From Sminthopsis crassicaudata (lineage: Eukaryota): 64,000 nucleotides of DNA. The stretch is taken from contig NC_133619.1 in the NCBI RefSeq assembly GCF_048593235.1, positions 655,419,744 through 655,483,743 of the forward strand, given 5' to 3'. The notes below the pieces were generated by a model. That model had not been told where the DNA came from and made no database searches. It saw only the letters and a list, made by a program, of their open reading frames with translations. The translations under genes were made by a program, and so were the position numbers. Below are positions 1 through 64,000 of this stretch, one piece after another. Numbering within the stretch: position 1 is the stretch's first letter; each line of letters starts with the position of its first letter.

Positions 1-808
1 TGGAGAATGAGAGTAGGACTAAGAGTCAAGGAAAGACTATCCTGAAACAGAGTTTACAAGGTTTATTTAACCCAATTTAGACATGTCAGCGTTACACTCT
101 GGAGGTTTGCTGCCACTTACTTCACTGAGATTAAGAAAGCATTCTTCAGGGTGTGAGACATTTGCCAGTTCTGTGACCCTGGGGCATTCCCATGACTGTT
201 TTCTGCCTTTCTCTGGTATAGTTGTGACGTCTACCTCAAAGGTTTTGTTTGTTTGTTTTTCCATCAAATACGTTAATACCGTTGAATGCTTAGCACAATG
301 GAAGGCACTGGTAACTATTACTTTTTGCTTAATTAATGCTTCCTTCTTTCCTTTATTCTTTATTGCTAGATTTCCTCCCACATTCCCTCCTACCTTTCTT
401 GTCAGAGTAAAATCAGGAATTACTTATTCAAAGGAAAAATCATTATTCGATTCCCCCCCCCCCAATCTAGCCTATCTTGATAAAGAACCGCGTTATTTTA
501 ATGCATAGTTTAAAATTTCAGCTCCTGACAATCCTAGAAAACTTGTGAGGACTCCAAATTTGACTGGAATTTCCAAACGTAATTTCCAGTTTTGGGGGAA
601 GTACGTTTTTATTAATCCATGCGAAAAATATTGTTTGTCTATGTGGATTATTTAAAAACTCATTATTTCAACCAATCGAATGACGGTTTCATTGCTCGTG
701 CATTGGAAATCCTTATTACATACAATTCCAGGGGTTTCAAAGGGAACAGCATCTATTTAAGTTCTCCTTCTTTTGGACAATTTAAAATTTCTTCCTAAAT
801 CTCTTAGG
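1..808 (+). repeat. Segmental duplication block, near-identical to 14380-15198; first ~330 bp also match ~9825-10110
   Basis: Direct comparison: both copies run from tggagaatgagagtaggactaagagtcaagg to ...cctaaatctcttaggg with only scattered differences. The ORF track gives near-identical chance ORFs (67..381 vs 14405..14764). Confidence 0.95.
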
Positions 809-923
809 GTTCCGTGTTTTGTTCTTATCCCATAAATTAATGGTATCTAGGGCTCTTTCAATTTCCAAATGAAAATATCCATCAAAAGAAATCACGATGT
901 AAGAGGAGGGAGTAGGACTCCAA

Positions 924-2460
924 TCAGCACATCTTGCCCCTCTCATTAACTTCAGAAAAGTAAAGGAGAATCAGGAGGAGATATGTCTTGTAGGCCAGCA
1001 CTGTAGGCCAGGGGAGGTGCCCATTTTGGGGAGATCCGGCCGGCCAATCGCAGCTACGGTGATCATAGCGAGGCTGTCTCCATTGTCTGCGGTGGTGAGT
1101 ATGGGGGGGAGCGGCGGGAGAACTGGAGGAGGCCTCCAAAGCTGGGGAAGTTTCGGGGAGGGAGGGAAGGGTTCAATGGGTGGGCTCTTTTTCAACTTTG
1201 GGGAAGTCATTGCCAAGGATCCCCAGGGACGTGGCCTTCTTTGCTTTGAAAAGGCGATGGTCGCCCCGGGGGTTTGTTCCCCTCTTGAGATCTCAGCCTG
1301 TAAGTCTGCTCACGTGCTTCATCCCCCCTTTTTCTCTTTCCCAGGCCAAGGGCAAGAACGGAGAATGCCCCTGGTGGCTGCCGCCTTCACAGGAGGCGCA
1401 GGATGCGGAGACACAGCGGCCACCTAGGTGCGGAGCCGAGGGAGCTGGGAGGGCAGCGGGAGTGGGAAGGGAGACCCGAAGGCCGAGACCCGCGAGCGTT
1501 CTTCCCCGGCTCCGAACTCGAAGACGGGGTGGCCGCGGCAGGATCCGGTCAAGTACAAAGCAGGGCCGCTGAAGGGCTTTCGTAGGGAGGGGCCCTTGCG
1601 CCTCCTTCCTCCCCGCGGTTCGTCCCAGCACAATGGCAAGATTTGGAATCGGCCTTTCGACGTCCCGAGCTCGCAGCCGAGCGCCAGAGGTGCCACGGGA
1701 GGCCTTGCCTCGGGGCTGTACGGGAGGAGCTGGAGCTGTGGCCCAGCTGCTCTTCCTATCCGGACCTTGGCCGGAGCTGGGGAAGGCCCGGCTCCACTTC
1801 CCGATGCCTGGGGCATTGCCCAGCCTGCCAGTGAACGCACGGATTCTAGAGGCTGACAGACCTCCAAGGGCAGGGGGCAAGATGCTGAGGAAAACCGTCG
1901 TGCCCGCACAAGGCAGAAGGGAAGGCGGCCCTGCCCGGGAACTTGGCAGAAGGGCAAAGTCCTTGGCGATGGGCTTTTGCGAGTTGCCTTGAGAGCGGAG
2001 CCACATTTTCGGACTTTTCCCTTCCCCTTTCAGGCTTTGCTTTGCTTGCCAGAAAAAGCCATTGTTTATCTGAGATGCCTCCGGGAGGGGAGGGGAGGGG
2101 GCACGAGTGGGGGAATGCTGGCAGAAATTGTGCCACACTTCAATAAAATGTCCTTGCAAAAACTCTCCTGGCTTTGTTCGTGTTACTCTTTCGCGTATTC
2201 TTGGTTTCATTCTGGCTAGGGATGAGCTTTCCCATCTGTGTCACTTCCACATACTACAATGGGACAGCAGGTGGCACTGGCAACCAAGGGAAGACTATCC
2301 TGAGGGGGGGGGGGGAAGGTAGGATTTTTGAGTAGCTCCTGTCCCACGTGCCAGGCCCCAACTCCACGGAGATTTCAGAGCTTGGCAAAAAAGACAATGC
2401 ATTCAGGGAGGACCCAGCCTTGACTGACCTCTTAACTGCAGTGCACCTCACTTTCCTCAT
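924..2460 (-). other. CpG-rich island / possible decayed intronless gene, unassigned
   Basis: GC- and CpG-rich between ~1000 and 2100 against AT-rich flanks. Longest ORF is 305 aa (1293..2210, minus). No protein family confidently recognised in any frame. Confidence 0.35.
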
Positions 2461-2748
2461 CTGGCCAGTGCCGGGAAAGTAGCCCCTGCCTCAGAAGCTT
2501 GCTTTGAAGAGCAAATGGAACAATGGCAATCAGTAAGCCTCAAACTCTGGCAGCTGAGAAGGTGGTGCTTAGTGTTCCCAGATTTCCTCTGTTCTTTCCT
2601 CCCTCCCTCTCAGGGTCTCTCTCTGCCTCTTGGTGGCCCTCTAGGTCTCTCTTTCTGTCTCTGTTTAAGCCGAGGACTGTGTGTCTAGTTTCCCAAAACA
2701 GGAGCCTACTCTAGGCCACAGGAAAAGTGGCTGGGAAGGATATAGGAC

Positions 2749-3535
2749 ACAAGATGATTGGAATGGGCCAGAACTCTGGAGAAGTGTACTTGAAACAAAG
2801 ATTCTTCCAAAAGGAGTTAACATTCAGAAGAAGATGGGTATCTAGTTGAGCATGGTGATAAATAGTTCTCTGGTTCAGTATGATTGAATTAATCTTGTGA
2901 CATATAATGGTTTCCTGGTGATATAATGATAGGCTTATACTCAGTATGATGAATGGATTAAATTGTAATAGAGTATTTAAGAGATCAGACAATGCAGTGG
3001 CCTCTCAGTCAGAGAGGTCACTGAACAACTGCCTCTCAGTCTCCTTGCATCATCCTCTCACAAGAGGAGATGCATTCTGGGTTGGATCTCCAGCAGCCAC
3101 TGTCAGGTGACTCCAGTGTATTCCAACAAATGATGACTTGTGATTTATTTATTTTCCATGATTAGTAAGGTATGCATAAATGACTGACAGATTCACGAGC
3201 AACTATCCTTTCTTGATACCATGTTAGCCCATAAATTCAAAAGAATAATAAAATGTAAGAAATGTTTTGGGGCTACTTCCAAATCAGGATTCATCTATGA
3301 TGACTTTCCTTTTGCCCTTTAACTGATCTGAATCAAATCCCACAATACCCACAAAACCCTTCCATTGTTTATCAAAATTGAGGGAAACTACTGCTGCCCG
3401 CTACCCTTTACCTCACAGTCTAGTGGGCCTTTCCAGAGAGAAGACATCACCAGTATGGTTGATTCTAGAGAAAGACATGCAGGCTGGGGGCAGCATTCTC
3501 AGTCCCTTTCCAGGAAAGGAAGGAAGAAGACAAAT
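2749..3535 (+). repeat. Segmental duplication block, paralog of 28546-29322
   Basis: aagatgattggaatgggccagaactc...ggaagaagaca present in both places at high identity. Confidence 0.93.
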
Positions 3536-4049
3536 CATGCTGGAAAATCTGGCCATAGATCAAAGCCAATGACAATTACTTTCAATTCTTGCTAAAAGGA
3601 ACTAAAGCAGGACCTTCCCTGTCTTCCACAACTCTGTGAGCACCTCTCCTTTTCAAAGGTGATCCTTGATTTTAGAAGGAAAATACTTCTTTGGTTTGTC
3701 CATCACATTTCTTGACCAACAAACTTCACTTTGCACAATCAGCTCTCTCATTAGTGGTGTCCCAATGAAATGACTGGAGCATGGAAGAAGTTCAGGGTCT
3801 GATCTATTGAGGGGCGGGATGGGGTGGGCTGTAGTGGGGCTGGTGATGGAAGGAAAACCTGATGACCACAGGAGACATCCAGAGTTGCACTGAAGGTCAG
3901 AGAAAAATGATTATGGAAAAAGCCAACTGTTTGACACAAACATAACCAATGCAGCTAAAAGTAGATAATGAACACAGGATAAGGTAGAGAAAAACCTTCC
4001 TTCTTTCCTTCCTTCCTTGCCTCCTTTCTTCCTTCATTTCTGTTTTGTT

Positions 4050-4320
4050 TGCTTTCTTGCCTATTTGTCCCTTCACTTGCTATCTATTTCTCTTCTACTT
4101 TTTTCATCTCTATTTTTTTTATTTGATTTTTTGTTGTCTTCCTTCCCTCTATTCCATACTTAATTCTGTCTGCTCTGCAGACTGCACTAGATAAGAGTTC
4201 AGCTGCATTTCATTTTCAAACTATAGGCAGAACTCATTGTAAGAAAAGCAAAATTTGAAAGAGAATGAAGCCCTGGAGTGTTGTCCAAGTTATATTAAAT
4301 CTGAGCCCTTAAGAAGGGAG
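4050..4320 (+). repeat. Older paralogous block matching 13680-13940
   Basis: Shared ttgctttcttgcctat...cacttgctatctat...catttcattttcaaact...ggcagaactcattgt...gccctggagt. Confidence 0.85.
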
Positions 4321-4674
4321 AGGGAAAGGACTTCTGGCTCCAGGTAACTTCCAGCTTTGATAGGAGCCAAATCAAATTTCTGGCCTGAATATCTTTTCTG
4401 AGGTTTCTCAAAAATGTCAACTCCTTGCATTGTGTTGTTTTGTTTGAGTTTTTATCCCAATGCATCTGTTTTGAAGAGTGAATATTAGATCACCGTTCTC
4501 CCTCGTCAACCCCTCAGGAATATTCTTCTCATGGCATCAGAAACACCTCAGTTTTGATCTTTCCTCGGACCATTAGTACTTTACACAATCTTGGAAAGTT
4601 ATCTCATTACCAAGCCTCCTTCAAACTCTTTTACCATATGTAAAATAGGCATAAGTACATCTATTTGAAGAGAT

Positions 4675-4950
4675 CATTATCCAATGATCTGATTTAGACC
4701 AGTTCTAATGATACAATGAGTGATGAGGAGAATCATCCACACCCAGAGAGAGGAGTGTGGAAAGTGACTGTGGTTCACAACATTGTATTTTGATTCTTTT
4801 TATAGTTGTTTGCTTACATTTTATTTTGCTTCTCATTTCTTTTTCTGATGTGATCTGATTTTTCCTGTACAGCAAGATAATTGTATAAATATGTGTGCAT
4901 ATATATATTGGATTTAACGTACAAAATAATAAAATAATTATGCAAAAAAA
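4675..4950 (+). mobile_element. LINE-1 3' end fragment
   Basis: Resembles marsupial L1 3'UTR (catccacacccagagagagg...gcaagataattgtataaatatg) ending in an A-rich tail. Confidence 0.6.
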
Positions 4951-5309
4951 TAGTTGTCAAGTACAACTGAAATCAGACATTTCAAAGGACATTAGTCAAG
5001 CTTAAAATGCCACCTCATCAAGATTGGTTATTAGCATAGACATAGCTATGTCTGGGAGATGATCATGACCCTTCTGAGCCATTGCTTTTGTGTTTTATTT
5101 TGAAATGATCAAAATTTTTATCATAAGGAACAGGACCAGACCCAGTCATATTCATCCTAGTGGTTGCCACAACTGTTTAGATTTTAAAGGAAATCTCTAG
5201 CTTGAACTGAATCCTTAGATTTCACTAGAACTTCAGCTATCTCCTCCTAAAGAATCTTCCTGACCTCAGGGATGCCCTTTTCTTGCTGTCTGTCTCTGGG
5301 ACTTTGCTT

Positions 5310-6000
5310 CTTTTAAAAAAAAAAAATATTTTATTTTTAATGTTTATACATGTACATTGATTTTTAATGAACATTTCTTTGTGAATCATGTTGGAAAAGA
5401 AAACTCAAAACAAAAGGGACAAAGCAGAAAAGGAAAATAAAAGAGAAGAAAAAGAACAAAATAGTAAACAGTGCAAGGTGATTTATTTTCACTTTCCAAA
5501 GTTCTCTCTCTGAATGCAGATGGCCTTTCTTTGCAGAGATGACTGGAATTGTTTGACATCACTGAACTTTTGAAGTTCAGTCAAAAGTTCAGTTCACTCA
5601 AAGACTTGGCTCTACAATAGTTGATGATCATACAATCTTGCTGTGTCTGTGTACAATATATACTTTGTTCTACTTATTTCATTCATGATCAATTCTTGTA
5701 AATATTTCCAGACCTTTCTAAGAGCAGCTTGTTCTTAAATTTTTATAGAACAATAATATTCCATTATTTCCTATACCATAACTTATTCAGCCATTTTCTA
5801 ACTGATAGGAATCTACTAACTTTCCAGTTATTTGCCAAGGCTAAAAGAACTGCTAAAAACATTTTTGCCCATGTGTTTCCTTTCCCTGCTTTTATGACTT
5901 CTTTCCAATAGAGGCCTAGCAATGGCAGTGTTGAAAGGTATGCAGTTTCATTGCTCTTTCAGCATGGTTTCAAATTGCCTCCAGAATGGTTGGATTAGAA
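5310..6000 (-). mobile_element. LINE-1 3' fragment, antisense
   Basis: Reverse-strand L1 ORF2 end/3'UTR motifs (acaataatattccatt, ccagaatggttggat). Confidence 0.65.
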
Positions 6001-6477
6001 CCTTGTTTCTTGATGCCATGACTGAACTACATGGACCTTGGGGAAGCTGAGAATAATTTGACCCTATCCATCAAGCAGGTAATTGTTTAGTCTAATAATC
6101 AGAAAAGGTGAAGCTGAGCTTTGGTTGCATTTCCCAGATTTGCTGGCATGCAGCTATCAGACCTGCAGGAATCTGTGTGAACATTTGATATGGAAGGTCT
6201 CTTCACTGTCTACAAGACAGCAGTCCTTCATTCATTGAGACCTTGGAACTTGACAAATTCTTAGATGACTGCTGAGATAAAGTAGTCAAGATAAATTGTT
6301 TCTGGAGAGTAAATAATTGGATTGTCCTTAAGAAGTACAGCAGCATTGGTTAACTGGATTAGGTGCTAAGGATACAACTAAATGGAGAGGGGAAAGAAAG
6401 CCCAAGGGTGTGGAGAGAAGGGGATTTACAACTTCAAAATGTAATTAGGGCAGGGCAAGAGATCACTGGAGGAAAAG

Positions 6478-6584
6478 TATATAAAAGGCCAGTACCAGCT
6501 CATTTTCAGTGATTCCAGCTCAAAGAAGAGATTTCCACTGCCACTGTGTTCCTGTCTGAGAAACCTCTTGGGAGGACATCAAAG
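6478..6584 (+). promoter_or_regulatory. TATA box, Inr-like site and non-coding exon 1 of the unassigned gene
   Basis: TATATAAAA at 6478-6486, TCATTTT at ~6500, donor AAAG|GTAAGC at 6584/6585. Confidence 0.55.
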
Positions 6585-7898
6585 GTAAGCCATCGGATCA
6601 ATTTTTTCCTTTTGGGGAAATGTCTCTTTCTTTGCCTTCTTTGAAAATGGAGAGATATCTGAAGAAGTGAAGAAAGACATAATCTATTTGGAGAACTCAG
6701 AATCCTCTACCAGAGGAAATGCCTACTGGGTTAGACTCAGTGCTTGAGACTCTCAGTGCTCTCTGAGAATTCTTTCATATAGAGAAAGTCAACTTTCCCA
6801 TCCTACCTAAACTTTAGTTTGCTTCTCTATCAAAATATGGCATTTCCTACTTGTAGCATGCTCATTCCCACAGTCTTGTGGTGTCAAATATGCCAAGAGA
6901 AATAACTCTAGGTCAAGAGATGAGCAGAATGATGACAGGAGACCCAGGTCATTAAAGGGAGCAGCTTCTGGATTTGTCTTTTCTTTTAATTAGATGTGGA
7001 GGATTTGGACTAGCTGCCATAGGTATTCACAGAGAATTCCTGGGAAAGCTCCTCAACCAGGCCCCAAAGAATTTTAGAGTAATAGTGTACTTTCTTTGAC
7101 CTCAGCAGCCAGTCAGCCATCAGTATAAAGCAATTAGCCAATATAAAAGTCTATATAGAGCCCTTCACATGTATTAGCCTGTGGGCTAAGTCAAGGGGCT
7201 TTCTATGAAGAAGCAACCAAGAAGACTGGAAGGCAGAATCAGACTCCTCGGAGGAGACTTAGGAGAAAACAGTGTAACCGGGCAGAGTTTATACAAGATT
7301 GGGAGGGAATGGGCCTGTGTGCATACTAGGAGCCAACACATGGAGAGAGAATGAAAACTGGAGAAGGGGACATGTTCCACAGAAGGAAGGGTTGGAATCT
7401 GGGATGGCTGTAGAGAGGTTTGTCCTGCCTTGCAGAAAGTCTACAAGAGACAGACAGAGAGACAGAGACAGACAGATTGGGGAGCACATCAAATGGATTC
7501 AAGAGGAAGAAAATAGGCAGAGACCATAATCCAATGGCTTTAGGATCAACCAATTAAGAAGGAGTTCCTGGTCCTGAGCTGGGGAAAGAGAGAGGACATG
7601 GTAAGAAAAGCTGAAGGAGAGCGCTGGAAATGTGGAATACAGCTGCTATGGGCAGTGAGATTATGATTCCAGATATAGAGTTGGAAAAGGTCTGATCAGT
7701 ACTTACCAAATTTAAAGCAATTAAAAATTAACACTATTTTCCCATTTCACCAGGATATTGTCCTGTAATTTTGTTCATAGTTACACATGACCCTTACACG
7801 TAGCACACATGACCCTAACCTCTAATGAAAATCCATTTCCTTCTTCATTCTTTTCAGTCATAAGCTCTAGGAAAAGACACTTTCTCAACCTGGCAGAG

Positions 7899-9022
7899 AT
7901 GTTTCACTATTTCAAAAGACAAACTGTAGAAAGCAGTGACAACATTGTCGAAGAGGGAGAAAGGAAAGAACTGCAGAAAGAGAAGGAATCAGGAAACCAA
8001 TCTAAAGACAATCAAGACTTCTCCTCAGGCTCCATGTTGGCCATAGATGCCGCCATGGCAGTTACAAGGGATGCAGAGAACAGTGGAAGTGAACAGAGCT
8101 CTGAGGAAGAATTCATCTTACTTCCTATGCCACCCCAGTTTGTCCCAGGACATTTGGAATATTTGGAAGATGCCCTGATGGGGCCTGACCTCCCAACTGC
8201 TTACCGGTTTTATGCCAGTGATGACAACAGCAGTGCTGACACTGGAGCTAACCATTCTGATGAAAGCAATGAGAACCATGACAGCAACAGTGATCAAAGT
8301 GACAATCACTGCCATAATGATGATGGCAATGATGTGTACAACAATGACTATGGTGAGTATGGAGAGTGGGTAATGAGAAGAACTTAAGGAGGTCTCAAAA
8401 TGTTGGGACTCTGCTCCCATGGGAGCAAAATGAGTGGGAGATTGAACCTTGTAGGGAGCATCAAAAGGATTAGTGTGGAAGTTGTTCCAAAGTGTTAATA
8501 TTGACAATTTCCTCATTTTCAAATATGGTTTTTCCTACATAATTTTGTTCACTTATTGAGATTATTTGAATGTACACTCTCCTGACATAATCCATGCTCC
8601 ATGTTCCATTTTTCTCTTTCACAGTCATCCTCCAGAAACAAGAAATGGACAGGGGTGACATCCATCTTGACCACCTGCAGAGTAAGTTAGAAGACAACTG
8701 CACAAAGGTGGTTGAAGGAAGTGGAAAACTTGCAGAAGGGAAAGAGGAGCAAGAAGAAGAGCACAAAGAGTCCAAAGCAAGAAGTCAATGGAAAGATGAG
8801 GAACACCCACTTGCAGGCTCCACTTTGGTTGATGGTGTCCCCATGTCTACTTCAAAAGACCCAGAAATAGGTGTTACAAATGAACAGAGCTCTAATGAAA
8901 TAATAGTTGAGGTTCAAGATAATCTTTCCTTGATTCCCAATCCTGATCTTGTTGAAAAGGTGGAGGCAGATCCCTGCCCCAGATGCTGTTCCTGTTTTTG
9001 CTTTCCCTGTTTTCCTTTGTAG
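7899..9022 (+). CDS. Unassigned spliced acidic protein, ~283 aa; coding exons 7899-8352 and 8625-9022
   Basis: Acceptor ttcttcattcttttcag|7858; ATG 7899; donor TATG|GTGAGT at 8352/8353; acceptor tttttctctttcacag|8625; the phase-1 join is in frame with ORF 8594..9022; AATAAA at 9587; internal protein repeat across the two exons. Confidence 0.6.
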
Positions 9023-9413
9023 AGCTGAGGAACACCTGGTGACAGTTTCCAATGCCAGCAGGAAAGCCCAGAGAGCCAACATGCCCTCAGGTTCTAGTGC
9101 CTGCCAGTGACTTGCAGTGATGTTATCAAGGACTTGATGGTGACAACAATTTGTCCCTTGACTTCTGGGGTTTTTCTCAAAATCTCTCCTTTTTTTCTTC
9201 TTTTCTTTTTCTCAAGTGCCAAGTTGGACAAAAGACAGTCTTGACACTAAAGAAGCCAGTCTCAATCCACCTGCTTGCCCTTTCTCTTTTTGAGGCAAGT
9301 TGTAATAGGACTAAGATTTCAATTTCAGACCCATCTCAAAACGATAATAGTGAAAGTGACATTTTCAATGAAGAGATATAAGAAGACTTGCCAAGCCAAT
9401 TTGCAGATATAGG

Positions 9414-9415
<2 letters not shown>

Positions 9416-9449
<34 letters not shown>
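9416..9449 (+). repeat. (TG)n microsatellite
   Basis: Uninterrupted TG run. Confidence 0.95.
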
Positions 9450-9452
<3 letters not shown>

Positions 9453-9579
9453 ATGTGTTACTAAGTTTTTTTTGACTTTTCCCTTTCACTGTTTTTATAA
9501 CACTCATTTTGAATCTGAAATGTGTGTCTGGGAGAAAATGAGGAATGAATGCTATTTAAAATTATGGTGATGGAGAAAA

Positions 9580-10110
9580 ACATTTCAATAAAAGCTATTT
9601 TTGCTAACTGTATCTTTGTGGTTAGTGCTTCAGTGTTTTCTTTCTATGTTTCTGACGGTTTTCTAAATAGGCATATTCAGTCTCTGTTAATTTGGAAGTA
9701 ATTCCAACATATTGATATTATATTAACATTTTTGTCATTTGTATATATGGCTTTACTTACATAATTTTGATCCCTTGTTGAGACCAGTTGACCATTCTCA
9801 CATGGAGAATGGGACAGTAGGATTATGAGTCAAGGAAAGACTATCCTGAAGCAGAGGTTATAAGGTTTAATTAATTTAGATATGTCAGTGTTATACTCTG
9901 GAGGCTTACTGCCACTTCCAAGAGATTAAGAAGGCATTCTTCAGGGTGTGAGACATTTGCCAGTTCTATGACTCTGGGGCATTCCCATGAGTGTTTTCTG
10001 CCTTTCTCTGGTGTAGTTCTGATATCTACCTCAAAGATTTTGTTTGTTTGTTTTTTTGATCAAATAAATTAATACCTTTGAATGCTTAGCACAATGGAAG
10101 GCACTGGTAA
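9580..10110 (+). repeat. Diverged paralog of 14150-14700 and of the window start
   Basis: Shared gttaatttggaagtaattccaa...gaccattctcacatggagaatg...aatggaaggcactggtaactatta. Confidence 0.9.
9587..9592 (+). terminator. Polyadenylation signal of the unassigned gene
   Basis: AATAAA followed by T/GT-rich sequence; also present in the paralog at ~14158. Confidence 0.5.
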
Positions 10111-10459
10111 CTATTAATTTGTGCCAAGTTTATAAGAATACAGATCATTCCCCAGTTAATAAATGGTCAAAGAATATCAATAGACACTTTTCAGATGACA
10201 AAATTGAAGCCATTTATACTCATATAAAAATGCTCAAAATCATTATTTATCATCAAAATGTAAATTAAAAACAATTCTGGGTGTCACTTCGCACCTGTCA
10301 GATTGGCTAAAATGACATGAAAAGATAGTAATAATCCTAATATTTTAGAGTATCATCCTCAATATTGTACCTATCATGTACCCATTTTATTCTAATTTTG
10401 GTATGAGGTGTGAAATATGTCTATGCATATTCTAGATATAATATATGTATGTGGAACTG

Positions 10460-13400
10460 AATTTTTTGTTGTTGTTACAATGGAACAATTGGATTCAGAA
10501 AGTAAAAATAACCTAGGAAGAAAAACAAATATGCAAACGGTTTACACTCATTTCCCAGTGTTCCTTCTCTGGGTATAGCTGATTCTGTCCATCATGGATC
10601 AATGAGATCTGAGTTAAATCTTCTCTTTATTGAAAATATCCACTTTCATCAGAATATATTCTCATGCAGTATTTTTATTGAACTGTATAATAATCTCCTG
10701 GTTCTGCTCATTTCACTTAGCATCAGTGCATGTAAGTCTCTCCAAGCCTCTCTGTATTCATCCTGCTGGTCATTTTTACAGAACAATAATTTTCCATAAC
10801 ATTCACATACCATAATTTATCCAATCATTCTCCAATTGATGGGCATCCATTCATTTTCCAGTTTCTATCCACTACAAAAAGGGCTGCCACAAACATTTTG
10901 GCACATAAGGGTCCCTTTCCCTTCTTTAGTATTTCTTTGGGTTATAAGCCCAGTAGTAGCACTGCTGGATCAAAGGGTATGCACAGTTTGATAACTTTTG
11001 GGGCATAATTCCAGATTGCTCTCCAGAATGGTTGCATTGTTTCACATCTCCAGTAGTGATTTGGATCTTTCATTTGAGTGGAAATAATTTCAATTTCATC
11101 ATTTGAAAATTGTCTGTTCATGTGCTTTGACCATTTATTAATTGGAGAATGGCTTGATTTCTTATAGAGTCAATTCTCTGTATAGGAGGCCTTTATCAGA
11201 ATCTTTAACTCTAACAATGTTTTTCCCAGTTTTGTTACTTCCCTTCTAATCTTGTTTGCATTAGCTTTGTTTGCACAAAAGCTTTTTAACTTGATGTAAG
11301 CAAAATTTTCTATTTTGTGATCAGTAATGACCTCTAGTTCTCCTTTGGTCACAAATTCCTTCCTCTTCCACAATTCTACAAGGTTAACTATCCTATATTC
11401 CTTCAATTTATTTATGATCTCGTTCTTTATACCTAAATCATGGATCCAATTTGATCTTATCTTAGTATGTGGTGTTAAGTGTGAGTCCTATGTTTAGTTT
11501 CTGCCATACTAATTTCCAGTTTTCCCAGCAGTTTTGTCAAATAGTGAATTCTTATCCCAAAAGTTGGGATCTTTTGGGTTTGTCAGAGACTTGATTGCTA
11601 TATTTATTCACTATTTTGTCCAGGAAACCTCACCTATTCCACTGATCAACTAGTCTATTTTTTAGCCAATACCAAATGGTTTTTAGTGACCTTATTGCTT
11701 TATAATATAATTTTAGATCCCGTACAGCTAGGCCATCCTCATTTGATTTTTTTTTCATGTAATTCCCTTGAAATTCTTAACCTCTTGTTCTTCCATATGA
11801 ATTTTGCTGTTATATTTTCTAGGTCATTAAAATAGTTTCTTGAGAGGTCTGATTGGTATAGCACTAAATAAAATAGATTAGTTAGGGAGAATTGCCATCT
11901 TTATTATATTCGCTCAGGCTATCCAAGAGCACTTCCTATTTTTCCAATTATTTTAATTCTGGACTTTATTTTTTGTGGCAAGTGTTTTTGTAATTTTGCC
12001 CATATAAATCCTGACTTTCCTTTGGTAGAAAGATTCCAAATATTTTATATCATCCACCGATGTTTTGAATGGAAATTTCTCTTTGTATCTCTTGCTGTTG
12101 GATTTTATTGGTAATGCATAAAAAATGTTGAGGATTTTTTGTGGATTTATTTTTGTATCTTGCCACTTTGCTAAAGTTATGAATTATTTCTAATAGCTTT
12201 TTAGCCAAATCTTTGGGGTTCTCTAAGGATACCATCATATCATTTGCAAAGAGTGATAGTTTGGTTTCCTCATTACTTACTCTAATTCCTTTAATCTCTT
12301 TCTCAACTCTTATTGCCGAGGCTAGAGTTTCTAATATAATATTGAATAGCAATGGTGATAGTGGGCAACTTTGTTTCACCCTGATCTTACTGGAAAGGTT
12401 CCAGTTTATCACCATTTACTTATGCTGTTTACTGCCGGTTTTAAATATATGCTCCTGATTATTTTGAGGAACAGTCTATTTATTCTTATACTCTCAAGTG
12501 GTTTTAGTAGGAATGGATGTTGGATTTTATCAAATGTTTTTTTCTGCATCTATTAAGATGACCATATGGTTTTTGTTAATTTGATTTATTGATATAGTCA
12601 ATTATGCTAATATTTTTTTTAATATTGAACCAGCCCTGCATTCCCGGTATAAATCCCACTTGGTCATAGTGTATTATCCTAGGGATGATTTTCTGTAGTC
12701 TTTTTTGCTCATATTTTATTTAACATTTTAGCTACAATATTCATTAGGGAGATTGGTCTCTAATTTTCTTTCTCTGTTTTCAACCTCCCTGGTTTAGGGA
12801 TCACTATCCTGGGATTTTTTCTGAGAGCTGTTAATAGCTTGTTCTAATGTCTTTTTCTGAAATGGGGACTATTAAGATTATTTACTTCTTCCTCTATTAA
12901 TTTGGGCAAGTTGTATTTTTGAAGGTATTCTGCCATTTCATTTAAGTTATCGAATTTATTGGCACAAAATTGGGCAAAGTAACTCCTAATTATTATTATA
13001 ATTTCCTCTTCTTTAGTGGCAAATTCTCCCTTTTCATTTTTAAGACTAACAATTTGTTTTTCCTCTTTCCTTTTTTCATCAGATTTTCCTAAGGCTTTGT
13101 CTATTTTGTTGGTTTTCTCATAGAACCAACTCAGGTTTATTAATTAATTCAATAGTTTTTTTTTTTTTAACTTTCCATTTTATTAATCTCTCCTTTTATT
13201 TTTACAATTTGAAATTTTGTGTTTGTCTGGGGGTTTTAAATTTGTTTCCTTTTCTAGCATTTTTAGTTGTAAGCCCAATTCATTTACCTTTCTCTTTCTC
13301 TGTTTGATGCAGGTAGGCCTCTAGAGATATAAAATTTCCCCTTATTACTACTTTGGCTGTACCCCAGACATTTTGGAACGATGTCTCATTATTGTCATTT

Positions 13401-13680
13401 TCTTGGGTGAAGTTATTAATTATGTCTATGATTTGCTGTTTCACCCAATCATTCTTTAGTATGAGATGATTTCGTTTCCCATTATTTTTTGGTCTATTTT
13501 CCCCTGGCTTTTTATTGAATGTAATTTTTGATTGCATTGTGGTCTCCAAAGGATGCATTTACTATTTCTGCCTTACTGCATTTGACTTTGAGGTTTTTAT
13601 GTCCTAATATCTGGTCAGTTTTTGTGTAGGTTTCATGAACTGCTGAGAAGAAAGTGTACTCCTTTCTGTCTCCATTTTAG
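10460..13680 (-). mobile_element. Degraded LINE-1 (ORF2 endonuclease/RT fragments), antisense, with internal deletions
   Basis: Minus-strand ORFs 12050..12415 (CPLSPLLFNIILETLA...LSLFANDMMV, RT-like) and 13280..13558 (NLILKNDWVKQQII...QNVWGTAKVVIRGNFISL). Confidence 0.93.
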
Positions 13681-13949
13681 TTTGCTTGCTTTCTTGCCTA
13701 TCTGCCCCTTCACTTGCTATCTATATTTTCCCTTCTACTTTTTTCATCTCTTTTGTCTTCATTCACTTTTTGGTTGTCTTTCCTTATCTGTGTGTTATTT
13801 GCAGATGACTCTTCATAAGATTCCCAGAGACATTTCATTTTCAAACTGCTGGCAGAACTCATTGTTAGGAAGGCAGAGTTTGAAAGAGAGCCCAGCCCTG
13901 GAGTATTGCCTACTCCTTTAAGCCTTTAAGAAGAAAGAGGGATTAGAAA

Positions 13950-14145
13950 TAATTCAGAGTTTTAGCAAAGTTGCAGGATACAAAATGAATCCACATAAAT
14001 CCTCAGCATTTTTATACATTACCAACACAATCCAACAGCAAGAGATACAAAGAGAAATTCCATTCCAAATAATGGTCGATAGTATAAAATATTTGGGAAT
14101 ATATCTACCAAAGGAGAGTCAGGAATTATATGAGCAAAATTACGA
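13950..14145 (+). mobile_element. Short LINE-1 ORF2 fragment, sense
   Basis: ORF 13985..14194: NPHKSSAFLYITN...IKYLGIYLPKESQELYEQNY. Confidence 0.9.
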
Positions 14146-14149
14146 AAAA

Positions 14150-15198
14150 AGCATTTCAATAAAATCTATTTTTTCAAATATTATCATTCTCTGAGGTTAC
14201 TGCTTCAGCATTTTTCTGTATATATTTCTGAGAGTATGCTAAATAGGTATAGTCAATCCATGTTAATTTGGAAGTAATTCCAAATTATTGATACTATATT
14301 AACATTTCCTTCATTTGTGCATATGGCTTTTACTTACATAATTGTGATCCCATGTTGAGACCAATTGACCATTCTCACATGGAGAATGAGAGTAGGACTA
14401 AGAGTCAAGGAAAGACTATCCTGAAACAGAGTTTAAAGGGTTTATTTAACCCAAATTTAGATATGTCAGTGTTACACTCTGGATGTTTGCTGCCACTTGC
14501 TTCACTGAGATTAAGAAAGCATTCTTCAGGGTGTGAGACATTTGCCAGTTCTGTGACTCTGGGGCATTCCCATGACTGTTTTCTGCCTTTTTCTGGTATA
14601 GTTCTGACGTCTACCTCAAAGGTTTTGTTTGTTTGTTTGTTTTCGATCAAATAAGTTAATACCGTTGAATGCTTAGCACAGTGGAAGGCACTGGTGACTA
14701 TTAATTTTTGCTTAATTAATACTTCCTTCTTTCCTTTATTCTTTATTGCTAGATTTCCTCCCACATTCCCTCCTACCTTTCTTTTCAGAGTAAAATCAGG
14801 AATTACTTATTCAAAGGAAAAATCATTATTATTCGATTTCCCCCCCCCCCCCCAATCTAGCCTATCTTGATAAAGAACCGTGTTATTTTCATGCATAGTT
14901 TAAAATTTCAGCTCCTGACAATCCTAGAAAACTTGTGAGGACTCCAAATTTGACTGGAATTTCCAAGTGTAATTTCCAGTTTTGGGGGAAGTACGTTTTT
15001 ATTAATCCATTCGAAAAATATTATTTGTCTATGTGGATTATTTAAAAATTCATTATTTCAACCATCGAATGACGGTTTCATTGCTCGTGCATTGGAAATC
15101 CTTATTACATACAATTCCAAGGGTGTTTCAAAGGGAACAGCATCTATTTAAGTTCTCCTTCTTTTGGACAATTTAAAATTTCTTCCTAAATCTCTTAG
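14150..15198 (+). repeat. Segmental duplication copy (matches 9580-10110 and 1-808)
   Basis: Direct sequence comparison. Confidence 0.93.
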
Positions 15199-16217
15199 GG
15201 TGTTACATAAATTTTTTCAGGTTTTTTGTTTTTTTTCTGATATCATCCTGCTTATCATTTCTTACAGCACAATAATGTTCCATTACAATCATGTTTGTTT
15301 AGTCATTCCAATTGATGAAAAACTCAATTTTAACGAACAACTATTTTGCACCATGGGGTGGTTGGAAGTGAATGTCCCAAAGATGAAAGGTTCCCAAGAT
15401 AATACTGAGGAGGTCTCCTCTTTGACCCTTAGTTGCCTTCTCTTTAAAATGATATTTGACCAGATCAATTAACTCATTCAAAACCAAGTATTTATCGCCT
15501 ACTATGTAGCAGACATTCTTGTAACTCCATGAACCAGAATCTAGTGAAGGGTTTTTTAGAAGGGTCATTACATAAAGATTATATTATTATATTAATAAAA
15601 ATTGTTGAACTGATTATATAAAAGGGTCACAAGAGCAAATGTGATAGGAGAAAACAAAGGAGAAATGTAGATAAAAGAGTTCTCCCGAAAATGTGAGGAA
15701 AGAGAAAGCACTCCCAATTAGGGACATCCAAGAAAACTTCATGGTAGAGGTGGGTCTCGAAAAATTTCAACAAGACAAGGGAAAGAGACAGGCAAAGGGC
15801 CGGCTTCTGTGAGTAGAATGATCACCATCCTACTGGACTCTGGTCCAATTCTAACACTCTTCGCTAGATTCTCATTTGATTCAATCCAACAACACTTCTC
15901 GCGTTACTAACGTTAGACCAAATCAACCAGTGTTCCAGAAGCCACGGTGAATTGAAATAATGGTGGATTGTCTAGACATCCAAAAGACATAAACTGAAAT
16001 TCGGACCTCAGACACTGATAAGTCCCTTCTGTTATTTCTTCTGCTTCATTTTTCTTTACCTGTAAAGTGAAGGCATCTAAAGTGCTTTCCATCTGAAAAT
16101 CAGCAAGGATAATCATCTAGTGTCTGGCCCCAAGGGGACTTACATTCTACTGGGGGACAACATCTCACAGATAAATGTGGTCCCAAAAATCAAAGAAGAG
16201 AATATGTGCTTTTGAGA

Positions 16218-16834
16218 NNNNNNNNNNNNNNNNNNNNNNNNNNNNNNNNNNNNNNNNNNNNNNNNNNNNNNNNNNNNNNNNNNNNNNNNNNNNNNNNNNN
16301 NNNNNNNNNNNNNNNNNNNNNNNNNNNNNNNNNNNNNNNNNNNNNNNNNNNNNNNNNNNNNNNNNNNNNNNNNNNNNNNNNNNNNNNNNNNNNNNNNNNN
16401 NNNNNNNNNNNNNNNNNNNNNNNNNNNNNNNNNNNNNNNNNNNNNNNNNNNNNNNNNNNNNNNNNNNNNNNNNNNNNNNNNNNNNNNNNNNNNNNNNNNN
16501 NNNNNNNNNNNNNNNNNNNNNNNNNNNNNNNNNNNNNNNNNNNNNNNNNNNNNNNNNNNNNNNNNNNNNNNNNNNNNNNNNNNNNNNNNNNNNNNNNNNN
16601 NNNNNNNNNNNNNNNNNNNNNNNNNNNNNNNNNNNNNNNNNNNNNNNNNNNNNNNNNNNNNNNNNNNNNNNNNNNNNNNNNNNNNNNNNNNNNNNNNNNN
16701 NNNNNNNNNNNNNNNNNNNNNNNNNNNNNNNNNNNNNNNNNNNNNNNNNNNNNNNNNNNNNNNNNNNNNNNNNNNNNNNNNNNNNNNNNNNNNNNNNNNN
16801 NNNNNNNNNNNNNNNNNNNNNNNNNNNNNNNNNN
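16218..16834. other. Assembly gap (other gaps: 21824-22000, 22506-22685, 26243-26392, ~41551-41686)
   Basis: Runs of N; ORFs spanning them are artefacts. Confidence 0.99.
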
Positions 16835-17589
16835 AAGAAAGAGGCAGCTTGTCCAGGTGTACAGAGCTAGGCACTGATAGACACAGGACTGGAATCCAGG
16901 TTCTCTGGCTTTTTGCATTTCCTTGCATTGAATAGTACATCTGGGGGATGTGTGCAGAAGCACAGGGAAGGCTGTGACTCAGAAGACATGGGCTTGCCTG
17001 ACCAATTCAGGACAAGGACATTCCAGCTCTTCATAAATATTTACAGAATTGAGTTGAATTTAATTGAACAGAAGAGAGACGGAGAGAACCCGTCCCTCAC
17101 CTAACTGGTGCAGGGAAGGAATGAGTGGCCGGCAGGCAGAACCCTGCTTATTGTGCTGGGAGCAAAGCACCTGGGGCAAAGTCCTGGAAGGTGTATATTG
17201 TTCGCAACAGTCTGGGGATTACTTTGGCTCTGTGCCCCAAAAGCTGTAAAACCCGCAAACCCTTTGATCAGCAATACTATTACCAAAAGTCTATATCAAT
17301 CCAAAAATAAAAAAATAAAAAATGAAAATGATCTTTTTTTTTTTTTCTTATTAGTGGTGACAATAAAGGTTTTTTTATTTTTGTTTTGTTTTGTTTTTGT
17401 TTTTTTTGTTTTGTTTTGTATTGTTTTGTTTTGTTTTTTTCTAAACAGTGTTTTGGGACTAGGAACACGCCTTCCAGGAGCGCTCTGAAAACTGTGCCAA
17501 GAGTCTATGTCTTCAGGGACTTTCCGGGACTGAGCACTTCCTTAAGTACCTGCTTCCCCTCCTCCCCACCCAACCCCAGAGAAAGAAAT

Positions 17590-18190
17590 GAGTTTTTAAA
17601 AAGTCTGAGTTTAAAAAAGGCAGAGTTTTTTAAAAGGTCTGCCTGATTCTCCTTCATTTTCCTTCTGTTTTTTGGTTTGGTTTGGCTGTTCGTCTAGAGG
17701 GATAGCATCTTTCATGCAGACTCCTTTGGAATCGTCCTGCATCTCCGCACTGCTGAGACAATTTGTTCAGATTTGATCATTGGACCAAATCGCTGTGACT
17801 GTGGCCAAAGTTCTGTTTCTGCTCACTCTGCTTTGCCTCATTTCATAGAAGCCTTTCCGAGGGTTTTCTGAAATCTGTTTGTCCCCTTTTAGAATTCTTT
17901 CAACCCAGTCACGGAGCACAACTGGAGCTGCCCACTTGAGGGGCGATTCCTCCACTCCAATGCTTTACAGAACGGTTGTAGATATATTTTGCACAAATAG
18001 ATGTTTTTCTATTTTGCTTTTTATTTCTTTGGGATACAGGCCCGGAGTGGGTCTCCTAGTCTTCACAAGCACGATAATTGTATTTTTATTGGATTTAACC
18101 TGTATTTAACATATTTAACGTGTTTTGGACTACAAGGGGAGGAGGTGGGGAAGGAAGGGGGAAAAAGTTTTGCTAGGGTCAATTTTGAAA
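17590..18190. repeat. Composite L1-derived flank block, paralogous to ~21455-22140
   Basis: Shared ttttaaaag(g)tctgcc(t)gattctc, tctagaggg, atcgctgtgactgtg, cacggagcac.actggagctgccca, ttttctattttgctttttat and ggagtgggtctcc, in the same order. Confidence 0.85.
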
Positions 18191-18194
18191 AAGG

Positions 18195-18402
18195 AGGAGG
18201 AGGAGGAGGAGGAGGAGGAGGAGGAGGGAGAGAGGAGGAGGAGAGGAGGAGGAGAAGCAGGAGGAGGAGGAGTATATAAAGCAGGTTCTGCCTGCCGGCT
18301 TGTCATTCCTTCACTGCACTGGTGACGGACGGGTCTCTCTCCCTGAAGAGATTCGTGATTTTCTAGGAAGACTGGACTTGGATTTCACTGCACTAGGTAA
18401 GT
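18195..18402 (+). promoter_or_regulatory. (GGA)n tract, TATA box, Inr-like site and possible 5' splice donor upstream of the SMG5-like gene
   Basis: TATATAAA at 18273-18280, GTCATTC ~30 bp downstream, TAG|GTAAGT at 18396/18397. Confidence 0.55.
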
Positions 18403-18690
18403 GACGAGCTTGTTCTCTCGGTCTCCCTTTCGTGATTTTTTGGGAAAAGTGTTCTTGATTTTCACTGCGCCGATTAGGGGAGGGACGGGTTCTCTCAGTC
18501 TCCCTTTCCCTGAGGAGATCCTGATTTTCTGGGGAGAGCGGACTAGGAGCTCTCTGCGCCGATTAGGGGAGGGACGGGTTCTTCTCGGTCTCCCTTTCTT
18601 TCCCTGAGGAGATCCCTGATTTTTTGGGAGAGCGGCCTTGGAGCTCACTGCGCCAGTTACCAAGCGACGCGTGAAGAGCGATCTGGAACT

Positions 18691-21365
18691 ATGGAACCCA
18701 ACCAAACCAAAGGACTTCTCCTGAAGATGGTGGGATCAGCACAGCAGCTGGACGCCCTCCTCGCGAGGGAGTCGGCCCACCAAGAAGTTTTCCAGCCCCA
18801 GAATGCGGCCCTGAGGAGCCAACTGGAACAATCTGCCCATTTGCCTCATCCTGCTGAGCCCACAATATTATGGGATGGTCGCGGAAGAACTGCTGTGGAG
18901 GAAAGTGTACTACGATCTCCAAACCCTCCGGGATACCAGGGGAGCCCTTATGGACGCTTGGGGCCCAGAAGGTGCTTACCGGGAGCACCTCAAAAATGGA
19001 ATTCATGTCTATCATTGCCTTTTCTTTTCTATGCAAGCACAGTTCGAGCTGCAATTGGAAAACTACATCTACTGGCCTTCCAGCCAGCCTGGGAGCCAAG
19101 CGAGGAGGGCGGGCTCTCCCTCCGCGGAAGAGATGGACTGGGCCAGGAAGTTCTGCCATCTTTGTCTGCTTCGGATTGGAGACTTGTACCACTATCTGAG
19201 GGAGTTCACGGCCTCGGAGTGAGAGGGAGCAAGCTAAGCTCTACTACTACCGAGCTCTGTCGCTCATTCCCGACCTGGGCTTGCCCTTCGTGCACCTGGC
19301 AACTCTGTCCGGAGCTAAATTTTCTTACGTCGAGGCCACGTGTTTTTATCAGTGTTGCATCCATTCCAAAGTCCCCCACGCTGCAGCCTTCCTGGGTCTG
19401 GAGCAGATCTATCTGAAGATTCAGGAGGAATACAGACAGCTCCGAGTGTTCCGCTGGGGAAACTAGGTCCAGAGCACCAGGCGCGGGAAGATGTGAGAAG
19501 GCTGCTGGTCAGCTTTGTGTATCTCCAGAGCCTCCTGACGCCCCAAGGCAGAAGACACCCGGCGCTGGAGAGGCTGTGCGCGAGGGTCCTGGAGGACTTT
19601 CAGCTGTGTCTCTCCCACCTGGCGATCCAAGCCGGCCAAGGCTGGGCCAGGAGAGCGGGGGCGGAGCAGGGCATGGCTCCTCGCTCTTGCCAAATCAACT
19701 GGTCTTCCAAATGGTCATCCTGTGCCTCTTGACTCTGGAGAACTTGAAGAGAGCGGCTCGGAACTGAGCCACACGGCCATCTCCTTCAGCCTGTTTTCTT
19801 CTCTCATATCGTGCGTCTGGTGGGCGGCAACATCCGGGCGGCGCTGCACAGCCGGGTGGCGCCAGGGAGGGACGAAACGCAGGAGCCCGAGAAGCCTTGG
19901 CTGGAAGAGGGAGAACGGGGACCAGAGCTTCCCGCTCCCCACCCCGTCTCGGTTCACGTCGGCGAGTTCCCAGAGAGCGATCTGGAGCCGCGTTTCTCCA
20001 TTCCACCTTCCTGCCCTGAAGATTCGTGGGAGGACAGCGAGTCCATGGAAGTCTGGGAGCCGGACGGGAGCCGGGACTCCCCCGGGGACTCCTACCGTGT
20101 CTTAGAGGACGGCGAAGATTGGGGGGACGTTTCTTTCTGTTCGCTCCCCGACTCGGACAGCAGCTTCAGCGAAGTAGCCTCAGAAGAAGGAGAAGAGGAG
20201 AGAGCCTCGGAGGAAAGCGCCATCTCCAGCAGCTGGACCCTCCCCAACTCGCAGGCTCTGCAAGAGCGGCTGGACATTCTGTGCGCAGAAGGGCTGCTCC
20301 CGGCTCTCCGGGTCGTCCTGCAGTGGCTGCTCACCGAGCCGGCCCTCAGCGCCCTCAGCTATGCGCGCGTGGCCGGGCCTCTGGAGGGACCTGCTGCTGC
20401 TGCTCAACCTGCTGCCCAGCGCCCAGGAGCTCGGAAACCCCCACCTCGGCTGGCCCCCCGGCTCCGCCAGCTGCTCCCCCACTTTGAGCGGCCCAGCCCC
20501 CCCATCTCTATGCCCCTCCTGGAGGACACCATCCTGCGCTCCCTCCTCCCCTTCCAGGCTGCCCACGCGAGCTTAAACTTTGACCTCGACGTGTTTCCCA
20601 CTTTCTCCAGGGAAGACGTGGCTCTGCGCGCCTGCGTCCTGCGCACGTTTGGCCACTTCGCTGCCCACCTGCCTGACAGTCTCGTCGTGTTCGACCCGAA
20701 GCTGGGCCTCTTTCTCTGGGCGGTTCCTCCTTCGGGGGAGGCTCGGGAGAAAGGGGCGCCGCCCCCGGCCCGGGAAGGCCCGGCCCAGCTGCAGAGACAA
20801 GTGCAGTCCATGGAGACGGCCCTGCGGCTGCTCCGCATTCAGACGGCCCTTTCCCCCTTACCTCATCCCAGACGCCGTGGCTCTGTGGCAGCACCTGCCC
20901 CTCGTGCGGGACATGGCCCAGAGCGGGAGGTTCGTGCTCATAGTCCCAGGATCGTGATCGACGAGTTGGACCGGAGGAAGAAGGAGGCCCCGGCCCGGTT
21001 CGCCCTGCGGTTCTTGGAAGAGCAGCTGAAGCAAAGGAACGGTCGCTTTCGGTGCCAGGTGCAAGTGCGGGGCAAGTGGAGGTGGCCCAAGATAGGAGGA
21101 GAAAACGCGGCTGCCTGGAACCTCCACAGCATCCTCCGCGGCTACGGGGAGCTGCTGCGCGCCGTCGGGGGAGGACGGGGACAGCGCCAGGGGGATGGTG
21201 ACCGTCCTCACGGCTCTGGACCTGGCGGGGGCCGGCCCTTGTCCCCCTCCCTGAGCTCGGCGTTCGAGGCTGCGCACGAGGCGGGGGTGGCCATCGAGCA
21301 CGTCCTCCCCCTTCTACACTCGCTGGAAGGCCCTCAGCCGGAACACGGAGCTCACAAGGTCTTAG
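18691..21365 (+). pseudogene. SMG5: Intronless SMG5-like retrocopy (EST1/TPR domain plus C-terminal PIN domain), frameshifted in this assembly
   Basis: Colinear SMG5 motifs spread over frames: HQEVFQPQNAALR, AEELLWRKVYY, EMDWA..CH.CL..IGDL, RLLVSFVYLQSLL, VLEDFQLCL, LVFQMVILCL, AEGLLPALRV.LQWL, LLNLLP, PYLIPDAVALWQHLP..R..A.SGRF, RIVIDELD, GMVTVLT. No introns; ~13 frame switches. Confidence 0.92.
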
Positions 21366-22025
21366 GGGCAACATTTCATTCATGCATCCGCATGAATGTG
21401 TTTTTAAAGATTCCCAACCCGCCCCCCAACCCAAGCCAAGCCAAGACAAAGAAACGTGTTTTTTAAAAGTCTGCCGATTCTCATCCGTTCTCCTTCGGGT
21501 TTTGTGGTTGTTTGGTTTTGTTTTTCGTTTTTTTGGTTTCGTTTCGTTTCCTTTGGTTTTTCTCTAGAGGGTCTTTCAGCCGGAGTCCTTGGGAATGGGC
21601 CTGCATCTCCGCCCGGCTGAGAACTGGTCCTTGGACCCCATCGCTGTGACTGTGCACAAAGCTCTGTTTGTGCTCACTCTGCTGGCGCCGGCTCACGGAA
21701 GCCTTTCCCAGGGTTTCCCCAATCTGTTTGTCCCTTGTAGAACCCAGTGCCCTTTCAACCGAGGCACGGAGCACGACTGGAGCTGCCCAACTCAGGGCCC
21801 GTTCCTCCATTCCAATGCTCTGCNNNNNNNNNNNNNNNNNNNNNNNNNNNNNNNNNNNNNNNNNNNNNNNNNNNNNNNNNNNNNNNNNNNNNNNNNNNNN
21901 NNNNNNNNNNNNNNNNNNNNNNNNNNNNNNNNNNNNNNNNNNNNNNNNNNNNNNNNNNNNNNNNNNNNNNNNNNNNNNNNNNNNNNNNNNNNNNNNNNNN
22001 TTTTCTATTTTGCTTTTTATTTGTT

Positions 22026-23845
22026 TGGGTACAACCACGTCCTCCTTCTCCTTCTCTTCCACCATCTCCTCCTCTCTTCCTTATCTCGCTTGTGCACACC
22101 TTGACACAGACTAGGAGGGGAGTGGGTCTCCACTGTATACATATATTGGAGAAGGATGAGGTGTGGTACCTAGCCCTGTGCACCTGGACAAGCTGCCTCT
22201 TTCTCCCTCCTCCTCTTCCTCCTGTTCCTCCTCCTCCACTATCTCTTCCTTCTCCACCATCTCCTGCAGGAGGAGGAGATGGTGGAAAAGGAGGAGTAAG
22301 AGAAGGAGGAGAAGGAGGAAGTGAGGAGGAGGAGGAGGAGGAAGAGGAGGAGGATGGTGGAGAATTAGGAGATGATGGAGGAAAAGGATGAGGTGATGGT
22401 ACCTAGCTCTGTGCACCTGGACAAGCTGCCTCTTTCTTCCTCCTCCTCTTCCTCCTGTTCCTCCTCCTCCACTATCTCCTGCAGGAGGAGGAGATGGTGG
22501 AAAAANNNNNNNNNNNNNNNNNNNNNNNNNNNNNNNNNNNNNNNNNNNNNNNNNNNNNNNNNNNNNNNNNNNNNNNNNNNNNNNNNNNNNNNNNNNNNNN
22601 NNNNNNNNNNNNNNNNNNNNNNNNNNNNNNNNNNNNNNNNNNNNNNNNNNNNNNNNNNNNNNNNNNNNNNNNNNNNNNNNNNNNNTTGTCCAGGTGCACA
22701 GAGCTAGGTACCATCACCTCATCCTTTTCCTCCACACATCTCCTCCTCTACCTCCTCCTCCTCCTCCTCACCCACCATCTCCTCTACCATCACCTCATCC
22801 TTCTCCTCCACTATCTCCTCCTTTTTCCACTATCTCCTCCACCTCCTTCTTCAACACCTCCTCCTTCTCTTCACCATCTGCTCCTTCTCCACCATCTCCT
22901 CCTCTTCTTCCTCCTCCTCTACCTCCTCCTCCTCCTTCTCCACCATCTCCTCCTCCTCTTCCTCCCCCATGTCCTTCTCACTCCTCCTCCTCCACCATCT
23001 CCTCCACTTCCTTCTTCAACACCTCCTCCTCTTCCACCATCTGCTCCTTCGTCCACCATCTCCTTCTGTTCTTCCTCTTCTCCTTCTCCGCCTCCTCCTT
23101 GACCATCTCTTCTCCTCCCTCCATGATCTCGTTCTCCTCCTCCTTCTCCTCTCCTCGTCCTCCATCACCTCCTTGGTTCTCTACCATCTCCACCCCCTTC
23201 TCCTTTTCCTCCACCATCTCCTCCTCCTCCTCCTGACCTCCTCCTCCTCCTCCTCCTCCTCCTCCTCCTAATCTTTCTTCATTCTCCCTCATTTACCATC
23301 TCCTCCTCCTCACTTCTCCATGTCCTTGTCCTCCTCCACCTCCTCCTCTTCCACCTCCTCCTCCTCCTCCTCTTCCCTCTTCCTCCTCCTCCCCTCATTT
23401 TCCTCCACCATCTTCTCCATCTCCACCATCTCCTCCTTCTCCACCATCTCTTCTAGAAGGAAGATGGTGGAGGAGAAGGATGAGGTGGTGGTACCTAGCT
23501 CTGTGCACCTGGACAAGCTGCCTCTTTCTCCCTCCTCCTCCTCCTCCTCTTCCCTCCTGCTCCTCCTCTTCCACCATCTCCTCCACCACCACCTCTACCT
23601 TCTCCTCCACAATCTCCTCTTTTTCCTCCTCCTCTATCACCTCTTCCTTCTCCACCATCTCCTCCTCCTCCTGTTAAACATCCTCCTCCTTCTCTTCCTC
23701 CATTTCCTCCTAATCCTCCTTCTCTTCCTCCTCCTCCTCCTCCTCCTCCTCCTCCTCCTCCTCCTCCTCCTCCTCTCCTCTTCTTTCTCCTCCTCTTTCT
23801 CCTCCACTATCCCCTCCTTTTCCACCATCTCCTCCACCTCCTGCT
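22026..23845. repeat. Compound TCC/GGA minisatellite with a ~50-bp spacer motif and strand inversions
   Basis: Spacer ggatgaggtg.tggtacctagctctgtgcacctggacaagctgcctctttct at ~22155, ~22386, ~23478; inverted at 22686 and 16835. Confidence 0.9.
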
Positions 23846-23989
23846 CTACAAAGCTGAATTATCTTAGTATCATCGGAAAAGATCTAGATGATCTCAAAGA
23901 TAAATTTTACTTTTAACACCATGATCCTATTCTGGACAGTCCCTGTCCTCGGAGCCTTGCATTCTGCTCTTTAGTCCACAGACTTTATT

Positions 23990-24480
23990 TTCTTATTACC
24001 GGCCATTTGAGTCCTGTGGATTCTGCTTCCTCAGGGTCTCTAGCATCCATTGCCTTCTTTCCACTAGTGCTACCACCATCTTACAGCAGCCCCCAGGAAC
24101 CGCTGGCCTAAAGGGGCAGATCTGATGGTTTCCTTTCTGGTCTTCTCCCCTCCCTCCAGCCTCCATCATCCCCAAGTCACCCATGTATCCGCCACATAAT
24201 CTGCTCCTGCACGAATCTAGCCACATTCTTCCTCTGCTCAAAAGCCTAGCTTGCCTTGCCTCTTCCTCCAGGAAGCTTGATTTGCTTTCACAATTGGTAC
24301 CAACTTGCCCATTGGACTTTTCCAGGCAGTCTCTCTAACATATACATTATGTGACACTGTGCATTGTTCTTAATCTATGTATGTATATCACTCCCTCAAT
24401 AGCCTGTGGACTTACTATGTCTCATCTAAATTTAGGGCTCCCCTAAGCCTGGCACTGGGCTCTGCACACAGTAGGTGCTA
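23990..24480 (+). mobile_element. LINE-2 3' relic
   Basis: L2-like ...cacattcttcctctgctcaaaagcc... ending in cacacagtaggtgct. Confidence 0.5.
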
Positions 24481-26689
24481 GATATTCGATATTTTAATTT
24501 GAGAGTGAAGATGACGAGGAGGCTGTGAGCATGAAGAACAGAGAGAAGTCGTGAAAGGATTTCGCCTCATTGGGTTTTGGAAGTGTCTGCGAAAAAATAC
24601 GACAGAAGAGGAAATGAGTAGAATCCATGAATTTCTTGACTCAGAGTTCATCTAAGGACTCGAGCAATGGTGCTCATGAAATGGAAGTGCGTGCGTTCTT
24701 GGCACAGAAGCAGCAGAGAGGACGGAGCTCCTCGGCCCTCCAGAATATGTTAGCAGTGGGCGGAGGCTGCCGGCTCCCACTGGGAAGTTCTGAGGCTTTT
24801 TCTTTCTAAAACTTCTCCTTCTATGAGAGAAAACTGAAACTAGCAGACCCGAGATGGCCGGTAATGGGATTTTGCTTTGATGATGTCTTTCTAGCTCTGT
24901 GTCCAAGAGCGGTATTTTATGTGGAGGAGGGACTTAAATATTTATCAGCTTAATTTGATTTGAATTCCTTAATCTACCATCTGGTCCGTAGAATCTCAGT
25001 GCAAAACAATCCTTTCACAGTGGGCTTGCCAACAGGAACATTATGCCCATGGAGGTAAACACCACATGCTTCCTTGGTGCACCAGGGAAGAGATGAGCTT
25101 GGGATTGCCTTCTGGGAATTGTTGCATATGTCTCCCTGAAATCTATTGGTTAAGCAAGCCCAGTGTCTTTTCTGCAGCCATCCCTTGGGCTGTAACTAAG
25201 GTGAACCCTTGTCCTTTGCCCTAGGGTACCACAATGTAGAAGGGGCACTTATAGTCTTTAACTTTAGAGATCCAACTGAACTTAGCATTGACTTGATGGT
25301 TCTGTGATTTCACTGATTTGGAAGAAACATGACAGTCTATTCATACCCACATGATCTGGGTGATTCTGACTCGTGTTCTTCCATAGGTCCACTTCAGGGG
25401 CAGTAGCCAACAGACTGGGGGGCTTCCTCACCTACTTTTGACCAAGGGATACTGTGGACAAAACACCGATCCCCATATGACCTTCCCGATAACGACCCTC
25501 TGCGCTCGTAGCTAGTCTGGCCCTCAGACAAGAGCCTCCCCTACAGAAGCTCGGTTGGAGCTACTAGATATGGGCTTGACCGATATGCGCAGAATCACAG
25601 ACTCTGTGAGGTGAGACATCCACTGTTCTCTGTCCTGGAAAGACAAGAGGACTGTGCCCAATGAGGGAATAGTTTAAGAAAAATTCTGACAAGTTAAAGA
25701 ATGTCTACAAAAGGGAAAGCAGAATAGTAAGAGAACTGGAAACCCAGTGCTTTATAAGGGGAATAAACAAACTGGGAATCTTTACTCTGGTGAAGAGAAG
25801 GTTTTGAACAGACATGATAGCTATCATAAAGAGTATGAGGATCTGTCACTTAAAGCGATTATCCCTTTTCTCAGAAAACAGAACCAGGGAGTTGTGGGTA
25901 GTGACTATAAAGAGGAGGGCATGGGCTTCATGTCAGAAAAACAGACAAACAAATCAGTTTTGAGTTGATCAAAACAACAGTTTTGAGCTGAATCAAAATA
26001 ACAAAATCAATTTCTCAGAAGGGGTTGGACTGCCTTGGGAGAAAGGTTCTCCCTCCTTGGGAGAATTTTAACCAAGGTTGCACAGCCATTTTCTGGGGAT
26101 ATTATCTGGTTATGGGTTAGATCCACGGGTGGTCCGGGAAATGTTTTGCAATTGAGTCTTTGGAAAAGATTCAAAACAAACCTTTTGCAAGTCAAGCTCT
26201 GCTTTGTAGCATCAACTTATCTTGAAAATTTGACAGCTGGCTNNNNNNNNNNNNNNNNNNNNNNNNNNNNNNNNNNNNNNNNNNNNNNNNNNNNNNNNNN
26301 NNNNNNNNNNNNNNNNNNNNNNNNNNNNNNNNNNNNNNNNNNNNNNNNNNNNNNNNNNNNNNNNNNNNNNNNNNNNNNNNNNNNNNNNNNNNCTATCTCC
26401 CTTTCTCTCTCCTTCTTTCTCCTTCCTTCCTTTCTTCCTCACTTGCTTGCTTCCTCCTTCATAATATTGGTACTTGGGATGGCAAAACTACAGATGATCT
26501 AGCTCCCAACTGATCAGGATTGGGAGAAGAGAGCTTGGGATGCTTGTCAATAGGACTCGCGACACTGCGGTTGCCCTACAGATCTGCCCCCCATACTTAT
26601 GAAAATGTCAGAGGATTTGCCATCTTGCAGCACTGCCAGTGTGCCGGCTAGGACTCAGAGCTCTGTGTCTCCCCATTTGGAGTCTGGGG

Positions 26690-27020
26690 CAGTCTTCTTT
26701 TCTCCCTTTTTTCTTTGATTTGCTCCATTGTGTTTGCTATATTTTGGGAAGAAGGAACATTTAGGAGCATAATAATGGTGACGTAGCCCCATCTTGGTAA
26801 AGGGCCATTTTTCTAGGAAGCTCAGCCCACTCTCTGGACAATATCTCATTAATCTCACAAAAGATGATGCTCGCAGTTAATCTTCTCTTTCCTAATTGTT
26901 TCTTGGAAGAAATGAAGTTGGACTCGCTTAGCAAATTTAAAGCACAGCGTCCATTGTGCTTTTTGTGGTGGGTTAGAGAATCCACTGGTGGGGGGCAATT
27001 GGGGGGCATCTCTGGGCAGC
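26690..27020 (-). pseudogene. Possible degenerate HMG-box (TCF/LEF-like) relic
   Basis: Minus-strand translation INEILSREWAEL vs recalled TCF/LEF INQILGRRWHAL, preceded by HHKKH/MDAVL and followed by FPKYS plus a basic tail in another frame; stops and frameshifts present. Confidence 0.3.
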
Positions 27021-27963
27021 AAACTTGAGACAAAGAAGCAGAGGAGACAGTCTTCCAGAGCTGGCTCAAACCTGGGCCTCCACTGGTCGTCAGGGGGACC
27101 CGGATGAGTTGCTTAGAGCCACTGGGCGCTTAGAATATAGCACAAAGAAGGCCAGACCTGGGAGTGGGGGCTCGTAGAGCAGAAAAACGGAGACTCTCAG
27201 AGCTGGAAAGGGATTTGGAATATCAGTCAGAGAAGTTCAGAATTGGGAGAAATCTCAGCACACAGAACATGGAGCAGCCATACTGGGGGGATCTGAACAA
27301 CTTGGAACATCAGTGAGGAACCCCAGCAAAGGGAACCCAGATGGTGGAGCTGCCGGGCCCCAGAGACCTTTTAGCCCACTGGCCTCACTATGGAACGGAG
27401 GTTCCTGGGCTCCAGGGTGAAGAAATGATTTGGCCAAAGCCACGGCCAAGCCTCGGGATCTGAGAAGGAGGGAGGAACAGGGATCTGGCTCCTTAAATGA
27501 AAAGCTCATCAGCTCTTGCTCACAGCAACAATGAACCCAGCTGCAAATGCTGGGCTGCTTAAATAGGCAAAAATGGAAATTGCCATCCCAGAGACCACAG
27601 CCCGAATTTCTGCCCCTTGTCCATTTTTAGCCGCTTACAGCTCCGGCTGCTCTCGGGAAGCCCTCGAGGCCTTTCCTCCAGAGGTCATAGGTTCCCACCT
27701 GCCCTGAGCTGAGAGACCCTCCTGTCTGCTGTAGATCTTCTGAGGGCCAGGAGCAGGACAGGAGTCAGGCCAGCTGGGGGGCAGTTTCTTTGGCTGGCAT
27801 TTCTCTGAGTCTCCCTTTGGTATTATCTTGCCTCCTTTCTGGAGATTTGGGGCCCTGACCTTCAGCCCCCCGTCCACGTATCCCACTCTCCAAGTTCACC
27901 GAGCCTTCCTGTCTTTGTTCACTTTAGCCTGGAATGCCCTCCTCTTGGTGAATCCCAGCTCCC

Positions 27964-28194
27964 CTATTAACAGTTATTGCCTTGTCCTGCCTCTTACAGC
28001 TAAAATTTAGAGAGGAGTTCAGGCCCTGACCTGACAGCTACTGCAGGGAGCTCTCCAATGTCCTGGAATCCTTACAGTAGGTGTTGTAGATGTGAAATTA
28101 CAGGGTAGTGTTAGGGAACAGTCGAAGGTCTCTGTTGATTTCCTCCATGGCAAACATCAAGGCCGGAACCTGCTGGTAATTTTTGGTCAGCCAC
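27964..28194 (-). pseudogene. Vomeronasal type-2 receptor (V2R) exon-2 relic, truncated copy
   Basis: Acceptor cctgcag|GTGG; translation WLTKNYQQVPALMFAMEEINRD..FPN...FHIYN...TLESSLQ with in-frame stops; paralog of 31624-31853. Confidence 0.85.
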
Positions 28195-28545
28195 CTGCAG
28201 GAGTGGGGAGCAGAACAGAAGCTAGCAACAAGTGCCATAGAACTCATGGACTTTAAAGAGACTCATTCTAAGATGAGATTATAGGATCTAGAGGTCAGGC
28301 AGCCTGATATGTATCACATTTCCCCCCTTCATTATTAACCCGCCTGAAAGTTTGAGTGTAGATAATTAGTGGGGGAATTCTTGGCAATGACCCTGGCATG
28401 TAGTGAGCACATAACAAATGCTTATTGACTGACTGATCGCCTGGGAGATCTGAGGAAATGACCCAGAAATCAGCATGAGTAACAAGGAAACTTTCTTAAA
28501 GAGCTCAATTAGAATTTAAGCACAATGGGGCCCATTTTTAGAAAA

Positions 28546-29322
28546 CAAGATGATTGGAATGGGCCAGAACTCCAGAACTTCTGGAGAAGTGTACTTGAAA
28601 CAAAGATTCTTCCAAAAGGAGTTAACATTCAGAAGAAGATGGATATCTAGTTTAGCATGGTGATAAATAGTTCTCTGGTTCAGTATGATTGAATTAATCT
28701 TATGACATATAATGGTTTCTTGGTGATATAATGATAGGCTTATACTGAGTATGATGAATGGATTAAATTGTAATAGAGTATTTAAGAGGTCACACAATGC
28801 AGTGGCCTCTCAGTCAGAGAGGTCACAGAACAACTGCCTCTCAGTCTCCTTGTATCATCCTCTCACAAGAGATGTATTCCAGCAGCCACTGTCAGGTGAC
28901 TCCAGTGTATTCCAACAAATGATGAATTTTGATTTATTTATTTTCCATGATTAGCAAGTTATGCATAAATGACTGACAGATTCACAAGCAACTATCCTTT
29001 CTTGATACCATGTTAGCCCATAAATTCAAAAGAATAATAAAATGAAAGAAATGTTTTGGGGCTACTTCCAAATCAGGATTCATCTATGTTGACTTTCCAT
29101 TTGCCCTTTAACTGATCCCAATCAAATCCCATAATACCCACAAAACCCTTCCATTGTTTATCAAAATTGAGGGAAACTACTGCTGCCCTCTAACCTTTAC
29201 CTCACAGTCTAGTGGGCCTTTCCAGAGAGAAGACATCACCAGTATGGTTGATTCTAGAGAAAGACATGCAGGCTGGGGGCAGCAAGATCAGTCCCTTTCC
29301 AGAAAGGGAAGCAAGAAGACAG
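28546..29322 (+). repeat. Segmental duplication copy of 2749-3535
   Basis: Direct sequence comparison. Confidence 0.93.
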
Positions 29323-29334
29323 TACCTTCAAGTA

Positions 29335-31230
29335 TACTTCTCCAAAGTCCAGCCCGCTCCATCCGCTGTCTTTGCCTGGGAGGAGCAGTCCCCCGCGCCT
29401 GAGAGGAGCAGTCCCCAGGCCCGGTCTTTATTTGTGGCTGAGAGGGCCCTGGGCCTTGGTTCTCGGTGGGTGTCTCTTCTTGACATCCTGGGACTGCTGC
29501 ACCTCTCCCACGCTTTCTCTTCTGACATCACCCTCTTGCTCCCGCTTGTCCCGTGTCCCATCCCCTCGGGGTGTGGGCGAGAGTGGGGTTGGAAAAGCAC
29601 CCGAGCCATGGAGGTGGAGATCCTTCCCACAGCCAAGAAGATAGATAAGATAATGCAGAACAAGAACGCGGCCGGGGCACTGGATTTACTAAAGGAACTT
29701 CAAGACGTTCCCATGACTCTGGAATTATTGAGGTCCACAAAAATTGGAATATCGGTAAATACTGTAGGAAGCAGAGCACAGATGAAGAAGTCACATCATT
29801 AGCCAAGTCTCTCGTCACACGCTGGAAGAAGTCGGTCTCTGGGCCCTCCAAGACTGAAGAAACCAAAAAAGGGACCTGCTCACTCTTCCCAATGCAGGCC
29901 TGAGGCAAAACGAGAAAGGAGCTGCAGGAGCAAAGCAAAGGAAGAGACAAAGGCTTCTGATTCCTTCATTAAAGCTTTCCCCCGGGCACCAAGCACTTCA
30001 GATTCGGTTCCCATCAAGTGCCGGGAGTTGCTTGCTGCAGCCCTCAGAACTGGAGGTGACTACTTCGCTATTGGCGCCGATGTAGAAGAACTGGGCGCTC
30101 AGATTGAGGAAGCTGCATATCAGGAGATACGGAACAGGGACATGAAGTATCAAAACAGGCTACGAAGGAGAACAGCAAATCTCAAGGATGCAAAGAAGCC
30201 AAACTTAAGGAAAAACGTACTGTGTGGGAACATACCTCCAGATTCCTTTGCTAGAATGACTGCAGTCGAAATGGCTAGTGAAGAACTTAAAGAGATGCGC
30301 AGAAACCTGACCAAAGAAGCTATTAGAATACATCAAATGGCCCGGACGGGTGGGACCCAAACGGACCTATTTCGATGTGGCAAATGTAACAAGAAGAACG
30401 GTACCTAGACCCAGTTTCACACCCTAAGTCCTTATGAACCTATGACAACATATGTTTTCTGTAACGAATGTGGAAATAGATGGAAGTTGGTTTAGAAGAA
30501 GAAATTCGCCAGATACCTGGACACTTACAAAGGAAGATTTTGAATTAGCTTTAAAAACTAAGTCAAGAATCTAGTTTCCCTGCAAATGAGATTTTGTAAA
30601 GCAGAAAAAATCCTCGGGGTTAGTTTTTGTTTTTGTTTTTGTATTCTCTTGAAAACATTCTTAGAGAGTCAGTGTTAGGTCAGATAGGGTATGGTGTATG
30701 GTGTATGTTTAAAACTTTTTTTTCCCATTTTGATAACGAAGTCAACATTAAAGTTTTATCAATTTCAACTGTTGGTAACTTGTTTCTTTTTCTTCCAAAT
30801 GGGAAATCAACTTTAACTTTTTTTTTTTTAATCTGAAACATACACAAAAACGATTTTGCTTCTCTGTTCATGTGAAAGTGGAATTTGCATTTGTTTCTGT
30901 ACTGCCATGTTCCTACTTTATTAAAGGAGAAGAAAGATTAGTGTAATTTTGGGATTGCCAAATGTAGTGTGGTAAAGAAATCATATTTGGACAGCTGATC
31001 TAGTTTGTAGATACCATTTTCAACGAGTCTCTCCCTTTGATCATAAGGACTGTTAATAAGCCTTAGTGATTAGATATCCTTTTGCATCTGTGACTACCTG
31101 TGACCAATTGCAATTCTTGTACTTCTTTACTCTAAATTACTGCTCTTAATAGATCTTCCATGGGGGAAATTGATTTTAAATAAATTGTTTGTTAAAAGTG
31201 ATCAATTGTCCTTTTTTCTTTGTTTGATAG
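29335..31230 (+). pseudogene. TCEA1: TCEA1 (TFIIS) processed pseudogene; CDS homology 29608-30495 plus UTRs
   Basis: [27 protein letters not shown]; [25 protein letters not shown]; [41 protein letters not shown]; EPMTT.V.CNECGNRWK. No introns; frameshift near 29770 and a premature TAG at 30406. Confidence 0.95.
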
Positions 31231-31558
31231 CAGATTTTAAATTCAAATGTTAAATTTAAATTAAAAAATTTAAATTTAAACTTAAAAAAATCCTTAAGCT
31301 TGTTTTCTGTGTGATTTTGGGCAAGTCAATTAATTTCTCTCAGCTACAATTTCTTGAACAGTGAAAGGAAGAATAATAACGGCACTTACCTCCCAACATA
31401 CTTCTTAAGGTCAAATGCTGTATTTTAAAGCTCTTAGAACACGTATAGCACATAGTCAGCACAAAATAAAAGTATGGTTTCTTCCCTTTATCTTGTTTGA
31501 TTTTGGATATGTTTCCTTTAAAAAAAAAAAAGGGGTACAAATTGTCACAGACTCTTAT

Positions 31559-31853
31559 CTGTGGGAATCTGTAGAGCTCCAGTAGTGTCCCTATCTGGAC
31601 AGAAAGAGCAGACATGGCTCCTTCAATAATAGCTATTACCTTGTCCTGCCTCTCACAGCTAAAATTTGGAGTGGAGGTCAGGCCCTGATCTGACAGCCAC
31701 TGCAGGGAGCTCTCCAATGTCCTGCAATCCTCATAGTAGGTGTTGTAGATGTGAAACAACTGGGTAATGTTAGGGAAGAGCCGAGGGTCTCTGTTGATCT
31801 TCTCCACACAAAACATCAGGGCCAGAAGCTGCAAGTAATTTTTGTACAGCCAC
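31559..31853 (-). pseudogene. V2R exon-2 relic, full-length exon with mutated donor
   Basis: ORF 31340..31834: LLALMFCVEKINRDPRLFPNI...FHIYNTY...TLESSLQWLS...NFSCERQDK..AIIEGA.SALSVQIGTLLELYRFPQ. Donor reads CAG|ATAAGA instead of GT; no other V2R exons seen nearby. Confidence 0.88.
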
Positions 31854-32764
31854 CTGCAGGAGTGGGGAGCAGATCAGAAGCTAGCAACAAGTTGCACAGA
31901 ACTCAAGAACTTCAAAGAGACTCATTCTAAGATTAGATTATAGGGTCCAGAGCTCAGGCAGCCGGATATGTATCACAAACACCTCCTTTTTACATCAATT
32001 ACCCCCTTCATTATTAACCCGCCTGAAAGTTTGAGTGTAGATAATTGGTGGGGGAAATCTTGGCAATGTCCCTGGCAGGTACTAAGCACATAACAAATGC
32101 TTATTGACTGACTCATCTCCTGTGAGATGTGAGGAACTGACCCAGAAATCAGCATGAGTAACAAGGAAACTTTCTTAAAGAGCTCAATTAGAATTTCAGC
32201 ACAATGGGGCCCATTTTTAGAAAACAGCCTTCTGTTTCTGTTCAAGGAAACTGTGTAGAGAGCATTGACAAGGTTATGAAAAGCTTGTGATTTTAGGAGA
32301 TCACTGAACTTTTAAAAACTGTGCAGGTCATATGTCCTTGTTTTTCTCTAGAAAAAGAATTGGATCTAGAGGAATGGGAATGAGTAGGGAGAGGAATTAA
32401 GTGAACACTACAATTCCAAACCAAACTTAATTTCCAAAGATACACTTCATACCTACAATTTCATCCAAGTGACTTTAGTAATTTTAGATGAAAGAAAAAG
32501 ATGAGACTATTGTAGGATTTTAAAACTTGCAGCAATTTATTGGATTTCTGGCACATGAACTAATGGACAATGGGCTTATGGACATGTATAAATTCTCAAT
32601 TTATGATTATTTCATCATGTTATTTGTTACATCACTTCTAGCATGTGTCATGATACTATGCCTTCACGTAATTTCTGTAATTATAGGTAATACCTCCCAT
32701 ATTGATGGATTTAGGTTTCAAAGTCATGACCACCCTATGCTCTAAATCAAAAGAAAAGGGGAGA

Positions 32765-33207
32765 TGTTAGGTCCTTAGCAGGAGCTAAGTCGGTCCTTAA
32801 CAATTCTCTAGCTCAGGGTTTACATCTTTAGTTCACACCTTGAAAAGGAGTTTCCACCTTTAGACTTCTGAAAAGGAGTTTAGCCCTTTAAAAGGAGCAA
32901 GCTCATTGGTTGTAGGAGTTCCCACAGGCCCCTGGGAGTACCCACAATCCCCTTCTCTGGGAGGATAAAAGGAGAAGGCAGTTGGTAAGGAAGCAGTCTG
33001 GAGTGGGTTAAGGACAAGACTTCCCAGGAGAACTTCAGGGAAGCTCGAGGAGATTCAGAGCCAGGATTGAGGAAGAAGAGGATTCCAGATTCAACCTCTG
33101 CTCTGGCTGGAGGCTCCAGAAGAAGCCTGCTCGGGGAGAAAAGGATTTCAAGAAAAGAAACCTCCTCCCAGAGAAGGATTTTAATTGACGGACAAGAGAA
33201 CACTACA
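32765..33207 (+). mobile_element. Solo ERV LTR (TG...CA), directly upstream of the T-box ORF
   Basis: Begins tgttaggtccttagc and ends gagaacactaca; internal ATTGG and GATAAAAGG; resembles a marsupial LTR family from memory; no clear TSD. Confidence 0.75.
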
Positions 33208-33244
33208 GACCGGCCCTAAGGAGGACGGGGCCAGTCCAGCAGCG

Positions 33245-35349
33245 ATGCTCACTCCCGCAGCCCCTCTAGGCCCTCAGGCGGCCATGCCCTTGGCCGAGAA
33301 GGCCCCAGGCCCCAGTGCCTCCGGGCAGGACCGCCCCTCCCGGGGGCCCCACAGGGAAGGCGTCGGAGCTGAGAACCAGCCCCCGATGGGCTGTGCTCCT
33401 GTCGCCCCGCAGGGCGCGGATCCCGGCCCTTCTCCTGTCTGGGCCCATCCCTCCTCCCCGAAGCAGCCCTCGGCGGCGGGGCACCAGCAGCCTCCCCTGG
33501 AGAACTGCGGCGCCGCTTGCTCCGGAACGCTCCAGGTCGTCCTCTGCAACCATTCCCTGTGGCTCACGTTCCATCGGCAGCAGAACGAAATGCGCCTCAG
33601 CAGGCCGGGCCGGGCCATGTTCCCCTTCCTGGCTTACCACATGCGGGGCATGGACCCCCGGGCCCGCTACCGCGTCTCTGTGGACATGGTGCGCGTCGAC
33701 CAGCATCACTGGCGCTATGAGGAGGCCGGGTGGGCTCCGTATGGACCCGAACAGAGCCACGTTCCCGGGAACCAGGTGTATGCGCACCCAGACTCCCCCA
33801 ACACGGGCGCGCACTGGATGGGGCGCGAGATCGCCTTTAAAATGCTCAAGCTCAGCAACGAGGAGCCCGCTGGCGGGAGCGCGCCGCGCGCCCTCCGGCT
33901 CCGGTCTCAGCACCGGTACCGGCCCCGGCTCCACGTGGAAGAAGTCGCCTGGGAGACCAGGAAGCGCCGGGCGCCCCCTCCCGGAGCCACGTCTTCAGCT
34001 TCCCCGAGACCGAGTTCATTGCCGTGACTGCTTATCGCAACCGGGAGCTCATCCGCCTCAAAATCGAGCACAATCCCTATGCCAGGGCCTTCCGCACAGA
34101 CGCGCCCTCGGCAGGAGCCTTGAGCGCCGGGCAGCCGCCGGGACCAGCCGCCGCCGCCCCCTCCTCAGAGGCGGCTCCGGACCCCGCCGGCCAACGGCCA
34201 GTGCCCCAAGAGCGCCGTGCCCGGGACCGGGAAATCTGGCCTCGCGGCACCCTGACGGACTCGGAAGCTGCAGCCCCGGGGGAAAGGGCCCCCAAGAAGA
34301 GGCGTCTGTCTCCTGGGCCTTCAGGCAGCCCCGCCATGTCCTCAGCGAGGCCCCAGCGAGCAGCCCAGGCCCAGCGGCTGCCAGCTCCAGAAGCCAGCGC
34401 CAAAGCCTCCCCAGCAGCAGCTGCTGAGCGCCCTGGCGGCCTGCTGGGAACAGAAGAGGCCGCTGTGCAGGGGGGGAACAGCGCGATCCCCGCGGCCTGC
34501 TGGGCCATGCAGCAGCCCCAGCAGCCCCTGCACTGGGGCTTGGACTGCACTCCCAGCAGCCTGCAGACCTCCACTGCTCCACTTGCCGCGTCTTATGGCT
34601 TCGGTCTAGAGGGTCTGCTCGACCTCCTGCAGGAGCCCACATTGCCGGCAGAACCCTCCCAGGACAGCGGTGGGGACAGCCGCCCATCTCTACCTCTGCA
34701 CCCTGTCCCTGGAGCCCACGGAGAGCCAAGTGTTGAAGAGCAAATCTGGCTCCTTCTGAGGCAAATAGAGCTGGAAGAGGCAGCCCTGGCTGAGGGAGCT
34801 CCCAAGAGGAGACGTTTATCTCCTGCTCCTTCAGCCAGCCAGGCAACGGGTTCAGGGAGGTCCGATGGAGAAGCCCAGGACCCGCTTCTTACAGCTGCAG
34901 CGGGCAGCCCCTCCACCTTCTCAGAAGCAGCTTTTGAGGGCCCTGGCCACCTGCTGGGTGTGCAAGAGGCTCCTATCCTGGAAAACAGGAGCGGGATCCC
35001 TGTCCTCTGGAGTGCCCCCCAGCAGCCCCAGCCATCCTTGCATTCTTTCTTTTACTCCCCTCCCAGCAGCAGCCACAGCAGGAGTCTGCCAAGCTTGGAA
35101 GATGTGGCCATGGGGCCCCCCACTTCTCCACTTGCCATGCCTCATGAGCCCAGTCCTGAGGAGGCTCTCTTCTCCCTACTGGAGGCACCCGGCTGCCTCT
35201 CAGAAAACTCCCAGGGGACCAGGAGCGACTGTCTCCCCTCTGGGCCCTCCCAGCCAATGCGTCCTGCCCCTGGAGCCCAAGAAGCCGGGATAGTGTCCCT
35301 CCATTCCAATGCTTTCTCAAATGCTGTTAATTTTTTATTGTTTGAATAA
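33245..35349 (+). CDS. TBX21-like: Intronless T-box transcription factor, TBX21/EOMES (Tbr1) subfamily-derived; ~701 aa if a 1-bp deletion at 33951-33953 is restored
   Basis: [12 protein letters not shown]...NEM....GRAMFPFL...VDQHHWRY...[27 protein letters not shown] (ORF 33185..34027), then [19 protein letters not shown]...[13 protein letters not shown] in the frame of ORF 34024..35349. DQHHWRY matches recalled TBX21 rather than EOMES/TBR1. Confidence 0.85.
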
Positions 35350-35657
35350 GCACATAAGCACCTAAATACACATACATACATATATAAACATAAATCTAAT
35401 TTTTGAAGAGACAAAAAAACCTACACATTATAATTACTTCCTTCTGCAATTTTAGTCAAGGTCGTGTATGCCTTTAACTCGTTCAGTTATAAAATATCAA
35501 ACTTCTCAGGGCAAAAGAAACCCAACTGAAGTCTCTTCCCACGCTTATATCAGTTGCATTTCAGAAGATAACTGCGGATTTTATATATCTGTTTTGTAGG
35601 CTGGTTGTAAGAGATCTTGGGAGTTTTAACATTTTCTTTTTCTTTTGGTGAGTGTGA

Positions 35658-35770
35658 AGTTACTTGCCCAGGGTCACAGTTAGAAGTATTAAGTATCTGA
35701 GTCAAATTTGAACTCAAGTCCTCCTGAATTCAGGGCTGGTGCTCTATCCACTGTGCCACCTAGCTGCCCC
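35658..35770 (-). mobile_element. Marsupial tRNA-derived SINE (WSINE1/SINE1-like); further copies at ~41480-41550, 45036-45175, 49375-49500, 50660-50790, 54085-54222, 55465-55600, 56333-56462
   Basis: gggcagctaggtggc.cagtggatagagcacc...gagttcaaat...ctagctgtgtgaccctgggcaagtcacttaacc consensus on either strand. Confidence 0.9.
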
Positions 35771-36265
35771 AGATTTACAATTTCTTAAAATATAACTAAA
35801 TTCTTTTTTTGGGTCATGGATTTTAGGAAATCCACTTCTCCTTGATATGTTTTCTTGGTTGGTTGATGTACAATTTTTCCTAGTTTTCAATGTTTGACCT
35901 TGTAATATTTTTTCATTTTCTCAAAAGATCATTGATTTTAATTGGGTATATTCTAATTTTCAGGATATTTTTTTCATTCAGATAAGATTGTATACTTCAT
36001 GTGCCATGTTGTTCATTCACTCCAGAATTCATCCTTCCTTTGCTCTCATTAAATGTCAGTATTTAACATTCATGAGGTTAATTTTTGTGGCTTCTAGCCA
36101 CAGCTAGGGCAAGGTAAGATAATTCTAAGATAATCAACTTAATTCATGTTATTTGGCAATTTTCTCTCATGTTTCAAAAACTAACATTATTCATACAATT
36201 ATTTTTATTCTGATTTTCCTAATTTTGGAATTTAGGGAAATATTTTATTAGAAATGCTATTCTAC

Positions 36266-36780
36266 CACTACATAGAATTCCCAATCCCTCTATTTTTGTC
36301 CACCTGCATTTTGGATTTCTTTCACAGGTTAATTGTATACTATTTCAAAGTCTGATTCTTTTTGTAGCAAAACAACTGTCTGGATATGTATACATATATT
36401 ATATTTAATTTATACTTTAACATATTTAAGATACACCCAGTGAAAGAATTCTGGGAGATGAGTATGACCACTATATAGAATTCCCAATCCCTCTATTTTT
36501 TGTCCACTTGCATTTTTGATTTCCTTCACAGGCTAATTGTATACTATTCCAAAGTCCGATTCTTTTTGTACAGTAAAATAACTGTTTGGACATGTATACA
36601 TATATTGCATTTAATTTATACTTTAACATATTTAACATGTATTGGCCAACCTTCCATCTTTGGGGGGGGGGGAGAGGAGGGAAAAAAATTAGAACAAAAG
36701 GTTTGGCAATTGTCAATGCTGTAAAATTACCCATGCATATATCTGGTAAATAAAAACTATAAAAAAAAAAAAATTTTAAT
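36266..36780 (+). mobile_element. L1 3' end with a ~165-bp internal tandem duplication and poly(A)
   Basis: 36266-36428 repeats at 36468-36636; ends aaattacccatgcatatatctggtaaataaaaactat(a)n. Confidence 0.85.
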
Positions 36781-38005
36781 GAAAAATAATTTTTTTTTTA
36801 AATCAAATACTAAATTCTTATCCCCAAGTCTTTACTTTTCACATTTACAAATACAAGATTGGAATTTATATGTTATCTCCCTCATATGGGACATCTATCT
36901 CAATGTGTCACAGGAACCCATTCCACTTAACAGTAACTATATGTTACAAAGCTCGCTGATGTGGCAAAGTGGTTTGTGCAAGACTAAGCGAGGATACAAT
37001 GGGGTGAGTTTTTCTGGAACTGTAGCCAACTATGGCACTCTTCTGGGGGGTCAGCTTCCTGAAAAGACCTCATTTTCCCTCAAACCCATAAACACAATTT
37101 AGCAAGATAAAGTCAAAATGGAGACCTATGACACATTTACAGATATTTTAAAAGAAAATTATAACATGTAACATATTACTTATCACACAGATGGAAAGCC
37201 AAAGAATTTAGGAATAAACAACAGAATGTAGAAGAAAATTAAGTAATAAAAACAATTTAAAGTCAGATTTAAAAAAAAAAATCTCGTCATCATTAATGAT
37301 TGAGAAAGGAGATTAAAACAATTGCTTTCCCCCATTACAAAGACCCTTCTTTGGATACCAATCATGGACTTTCAGAGAAAAACTGTATTTCCTGACCTTA
37401 ATACACAATATAAAATTGCAATGTCTAATGAGATCTATGCTGTAAGAAGAGGTCTTCCCTCATTTATTAGATTCATATATTTCATCTGCAGCAAGATTTC
37501 TACACAGAGGATGAGATCCAACTGAAAGCTTTTGTGCAAATACATTTTGTATAATGTTTCTTCGAAGTGTGAATATTGTAATTTATAGTGACCCTTATCT
37601 TCCAGGTAAGGGCAATTCTTCCTTACACCTTTTTAAGTCTTCTGTGCACTCCATATCCTCAGATGTAAACTCAGAGATGAACTTGGGCTAAAGACCTTCC
37701 TGTGCCAAGTCCATAAGACACTTCCTTCACAAGCAGAAAATCCCTGCTGACTAACAAGCTCTGTCTTCCATTTTTATGTCTTTATCCATGATTTCAATCT
37801 TCTAGGAATTTTCTGGAGGCAAATCAGGAATGAAGTGAGCCAGAATGTTTTTCCACATGGATTATATGATAGAGATTTTACATGTCTAGTCAGGGACTAA
37901 TATCTATTAAAAACTTTATCATGATCCAGACACTTAAAAGTTTTTCTCTAATGTGCACTCTCTGTTGTTAAGCAAGATTTGAACTTTTGTCTAAAATTTC
38001 CCATA

Positions 38006-39909
38006 TTAATGAGGTTTCTGTCCAATGTGGATTTTCTCATGTTTACCAAGACTTTGGCGCCGTGTGAAAGTCTTTCCACAGTCACTACATTTGTAAAGCT
38101 TCTCCCCAATGTGGATTTTATCATGTGCTATGAGACAATTTTTGTATTTGAAAGTCTTTCCACAACACTTACACTCATAAGTCTTCTCTGCAGTGCGGAT
38201 TGTCTGATGGTAAGTAAGACTGCTGCGACTTGTGAAAGTCTTTCCACATTCATTACATTCATAAGGCTTCTCTCCAGTGTGGATTCTCTTATGGATAGCA
38301 ACATGGGAGCGTTGGGTAAAAGCCTTTCCACACTCATTACACTCATAAGGCTTCTCTCCAGTGTGGATTCTCTGATGTGCATCAAGGGTGGAGCGCTTTG
38401 TGAAAGCCTTTCCACATTCATTACAGTCATAAGGCTTCTCTCCAGTGTGGATTCTCTGATGTGCATCAAGGGAGGAGCGCTTTGTGAAAGCCTTTCCACA
38501 GTCATTACACTCATAAGGCTTCTCTCCAGTGTGGATTCTCTGATGTGCATCAAGGGAGGAGCGCTTTGTGAAAGCCTTTCCACATTCATTACAGTCATAA
38601 GGCTTCTCTCCAGTGTGCATTCTCTGATGGACAACAAGACAGGAGGGATATATGAAAGCCTTTCCACATTCATTACATTCATTAGGCTTTTCTCCAATGT
38701 GGATTCTCTGATGTGCATCAAAGTAGGAATGGTTTGTGAAAGCCTTTCCACAGTAATTACATTCATAAGGCTTCTCTCCAGTGTGGGTTCTCTTATGGAT
38801 AGCAACATGTGAGCGTTGTGTAAAAGTCTTTCCACAGTCATTACATGCATAAGGCTTCTCTCCAGTGTGGATTCTCTGATGGATATCAAGCTTGAAACGT
38901 TGTGTAAAAGCCTTTCCACAGTCATGACATTCAAAAGGCTTCACTCCAGTGTGGATTCTCTGATGTTCACAAAGATTGTAACTCCGTATGAAAGCCTTTC
39001 CACATACATTACATTTATAAGGTTTCTCTCCAGTGTGCCTTCTCTGATGGTTCGTAAGATTGGAATGAGATGTGAAAGTCTTTTCACATTTGTCACATTC
39101 ATAAGGCTTCTCTCCAGTATGGGTTCTCTTATGTGCTTTAAGATAGGATTGCTTTGTGAAAGCCTTTCCACATTCATTACATTCATAAGGCTTCTCTCCA
39201 GTATGGGTTCTCTTATGTGCTTTAAGATAGGATTGCTTTGTGAAAGCCTTTCCACATTCATTACATTCATAAGGCTTCTCTCCAGCGTGGATTCTCTGAT
39301 GTTCATGAAGAGTGTATCTCCGTGTGAAAGTCTTTCCACAGTCATTACATTCAAAAGGCTTCTCTCCAGTGTGGACTCTCTGATGGACAGCAAGACTGGA
39401 GTGACATGTAAAAGTCTTTCCACATTCATTACATAAATAAGGCTTCTCTCCAGTGTGCATTCTCTGATGTTGAGCCAAGTTGGAATAACATTGGAAATCC
39501 TTTCCACATTGATTACATTTGTAACATTGTTTTGCTGTGTGAATCCTCTCATGTTTAACAGGAGAAGATCTCTCTCTCAAAGTCTTTCCATGTTTCTTAC
39601 ATTCATAAGATTTCTCTCCAGCATGGATTCTTTGATGCTTGACAAGGGAAGAGAGTGCAGTAAAAGCTTTATCACATTCATGACACTCAGGGGTCTTCTC
39701 TTCAGGATGTATATTCTTATCTTTAGCAACATGGGAACTATTTCTTAAAGCTTTTTTGTGTATATTCCATTCACAAAGTTCCTCTCCAATGTGGTTTCTT
39801 TTGTGCTTAGCAAAAACAGCCCTGTATTCACTATATTGAAAAAGGTCTTTCCACGAGATAATTTTCAGATTTGCACTTATCTCCTTCATATCAAACTGTG
39901 TCTCTGAAT
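38006..39909 (-). CDS. KRAB zinc-finger gene, last coding exon (20 C2H2 fingers, 2 degenerate)
   Basis: Acceptor tttgtttctttcag|ATTCAGAG at 39909; open frame with repeated TGEKPY-C..C...H...H units to the stop at 38006. Confidence 0.97.
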
Positions 39910-42525
39910 CTGAAAGAAACAAACACACATGGATAAATATACCTTCTAATAATGGCTGATAATAAATCATTGACTTTTAATTTCTCCAGGCAAAAAGTTT
40001 TCAAACTGAAATGGACAGATTCATTTTTAAATACTATTAGGTCACACCAATAAAGTGATTCAATTAACAGAGTTCCACACACAATACAATGACATTGGAC
40101 CCCCACAACAAAGCTGAGACAAAGGCAAGTTGAAGGTTCTCATAATTTAGAAACCAGGCTATAAGCTCTGAATGTCTGAGCAACCTGATCCAAATCCCTG
40201 CAGCAGAGATTTAAACTGGAACCTGGTAAAGTAAGCTTCTCAGTCTATTATACTACAAAGTTGTTCTCCATTTTTCTTCCAATGCTGTCTTTGAAATTCA
40301 ATCTCAGGCAGCACCTAGCTGTGCACCCCTGGGAATATGCTTCTTTGTCTCAGTTTTGCTGTAGAGTGAAGCTAATAATTGTACCCACTTACCCAAGTTG
40401 TTGTGAGCATCAAAAGAGGTAATACCTATAAAACTCTTGGCCCACAGTAGGTACAATTAACTATTATCTTTGTTACTATGATTTTGATTCTCTCCATCTC
40501 AACTTTTCCTTCATAAACTTCCCTTCCCCTCTCTCTTTATATGCATGTCTGTTGAACATGATGTATTTCCATAACCCCCCCAAAAAAACCAACCAACTAA
40601 ACAAACAAACAAAAACACTTTCCTTTACCTGGATTAGCTAAGAATAAGTTTCATAAGCTGTTTTTTATTCTCAAACCATCTCCAAGTTTTTATGCTGGAT
40701 TTAAAACTTCTTGACAGCATCTCTTTGCATACCCAGGACTTTATGCAATGAACAGAACAGGTGCTTAATCGGTTTATTGAGTGATTAGTTCACATTACCC
40801 AGGGCTGGTCACATCACCTAAACCTATCTCAGTGCTTGCATGCTGGGCCCTCTGAAGTGCCAAATGTATGTTTCCATTTCTTTCTCTTTCCTTCTCCCTC
40901 TCACCTATGGATAAATCCTATAGTGAAGATAACAAGGGCCTAGGGCTCCTGGTGCTGTTATGAAATAACCAGGAGTCTTTCCCTCCATATCCCTAACCTA
41001 AGGGAAGCTGTCAGTTATGGAGTGAGTGACTTGGATTTAAGTGAGGGAGAGCTGCCCAAAGTCACCGGCCTCACTTTCCCACACACTGTATCCTTTGGCC
41101 AAGTACAGATCAGGATTGCTGCAGATAGCTCTGGATGCAAATGGCCAGGGGAGTCCTGGGCCTGGTTAAGGTAAGTTTCTTGTGACTGAGGCTGCACTCA
41201 TCCAGTGACAAAGAGCAATGAAGGCAAAGAATCTCCTCTCTCACCTGGGCTAAAAAAATCTCAATAAATAAAAGGGAATGAATGACTCTGGGAAGAAGCT
41301 CAGGGTTTCTGGCCAAGGCAGAAATGTTTGTGATTTACACTCAATCTAAGTCAATGAGGACCCAAACAAAGAACAATTGGGGTTTAGCAAGGGACCTATG
41401 GGTGGTCAATGAGATTCAGACTGATTTTGGTTTATAATAGAACTGATAAGGTTTGTTCCTTAAGAAAGGAATCAGAGCAGGTAGGTGGCACAGTAGATAG
41501 AATACCAGACCTGAAGTCAAGAGGAACCTAGTTCAAATCTGTCCTTGGACNNNNNNNNNNNNNNNNNNNNNNNNNNNNNNNNNNNNNNNNNNNNNNNNNN
41601 NNNNNNNNNNNNNNNNNNNNNNNNNNNNNNNNNNNNNNNNNNNNNNNNNNNNNNNNNNNNNNNNNNNNNNNNNNNNNNNNNNNNNNCAGTGGTGAGGAAA
41701 GGGGGAGAGAAATGCTTTTAAAAGCATCTGTAGGTAAGAGAATATGATATCAAAGGTGGACAGAAGGAAGCAAGGAAAGAAGGAAATAGGCAAGTAAGGA
41801 AGAAGAGAAAGGAGAGTGAAGTGAGGAAGGGAGAGAAGGAGGCAAGAACAGTCATCCAAGTGATTGATTCCAGCTTGTGCCCAGCTTTACTCAGAGGATG
41901 TTATCTGTCCTATCTCTCTATGCTTATCTGTAGCCTGCAAAGGATGGGGGGTGGGGAGGAGAAGTGCACAACACAGAACAAAAGGAAAACTACAGGAAAG
42001 CAAAAAGTGAAGGATGGTTCTGAATACAATACCTTTCATTTATGGTTTATGTAAATTTATTGTTACAGATTTTGAATCCTCCCTTATGTTCTGCTGAACA
42101 TAAAATATTATTTTTAAATTATTCTTTTTCTCTCTTTTTCTAGTTTGTTTTTAGTTTTAAATAAATATAAAAAAAGTAAAAAAAAAAAATGCTTTTTGGC
42201 TTAAGGAAGGCCTAAGAAAAGTCATATTAGACAGCCTGAGCCCTCTTTATTTGGTTGTATATAGTTTGATGGCTCCAAATTTCCAACAAAGACTTCCACT
42301 GGGATCCTTGATTCTTCATTATTAGGGAACTGAAAGGCCTTGGAGTACAAGGCCCTCATTTTACACATGAAGATACTGAGGTTCAGAGATTCAGAGAGAT
42401 GCTAAGGATCTTACTACTACAAGAGTCTGAAAAGGGATTCCAAACCACTTTTCTTGTCCCCATGCCCATCACATGAAGAAGCCTCCTGGGATAGCAGCCT
42501 GCACTTCAGCTTGCAACTCACTCAC

Positions 42526-42594
42526 CAGGACAGGAGTTCCTCAGGCCTCCTCTTTCCACATGGGAGAAGAAATCTTCTCTGGGAACTGGAAGTC
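42526..42594 (-). CDS. KRAB-B exon (69 bp, shortened)
   Basis: cccttccccag|GACTTCC...TGTCCTG|gtgagt; encodes GLPVPREDFFSHVERGGLRNSCP; in frame with neighbouring exons. Confidence 0.85.
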
Positions 42595-43465
42595 CTGGGG
42601 AAGGGGAAGATAGTGGGTGTGAGCCTTGAAACTTGTCATTTATTCCTCATTGGAACAAGGCTGGGGTGTGAGGTCCACTGGGTGGTTCCAAGGACAACTC
42701 AAAGATGGTTTTCAGGGTGCTTATTGTTAAGGAAAGAGGGCAGAGGGGAAAGGAGGCCAAATGAGCAATCTGGAACCAGAAGATCCTGATTTTGCTGCTT
42801 CCTTCACAGCAAGATGGCCATATCCCACAGCCTCAATTTTCTGGATTTTAGAGGCAGCTGGTAATACAGAGAAAGGAGCACCAGGCCTGTAGTCAGGAAG
42901 CCCTGAGTTCAAATTTAAATTTAGACATGTCCTGGCTATGTGACTCTGGGCAAGTAATTTCATCTTTTTGCTTCAGCCTCCAGACCTGAAATTGGGGATA
43001 AAGATGGCACCCAAGACAAAGGGTTTTGGTGGGGATCAAGTGCAATAATGTGCATGAAGGAAGCTTTGAGCATAAGGCCTGGATCCCAGCAAATGTATGG
43101 AAAGACCTCCTCCCTTCCCTTTTTCTTCTGTATCTGTACAGGACTTTGGGGGATGTATGAAGGAAGAAAAAGGGCCCACTTGCTAAACTGGGGGTTTATA
43201 AATTACACCAGGGGCAGTGAAGTAAAATTTTATTTTTTTTACCCAAAAGAACATTGCAAAGACAAAGTTTCCCAAGAAGAAGGGAGTTCCTTTCATTGCT
43301 CCTGTTCAGTGAAAAAGGCCAGGACCAGTTTTCAGAAGGTTTCCAGACAAAACTTCCGGGTTACACTCGTACAATGCAAAGACCACTCATAGAAGAATCA
43401 GGCAGCAGGAGGACTCTGTCTCTTAGGGACAGAAGGCAGCCTTTGGGCCTTTCTAAAAACTGTTA

Positions 43466-43678
<213 letters not shown>

Positions 43679-45422
43679 CTAAAATGCCAAGACCCAGAGG
43701 ACATAATAGTTGAAGCATGATTCATAACTGACCTAATCTAATGCTCCTCAATTTTCAGAAGGGACCTGAAGTACGGAGAAAGGGTCTGCTCAAAGGTGAC
43801 AGCCCCTACAGGATTCATAGCCAGCACTGAAACCAAAGTCCCCCAAAGACCAGTGGAATAGAGAGAAACACATTTTATATTTTCTAGTGGAATAAAATTG
43901 AGAAATCTCTTACTAGGAAATGATACTGCCTGTGCAATGAGGAAAGTTATGGATTCTATCAGAGAGAGAGATGGGGATTTTTGGAGGTGAAATCAGACAG
44001 TGCTATGTTAAGAAAATGGCATGAAGTGTTTGTGTGAAGCTAGTAAGTATTATGTGTTGTACAGCTAAAACATTTCCATGATCACTGAAGAGGAAAAAAG
44101 ATCCTGTGAATTTTGCGAAGGCCATAAATTAAGTCTAGTCCAGATGAAAACACTATCCTTCCCCCCAAATAATATTTTATTTTTGGAAATTTTTCCAAAT
44201 GCAAGTACAGATAGTTTTCAACATTCATTTTTGTAAGATTTTGTGTTCTAAATTTCAGAATCACACACTTCTTAATGGATCTGACCCAATGGTCATCAAT
44301 TTACAAAAGTGTGAAGTTCGAGCTAGCTCCCTGGCTGCCTCAGGATCAGTCAAAGTCAGGTAAGCAAAAGTCCTTGGTCTTTGGAGGGAGAAAAGAAAGA
44401 GATGGACAAATTGCCATAAGCTCTCTACCAACCTTGCTTCTCCTAGTCCTGCTGCAAAGTGAATTTGGCTTGTTTCACTCCACCCTCTAATCCTTCCTAA
44501 GATTATCTGCATATACCAAAAGATCCAGCCAGCAGGGAATAGTGAGAAGGGCCATTTTTCCAAACATATGCTAATAGAATCATTATCTAATAGGTAATTA
44601 ACCTTGAGTGCTCATTTGTCAGATTCAAGAACACCTTTTAGAGTTCCAGCCCTTTACACAAAAGCAAACTAAAGCAGAGAGAAGGGAATTTACCCAAAGG
44701 TCACATCTTGTATGAGAATACTTCCCTTTCTAAAGGCCTGTTGCTTTGACCCAAGCAATGGTAAAGGGGGAGAAAGGCAAAGTATGAGCTGAGTATGATG
44801 GAGTGATTCTAGAAGTACCTAATTGCAGTTTTGGGGTATGGAGGGGTCTCAGGAGATAAAGAAAAAATGGAATAAAAGAAAATCTACCAGGAAGCAAAGA
44901 AACGCTGGATAGTTCTGATCCATGGGTAGCATTTATTATGTAGGTTTGTTTTATTGAATCTGCTCATGTTCTGCTGGTTACTGAAATTTTTTTCTTCTCT
45001 TATTGGGTATTTAAGGTTAAAACAAATTTTAATGTGGGCTGCTAGATGGGGCAGTGGATAGAGCACTGGCCCTGAAGTCAGGAGAACCTGAATTCAAATC
45101 TGACCTCAGATACTTAATACTTCCTAGCTGTGTGACTCTGGGCAAAGTGACTGAACCCTAATTGCCTCGGGCAAAAAAAATTGTAATAATCACAAAAAAG
45201 GTAAAGACAAGAAATTCAGAGAGATTTGGGAAGATCTATGTGCCCTGAGGCAACAGGAGCTGAGCAGCAGCAGGGGGACAATTTCTGCTCTGCTACCAGC
45301 CGAGGAAAAGACAATAGCTGGGAAAGCTTCCAGGATTCTACTCCAGATAACAAGGTCAAGGGTTTCCAGGAAAGTCAGTGGCTACAAAAGGGAGCTTGGC
45401 CACAGGACACAGAGGCTAGAAG

Positions 45423-45464
<42 letters not shown>

Positions 45465-45802
45465 CTAGTGGGGAGATAGTACTGATATCTGCAGGATAGA
45501 CACTGATGTGTGAAGTGGTCACCCTTGTCGGGGACCTATATTGAGGGAAAATTTAAAGAAACATGTGGGGGCAGCAACTGGAGGAAGGGAGTTAGTGCTC
45601 AAGATGCCAAAGGGACAATGAATCAGTTTAAAATATAGTAGAGAGGAGGGCAGTGTTGCTATTACTGCATTTACTTTCCTGCCCATTTTTGTAAAGGATC
45701 CACAGATAAGAGAGATGGCTAGCCTGACAGACAATCCTCCAGATTTGTGGAAATGGTCTCTTGGGCGGATGTTGCCCACATTTGTGGGCAGAATACACTC
45801 AC

Positions 45803-45835
45803 CTGGGGTGGGGCTCTGTGGTTTTCAGAGGCCAT
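45803..45835 (-). CDS. First coding exon of the KRAB-ZNF gene (MASENHRAPPQ)
   Basis: ATG at 45835, phase-0 donor CAG|gtgagt at 45803. Exons total 33+127+69+1904 = 2133 nt = 711 codons. Confidence 0.75.
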
Positions 45836-45989
45836 TCCCTCTGGCTCCAGGCTCCCTGTTTGGGCCAGGCCCTGGTCCTCTTCAGGCTGCTGAGAGGGAA
45901 TGATTATAACTGAACAGATGTCATTTCCTTCTTTTCCTGGAGGTCTGAGGTCAGCTAGTCTACAGGAAATTACAGAAGGTGAGGTTCCA

Positions 45990-46620
45990 TGGAAGTTACT
46001 AAACCCCTGGCCCAGCCCTTAGGGCAGAAACCCCAACCAACAGGGGGAGGGAGGCTGAAAAGAGGGGCAGGTTTAAAAATGAAAATGGTGGAGTCAAGAT
46101 GGGAGAGAAAAGGCAGGCTATTGCCTGAACTCTCTCCAGTTTCCTAATGATGGGGGTTGAGGTCCCTTTAAGATTCCTTTCTGATTGCCCAACCCCCACA
46201 GCTGACCTTGATTCACAAATCCTGGTGAAAAGCACCCCTTTGAATATCCGGGCCCAGCCCCCCACTATCAGCTCAGCTTCCCCCAGCCCCCACCGGATCT
46301 GAGCTAACTGAAAAGCCCACCAAGAACTTGGGGTACTGCCAACAAAGCCCCTTTTAGGTATAAAAGAGCCAAATAGGAGCTCTCTCTTGGCAGGAGCCCT
46401 ACCCCCCAATGCATGGTATCCTTCTGGCCATGTGGGGGTTCCTGCCCGCCCAGTGGCCACCTCTGGCCCTGGCTTCTTTCTAACTGAACTTTACTTCCAA
46501 ATTCCTACAATAAACCTTTTATTTATCGATCTAGGTTTTCGGGCCTGTAAATTCATTTACAGGGGACACTGCACCTCATGGAATCTTTGCACCAACATAC
46601 GGGGTTCCCCCTTTCCTTTC
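45990..46620 (+). mobile_element. Solo LTR in ZNF intron
   Basis: TATAAAA at ~46359, AATAAA at ~46510, LTR-type tail gttttcgggcctgtaaattc. Confidence 0.7.
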
Positions 46621-47163
46621 TCTTTATCACTAAGAAATAACTTTCAATTAAGAATGGAGTGACAGGACCTACAAAAGAATGGTGAGAAACCATTTTCTAG
46701 CCTTAGATAATTGAGAAGAACTGCAGAAAAAAATCTGTCTCACTTGGATAAAAGGGGAACAAAGGTCCAGACCACACCAACAACTGAGGCCTACTGGTCC
46801 CTGGCAAGCCAAGATTGGGAAGTTAAGTTAATTGAATTGGTTCAGGGGAGGAGAGGAAGGGGAGGTGCAAAGTTACCAGCCTCACCTCCTCCAGAGCCAC
46901 TTGGCTCCAGTGGCAAGATATAGATCATAATGACTGGAGATGACCCTGGAAGCAGTGGAGACTTTGACCTTACGCTAATCTCTCAGCTTGAAGGAGACAA
47001 TACCCATTGAATGATTAAAGTTGGGGAAGAAATGAAGCCAAGAATGTTCTCTTTTACCCAGTCAAAAACACAATTCTGGGAGGGGAAAGTCCCTAGGGCT
47101 ATTGGCCATAGGGGCAGTCAAGAGTTTACAAGATAGAAGGGACAGGAAATAAGATGACTGGAG

Positions 47164-48871
47164 TGTGATGGTATAAACTTGAAAATGGGTTCACATTCTC
47201 TTATTCCTAATCTTCTGACTCCCTTCTTCTCCCCCACCTTCCTACAGACCCAAGAGTTGGAGGGATTTAAGGCCCCACATGGGATGAGAGTGTGTAGAAC
47301 CTCAATGTCCCCTGAGTCAGAAATCTCCCTACCAGTGATACTCAGTGTTCCCAGCATCCCTTCTCCCCAATAAACATATTATCTAGAAAATAAACTGACT
47401 GAGATTGGCTAAGATGACAGGAACAAATAATGACAAATGTTGGAGGGGATGTGGGGAAATTGGGACACTAATACATTGCTGGTGGAGTTGTGAAAGAATC
47501 CAGCCATTCTGGAGAGCAATCTGGAATTATGCCCAAAAAGTTATCAAACTGTGCATACCCTTTGACCCAGCAGTGCTACTACTGGGCTTATATCCCAAAG
47601 AAATACTAAAGAGCGGAAAGGGACCTGTATGTGCCAAAATGTTTGTGGCAGCTCTTTTTGTTGTAGCTAGAAACTGGAAGATGAACGGATGTCCATCAGT
47701 TGGAGAATGGTTGGGTAAATTGTGGTATATGAAGGTTATGGAATATTATTGCTCGGTAAGAAATGACCAGCAGGAGGAATATAGAGAGGCCTGGAGAGAC
47801 TTAAATCAACTGATGCTGAGTGAAATGAGCAGAACCAGAAGATCACTGTACACTTCAACAACAATACTGTATGAGGATGTATTCTGATGGAAGTGGAAAT
47901 CTTCAACATAAAGAAGATCCGGCTCACTTCCAGTTGATCAATGATGGACAGAGGTAGCTACACCCAGAGAAGAAACACTGGGAGGGGAATGAAAATTGTT
48001 AGCACTAATATCTGTCTGCCCAGGTTGCATGTACCTTCGGATTCTAATGTTTATTGTGCAACAAGAAAATGATATTCACACACATGTATTGTACCTAGAC
48101 TATATTGTAACACATGTAAAATGTATGGTATTGCCTGTCGTCGGGGGGAGGGAATAGAGGGAGGGGGGGTAATTTGGAAAAATGAATACAAGGGATAATA
48201 TTATAAAATATATATATATATATAATTAAAAAAAAAAAAAAAAAGAAAAGAAACTGACTGAGAGATCCAGTAAGGAGGTAAGGGATCTGAGATGCTCCAT
48301 CTCATCCTCCAGGGAAACATCAGAGGAAGCCTAAGGCTGGGAGACAATCTAGTCTGGGATTCAACTCCCAGTGATACGGGAAATCAGAAGTCAAGGACCT
48401 TGAACCCAGATTCCTTAATCCTATCTCACCCTACAAGCCAACCCCACTAATTAATCTTTCTATAGAGTTCAGCAGACACAAACCAAGTTTTCTATAGAGC
48501 TGAACTAAAGCTAAGTACCACTACTTAACTTTCAAAAGAAATGAATTAATGTTAAGTACCACCACTTAAGCTTTCTATAGATTTGAACTACCTACCACCA
48601 ATTAAACTTTCTATAACTTTACAGAAACCTACTCAAGCCTAAAACTTCTCTATTGTTTCAAAAGCCCCCAAGACCTAAACTCTAATCATTTAACTAAGTA
48701 CTCTGGCTGTACCAAGAACTATAATCTCATCTAAGAGTTTTTGTCCACAGAGAGACAGGGATCTCTCAGTGATTTAAAATAAACTTTTACTTTTTTATTT
48801 TAGAAAATTGAGTAAATTATTTTACTAAACCCACGCCTTATCTCACACATCGTAAGCCTGGATCCCCAACA
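47164..48871 (+). mobile_element. LTR-like element interrupted by an L1 insertion
   Basis: TG start, AATAAA at ~48779, CA end; sequence is continuous across the L1 TSD. Confidence 0.55.
47405..48250 (+). mobile_element. Young 5'-truncated LINE-1 with poly(A) and 13-bp TSD
   Basis: Open ORF2 C-terminus (CWRGCGEIGTLIHCWW...) at 47405..47887; A-tail; AAACTGACTGAGA at 47392-47404 and 48251-48263. Confidence 0.95.
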
Positions 48872-51800
48872 CAAGGACCAGTGGTGAAGGAAAGGGCAGG
48901 GAGCCAGGAAGCCTGGGTAAAAAAGAAATTTAAGTGTCCAGAAGTAATTTAAGTGAGTAGTTGAATCAGGAAAAATAGGATGGCTGAGTCCTAAAATCTA
49001 AGCAGAAGATGGGGGAAGGTTCCTAAAACTCTTGGGTAAATTTTAGGCTTAGAGTCCTGAAAGAGAATGTGGAAACGGTGAGCCACATGCCTGGGAAGGA
49101 GCCCAAGATGTGTGGATGAGAGAAGTTGGCCCAGTTAACAGCTTCAGTTCTACAACCAAGGAGGGTTCCTAGGGGCAAAAAAAGCAGAGCCTGTGGAACC
49201 TCATAAGAAATCATGTCTAAAGGCACACAATCAATTCACTAGATAAGAGCTGGAGGCAGAGATAGGACACCAGGGTCTAAGAGGGTTCACAGTAAGTAGA
49301 AAATGGCAGATGCAAGAGAATGCCCAGAGATCTCAGTCCCAAGCCTTCCTACTTCCCATCAATCTATTCCAGGGGAGGCAGCTAGGTGGCGCACCAGCAC
49401 CAGCCTTGAATTCAGAGGACATGAGTTCACATGTGGTCTCAGACACTTAACACTTCCTAGCTGTGTGACCCTGGGCAAGTCACTTAACCCCAGCCTCGGG
49501 GGGGGGGGGGGAGGAGAACCTATTCCACGAAAATCCTCAGGGTCTTAAGAGTCCCAAGCAGCCTAGCTCCTGAAGCAGGGAGGTTGGGACTTCACTCCCA
49601 AAATCATCCAGGGTGGTGACCTCAGATTGCTGCCAGCCTCCCCTCCCCTAGTCCTGCTCATCATCATGTGGCAAATGGCCATTGGAAAGGCTCTTCTCCA
49701 CCCCTAAGACTCTTGTTTCACCAGGCCACTTAGCCACCAGGCTGCTCATCTCATCTCCCATGAGCTCTTCCTCCCCCATGTTTCTATCACCTGATGTTTT
49801 GTGGAGGAAGAATTCAGGACTTTTATCTTGCCACTGGCCTTGGCAGAGCACTGCCTCCCTTACATCCCGTTGGAACACAAATCAAGACATCTCCCTTTTA
49901 CCAGTGGTCCTCTTCTAGAATAAAACATCATCATCAACAGAAATTTCTTAGATTCAGAAAAATGAACACTTTCTAGAAACCTTCCCACAGCGCAATCATT
50001 ATGATTTTCATGTTCTTCGATTTCATATTATATTTGTAATGAATATTTTATGTTATATTCCTAATGAAGATACTAATAATTTAGATTTCACAGAGCTGCC
50101 TTTTCTGGGTTAGGAAGCAGGACTCACAATGCAAACTAAAATTATTAAACATTCTGATAATACATATTTTTATGCTGTACTGTACTTATGTACAATCAGT
50201 GAATTGACTGGAAAACTACAGAAAACTGTTCTTATCACAGAACTCTGTGCTTTGGAGAGGGGCTGGTCACAACCCTCAAGATTTGAAACAATCCAAGAAC
50301 TCTGGTATCTTCTTCCATTGGGAAACCAATCAAACTCAGAATGATTGTATTGTAACTGACTTTCCCCCACCCTTCCCACTTAGGATTTGTGCATAAAATC
50401 TCTATCTCTTCTGCAACAAGTGGAGATTTCCTGCCCAGGAGAATTTCCAATTTGCAAACCGTATTCCTCACAGAGAAAGTGATAACTTAAACAGATACTT
50501 AATTTCTAAAACCTGCCTCTAGTCCAGCTCTCCACACATTCATTACATTTATGAGGCTTTTCAATAGGATAGACCTTCTATCTAATAAGATTTGAATTCC
50601 AACCAAAGACTTTCCCATACCGATTTAATATGTACATATATATATATATTCCCCCCCCCCCAGGCTGGGGTTAAGTGACTTGCCCAGGGTCACACAGCTA
50701 GGAAGTGTTAAGTGTCTGAGACCAGATTTGAACTCGGGTCCTCCAGAATTCAAGGCTGGTGCTCTATCCACTGCGCCACCTGGCTGCCCCTGAATATGTA
50801 TATTTTTATTGCTTTATATATTATAACTATTATTTAAAAATTTTTGAACAGTTCTCAAGGAAAATTCCAACATAGAATTTTCTTAATTGTTACTTTGGGT
50901 TTTATATAATTACTAATGAATCTGTCTGCCTCAGTTTCTATATTCTAGAATGAGGAAAACAACAAACCTAAGCTGTAAGACAAAATCAGTCCAGCATAAA
51001 TGCCTCCTTTGTGTCAGATGCTGAATGACAGGGATTTTCAAAAAAGGTAAATAACAATATCTGCCCACAACAAGCTTACAAAATAAGGGGAGAAGCAACA
51101 AGCTAAGAAATAACTTGCAAACAAGCTATAGGCAAGATAAATAGGATATCATTTAAAAGAAACACTGGAAGCAAGAGAGCTTATGGATAAAGTAAACTGT
51201 GAAAGCTGTCTCACAAGGTGGAGACAGTGTTCTAAAAATTGAGTAAAGGTTGGCTACACCCCAGGCCCAAGTTTCTTTCTCCAGAAATCACCAGTTTTAC
51301 ATAGAATGGGATCATATAACCCTTTTCTTGTGAGACTAAGGATACCTTGGTATTAAAACTCCCATATAACATAATTTAATAATCCTAGAGATAAGATTGG
51401 GTTAGAAGTTTTTCCTCATTTATAACTTAGAATGTGAGGTCATTTCTGCTGACTACACAGGGCAAAGGTCCAACCTATAGGGAGTGTTACCCCAGACCCC
51501 TTATGTAATCATTTGTCTGCTGGACTATCTCTTACTTATCTTCGCTGCCAGACCACCTAGGATGTGGGGAGATGCTCAAATCTCACAAACTCTGTCAAAT
51601 TAAAACTTCTTTGTTTTCTACCTTAAGATGCCTCTGATTTATTGAAATTGAAGGTCTTTTGCCCCACAGAGTTAAGGTTTCCTATAGAAAGGAAACTTTC
51701 CATTGGAAAATGAAGGTAACTGGGAGGCACAAATGAGGGAGAGCACATTGCCAGAGAATAGCCAGGAACATTTCTTGAAGTTAAGAAATAGGGTATCATC

Positions 51801-52254
51801 CTGGAATAGCAAGGAAGCCATAGTCATGAGATCCCAAAGATCTAAGGTATAAGAACCCTGCCCATAATCAGTGAGGAATAGAAAGCTTTCACATTTACAG
51901 GTTGGTAGAAAATCCCTGGTGTTTACTGAGTCTGGGAAAATTGGATCTTTAGGAAAATCACTTTGTTGATTAAATGAAAGATGCATTGGAGTCAGACAGT
52001 CTGGAATCAGGCCAACCCACAAGCAGGCTGCTGCAGTACTTACTCCAAGGGTGAGGTGATAAGAAGCTAGAGCAAGAAGGTTGAAACATCAGTAGAGAGA
52101 AGATGGATTGCATAGATGTTGCAGGGTTGACATGATGTAAGTGGGAATAAGAAACAGGATTCAATGAGGACACCTTGGTTGTGAGCCTGAGAGACTGAGA
52201 GAGTAGTGGGGCCCTTATCAGAAAGAAGGAAGAGACAAAGACAAGAAAATAAGT

Positions 52255-52590
52255 TCAGTCTTACAGGGTAATTGTAAGACATCTCAAATTAGAGAATTAG
52301 ATGTCTAGAAGACATTTGGAACAGAGGGGATTGAGATTGATTGACTTCATTTTTTTATTGAATAGTATTTTATTTCCCAATTACTTGTGAAGACAATTTT
52401 TAACACTTTAATTTTTTTTCAGTTTCAAATTCTCTTCCTCCCCTTTTCACTTTCTCTCACCTTAAGATGATAAGCAATTTACAAAGGTTATATAGGTGCA
52501 ATGATGTAAAATACATTTCCTCAAGAATTTTCACCTCATGAAAACTGAGTAAGGCAAGAGTGAAGGATCCTGGACTATTTTGCAATTCAC
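52255..52590 (+). repeat. Old local duplication, paralog of ~55285-55760 (which has an extra SINE)
   Basis: Shared ttgtaagacatctcaaat...caagaattttcacct.atgaaaactgagta...tgaaggatcct. Confidence 0.8.
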
Positions 52591-55500
52591 TGTTGACTGA
52601 TAATCTTGTCAATAGAAACCAATATCCAGACCACTTCTCAGTTGATCACTGACCCATGATCTGGTCAGTAAGAACCAAGTACCAGAGACTACTCCCTAGT
52701 CCTACCCTTAGGCCACAGAATGAGCCTATCTATGATTGAAAGTCGGATCACTCTATCTCCTTGTTTTTGTTTCTTTGTAGAATTCCCTATGAGTTTTAGC
52801 TGGCTTTGTAATAGTGTACTATTATTGCAATAAAGCTTTCCCTCTTGGCTAGGAGATGGGTTCAAGTCTGTAAATTCTTTTCAGACACAGGTTACACCAA
52901 TCTGGGACTGCAAACTTTTGGGGTCTCTCAGTTGGGATACCAGAAAAGGGTAGCTTTTGACAAAGATGGGACAGTCATTTTTCATGTTACTCTGTCTATG
53001 TATGCACCTCTGTATAGAACATGTTTTATGTTTGTTCTGTGAGCTGCTTTAAAATTGCAACCAAAAACATATTCCTGAAACATCTCAGTTATGGAGATTG
53101 TTAGCAAGATCAGTATAGCCCAGGTGTCTCTGTTTGCTCACTCTTCTAATCTCAGAATTGGAGGGAAATTCAAATTCTGCCTCACCTATAGGAATAAGGG
53201 AGGCAAAACTGTGGGGACCACATGCAACCTTGCCCAGATATCCCCAAGCCAGCTTGGAGGAATGGGAATGGGGATGGGGGGGTCAGGCTCCATGGTCAGC
53301 ATTCCCTGAGCCCTTGCATCTGAAATTACCATCAAAGGGTTATCTTGGCACCCCAGCATTCAGCAGGTTTTGTTCAGGAACTGCCTCGGAAGAATTTGGG
53401 GACCTCTGGTAGCACCCATTTGGTGAGATCACCATTATCTGTCTCAGTTATGCATATCTCTTAGCTATGAAATTTATCACAAATTATCTCTGCCCAATTT
53501 TCTGATTTGTCAAGAGAAATCATAGACATTCTTGTGAATTGCTTAGCAAAAAACATGCTTTATCAATGTTAACTGCTTTACTGGAAGTAATTGCTTCATA
53601 TTTGATAACTTTAGAGTGAGCATATAGAAATGCTAGTTACTATTTTATTATTATTACTAGATGAACTTGATGCAGAATCATGTAAGGATTTCTACTTATA
53701 AAGTGGAATCAAATGATCAGTTTGGAACTTTGGGAAGCAAATGTCATGCTGGTCTTCATGTAAATATTATGAGTAGGAAAGTGAATGACTAGGGGGCTTC
53801 ACAATACTAATTTCTTGTTCACGAAAGGAGTTCTAAAAACAAAACGTTAGAGAACTACTGCTTTGGAATCATGGCTCCACCATATTGCTCAGTGTTGCTA
53901 CAGTACAAACTGTTCCCCTGATTCTGCTCACTTCTCTCTGAAACAGCTCAGACAACTTTCCTAAGGTTTTCTGACATTGTGCCTTTCTTATGTCTCCATA
54001 ACCTTCCATTATATTTCTAGTTCATCATTGTTGACACATTTTCCTACACATAGGCACCACCTTTTCTTTCTAGATTTTTTTTGTCCCCTCAGGCAATTGG
54101 GCTTAAGTGACTTGCCCAAGGTCACACATCTAGGAATCCTTAAGTATCTGAGACCATATTTGAACTCAAGTCCTCCTGACTTCAGGGCTGGTGCTCCATC
54201 CATTACACCACCTAGCTACCCCCTCTAGATCTTTGCAGTAACAAAAATCCATTGGGAAATTTCATGTTGTGTATATGGGCCATAAAACTAAAAAGTTATA
54301 GGTCTACTGATTATTGGGTTAGGGGAGATACAGTAGAGTGAGTTTAGGGGCCAAACTCCAAAAGGCATTATGGAACTTTGATCTTTTCATTTGAAGGCCA
54401 TGTGAATCTTTGTGTCAAGTGTGTTTCTTTTGCAGAATATCGGGTTCTGCTTTCTAATGCATTGTGCTACCCTCCTCTGTATTAAATGTGTACCAACTCA
54501 TATACATTTTTATTATGAAAATGTTCATTTTCTCAATGATATCCTTATTGTCCCTACTCCTCCTTACCTTTAGACAAAAACTAAGTGGGAAAAGGAATGG
54601 GATCAATAGCCAGTAACTGATCACTGAAGTGGCCTAACCTCACTCTTCAGCCCACCTAAACTTCCATTCATTCCACTCCTAGATGACTGGCTAGAACTTT
54701 AGCTAAAAAGTCTCTTATTCACTTATTTCTCTTATTTGAAGCTTCCCTTATGGTGCAAAGTTATTTTCCACCACTTAGGAAGCACAATGGACAGAGCATA
54801 CTGCCTGGAGTCAGGAAGACTTGAGTTGAAAACCACTCAGACATTTTTCACCTGGGTGACACTAGGCAAGTCACTGTCCCTCTGTTTTCTTCTATTACTT
54901 TTCCATACAGTTAAGACACTAATAGTACCTCCTACTTGCCACGGTTGTTGTGAACATGAAATAAGATTTGTCTATCACTTGGAAAATAGATGATATTATA
55001 TAAAGGTTAGCTATTAATGCTGTGATTTGGAGGGAGAAAACTTTGGAACACAAGGTTTGGCAATGGTGAATGTTGAAAACTATCTTTGCATGTATTTACA
55101 AAAATAAAAAAATACTACCAGTATTCTGGATTTATTTTTGACTTAAAGCTACCTAAAATAGGAGACAAAATTAGAAGCAAGAGAAAGTCCCACTTACCCT
55201 TCATAAAACTCAAAGACCTTTCATAGGAAAATCAACCAGAAGGACCTTGGGGAGAAACTAGCACTTTTACCTTTCAAATCATTGTCTTACATGTTCATTG
55301 TAAGACATCTCAAATCAGACAACTGGTTCAAGATGTCTAAAAACCAGTTTGGGACAGAAGGGTTTGAAGTTGATTAACTCATTATTTTTTTTTTTTTAAT
55401 ATTGAATGTTACTTTTTTTCATAATTACATGTAAAGACAAATTTTAACACTTCCCCAAAATTGGGGGGGGCAGCTAGGTGGCACAGTGGATAGAGCATCC

Positions 55501-56554
55501 CTGAAGTCAGGATGGCCTGAGTTCAAATCTGCCCTCAGACATTTAACACTTTTGAGCTGTGAGATCCTGGGCAATAGCCTCAGGATTAAAAAAATAATTT
55601 TTTTTTTTAAGTTCTAAATTCCCTTCCCTTTTCACTTCATCTCACTCTAATTTAATAAGCAATTTTGCAAAGATTACATAAGTGCAAAAATGTAAAACAC
55701 ATTTGCTCAAGAATTTTCACCTTATGAAAACTGAGTAGGACAATATTGAAGGATCCTAGTCAGGACTAGCAGTGCTGGCCAGACATTATGCTGGGTTGTG
55801 GCTGTTGACAAGGGGGAATGAGCACTTGCTAGAAAAGTGCAGTAGTTTAGGGAGCAAAAACATTTCCAGGACAGCAGTTGATAGACCTTGCATGTGACTT
55901 AGGTGAGAACTGTTGCTGAGGTTGAATTCAGAACATAACAGGCAGGAGGAACTGAGGCTTAAGGCACAATTACTCAGTACTCAGAATTCAAACTTGATCA
56001 TAATAATGATGAGCTTTGTAAGCTGTTAAAAACCAAATGAAAATTCAGGATGATTAAGCAAAGAAAAAGAACCTGACAATAGCTACTTGGGTATGTAAGC
56101 AGATCTGGGTTGATATTGAGAAGAATATTGTGAGATTAAAAAAAAAAAAAAAAAAGCCAGTTTGTCCCAAAGAGTAACATCAAAGGTATACAAGCCCCAA
56201 AAGAATGCTTGGAAGAATATAAAAAGGAATTCAAAAATCAAATAAAAAAGGAGGGGAATGAAAGCAATCCAAGAAATTATGAAAAGGGAGTTAATCAATT
56301 GGAAAGAAATGTTTTAAAAGTCCTTGAAAAAAGGGACAACTAGGTGGGGCAGTGGATAGAGCACCAGCCTTGAATTCAGGAGGACTGGAGTTCAAATCTG
56401 ATCTCACACTTAACACTTCCTAGCTGTGTGATCCTGGGCAAGTCACTTAACCCCAACCTCAGGAAAAAAAAGTCCTTGAAAAATAGTATTGAATGAGAGG
56501 AATCTATTAACAATTTAAGACACCAAAAAATAATTAAGTTGTAGAACAAGCCGG

Positions 56555-56998
56555 TGAATGAGATGAGGTGAGATCTTTCAAGACAGTTGTGAAAATCGAG
56601 TAAGGCTTCATCTACTTCAGAGTTCGAGTAGGCCTGAAGGACTCTGAAGTTCGATCAAAGGGCATTGCCTTCCCCTCCTATGACATCTCCCTATTTCATC
56701 CAAATATGGGCAACTATGTACTTATTGGTCAAGTTCAATTTCATGGGTAGATCTCGCGTTTAGAATGAATGTAAGACTCTCAGCCAATGAGGATGAGGGT
56801 CAGTGGTGGGAGGGGGCGTTTTGCGTTAGGGATTAAAGGTGCTGTCCTGCCCACAGGAGGCGCTTCCTCTCTTCGATAGTCTACTCGAAGAGTGGGACGC
56901 CCTTCTCGCGAGAATGTACAATAAACTTTGCTTTTCTCTAGAGCTCTCTCCAGCTTTTTTTATTAAATGGTGATCCCTCACCATTTCCGTACCACACA
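56555..56998 (+). mobile_element. Young solo LTR with 4-bp TSD (CCGG), inserted into old L1-like sequence
   Basis: ccgg|TGAATG...ACCACACA|ccgg; CCAAT at ~56784, AATAAA at ~56920; many CpGs retained. Confidence 0.88.
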
Positions 56999-58479
56999 CC
57001 GGTAAAGGGGGAAAGAAAAAATCTACTGTTCACCAACTGAAGAGATCACCCAAGAAAACCTTACAAGAATATCCCAGGAAAATTTCAAAATTCCCAGATT
57101 AAGGAGAAAATCCTGCAATCCAACCAAAAAATAAGACAGACTTCGATACTGCAGAAATAGTCAGGATTTCACAAACCAGCAGCTTCAACTCTAAAAGACC
57201 ATGGGTTTGGTTACACTAAATTTCAAAGAACAAAAGACCTGGACTTGCATCCTGAATAATTTACCCAGAAATCTGGAATCTGGAATGAGAGGGGAAATAG
57301 ATATTTGACAAACTGAAATTTGTAACAAAAAGATAAATCAATGGAAAATTTAGTATAAAAGATCCAGAGAAAAGCAAAACATTAAAGACCAATTCCAATG
57401 CCCTCATTATTTACTTCTATAGGAGAAAATGTTATCAGTATAAACTGTAGATAGTTTTAAAGACTGGGACTAAAATGTGTGTGACAGGCAGGAAAGGGTA
57501 AAAGGAAACAATTACAAAATTGGGCAAGTGGAAGAACTAATACAGAGAAGGGGGGAGGGGAGGAGTTGGAGCGCTGGTAACATAGTAACCTTTTGGTCTG
57601 AATTCAAGAGGAAACAATGTACGCATCGGGAAGGATGTAGAAGCCTAGTGAATATGTAACAAACTTTGGGGATAGAAGGATGGCTCTGAATGGAGGCACC
57701 AAGGGAAGCCTGAGATCTAGCTCAGGGGAGAAAGGGGGAGGGGGAGGGGAAATTTTAAAAGAGGGGGAAGGGAAGCAGGAGGAAAGGAGAGCCCAGGTAA
57801 GATCTGGAGAGAGAAATTCTGACCCAGCTCAGGGGAAGATCAAGGACACTGGAGGGGCAGAAGGCTTGGGGGGGAGGGGGGAGACACGGATCCCGGGAAA
57901 GCAGCGTGACTGTGCCTGAGTCTTCCTAGGAGCTGGGGAGATTGTCTGGGTGCTGGTAGAGCTTAGACTGGGCGACCCTAAAGGGAGCCTGGATAAGGGA
58001 GCCAGGTGCTGGGGTCTGATCGGGCAGCACCCCAGGAACCTGGGGCATTGGGGGAGTCAGGCAGAGCCAGGCAGGAGTTTTGGGGCCCTCGTCCAGAGTG
58101 GGTCCTCAGGCAGAACTCTATCAGGGGCCTAAGTGGGAAGGCAGAAGCACCACGTTTCTAACCGGGATCCAGGAACAAGGCGGGACTACAGGGGCCTAGT
58201 GGGCAAGGTCTGAAATTGGGGAAATGTGATAAATCCAGGAACGGTAACGTCTGACGTTTGGGAAATTCTGGGGTGGGAAAAGCAGGGATGGCGAAAGAGG
58301 TGGGGGGGGGGCGGGAAGGGAGGGCTTGTCCTATAGCCGAGTCAGGTAGAGCAGAACGTTCCTGGTGCTGCTGAAGGTCAGATGATCCCCCATTAGCAAA
58401 GACAAAGGCAACTAGCAAAAGCTCAGATGTGGGCGGGGGGCGGGGGGGAGTAGATATTCCGGGAGGTGGACGGACCTAC

Positions 58480-58700
58480 CTGGGACCTGCCCCTACAGAG
58501 CTGCCTTGCAGAGGTGGAGAGATCTCAGCTCCAAAAGTTCCAGTTTTCAGCCAGCTCTCTCGAGATTTCTCCTGGCCCCAAAAGTTCCCACCTTAGCCAC
58601 CTCCTGAGACTTCCCAAAATGAACTGTCTCTTTCAGTCACACCAAGATCTCAGGCCCTGAGCTGCTTTCCCGCCCCAAAACCCGCCCTCCATCACGTGAA
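58480..58700 (-). promoter_or_regulatory. Probable promoter and non-coding exon 1 of the KRAB-ZNF gene
   Basis: CpG-containing segment with GC boxes (~58670-58688) and CACGTG (~58693); minus-strand donor CCCAG|GTAGGT at 58480. Confidence 0.45.
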
Positions 58701-60029
58701 ATGTCTTGACCACTGGAGAGGCCCAACTTCTGCCCTGGACTCCTCCCAGGCTTCCAAACCCCACCCCAAGGGCCCATATTCCACCTGGGTCATCACCCAC
58801 CGGGCTGTTCAGCTCTGAGATTTCACAAAGATCTAGAAAGACTAATGCGGCTTGAAAGAAAGTGACCATAATTAGGAAAACACCGTATACAGTAAAAACA
58901 ATATTGTACAATGAAGAACAATTCAAAGTCTGCAACAGGAAATCTGGACGTCTCTCACAGAGACAGTCTCGGAAGATTCACCCCAGGATCCAAGAATTTT
59001 GGAGAAGACACCTTTGTCTCCCAAGAATGACAGTGGCCAGGACCCCTCTTTCCTCATCCCAGACTTTTCCTGGGATTCCCTCTTCTTGGAATGAGCAGCC
59101 CCTTGGAGACCTAGAACATTGAGAAGCTCACAGAAGCACACACAGACACATGCTGCCATGCAGCCATGCTCAGACGCACACCCACTCACAGACACAAGGA
59201 GACACTCACACAGGTCAACTGGCAGACAACAAAGAAGCATTCCTTTGGACTCCAACTGCAGGGGATGAGGGAGAGTGAGGAGGGCTTACCCAGTGCAATG
59301 GACAGTAGAGCAGATGGGCAAGGTCGGACTCAATCCGCCTTGGCTAATGATGTTCTGCCCAGAGGAGAGGACCATCTAGGGGAAAAAGAATCTCTTTTCT
59401 CTTATTGGTCCTGCCTGTCAGTGTTATGCTTTGGTCTGGTGGATAGGAGCCCCACAATGCCTCTATGCACAGACAATTTTGCCACACGAACCCTTGCAAA
59501 GCCTTGTGTCTCAATTTCTTCCTTTCCCCTCACTCCCTCCACATATGACCAGTTAGGCAATATATATGAAACATATTGTGAAATGGATGTTAAATCCAAG
59601 ATATGCACACATATGGATTAAATCATCTCACTGCCCAAGAGAAATCAAATCAAAACCAACCAAACTGAGAAAGAAAATAAAATGCCACCATGCAACCACA
59701 AAAAGAATGAAAATGCTATGCTGTGATCCACGATAATTTCTTACAGAATGGAAATATATCATATAATAATATAATATAACATATAATATTATATAATAAT
59801 ATAATTTTATGTAACATAATATATCATATATCATAGAATTTCTTATGCAATGATAAAATAACATATAATAAAATAGAATAATAGAATATAAAATAAAACA
59901 AAATAATGTAATGTAATGTAACATCAAATAACATAACATATAACATAACAGTATAATATAATATAATATGTCATAGTATGATAATATATCACATTCCTTT
60001 TTCCTACCTCAGATACCTCAATATATATT

Positions 60030-62260
60030 AACAAAATTAACTGAAGAGATATATACTATCTTTCCATATGGAGATAAAAAAAATTCTAATTCAGGAAAAA
60101 ATATTGCAGGCAAATACAGAAAAGTATAAATTTAACTTGCCCAGATGTCTATGCAAATCAGTGAAACAATCCAACAACAATAAAGTGCAGACAAGACGAG
60201 AAAAAAACCTAATTTTTTGTCTATAAGAAACATACTTAAATTGCAAAGACATGAACAAAATAGAATTGAGAGACGAGAAGAAAAATTGACCACAGAACAG
60301 TTGATTTTCCCAAAGTTGGAATTGAAGGCTATATGACCGATCAAAAAACAATTATTCACACGATAAGGAAAAGGAAACAACTGCCCTGTGCATAAAGGGA
60401 ATAATAAACGACAAATAGATATCAATATAAAACATATACACTCAATTTAAAAAGAAAAATAGCTAAATTAAAACATGTAGACAGTAATGCAAAAATAAGA
60501 AGGAACCTTAAGGTCCCTCTCTAAGTTCCAGATAAAATCAATACAAAATCAAGCAAAAGCAAATAAGATCATTGAAAACATTGCTGGAGAAAGTGGAACT
60601 AAAAGACTTTTTGACATCCTAACAACTTATACTGCCACAAAATGTACCAACTCCTCACAACCACGTGCAACTTTTATAAAAATTGGCAATGCATAGGAGC
60701 CTAAGGTATGTTGCAAATAAAGCAAATAAATGCAAGAGTAGTAAACATTTCTTTTACTGCCCATAAATAAAAATAGGAATCATTATACCGAGCATAAAGA
60801 AAAGCTGCAGATTGAAATAATGATTTACAATAAAATCTAAAATAAAGACTGTCTCAAAGAAATAAAGAAATAAAAGAATAGCATTTTATAATAATATGAA
60901 ATTTATGGGAAGCAATCTTCAGGAAGCAAAAAAAAAAAGCACACATTATAACACACACATTAACAAAATAGAAAAAGGAAAGAGTAATAAAGCAGATATG
61001 ATTTCCTAAACATTAGAAAAATACAAGACAATTTATAATAAGAATAACATGGGAGATGTTTTAAAATAGAGGAGAAATAGATAAACTAAAAAAAAAAATT
61101 TGGAAAAGATACAAATTTAAGATGTTTCAAAAGATGAACAAAATAAATAAACATTTAGCCAAATTGGTAAAAGAGGACAGGAGAGGATTCAGGGAAGATT
61201 ACAGATTATGTCAGAAAAATTTTACCTCTCCACACTTCCTCCTCAAGCAAGACATAATTGCATCTCAGGGAAAACATGGACCCATTAAAAAATAAATATG
61301 AGTTGGAATACAACAGTAGTCTTCCAGAGACCAGGAGGGAGGTTTGGCTCTTGAAAAGTATAAACTTCTCCAAGCTAACACCACTGAAAGAGCAAGGAGT
61401 GAGCCTTAGGGCTAGTTGGGTTAGAAGATAACATCAACTCAACTTTCCCCTAGACAGTATGCAGAGTTGGACTTCTGAGTTGGGGAACATGAAGGAAATC
61501 TCAGCTGATAAGGGACACCAGGCCCAGCTGTGCTTCCTCCTTGCAGCCCTGCATGAGAAGGAGCTAGCACATTCCTGATCAATACAGAAGCAGTGGGAAG
61601 GGATTCTGGCTACACTCATTCACAGAAGAGTGAAGTTCTTGGTTTCAGGTTCCAGGTCAGAGGGGAGAACTGAGGGAGCACCTGAGGCCAGAGACCCCAT
61701 GTCCCATACCTCAGGATTAGGGGGGATTCCAGTACTACTAGCATCTCACACCATGTGCCAAGAGAAGGTCAAAATGGGTAAATAATTTAGACAAAGGATA
61801 ACACCATAAACAAATTAGAAATGCATGGCAAAAGGTAGAATTTATTACCCAAAAAAGGATAGAGAAAATTATGAATGGTAAAAGAGATAATATTGATTTC
61901 ATGGAATTAATTTTTTTCCCAAACAACATCAATATATCAAAAATTAAAAGGGAAATAAGAAACTGGAGAAAACATTTTAGGGTAAATTTCTCGAATAAAG
62001 CCCTTATGTTTCCCAATTATTTAGGGAATTTAACTAAATTTATTAAGATAAGGGTCATTCCCTAATTGGGAAGTGCTTGAAGTTTATGAACAGGCAGTTT
62101 TTAGAATGAAAAATCAAAACTATTCATGATCATATAAAAATGCTCTAAATCGCATATTTAGAGAAATGTAAATTAAAACAACTCTGAGGCAACACCTCCA
62201 AGGGGCATATGTGTAAATGGATGTATTTAAGCCCAACTCTGCCAAAAAAAATCATTATAT
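60030..62260 (+). mobile_element. Old fragmented LINE-1 sequence
   Basis: A-rich degenerate ORF2-like stretches (60030-61170, 61730-62260); no intact ORF. Confidence 0.55.
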
Positions 62261-64000
62261 ATAATAATAAACCCAAGAGTGAAGAAAGGTAATTGTTCTC
62301 CCAAGTGAGGGAATTAGGACCGTGAATTGTTAACTGTAGAATTTGACACTGACTCACATTGACTCCATCTTATCACTCAATTCTGTAGCTAGCTTGGTTT
62401 CTATTCGATTATGAATCCAATTTCTATCAAAACAAAAAAAAATTTGCATTGGTTGAATTCAGCCCTGCATGGCTAAGGAACTAAACCATCTATTCATTCT
62501 ACTTAGAGGTTCTTACCCAATAACCTTGGTTACATTGACTTGAAATTGAGTCAGATTCAAAGACTGACCCAAGAAATTTTCTCACAGTGGTGCATCTCAA
62601 GTAATCTGTTTTATGTGAAAACTGGCCCTGGACTAATCAATCAGTTTTCATATTTCATTTCCATGTTCAATTGATTCTTTTCAGACATTTTGGGCAAGGG
62701 AGCATCTCATTTTCTGAATTCAAGGAACTATTCCTGTTCACTCTACCTTTCTCAACTTGGAAGCTGTCTAGCCTTTAATACTACTAGAATTCAGATTACC
62801 TGATGGTTTATTCTTTCTTTTTAATTAGCATTTTTAATATTTGAAAACTTCTATCTCCCCTTGTATTCATGGTGAAGGCCTAAGCTAAGCAGATCTGATT
62901 TCAGTTAGTGAGACAATTGGAATGCATTGGTTAATGAATCTCAGAAGATCAAATCAATGTTTTCTCAATCAAATATTTATATTATGCTTTTGTAATTTCA
63001 TGAAATCAAAATTATCACATAAATTTTTTTAATAATTTACTAGAGCAGAGCTATTATTTAGTTAAACTCAAAAGTGGAAAGATAGATTTCATCACTTTAC
63101 ATAATGCCATAGTAAAAGTAGTCATGATAAAGAGATAAACAGAGGAAGTATATTATTCTTAAAATCATCATAAATACTTATATTCCTGAAAATTGTTTTC
63201 AGAGCCTCATTTAAGTGCTAATATTTTGCCTCATAATCATTTTCCTTAATGAAATTTCCTGTCACTCTTCTATGCTCTAGTCTTTTAAAATTGTGTTATT
63301 TAATCTTCACCTTCTTTTTTATTCTGTCTTCAAGAATCTTTGTTGAATGTTCTTTTGATTACACTGTGAAAAATGATATGTTTGATATTTCTGTTTTCCA
63401 GTCCTTTGTGTGTAGAGGGGATTGTTTGTTATAAATCTGCCATATACAGTTAAGTGTGTAGATATCTTTATATTGCCATTCATTTATTTCCAAAGAGCTA
63501 GTATTTCTAATTTTCCTAAAGTTTTATTCAAATCATTATTTATAATTTTGTTAGACTTGTCTGGGTCTAAAAGTTTAGATTGAAGTCCCTAAATGTTACA
63601 ATTCTCCATATATTTCTCCTTCCAATCTGGTTAATTACTCCTTTAAATATTTAGATACTTCAGTAGTGGGGTAAGAATGGATAACTTATATAGTGAATAA
63701 GATTATTTCAATCAAAGATTTTGAATTAAGAAGGAAAACCTCTTTGAAGTATCATTGACAATTACCATTTCAGTTGAAATTGGAGCAAGAGAGACCTGGA
63801 GAAGTGACTGGGACTGATTGGTGGGATAAAGAATTGCAGTACTCAAAACAGCTCCCAACTTGTGCTTAGGGTGAGGATATAATTTCTCCTGATTCTCTTC
63901 TCTTGGAATGAATGAGGAAAAGACTACATGGCATCATTTGTTCCAGTGACTTTTGAGTGTCCGTAAGAATGCAGCAGTTTTTAGAAAGCAATGTTAGGGG

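Follow-up and report, generated by a model that had tools for sequence, protein, structure and literature searches.

An intact dunnart gene from a marsupial family that probably arose by partial duplication of WDR70

WDR70 and other described families

WDR70 (GAD-1; Wdr70 in S. pombe) is a CRL4 substrate receptor and a protein of the human spliceosomal C complex (PDB 6ZYM, 7A5P, 8I0W and 9XTT). Binding to DDB1 occurs via the DWD motif of the WD40 domain (PMC4844679), residues 112-654 are sufficient for reconstituted E3 activity (PMC10688980), and RNF20/40 binding draws in part on the coiled-coil segments at the N-terminus (PMC10491287). We analysed a 64,000-nucleotide stretch of the genome of the dunnart Sminthopsis crassicaudata (the window), in which a gene on the forward strand encodes a protein whose residues 1-100 are collinear with human WDR70 42-145 and whose second module aligns to the same stretch. 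Unlike WDR70, this product has no WD40 propeller, DWD/DDB1-binding motif or C-terminal region and is about 283 rather than 654 amino acids long; it also has a duplicated module, an added cysteine-rich tail and a new promoter exon, and belongs to a multi-copy, fast-evolving family. On homology, the window gene is best read as a derived partial paralogue of WDR70 and no orthologue, because only the disordered front end matches and the WD40 domain does not.

The GAGE/PAGE, VCX and BEX/TCEAL proteins resemble those of the marsupial family described here in being small, disordered and acidic products of tandemly duplicated genes that evolve fast and are restricted to particular taxa, but they are eutherian or primate families. 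We found no sequence relationship between them and the marsupial proteins. Another apparent relative is ACRC/GCNA, whose name NCBI and UniRef attach to koala members of the family. The likeness lies in the acidic, serine-rich, disordered composition, which automated names carried by relatives, such as 'acidic repeat-containing protein-like' and 'slrA-like', also reflect. Unlike ACRC/GCNA, the family has no SprT-like protease or zinc-finger domain in Pfam, and GCNA proteins were absent from the matches of every family search. Searches of the literature for the LOC identifiers of family members, and for WDR70 together with marsupials, returned nothing relevant.

Structure of the gene

The segment 6478-9610 of the window is a genuine, intact, spliced three-exon gene with all of its signals in place. 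A preliminary description had proposed a complete spliced gene here, and direct reading of the sequence recovered every feature that it had listed. A TATA box, TATATAAAA, lies at 6478-6486, and transcription would start near 6508, some 25-30 nt 3' of it. Residues 32-38 (RKHIKGQ) of a koala isoform model, P0009, align at the TATA box, which is consistent with a conserved TATAAAAGGCCAG at this position in koala, as far as a protein can indicate. The non-coding exon 1 (6508-6584, its 5' end being predicted) closes with the donor AAG|GTAAGC, whose GT is at 6585, and an exon of P0009 ends, in ..DIKG, exactly at the homologous position. A single DNA contig from the same species has a joint that begins exactly at 6584, a weak indication given a short side of only 29 letters.

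The first acceptor, a polypyrimidine tract followed by CAG, ends at 7857. Exon 2 (7858-8352) consists of a 41-nt leader, an ATG at 7899 and codons 1-151, and ends in phase 1 at the donor ATG|GTGAGT after 8352. We looked for an ATG in exon 1 and in the leader and found none; the predicted mRNA has its earliest ATG at 7899. Marsupial homologues matched 7899-8348 by tblastn at 66-76% identity. Intron 2 (8353-8624, 272 nt) runs from GTGAGT to the second acceptor, CACAG, which ends at 8624, and the codon that it splits (G+TC) encodes Val. The coding part of exon 3 (8625-9022) supplies the remainder of that codon, 131 further codons and the stop TAG at 9020-9022. The 3' UTR (9023-9610) contains a (GT)21 microsatellite at 9416-9458 and an AATAAA at 9587-9592, the sole canonical poly(A) signal from the stop to 9700, and its last ~40 nt lie within a block that is repeated at 14144 and at the start of the window. 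The predicted mRNA is about 1.56 kb long.

The reading frame comprises 151 codons, one split codon and 131 codons, or 283 amino acids, in agreement with the product of about that length, rich in D, E, N and S, that had been proposed: S, D, E and N are abundant and the net charge is about -40. The product is a strongly acidic, intrinsically disordered protein with two WDR70-like modules. The exons were searched one by one, and a natural Antechinus protein, P0002, served as the stand-in for the full-length product. AlphaFold, run on P0002 with the family alignment, predicted disorder, with a mean pLDDT of 50.7 and three short helices only, one of them at HLEYLED within the conserved core. No Pfam family scored above threshold in either exon or in 15 family members, where weak matches to DUF4746, Peptidase_S49_N, Anophelin and similar entries were dismissed as noise, and the ESM Atlas yielded nothing usable.

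No sequencing run listed for the locus is on record as RNA, and the four runs that were mapped are DNA, because they cover introns and flanks evenly; this counts against the explanation that we favour. Among coding variants within the species, classified by codon positions counted across the junction, seven are non-synonymous and three synonymous, in a small sample that mixes alleles and paralogues; this ratio looks like weak constraint and likewise counts against it.

A marsupial family and its setting

Word and profile searches returned about 20 predicted proteins, and every named one is marsupial; four family matches (from metaclust or Logan) carry no organism on record. The species represented are Antechinus, Tasmanian devil, koala, tammar, bilby, the opossum Gracilinanus and the dunnart, and the window gene belongs to a multi-copy family for which predictions exist in seven or more species besides its own. 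The A2 profile found just 15 matches among 1.84 billion representatives. Predicted members match the window with E values from 1e-80 to 1e-12 and 66-82% identity, and tblastn with family members covers both coding exons. The family includes LOC127557628 of Antechinus flavipes, LOC116422683/4 and LOC116423046 of Sarcophilus, LOC110219759/61 of koala, LOC141495916 and LOC141505606 of bilby, LOC123239883 of Gracilinanus and XP_072463235 of tammar. All of these relatives are annotated as 'uncharacterized' or are misnamed; a meaningful name and a described function are lacking throughout. The absence of any homologue, as proposed in the preliminary description, therefore does not hold, given these marsupial relatives and the detectable homology to the N-terminal region of WDR70, which by the standard set in that description amounts to a clear match to a known protein. 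The claim that the gene is lineage-specific stands in that its lineage is restricted, but the lineage is that of all marsupials, from didelphid to dasyurid, and not a single genus.

The window product and its relatives have in common the N-terminus MFHYFKRQTVE.., the core motif, a D/S/N-rich DNH.H..NDVY tail, the exon 2/3 junction and a second module; identity to the dasyurid copies is 66-76%. Moreover, NCBI models of Antechinus and Sarcophilus have the same junction of exons 2 and 3 (..NNDN-V-ILQKQEMD..), and the residues at the phase-1 junction 8352|8625 of the window are those of P0002, P0003, P0005, P0007 and P0019. The junction pattern of the family, in which an intron follows ..NDVY.N.. 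and the next exon begins V-[IK]-LQ, is found in the window. At intron 2 the homologues either splice or read through into GEYG.., the sequence encoded by the beginning of the intron (P0012 and P0015). The gene model is thus more than chance, because the Antechinus and Sarcophilus models share its junction and the koala exon ends at its donor; the earlier proposal of a complete spliced gene is supported.

In a tree of the family, the sequences from dasyurids group together (support 100/99), and within this clade the window product, P0002 of Antechinus and P0003 of devil are about 0.28 changes per site apart. The reading frame and the core motif are retained from didelphid to dasyurids, an indication of constraint. 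The window copy could nevertheless be a silent or decaying duplicate that happens to have stayed intact because its region is young and rich in duplications, with any function residing in other members. The setting lends itself to this reading: the window abounds in duplicates that have been rearranged and in retrogene copies, a number of which are broken, with SMG5-like and TBX21-like blocks among the retrogenes, and 5 kb upstream of the gene there is a truncated fragment of the family. That fragment, at 1020-2150 on the forward strand, is diverged, GC-rich and 5'-truncated; it was identified by tblastn (P0017, 57% identity, E 5e-27; P0016, E 2e-11; P0011, E 4e-8), has the same GTGAGTATGG donor at 1095 and an in-frame stop near 1583, and is probably a pseudogene. 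The protein encoded in the window is also missing from the protein collection, which does include another dunnart RefSeq protein, and the variants of the coding sequence are mainly non-synonymous. Against this, the TATA box, two canonical introns, first-AUG start, full reading frame and single AATAAA are all intact, and the end branch of the window sequence (0.11) does not exceed the Antechinus and devil branches (0.11-0.14) in length. We accordingly regard a silent copy as unlikely.

Probable origin from WDR70 and possible role

The homology to WDR70, compared here with the human sequence only, resides in two modules. Module A (residues 1-100; 7899-8198, forward strand) is homologous to human WDR70 42-145: exon 2 alone matched this stretch in a phmmer search of PDB sequences at E 2e-7 (34.9 bits), with Met1 aligned on Met42, and WDR70 was its sole PDB match below E 0.01. 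A PDB match to HopU1 (E 0.025) was set aside as a short chance similarity. The family profile A3 matched WDR70 42-164 at E 2.3e-13, and the A2 profile matched WDR70 in the PDB at E 0.0078. Because A2 scores WDR70 so weakly even there, WDR70 was missed in the search of 1.84 billion representatives. The leader, when translated in frame 5' of the ATG (..RKRHFLNLAE-MF), resembles the WDR70 sequence before Met42 (..LEA-MF), in a comparison made by eye and unscored.

Module B, a degenerate second WDR70-like copy in exon 3, lies at 8675-8965 on the forward strand. The top PDB match of exon 3 is WDR70 39-111 (E 0.3), and module B of tammar matched WDR70 39-149 at E 4e-4. The modules also match each other: BLASTP of exon 2 against exon 3 gave E 0.002, module B of koala matched module A of the window at E 2e-8, and the DNA alignment takes in a common CAG|TCAT acceptor. 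Most relatives have two modules, while devil P0005/P0021 and P0001 have three and bilby has up to six.

The most conserved part of the module, according to a listing of units across eight species and alignment A3, is the core F-ILLPMPPQFVPGHLEYLEDALMGPDLPT at 8112-8198 on the forward strand. Its consensus in the family is F..LP.PPQFVPGHLEDLEDAL.CPDLPPAY; residues 72-151 of the window product carry F..LP.PPQFVPGHLE.LEDAL..PDLP, followed by the SDNH.H..NDVY tail, and in dasyurids some 11 residues are gone from the PP.F.PG core of module B.

These proteins might instead be orphan disordered proteins unrelated to WDR70, matching it through acidic, serine-rich composition and bearing motifs of their own, such as PAM2-like PABP-binding, PPxY or LIR-like F-x-x-L. 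The HMMER bias term on the WDR70 match is indeed 6.8-8.2 bits, two devil copies have weak PAM2 matches at LAPEFVPG (E 0.011-0.18), and in koala, bilby and Gracilinanus LPPAY formally fits PPxY. However, no other acidic or serine-rich PDB chain comes near the score of WDR70, about 105 residues align collinearly, with several separate anchors and with Met paired to Met at the start, and two modules and three independent queries found the same stretch. The PAM2 reading of 'EFVPG' was rejected: with Pfam PF07145 there was no match in the window exons, the two devil copies (2 of 15 members) reached 12 bits against a cutoff of 20, and the motif is not common to WDR70. The usual Asn/Ser and Ala positions of the PAM2 consensus are not kept in the family. 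LIR-like F-x-x-[LIV], beta-TrCP-like SGS.xS and dileucine readings are not conserved across members, several of which lack an intact F-x-x-[LIV] or PPxY pattern, LPPAY being LPTAY in the window and LPIAS in Antechinus; this last change counts against the explanation that we favour. An origin unrelated to WDR70 is, on balance, very improbable.

The WD40 beta-propeller gave no Pfam match in either exon or in 15 family members, even to E 10, and the reading frame ends at 9022; the DWD (WDxR) motif belongs to the WD40 domain and is likewise absent from the product. It is conceivable that the gene continues beyond exon 3 as a full-length WDR70 paralogue with WD40 exons further downstream, and that only one isoform uses the exon 3 stop. 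Our downstream domain scan took reading frames of at least 130 amino acids, and short WD40 exons would escape it. Yet NCBI models in five species stop at the homologous position without a WD40 domain, and exon 3 continues into a 565-nt UTR and a poly(A) signal. We give such a longer gene almost no credence.

We consider it likely that the locus belongs, as an intact copy, to a multigene family found only in marsupials and born from a partial WDR70 duplicate, and the WDR70 origin is what is new here. On this reading, an ancestral copy of the coding segment for WDR70 residues ~39-149, the disordered N-terminal region ahead of the WD40 propeller, lost its upstream start codon, so that translation now begins at the equivalent of Met42. 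Tandem duplication of the segment within the gene produced modules A and B, carried by exons 2 and 3 respectively (bilby has as many as six modules), and the gene itself was copied several times per lineage. An apparent orphan would thereby become a dated, traceable case in which partial duplication gave birth to a gene: a docking segment, itself disordered, was freed from the catalytic scaffold of an essential nuclear protein (of the spliceosome and CRL4), multiplied within the gene and across the genome, and retained for ~80 million years in a single mammalian branch.

Having neither WD40 domain nor DWD motif, the product cannot be a CRL4 substrate receptor. Its most likely role, judged from homology, would be that of a WD40-less competitor or adaptor for partners of the module, acting via the conserved F..LP.PPQFVPGHLEDLEDAL.CPDLPP motif. 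A competitor would uncouple the partners of the matching part of WDR70 from CRL4 or the spliceosome, and the family thus offers a natural dominant-negative to test. A role in reproduction or of the conflict type is suggested by the fast sequence change, the changing module number and the duplications specific to single lineages. More speculatively, and with little probability in our estimate, the amplified 'headless' WDR70 copies may be docking-module arrays, lacking the ubiquitin-ligase/WD40 part, that serve as decoys or antagonists in genetic conflict (e.g. with a viral or selfish factor targeting WDR70), or that in the germline restrain the H2B ubiquitination, DNA-end resection or splicing which depend on WDR70. 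Such a decoy or brake would explain a near-neutral overall rate together with an almost frozen 20-residue motif. That motif, PP.FVPG.LEDLEDAL..PDLPP, corresponds to PPKMVGKPVNFMEEDILGPLPP in WDR70 and would mark the residues likeliest to matter in its poorly understood N-terminal region. More generally, the assignment corrects misleading marsupial annotations, such as the two automated names cited above and a model fused to a vomeronasal receptor.

The C-terminus of the product holds a cysteine cluster, CPRCCSCFCFPCFPL (8975-9019, forward strand; 6 Cys in 15 residues), which may be S-acylated and tether the product to membranes. Relatives differ in the frame in which they read the C-terminal tail, three frames being in use, and the cluster may therefore not be essential. 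It is common to the window and its dasyurid relatives, occurring in Antechinus and in two devil copies, while devil P0005 reads the region in another frame; koala, tammar and bilby have weaker Cys motifs at the C-terminus.

Gene model and splice junctions

The gene at window 6478-9610 (+) was predicted with three exons, and our reading of the sequence located each element of the preliminary description, from promoter to 283-aa product, where it had been placed. A TATA-type element, TATATAAAA, lies at 6478-6486, followed on the same (+) strand by an exon 1 donor (AAG/GTAAGC, after 6584), a strong polypyrimidine acceptor ending at 7857, a phase-1 exon 2 donor (ATG/GTGAGT, after 8352), a second acceptor (CACAG) ending at 8624 and a single AATAAA at 9587. 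In the predicted mRNA (~1.56 kb), no ATG precedes the start codon at 7899: none was read in exon 1 or in the 41-nt exon 2 leader. The frame crosses the exon 2/3 junction in a split Val codon (G+TC) and closes at a TAG at 9020-9022, giving a product (151 + 1 + 131 residues) with abundant S, D, E and N and a net charge of about -40. The +1 frame of the D/S/N-rich exon 2 tail (8212-8373, +) is also open, encoding a very hydrophobic 53-aa ORF in whose frame the devil isoform X2 (P0006) and a metaclust model (P0004) begin; this ORF is probably an annotation artefact of low-complexity codons.

The junctions recur among predicted relatives. The exon 2/exon 3 joint, ..NNDN-V-ILQKQEMD.., is common to the window and to NCBI models from Antechinus and Sarcophilus; in two further relatives (P0012 and P0015) the exon 2 donor was missed, and the translated start of the intron (GEYG..) was included in the model. 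For exon 1, the N-terminal segment of koala isoform P0009 aligns to window 6429-6590 and ends (..DIKG) exactly at the donor, a statistically weak alignment with an exact boundary, in which the koala residues RKHIKGQ are compatible with conservation of TATAAAAGGCCAG. P0013, a 213-aa ORF from a 1664-nt Logan contig, reads through the exon 2/3 junction with no intron, suggesting that a tammar-like relative yields a spliced transcript. No RNA run was found to contain the window locus, and coverage in four same-species runs is as even over introns and flanks as over exons, which marks these runs as DNA. One of them, X3, yielded a single contig joining exactly position 6584 to exon 2 (7881) with 23 unlike letters between, and another, likewise single, in which 96 nt of exon 2 are replaced by 12 nt (7998/8095), an in-frame net skip of 84 nt. 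These joints hint at a processed copy (retrocopy) and at in-frame length variants or paralogues elsewhere in the species. The window gene itself looks real and specific to marsupials.

A marsupial family of repeated modules

Coding exons 2 and 3 were searched one by one, with Antechinus LOC127557628 (P0002) as a full-length stand-in. Word-based searching recovered four relatives when the exon 2 ORF was the query, and a search with P0002 recovered nine. A profile from the A2 family alignment matched only 15 of 1.84 billion representative proteins. The more diverse A3 profile, used in the word-based search with E up to 1, returned only the same set again. All matches with a source name are marsupial (Antechinus, Sarcophilus, koala, tammar, bilby, the didelphid Gracilinanus and dunnart), four matches (two metaclust, three Logan, one clustered with a tammar protein) having no organism record. 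Gene prediction fused the dunnart member, itself a diverged copy, to a vomeronasal receptor model, and every member is named either "uncharacterized" or after its composition. The window gene is part of a family that has already been predicted but is unstudied.

The family alignment resolves into a repeated module. Each copy opens with a charged, helix-prone start (..R.TVE.S...VE.GE.KELQKEKES..), continues through a serine-rich stretch (SGS..L....M.VSSDPE.SGSE.SS.EE) and ends in a strongly conserved core (F..LP.PPQFVPGHLEDLEDAL.CPDLPPAYQT). Exon 2 holds module A, after which comes a D/S/N/H-rich tail (SDNH.H..NDVY); exon 3 holds module B, complete in koala, tammar and bilby and lacking ~11 core residues in dasyurids. 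Since window exons 2 and 3 match each other (E 0.002), koala module B matches window module A (E 2e-8) and the exon DNA aligns in collinear blocks that include the same CAG/TCAT acceptor, exon 3 derives from exon 2 by an old tandem duplication. The majority of members carry two modules, with three in devil P0005/P0021 and P0001, and up to six in one bilby protein. The C-terminal tail, which carries a cysteine cluster in the window product (CPRCCSCFCFPCFPL), occurs in three reading frames across the relatives, the cluster of devil P0005 lying in another frame, and is the least constrained part of the family. No Pfam domain was found in the window exons or in family members, and the ESM Atlas gave no lead for the family. 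AlphaFold, run on P0002 with the family alignment, predicted disorder (mean pLDDT 50.7); the only helices are short ones, located at HLEYLED, at 163-181 and in the Antechinus-specific tail.

Derivation from WDR70 and possible roles

When the A3 profile was compared with all PDB chain sequences, a single protein matched: human WDR70, with profile positions 2-125 aligned to residues 42-164 (E 2.3e-13, 53 bits). Residues 1-100 of window exon 2 match WDR70 42-145 (E 2e-7), Met1 falling on Met42. Anchors run the full length: MF, R..VE.S, EKE, SS.S, RD..S.SEQSS and an acidic run before a hydrophobic residue, together with P.PP..V, E+.++GP and LP. By eye and unscored, the leader translated in frame up to the ATG (..RKRHFLNLAE-MF) also resembles the WDR70 residues before Met42, of which only ..LEA-MF is visible in the alignments. 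Module B leads independently to the same stretch, through the A2 profile (E 0.0078), through tammar P0019 residues 165-270 (E 4e-4) and through window exon 3, whose top PDB match is WDR70 (E 0.3). Composition alone does not explain the match, because no other acidic or serine-rich chain in the PDB scored near WDR70. The 1.84-billion-protein search missed it because the less diverse A2 profile scored WDR70 too weakly (E 0.0078 against PDB sequences).

By these comparisons, the family is a partial derivative of WDR70, a link for which we found no earlier recognition in the literature searched. The lineage specificity proposed earlier holds for the source-named matches, but the gene is not an orphan, having both a family and an origin in the WDR70 N-terminus. 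Of WDR70, the family retained no more than the disordered segment preceding the WD40 propeller; it lost the original start and acquired a TATA promoter and a first exon that is non-coding. Its founding event may have been either a partial duplication at the DNA level or retrocopying.

As a DCAF, WDR70 binds DDB1 through a DWD motif in its WD40 domain (PMC4844679). Its residues 112-654 are enough for CRL4 activity in a reconstituted system (PMC10688980), and the coiled-coil segments at its N-terminus help to bind RNF20/40 (PMC10491287). Four human spliceosome structures in the PDB also include WDR70 as a chain. With only the N-terminal segment left, the marsupial proteins cannot be substrate receptors. 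Our preferred suggestion, though less likely than not to be right, is that they present at least two copies of the WDR70 N-terminal docking motif and compete with or re-route WDR70 partners. The cysteine cluster may be acylated, anchoring the protein to membranes.

In the exon 2 tree, dasyurid sequences form a clade (support 100/99), within which the window sequence, Antechinus P0002 and devil P0003 join in a polytomy, ~0.28 changes per site apart, which is fast for species so close. Same-species CDS variants, classed by codon position indexed across the exon 2/3 junction, comprise seven non-synonymous and three synonymous changes, a small sample mixing alleles and paralogues. Simple decay is disfavoured, as the ORF and core motif are kept from didelphid to dasyurids.

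Genomic neighbourhood

A GC-rich, diverged, 5'-truncated paralogue fragment of the family lies at ~1020-2150 (+). It has the window gene's donor, GTGAGTATGG, at its exon-2-like end (1095), an exon-3-like part (1343-1810) and an AATAAA (2143); it is without the 5' module, has an in-frame stop near 1583, and is closest to Sarcophilus P0017 (57% identity) and the V2R-fused dunnart model P0016. The block at 9573-10124, which takes in the final 40 nt of 3' UTR, AATAAA included, and about 500 nt of flank, has two further window copies (14144-14711/15201 and 1-328/810; 85-95% identity). Either they are the tails of additional family members arranged in tandem, or the block is an interspersed repeat from which the poly(A) signal came.

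Elsewhere, 22200-23850 is a dense array of direct and inverted repeats that have diverged (65-82% identity), with masked N runs flanking it (21824-22000 and 22506-22685); ORFs at 22494-23102 and 23320-23916 had no Pfam match. A 196-aa ORF at 29212-29799 (+) matches the TFIIS/Med26 N-terminal helical bundle (PF08711, E 4.8e-7) and may represent a further nuclear-factor copy of the retrogene type in this block. At 38006-39970 (-), a 654-aa ORF with 17 C2H2 zinc fingers is the finger exon of a ZNF gene and is highly repetitive internally.

Follow-up and report, generated by a model that had tools for sequence, protein, structure and literature searches.

Introduction

SMG5, SMG6 and SMG7 are related adaptors in the nonsense-mediated decay of mRNA (NMD), and canonical SMG5 is encoded by a multi-exon, single-copy gene. 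In human SMG5, G120 lies at the interface of the heterodimer with SMG7, and the G120E mutant binds SMG7 poorly (PMC8233366). A mouse Smg5-like ORF with peptides is reported in the GENCODE CLS preprint (10.1101/2024.10.29.620654), and full-text literature searches on SMG5-like yielded one figure legend on a mouse ORF.

Here we analyze a 64,000-nucleotide stretch of DNA (the window) from Sminthopsis crassicaudata (the fat-tailed dunnart), for which a preliminary description had proposed a lone, intact and diverged SMG5 retrogene with its own promoter. With a probability of roughly 65%, we read the locus as one copy of a functional, multi-copy family of intronless SMG5-like (SMG5L) genes whose frameshifts in this copy are most probably long-read consensus errors.

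Results

Identity and architecture of the locus

SMG5-derived sequence runs without introns and colinearly with SMG5 along the coding region (Table 1), from an ATG at 18691 to a TAG at 21363-21365 on the + strand, as the preliminary description had recognized. Pfam searches of the raw ORF pieces of the window matched EST1 in one piece (frame 2) and nothing else, and homology was therefore tracked across frames by tblastn. In the intact paralog XP_074158794.1 (P0001, locus L001 on CM109183.1), Pfam matched both PF10374 and PF10373. The PIN-like domain matched the human structure 2HWY in phmmer searches (E = 3e-11 with the ORF piece from the window, 1e-36 with P0001) and a profile search gave E = 2e-73, while Foldseek aligned the modeled PIN with 2HWY at a TM score of 0.82, normalized by target length. 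Foldseek also matched the fold of the EST1_DNA_bind region with the SMG6 TPR (4UM2) and the SMG7 N-terminal domain (1YA0). The Pfam, PDB and AlphaFold/Foldseek results are thus concordant in that both domains named in the preliminary description are kept, and the N-terminal module together with a PIN closest to that of SMG5 places the protein in the SMG5/SMG6/SMG7 (EST1-like) superfamily of NMD adaptors.

Table 1. Features of the SMG5-like locus and its surroundings (window coordinates; residues are those of the intact paralog).
Feature	Position	Strand	Remarks
Tile with excess window-private one-base homopolymer indels	11051..24000	.	~13 kb; whole gene inside; probable unpolished long-read consensus
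(AGG)n microsatellite	18192..18272	+	TRF; directly upstream of TATA box; length varies among paralogs
TATA box, TATATAAA	18273..18280	+	identical in L001, L003 and L004
Leader	18281..18690	+	tandem units of ~77-94 bp, then conserved ~50 nt before ATG
SMG5-like coding region	18691..21365	+	frame broken as assembled by 13 one-base indels
EST1 (14-3-3-like) domain	18881..19202	+	Pfam PF10374; residues ~64-170
Private nonsense codon, GGA>TGA	19220..19222	+	codon 177; 5 bp from indel 19225, in GA-rich run
EST1_DNA_bind helical domain	19233..19813	+	Pfam PF10373; residues ~181-375
Acidic, Ser-rich disordered linker	19856..20239	+	residues ~390-517; pLDDT 23-29 over 390-509 of model
C-terminal helical region	20240..20848	+	residues ~518-720; confident model helices
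SMG5-type PIN-like domain	20849..21335	+	residues ~721-882; matches human structure 2HWY

The order of the domains (EST1, EST1_DNA_bind, linker, helical region and PIN-like) is that of canonical SMG5, the alignment columns of the C-terminal helical region are conserved with it, and the first PIN aspartate is retained. The SMG5L protein is nevertheless only ~33-34% identical overall to fish SMG5 and is shorter, at 891 aa versus 1001-1129 aa. Its Ser-rich linker is shorter than that of canonical SMG5, in agreement with the earlier view of a shortened acidic linker, and spans ~128 disordered residues in the model. The canonical references in these comparisons are fish proteins (P0040/P0048), with the human PIN taken from PDB alignments (2HWY); only teleosts were among the 120 matches listed for a fish SMG5 query, and no mammalian canonical SMG5 was among them. 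The gene body is CpG-rich, as had been noted, with a GC content of 0.52-0.72 and a CpG observed/expected ratio of 0.4-0.9. The ~1.2 kb of unmasked sequence 3' of the stop codon holds neither an A-run of at least 8 nor an AATAAA or ATTAAA, and the lack of a poly(A) tract there is expected of an old insertion.

Promoter and leader

The TATA box of the preliminary description is present (Table 1), and both the box and the leader are conserved among the paralogs. A more distant dunnart copy (L007) has a related CATATAAAGC plus the downstream motif. In line with the ~90-bp duplication reported previously, TRF resolved tandem units with a period of 94 at 18462-18654, accompanied by further, degenerate copies, and such units, variable in number, also lie upstream of both devil genes. 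The Kozak context of the initiating ATG has an A at -3 and a G at +4.

The suggested 5'UTR intron found no support, as the read contigs of four sequencing runs contain no GT-AG joint across the leader. The sole joint in this region comes from one contig that skips 90 bp (18492>18583, ends TC..CT), which corresponds to one repeat unit. The contigs reach ~10-14 nt upstream of the TATA box. Their depths (~150-2,200 per contig, with run sizes of 0.65-3.4 Gb) exceed what plain shotgun DNA would give for a ~13-copy family, and we considered this depth as proof of transcription and rejected it, since the contigs include the TATA box and the library types are unrecorded.

A multi-copy family in the dunnart

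In RefSeq, dunnart proteins named 'SMG5-like' number at least 12 and are spread over four chromosomes (among them XP_074158794.1, XP_074158795.1, XP_074120953.1 and XP_074140774.1), and the window copy belongs to a set of at least 13 near-identical or related copies. Judged by substitutions, at least four intact RefSeq genes near chromosome ends are 99.0-99.4% identical to the window copy, and copies at 99% identity lie on three chromosomes. The window copy shares with the RefSeq genes the absence of introns, the TATA box, the tandem-unit leader and ~18 kb of flanking sequence; it differs from them by 13 one-base indels, a stop codon and eight other substitutions that are private to it. Colinearity with the window extends over ~18 kb for L001 and ~25 kb for L009. 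Five dunnart loci were compared with the window (L001-L004 and L009); each has 17-52 CDS substitutions relative to it and none is a perfect match, so the window holds either a further paralog or one of these loci as rendered in a different assembly. The window copy is therefore one member of a marsupial SMG5-like family that is already annotated in RefSeq. A TBX21-like retrogene lies in the same duplication block, both in the window and in L009; the window's copy of it falls outside the indel-rich tile described below.

These observations bear directly on the idea of a single, unique, intact and heavily diverged retrogene that has a TATA promoter, splices its 5'UTR and serves as a tissue-specific NMD modulator. 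The retention of both domains, the conservation of the TATA box and leader among paralogs, and the purifying selection on the family (see below) agree with that idea. The number of annotated proteins and the spread of 99% identical copies over three chromosomes contradict a lone paralog, however, the reading frame is not intact as assembled, and no splice joint was seen across the leader; we regard the idea as very unlikely.

Conservation and selection among marsupials

Orthologue searches, as the preliminary description had suggested, found intronless SMG5-like relatives in the devil, bilby, tammar and sugar glider, and a partial SMG5-like model in the koala, which was left out of the intron check. 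At each of the 10 marsupial loci checked, from five species, the span of the gene is no longer than its CDS. For seven called genes (dunnart, devil and one more marsupial), the DNA translates exactly to the annotated proteins, and long intact ORFs were found in 9 of 9 loci translated, out to a dS of ~1.

Between dunnart and devil, dN/dS is 0.40 (bootstrap 95% interval 0.33-0.48), and in each of the three deeper pairs that were tested the bootstrap interval stays under 1. By segment, the N-terminal part and the PIN give 0.30-0.48 and the linker 0.47-0.58 in every pair except that of the two devil paralogs (0.74 in the PIN). A dN/dS near 1, which would have spoken against function, was thus not seen between members of the family, and a ratio of ~0.4 indicates that the family is functional. 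The proposal of a long-lived functional retrogene accordingly stands at the level of the family, as an old intronless SMG5 derivative that keeps both domains; the window copy itself has a broken frame as assembled and a private nonsense codon.

An ordinary processed SMG5 pseudogene in neutral decay would also be intronless and frame-broken, as the window copy is. Such a pseudogene is refuted at the family level by the retention of ORFs and by dN/dS; the conserved promoter and leader, and a divergence from canonical SMG5 that is common to the whole family, make it highly improbable as an account of this locus as well.

The broken reading frame and the surrounding tile

The ORF listing for the gene region contains pieces only and never a single ORF. 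The uninterrupted ORF of ~850-890 codons that marks the marsupial SMG5-like family is absent from the window copy as assembled, and the intact frame assumed previously does not hold. Compared with the intact paralog L001, the CDS carries 22 substitutions and 13 one-base indels (at 18836, 19225, 19442, 19669, 19754, 19793, 20360, 20448, 20853, 20945, 21167, 21234 and 21307). All 13 indels are private to the window copy, 12 of them fall within homopolymer runs, and insertions (6) and deletions (7) are balanced. The private substitutions in the CDS number nine, the stop and eight others. In the five paralogs, which have 2-30 private substitutions each, private one-base indels in the CDS are absent from four and number three in L009.

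The excess of indels is confined to the tile that contains the gene. Between 11 and 24 kb, one-base indels relative to L009 and L001 run at 4-15 per kb, reaching 20 against L001 in the bin at 23-24 kb, whereas between 24 and 35 kb there are essentially none (two versus L009 and one versus L001). Substitutions remain at ~3-18 per kb save for the low-complexity 23-24 kb bin and a divergent stretch at 31-33 kb, and the window-private ones are mostly inside the range of the paralogs. In four alignment blocks, window-private one-base indels number 39, 6, 13 and 4, compared with 0-3 for each of the five paralogs. The ratio of private indels to substitutions, 13:9 in the CDS and 39:23 in non-coding sequence, exceeds the ratio in the paralogs by a factor of 10 or more. 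The excess extends over coding and non-coding DNA alike, and the private one-base indels of the tile are nearly all in homopolymers. An excess of one-base indels in a sharply bounded tile with normal substitutions points to an unpolished long-read consensus. N runs, left unfilled here, also occur in the window, including 16218-16834 and 21824-22000; at least one of them, at 26243-26392, matches the paralogous sequence in length and is thus a mask rather than a gap.

Read data are consistent with this view. At 9 of 9 listed CDS indel sites, the frame is restored in contigs of all four runs (3 studies), no Logan contig from these runs carries the listed indels, and position 19220 is G in all contigs aligned. 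Logan contigs drop rare variants, and they are also without the private substitutions of the window copy, which leaves them unable to confirm or to exclude the indels; likewise, the contig k-mer share of 0.63-0.70 is about that expected if none of the window-private variants were present, and thus cannot settle whether the indels are real.

The reads behind the public dunnart assemblies are ONT or CLR. In one of these assemblies, polishing relied solely on short reads that map uniquely; the T2T assembly is based on ONT reads, and Hi-C served there for phasing and scaffolding only. The tile resembles the homopolymer errors of such noisy long reads in that the indels are one-base, balanced between insertions and deletions, accompanied by normal substitutions and enclosed in a read-sized region with sharp ends. 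It departs from them in the one nonsense substitution among the indels, which alters no homopolymer length and may be genuine.

A contrasting explanation is that the window copy is a genuinely dead, very young duplicate, a unitary pseudogene copy in an otherwise functional family, and that true mutations produced the frameshifts, in whole or in part, or at the minimum the TGA at 19220. The 13 frameshifts and the stop as assembled speak for this explanation, and L009 in the RefSeq assembly likewise has three one-base indels of its own and an NCBI model that does not translate from the DNA, such that broken copies may truly exist. Neutral decay, however, does not produce a sharp-ended tile of one-base homopolymer indels, the private CDS indels are all one-base, the ratio of private indels to substitutions far exceeds that of the paralogs, and none of the listed indels occurs in a read contig. 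We consider a dead duplicate possible but doubtful. Most probably, the 13 frameshifts are not mutations but errors in the consensus of a noisy long-read tile, and the real locus is probably an intact family member; at worst, if the stop is real, the window copy is a very young pseudogene.

Interface residues and eutherian relatives

At the SMG7 interface, the motif is G-V-G in fish SMG5, G-I-(H/N/R/D) in marsupial SMG5L and G-L-(Q/K/R) in eutherian SMG5L. We take the replaced glycine to be human residue 120, assuming a three-residue N-terminal offset. The phosphoserine pocket comprises a Lys and an Arg-Tyr pair, K66 and R163/Y164 in SMG7. The Lys of the LLW.K motif is invariant and SMG7 R163/Y164 align to His167/Tyr168 of P0001; most Australidelphian copies have H or Q for the pocket Arg, while P0026 and the eutherian SMG5L proteins have R. 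The PIN active-site alignments, which cover the first Asp and the position of SMG6 E1282, show Glu at the latter in the marsupial copies, where SMG5 has Gly. Replacement of the interface glycine and the pocket Arg would most likely alter partner binding, a functional reading that draws on homology and on residue numbering.

The eutherian 'SMG5-like' set comes from rodents, elephant and deer (P0027-P0038). Its PIN is likewise clearly diverged from that of human SMG5 (152-162 bits in phmmer, across all 162 residues), the interface Gly is likewise missing, and the proteins share with marsupial SMG5L residues that are derived relative to both human and fish SMG5 (e.g., PRTV>P(R/K)IV, EF>EL, an RP motif, FS(Y/F)PL.L and WKE.G>WKA.S). 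The eutherian proteins differ in being longer (~970-1017 aa) and, unlike most Australidelphian copies, in keeping the pocket Arg-Tyr pair. The shared derived residues suggest one old therian paralog, in which case the marsupial and eutherian SMG5-like genes would be orthologous.

Discussion

How might this family have arisen, and what might it do? The family presumably originated from a retroposed SMG5 mRNA; it evolves fast, yet has been kept under moderate purifying selection across Australidelphian marsupials. In the fat-tailed dunnart, SMG5L has been amplified within large segmental duplications that lie near chromosome ends. The retained SMG5 architecture, in which an acidic, disordered linker and a helical region separate the 14-3-3-like/TPR module from the PIN-like domain, is most consistent with a UPF1/NMD-linked adaptor with altered partner binding.

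A more speculative possibility is that SMG5L is a single ancient therian paralog that was retroposed before the marsupial-eutherian split, lost the canonical pairing with SMG7 and has evolved rapidly since. Dasyurids would have amplified it to at least a dozen active copies, together with the TBX21-like retrogene, in segmental duplications near chromosome ends, an arrangement reminiscent of the gene arrays that eutherians have for the germline or early embryo. Such proteins could regulate or antagonize UPF1-dependent decay in a lineage-specific manner. We offer this scenario tentatively and think it rather unlikely in its entirety.

Read-sized tiles of homopolymer errors in multi-copy regions of this genome mean that broken genes there are not callable as pseudogenes without raw reads. 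Work on NMD has treated SMG5 as a single gene, yet a selectively maintained paralog without the SMG7-interface glycine exists. This paralog is found across marsupials, has multiplied in the dunnart and seems to be common to many eutherians as well; although annotated, it is essentially unstudied. The dunnart is an emerging laboratory marsupial, which makes SMG5L experimentally accessible there.

A real member of an SMG5-like gene family, probably broken by consensus errors

The forward strand of the window holds a real, intronless SMG5-derived gene copy that belongs to an annotated, selectively maintained family amplified in the dunnart. The copy is colinear with SMG5, starting at an ATG in good context and ending at a TAG; one frame piece matches Pfam EST1, and the C-terminal ORF piece matches the structure of the human SMG5 PIN domain (2HWY). 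No single ORF spans the region; the ORF listing gives nothing but pieces, spread over the three forward frames. With the longest of these as query, a word search returned proteins of 850-891 aa, named 'nonsense-mediated mRNA decay factor SMG5-like' by NCBI, from Sminthopsis crassicaudata, Sarcophilus, Notamacropus and Petaurus; a later search added bilby and koala. The best match, P0001 (XP_074158794.1), can be traced along the window region across 13 frame changes, each piece being nearly identical. It is encoded by an uninterrupted 2,676-nt gene (L001) on the 657-Mb chromosome CM109183.1 (GCA_048593235.1), 85 kb short of its end. The 90% cluster of P0001 contains four more dunnart proteins from three chromosomes, and the window copy is therefore not the unique paralog it was taken to be. 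The genes at L002, L003 and L004 are all intact. In dunnart, devil, tammar, sugar glider, bilby and the marsupial-like contig L005 (963 aa), the gene is no longer than its CDS, so the family is intronless throughout.

The dunnart copies lie within 0.6 Mb of the CM109183.1 end and about 5 Mb or less from the starts of two other chromosomes, while those on a fourth chromosome are about 10 Mb from its end. The devil gene at L006 is not near a chromosome end; it falls inside the span of a gene encoding Laminin_G, VWC and EGF_CA domains, on the opposite strand. At a further dunnart locus, L009, comparison with the intact paralogs shows three one-base indels particular to that copy, in G/C runs, and its 851-aa RefSeq model, P0003, cannot be translated from the locus. 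The duplication block common to the window and L009 extends into a TBX21-like retrogene. That region is outside the error-rich tile described below, and the lesions reported there are therefore not explained by the tile artefact.

Features of the window and related loci, with one-base indels private to the window or to each paralog
Feature	Position	Window-private indels	Private indels, each paralog	Remark
Block	10120-11050	0-1	0-1	
Error-rich tile	11051-24000			
Block	11052-16217	39	1-3	window indels all in homopolymers
Block	16835-18180	6	0-1	
Inverted copy of part of leader unit	17072-17149 (-)			short; 81-85% identity; ~1.2 kb upstream of TATA box
TATA box TATATAAA	18273-18280			preceded by (AGG)n tract
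SMG5-like CDS	18691-21365 (+)	13	0-3	
Block	21366-21823	4	0-3	
Block	25349-26242	0-1	0-1	
N run	26243-26392			
Block	26393-27962	0-1	0-1	
TBX21-like region	31627-34825			vs L009:19483-22677; 95.5% identity, 8 gaps in 3.2 kb
L002	CM109183.1 656896598-656909261			abuts very end of chromosome record; annotated partial
L003	5.06 Mb into CM109181.1			
L004	4.3 Mb into CM109182.1			
L007a/b	CM109185.1, 304 of 314 Mb			more distant dunnart pair
L009	L009:10001-12677 (CM109183.1, 656.33 Mb)			
L006 (devil)	Sarcophilus CM109178.1, 79.27 Mb			

Probable consensus errors in the window copy

The preliminary description regarded the copy as intact, which the assembled CDS, with its 13 one-base indels and a TGA at 19220, does not bear out. 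Relative to L001 there are 22 substitutions and 13 indels (six insertions and seven deletions, all of one base), whereas the four intact paralogs L001-L004 differ among themselves by 18-47 substitutions and no frameshifting indels. In a six-way alignment every one of the 13 indels is private to the window and 12 fall in homopolymer runs; nine substitutions are private. A CT/TC swap at 21247-8 amounts to moving one C between adjacent runs.

Lineage-private events were counted block by block between the window and each paralog (Table). Window-private substitutions are mostly inside the range of the paralogs. Against L009 and L001, each kilobase between 11 and 24 kb has 4-15 one-base indels (the 23-24 kb bin has 20 vs L001), and from 24 to 35 kb they are essentially absent (two vs L009, one vs L001); substitutions run at about 3-18 per kb, except in the low-complexity 23-24 kb bin and a divergent 31-33 kb stretch. 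The left edge of the tile coincides with a 132-bp length difference at 11051 common to all comparisons. The result is a read-sized, 13-kb tile with sharp edges, in which homopolymer indels are at least 10-fold in excess and substitutions are normal. An unpolished long-read patch leaves this signature, and we know of no mutational process that makes such a tile. One dunnart assembly was built with Flye from ONT and PacBio CLR reads and its Pilon polishing was restricted to short reads with mapping quality ≥30 (PMC11091235), so multi-copy DNA would stay unpolished. The T2T assembly used ONT reads, with Hi-C for phasing and scaffolding only (PMC13408496). These published methods fit the reading of an unpolished tile. 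The N run at 26243-26392 matches the paralogous L001 sequence in length and is thus a mask rather than an assembly gap.

We put the probability that the indels are artefacts at about 0.85-0.9. The TGA, a window-private GGA>TGA substitution 5 bp from the indel at 19225, is somewhat better read as an artefact too. The copy is broken only in this assembly, most likely by consensus errors. ORF calls anywhere inside the tile are unreliable.

Read contigs are compatible with artefact and are not decisive. Across four runs drawn from three studies, the whole of the contig depth restores the frame at almost all indel sites listed for comparison (nine in the CDS and three in the leader, with seven more outside the list). 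Contigs lose rare variants, however, and these also lack the window copy's private substitutions. All runs with window sequence carry one organism label and share at most 0.70 of sampled words; since 0.84 of window 31-mers avoid indel sites and 0.78 are present in L001-L004, the runs contain essentially none of the copy's private variants. The depth of the contigs exceeds what plain shotgun DNA would give. The contigs reach past the TATA box and their library types are unrecorded, so they do not show transcription.

Promoter and leader

Tandem units of 77-94 bp make up the leader; they differ in number among paralogs and are also found upstream of both devil genes; the final ~50 nt ahead of the ATG are highly conserved. 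Each unit has a donor-like CAG|GTA(A/G)GT, which accounts for the earlier idea of a 5'UTR intron. That idea finds no backing in the reads, as no GT-AG joint across the leader occurs in any run examined and the single joint seen leaves out one 90-bp unit. The 1.2 kb that follow the stop contain no canonical poly(A) signal.

Selection, age and possible function of the family

Pairwise dN/dS is 0.27-0.84 over all pairs and 0.39-0.62 where dS is at least 0.14. It is 0.40 for dunnart-devil (dS 0.33; bootstrap interval 0.33-0.48) and 0.40 for dunnart-L005 (dS ~1.07), and the bootstrap intervals of the three deeper pairs exclude 1, the value that would have spoken against function. With the devil paralog pair excepted (PIN 0.74), the N-terminal and PIN segments give 0.30-0.48 and the linker 0.47-0.58. 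ORFs of 880-963 codons are kept in all nine translated loci. Thus, the family is functional but fast-evolving, and the initial view of a retained functional SMG5 retrogene was right at the family level, given intronless loci, kept ORFs and dN/dS near 0.4.

Eutherian 'SMG5-like' proteins (P0027-P0038; rodents, elephant and deer) are 970-1017 aa long and distinct from canonical SMG5; clear divergence separates their PIN domains from that of human SMG5 (152-162 bits across all 162 residues). In a tree rooted on fish, with canonical SMG5 represented by fish sequences, they are sister to the marsupial family, and the two groups have several derived residues in common against both human and fish SMG5. 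Judged from sequence and from a tree of that composition, a single origin of therian age is likely for both. One preprint mentions a mouse Smg5-like ORF for which peptides were detected (10.1101/2024.10.29.620654).

In P0001, Pfam assigns EST1 to residues 64-170 and EST1_DNA_bind to 181-375, with PIN_4 sub-threshold. An AlphaFold model from a 49-sequence alignment (mean pLDDT 69.5) is confident in the helical and PIN parts and disordered at 390-517. Its top Foldseek ranks are the SMG6 TPR, the SMG7 N-terminal region, Est1, the human SMG5 PIN domain (TM 0.82) and the C. elegans SMG5-SMG7 complex. At the inferred position of human G120, canonical fish SMG5 has G-V-G, whereas the marsupial proteins have H, N, R or D and the eutherian ones Q, K or R; a G120E mutant of SMG5 has reduced SMG7 binding (PMC8233366). 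SMG7 R163/Y164 align with His167/Tyr168 of P0001. The first PIN aspartate is retained in the marsupial proteins, and the position of SMG6 E1282 is Glu in them but Gly in SMG5. It is possible that proteins of the marsupial family act as adaptors with changed partner binding.

What the first reader, a model, noticed from the sequence alone, without database searches (positions are those of the whole stretch)
33245..35349. Intronless, diverged TBX21-like T-box gene one base from a 701-aa ORF
Seen: a complete T-box without introns. Adding one G to GGG at 33951-33953 gives [16 protein letters not shown], a 14-residue linker equal to recalled TBX21 spacing, and joins both ORFs with no stops over 2.1 kb. 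DNA-contact regions are altered (GRAMFP for GRRMFP; NPYARAF for NPFAKGF). Established: canonical T-box genes are multi-exon. Inference: a marsupial-specific retrogene transcription factor, possibly with altered specificity.
Basis: partly seen in the sequence, partly recalled or inferred. Interest (0 to 1): 0.82.

Follow-up and report, generated by a model that had tools for sequence, protein, structure and literature searches.

The report
Broken copy of marsupial TBX21 retrogene
This is a young, most likely disabled duplicate of an intronless gene family that arose from the immune regulator TBX21 (T-bet) in marsupials; the family looks functional and unstudied, but this copy carries two disabling lesions.

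Summary
Window 33245-35349 (+) holds an intronless T-box gene (Pfam PF00907, 131.8 and 47.4 bits) whose two reading frames are one base apart, giving 701 codons.

Comparison with relatives changes the reading.
- It is one copy of a family that RefSeq already lists as "TBX21-like" or "uncharacterized". Members are in dunnart, Tasmanian devil, antechinus (two chromosomes) and koala (three tandem single-exon genes).
- The family sits inside the marsupial TBX21 clade (100/99 support), has lost all TBX21 introns, and lies on different chromosome records from TBX21. It is a marsupial retrogene family.
- Its T-box is under purifying selection (omega 0.31-0.37, p about 1e-6 to 1e-14). The N- and C-terminal parts have omega near 1 yet stay open.
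- GRAMFP is shared by koala and dasyurids, so it is a family trait and not decay.
- The window copy lacks one base of a Cys codon (TGT/TGC in all relatives) between 33951 and 33952.
- Its coding sequence is also cut at 35286 by about 23.6 kb of foreign DNA. The true last 56 codons lie at 58924-59094.
- A 97%-identical dunnart copy on non-collinear flanks, so most likely a paralogue, has an intact 737-codon ORF.

Verdict: most likely a pseudogenised copy of a real but unstudied retrogene family. I found no paper on it.

The parts
28539..35286 (+). Duplicated segment that carries the gene and 4.7 kb of upstream sequence. It is 97.2% identical to Sminthopsis crassicaudata CM109181.1 (L001 5317-12043).
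   Evidence: megablast; blastn
33245..33949 (+). Coding sequence, frame A: 92-residue N-terminal region plus the first three quarters of the T-box (235 intact codons).
33521..34095 (+). T-box DNA-binding domain (SGTLQVVL to NPYARAFR), contiguous in the DNA but split by the frameshift.
   Evidence: Pfam PF00907; PDB 5T1J (TBX21) is the best solved relative of the family's T-box; coordinates
33608..33625 (+). GRAMFP motif (GRRMFP in canonical T-box proteins). The first Arg is kept and the second is Ala. Koala and all dasyurid copies share this.
   Evidence: PMC11828899 (R69 is the first Arg and contacts guanine 5); PMC9071441 (T-bet R163A/R164A is the standard DNA-binding mutant)
33677..33679 (+). 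Window-specific Phe to Ser change (TTT to TCT) at a position that is Phe in every other family member and in TBX21.
33950..33951 (+). Broken codon: TG remains of a Cys codon (TGT in the dunnart paralogue, TGC in antechinus). One base is deleted between 33951 and 33952.
   Evidence: DNA alignment A1
34025..34027 (+). Premature TGA reached in frame A, 25 out-of-frame codons after the deletion. The predicted product is 260 aa and lacks T-box profile positions 136-182.
33952..35286 (+). Rest of the coding sequence in frame B, homologous to the paralogue. It holds the end of the T-box and a fast-evolving Pro/Ala/Ser-rich C-terminal region.
34228..34314 (+). First copy of the repeated T-bet C-terminal motif (EIW ... 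APKKRRLSP). TBX21 has EEIW ... SKRRRVSP once.
34738..34824 (+). Second copy of the same motif (QIW ... APKRRRLSP).
35287..58923 (.). About 23.6 kb absent from the intact paralogue, interrupting the coding sequence. No target-site duplication or flanking LTR pair was seen. It contains a scaffold gap (Ns at 41551-41686) and a C2H2 zinc-finger ORF. Its first 63 bases supply 20 foreign codons and the TAA at 35347-35349.
58924..59094 (+). Detached true 3' end of the gene: 56 codons (QSLQQEIW ... DSLFLE) plus stop. It is collinear with L001 12044-12214 and resembles the koala C-terminus.

Best explanation
The window holds a young duplicate (about 3% diverged) of a marsupial-specific, intronless gene family. 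The family arose by retroposition of an mRNA of the TBX21 (T-bet) lineage and was then amplified by tandem and segmental duplication.

The family most likely encodes working T-box proteins. These have a constrained DNA-binding domain followed by a fast-evolving, disordered tail that carries two or three repeats of T-bet's C-terminal EIW...KRRR(L/V)SP motif.

This copy has been disabled in two ways:
- A one-base deletion inside the T-box ends the reading frame after 260 residues. It removes the last strands and the helices that insert into the DNA minor groove.
- About 23.6 kb of unrelated DNA, which includes a zinc-finger gene, separates the last 56 codons from the rest.

Shown here: the domain, both lesions, the intact relatives, the phylogeny, the loss of introns and the selection on the T-box.

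Inferred: that the deletion is real and not an assembly slip, that the family is expressed, and what the family does.
For: - Domain and frameshift.
- The deleted base is a T/C of a Cys codon in every relative, in a non-homopolymer context (TG[T]GG).
- Second lesion at 35286|35287, with the tail at 58924-59094.
- Intact 737-codon single-exon ORF in the dunnart paralogue. Three tandem intact ORFs of 727, 735 and 737 codons in koala. A 686-codon ORF in devil.
- All TBX21 exon junctions are fused in the family, whereas antechinus TBX21 and the Dromiciops TBX21-like gene keep their introns.
- TBX21 and the copies lie on different chromosome records in antechinus, dunnart and koala.
- Phylogeny: the family sits inside marsupial TBX21 (100/99), with branches tens of times longer than true TBX21.
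- Codon models: T-box omega 0.32 (2dlnL 54), dasyurids alone 0.365 (p 1.4e-6); N-terminus 0.93 and C-terminus 1.03.
- Keeping the C-terminal ORF open at that divergence is very unlikely under neutrality (roughly 13-36 nonsense hits expected).
- Window-lineage changes are 9 nonsynonymous to 1 synonymous and include Phe to Ser at an invariant site.
- No gene product identical to either window ORF is on record.
Against: - The deletion rests on one assembly, and I could not inspect reads.
- The 23.6-kb block contains a scaffold gap (Ns at 41551-41686), so the detached tail may belong to another copy. Both breakpoints do lie inside contigs.
- Both antechinus copies also lack an in-frame C-terminal region yet keep an intact T-box. 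C-terminal truncation alone may therefore be tolerated.
- The 9:1 and 8:0 nonsynonymous-to-synonymous counts are too small to separate relaxation from positive selection (P about 0.1).
- I have no expression data for any member.
Confidence: 0.72

Rival explanations
1. The copy is functional. The one-base gap is an assembly error, and the altered C-terminus is tolerated, so the locus encodes a roughly 700-aa T-box factor.
For: - Only one base separates the frames, and no stop occurs over 2.1 kb.
- The copy is only about 3% diverged from an intact paralogue.
- The antechinus copies show that proteins without the C-terminal repeats are annotated.
- The region is segmentally duplicated and hard to assemble, and Ns are present.
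Against: - The missing base is not in a homopolymer.
- The CDS runs into non-homologous sequence inside a contig at 35287.
- An invariant Phe is replaced by Ser, and the derived changes are 9 nonsynonymous to 1 synonymous.
- No matching gene product is on record.
Confidence: 0.12
2. The whole family is non-functional. It would be a set of retropseudogenes whose long ORFs persist through high G+C content and gene conversion, and the window copy is simply one more dead copy.
For: - Omega is near 1 in the N- and C-terminal regions.
- The antechinus copies have C-terminal frameshifts.
- The sequence is G+C rich (0.66), and alternative frames carry ORFs of up to 370 aa.
- Copies group by species, which is compatible with gene conversion.
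Against: - T-box omega is 0.31-0.37, and omega = 1 is strongly rejected, also within dasyurids.
- Intact ORFs of about 730 codons survive in koala (three), dunnart and devil, across a synonymous distance of about 0.8.
- The base-contacting Arg, the aromatic pair of the minor-groove helix and the terminal Arg are conserved.
Confidence: 0.1
3. The frameshifted copy makes a 260-aa truncated T-box protein that acts as a decoy or dominant-negative partner. Intronless transcripts escape nonsense-mediated decay.
For: - The upstream 4.7 kb is shared with the intact paralogue, so the copy could be transcribed.
- T-bet's DNA-binding domain also mediates protein contacts such as GATA3 (PMC9071441).
Against: - The product would lack about a quarter of an immunoglobulin-like fold and is unlikely to be stable.
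- No other family member shows this truncation.
- Nothing in the data calls for this reading.
Confidence: 0.04

Closest known systems
TBX21 / T-bet (vertebrate T-box factor, Tbr1 subfamily)
   Same: - TBX21 is the best solved-structure match for the family's T-box (PDB 5T1J, E 1.3e-71).
- The family nests inside the marsupial TBX21 clade.
- The linker is the same 14 residues.
- The C-terminal EIW...KRRR(V/L)SP motif is shared.
   Different: - The family has no introns, while TBX21 has six coding exons.
- It lies on other chromosome records.
- T-box identity to TBX21 is only about 50-58%, whereas true TBX21 is over 90% identical across all marsupials listed.
- The second Arg of GRRMFP is Ala.
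- The C-terminal motif is repeated two or three times.
- The family is multi-copy.
RefSeq 'T-box transcription factor TBX21-like' models of Sarcophilus harrisii (XP_031817678.1), Antechinus flavipes, Phascolarctos cinereus (XP_078005215-17) and LOC141551652 of Sminthopsis crassicaudata
   Same: - Same family.
- The window protein pieces are 96-98% identical to LOC141551652.
- Identity to the devil model is 57-68% over its length.
- T-box identity to the devil and antechinus models is about 74-84%.
- All have a contiguous T-box.
   Different: - Those copies have an uninterrupted T-box.
- The window copy has the one-base deletion and the 23.6-kb interruption.
- The RefSeq models are automatic predictions without a published description.
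Intron-containing TBX21 duplicate of marsupials (Dromiciops XP_043859205.1; dunnart XP_074121578-80)
   Same: - It is sister to the intronless family in the trees (98/98 and 100/99).
- It is also marsupial-only in these searches.
- It also evolves fast.
   Different: - It keeps the TBX21 intron positions.
- It keeps GRRMFP and NPFAKGF.
- It lies on the same chromosome record as TBX21, so it is a DNA-level duplicate and not a retrocopy.

Membership tests
T-box transcription factor family (Pfam PF00907) | T-box domain match above the curated threshold | tested here: met
   131.8 and 47.4 bits against a cut-off of 26
T-box transcription factor family (Pfam PF00907) | Uninterrupted domain able to fold and place the C-terminal helices in the minor groove | tested here: not met
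   In this copy the frame breaks between profile positions 135 and 143, and a stop follows at 34025-34027. The requirement is met in the paralogue and the other species.
T-box transcription factor family (Pfam PF00907) | DNA-contact residues: both Arg of GRRMFP, the aromatic pair of NPFAKxF, and the terminal Arg | tested here: inconclusive
   The first Arg (base contact, PMC11828899) is kept and the second is Ala. The aromatic pair reads Y/F and F, and the terminal Arg is kept. DNA binding was not measured.
TBX21 (T-bet) orthologue | Groups with TBX21 and not with EOMES, TBR1 or other T-box genes | tested here: met
   Nested in mammalian, and specifically marsupial, TBX21 with 100/99 support
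TBX21 (T-bet) orthologue | Six-exon structure at the conserved locus, as a single strongly conserved copy | tested here: not met
   The family is intronless and lies on other chromosome records. The true TBX21 exists separately and is over 90% identical across marsupials.
Processed retrogene | All parental introns absent and a location unlinked to the parent | tested here: met
   A single tblastn segment spans all TBX21 exon junctions in koala, dunnart, devil and antechinus. The contig records differ from that of TBX21.
Processed retrogene | Poly(A) remnant and target-site duplication | tested here: inconclusive
   None is visible after the stop. No similarity to the TBX21 3' flank was detected. 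This is expected for an old insertion.
Processed retrogene | Open reading frame kept by selection | tested here: met
   Met for the family: T-box omega 0.31-0.37 (p 1e-6 to 1e-14) and long intact ORFs. Not met for the window copy.
Duplicated pseudogene (this copy) | Frame-disrupting lesion relative to an intact close paralogue | tested here: met
   One-base deletion and the 23.6-kb interruption, against the intact 737-codon ORF in L001
Duplicated pseudogene (this copy) | Lesion confirmed in reads or in the population, and no transcript | not testable with these tools
   I had no access to reads or RNA-seq. Exact-product look-ups found nothing.

The most novel reading that the evidence does not exclude
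Australidelphian marsupials (koala and dasyurids at least) keep an amplified, intronless T-bet-derived gene family. Its T-box has been held under purifying selection for tens of millions of years, even though it natively carries Ala at one of the two arginines whose joint mutation abolishes T-bet DNA binding in the laboratory. Such proteins could be factors with changed DNA affinity or specificity, or antagonists of T-bet and its partners, in a lineage-specific role that might be immune, germline or embryonic. No paper describes this family.
Probability: 0.45. Interest if true: 0.6.

Novelty: new member of a known kind. Interest (0 to 1): 0.4.

Why it matters
T-bet is the master regulator of type-1 immunity, and it is a single, highly conserved gene in every vertebrate examined here. 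A constrained, multi-copy retrogene family derived from it in marsupials would be an unusual lineage-specific addition to the T-box repertoire. It would also be a natural experiment on the GRRMFP DNA-contact motif. For this window the practical message is more modest. The locus should be annotated as a disabled duplicate, and any functional work should use the intact copies: dunnart LOC141551652 read as a single 737-codon exon, the devil and antechinus copies, and the koala array.

Tried and rejected
- Exact-product look-ups for both window ORFs and for the 737-aa paralogue ORF. I hoped for independent contigs or transcripts, and none is on record.
- Literature searches for TBX21-like, retrogene, marsupial, koala, devil and dunnart. 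The papers found by the TBX21-plus-koala and TBX21-plus-devil searches give no sign, in title or abstract, of dealing with this family. I did not open them. The TBX21-like and retrogene searches found nothing. The dunnart T-box search found only unrelated papers.
- A shared C-terminal duplication as evidence that the retrocopy came from the intron-containing duplicate. Rejected: the koala repeats resemble each other (157 bits) far more than they resemble either Dromiciops repeat, so the duplications may be independent or homogenised.
- The 23.6-kb block as a simple transposon or ERV insertion. Rejected: no flanking direct repeats or LTR pair, no target-site duplication and no large TE ORF. It carries a C2H2 zinc-finger ORF instead.
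- Splicing across the block. Rejected: the junctions do not carry GT...AG.
- Conserved upstream synteny between dunnart and the devil, antechinus or koala copies. No nucleotide similarity was found upstream of about 35 bp before the ATG.
- Earlier notes of this scan hold no other T-box finding in this genome.

Full report
**1. What is in the sequence**

Window 33245-35349 (+) contains two overlapping ORFs in different frames. Frame A (33245-34027) matches Pfam T-box PF00907 profile positions 2-135 of 182 (E 3.2e-38, 131.8 bits). Frame B, from 33949, matches positions 143-181 (E 2.7e-12, 47.4 bits). The domain is contiguous in the DNA. The frames are one base apart near 33951. Read through with one unknown residue, the ORF has 235 + 1 + 465 = 701 codons. 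GRAMFP is at 33608-33625 and NPYARAFR at 34072-34095.

**2. Relatives**

Protein searches with the two pieces taken apart found a small set of close relatives, all marsupial:
- LOC141551652 of Sminthopsis crassicaudata: its aligned pieces are 96% and 98% identical to the window's two ORFs.
- 'TBX21-like' of Sarcophilus harrisii.
- Two 'TBX21-like' proteins of Antechinus flavipes, on different chromosome records.
- A UniParc entry without a name.
- 'TBX21-like' of koala.

True TBX21 proteins follow at about 50-58% identity in the T-box. Marsupial TBX21 is the best of them.

I fetched the loci and found the following:
- The T-box, and most of the protein, is a single tblastn segment in each copy.
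- Koala has three tandem single-exon ORFs of 727, 735 and 737 codons, 5.2 kb apart.
- Devil has a 686-codon ORF.
- The dunnart locus L001 has an uninterrupted 737-codon ORF at 10001-12211. The RefSeq model instead splices out of it to an exon 66 kb away.
- Both antechinus copies keep the T-box, but their C-terminal repeats are out of frame.

**3. Origin**

Antechinus TBX21 (L007) has its T-box spread over exons across 15 kb. A second marsupial 'TBX21-like' gene, found in Dromiciops and dunnart, keeps those intron positions and lies on the same chromosome record as TBX21. The family studied here has none of these introns and lies on other chromosome records.

In maximum-likelihood trees the family is monophyletic (100/100). 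It is sister to the intron-containing duplicate (98/98 and 100/99). Both sit inside the marsupial TBX21 clade (100/99), in a polytomy with didelphid and australidelphian TBX21.

True TBX21 of twelve marsupials falls in one 90%-identity cluster, while the family's branches are tens of times longer. The reading 'marsupial-specific retrogene derived from the TBX21 lineage' is therefore supported. Two things remain open: whether the parent was TBX21 itself or its DNA duplicate (both branches are long), and whether the event predates the opossum split.

**4. Selection**

Results from GY+F3X4 codon models:

| Region and set | omega | Test against omega = 1 |
|---|---|---|
| T-box, six copies | 0.32 | 2dlnL = 54 |
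| T-box, without the window copy | 0.31 | p 4.5e-14 |
| T-box, dasyurids alone | 0.365 | p 1.4e-6 |
| N-terminal region | 0.93 | not significant |
| C-terminal region | 1.03 | not significant |
| C-terminal region, three dasyurid copies | 1.36 | p 0.07 |

The C-terminal 415-437 codons nevertheless stay open in koala, dunnart and devil across a synonymous distance of about 0.8. A rough count of stop-creating substitutions expects 13-36 nonsense hits if the region were unconstrained. The family therefore behaves like a protein-coding gene with a constrained DNA-binding domain and a fast-evolving, probably disordered tail.

The tail carries two copies (koala) or three copies (dunnart L001) of T-bet's C-terminal EIW...KRRR(V/L)SP motif. 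The repeats within a species resemble each other more than they resemble those of the Dromiciops gene.

**5. DNA-interface motifs**

GRAMFP is shared by koala and all dasyurid copies. NPYARAF is the dasyurid form and NPFATAF the koala form. These are old family traits and not decay of this copy.

In human brachyury, R69 contacts guanine 5 of the T-box element, and F213 and F217 of the last helix insert into the minor groove (PMC11828899). By my own count of the sequence, R69 is the first Arg of GRRMFP. In mouse T-bet, R163A/R164A is the standard DNA-binding mutant, and R324 is also needed for binding (PMC9071441).

The family keeps the first Arg, an aromatic pair (Y or F, then F) and the terminal Arg. 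It has Ala at the second Arg. Weakened or altered DNA binding is thus plausible but untested.

**6. Why this copy is probably dead**

(a) A DNA alignment shows the window lacks the third base of a Cys codon. This codon is TGT in the dunnart paralogue and TGC in antechinus. The loss falls between 33951 and 33952, in the context TG[T]GG, which is not a homopolymer. Frame A then runs 25 codons to a TGA at 34025-34027. The product would be 260 residues without the last quarter of the T-box, including the minor-groove helix. The first Met in frame B is at 34336, beyond the domain.

(b) Homology to the intact paralogue ends at 35286 and resumes at 58924. The last 21 codons of the '701-aa ORF', including the stop, are foreign sequence. 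The true last 56 codons plus stop lie at 58924-59094. They match the paralogue's tail and resemble the koala C-terminus.

The intervening 23.6 kb has no flanking repeats and no target-site duplication. It contains a 653-residue C2H2 zinc-finger ORF on the minus strand and a run of Ns at 41551-41686. Both breakpoints lie inside contigs, but the two contigs are joined across that gap.

(c) I polarised the differences from the paralogue with the other dasyurids. The window lineage has 9 nonsynonymous and 1 synonymous change, including Phe to Ser at a site invariant in the family and in TBX21. The paralogue has 4 and 3. Within the T-box the two copies differ by 8 nonsynonymous and 0 synonymous changes. 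These counts are suggestive but too small to be significant.

(d) No gene product identical to either window ORF is on record.

**7. Context**

The duplicated unit (28539-35286, 97.2% identical to L001) includes 4.7 kb of upstream sequence with a TFIIS/Med26-like ORF. Similarity to the devil and antechinus copies begins only about 35 bp before the ATG. This fits the scan's separate note of an LTR ending just upstream.

The flanks of the window and of L001 are not collinear. This argues that the two are paralogous loci and not alleles or orthologues. I could not fix the window's own species beyond 'a dasyurid, apparently Sminthopsis'.

**8. Verdict**

- The family is catalogued by automatic annotation, but as far as my searches reach it is not described in any paper.
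- I rate the locus as a new, broken member of a known kind. Interest is moderate and comes from the family, not from this copy.

Noticed in passing
window 38006-39970 (-): A 653-residue ORF with at least 16 C2H2 zinc fingers (zf-C2H2 E 1e-104). It shows up as an 84-bp tandem periodicity. It lies inside the 23.6-kb block that splits the T-box gene.
   Followed up: partly
window 29212-29802 (+); also window 3423-3539, L001 5981-6535 and 27511-27977: An ORF with a TFIIS/Med26 helical-bundle domain at its end (E 4.8e-7). It is part of the duplicated unit upstream of the T-box gene. L001 carries an annotated 241-aa Med26/TFIIS_M gene at the equivalent place.
   Followed up: partly
window 18691-19416 and 19811-21466 (+): The two long ORFs that another first-stage note calls an intronless SMG5 paralogue gave no Pfam family at E <= 0.001.
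   Followed up: partly
L001 10001-12211 (S. crassicaudata CM109181.1): The RefSeq model LOC141551652 (498 aa) leaves a continuous 737-codon single-exon ORF at residue 496 and splices to a tiny exon 66 kb away, next to a partial second copy of the gene's 3' part (L001 76451-78037). The single-exon reading matches the koala genes better.
   Followed up: partly
L005 4760-17469 (koala NW_027555625.1): Three tandem, nearly identical single-exon TBX21-like genes spaced 5.2 kb apart. Two of them have identical T-box regions.
   Followed up: partly
L006 10001-20198 (Dromiciops CM033368.1); dunnart XP_074121578-80: A second, intron-containing TBX21 duplicate on the same chromosome record as TBX21, with a tandemly duplicated last exon in Dromiciops. 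One dunnart isoform is named 'eomesodermin homolog' although it groups with TBX21.
   Followed up: partly
L003 near 11741-11747 and L004 near 11140-11430 (Antechinus flavipes): Both antechinus copies keep an intact T-box, but their C-terminal repeat region is shifted out of frame. The annotated proteins end early, at 531 and 476 aa.
   Followed up: partly
protein P0011 (Vidua chalybeata 'EOMES protein, partial'): It groups with bird TBX21 (100/100) in the tree, so the name is probably wrong.
   Followed up: no
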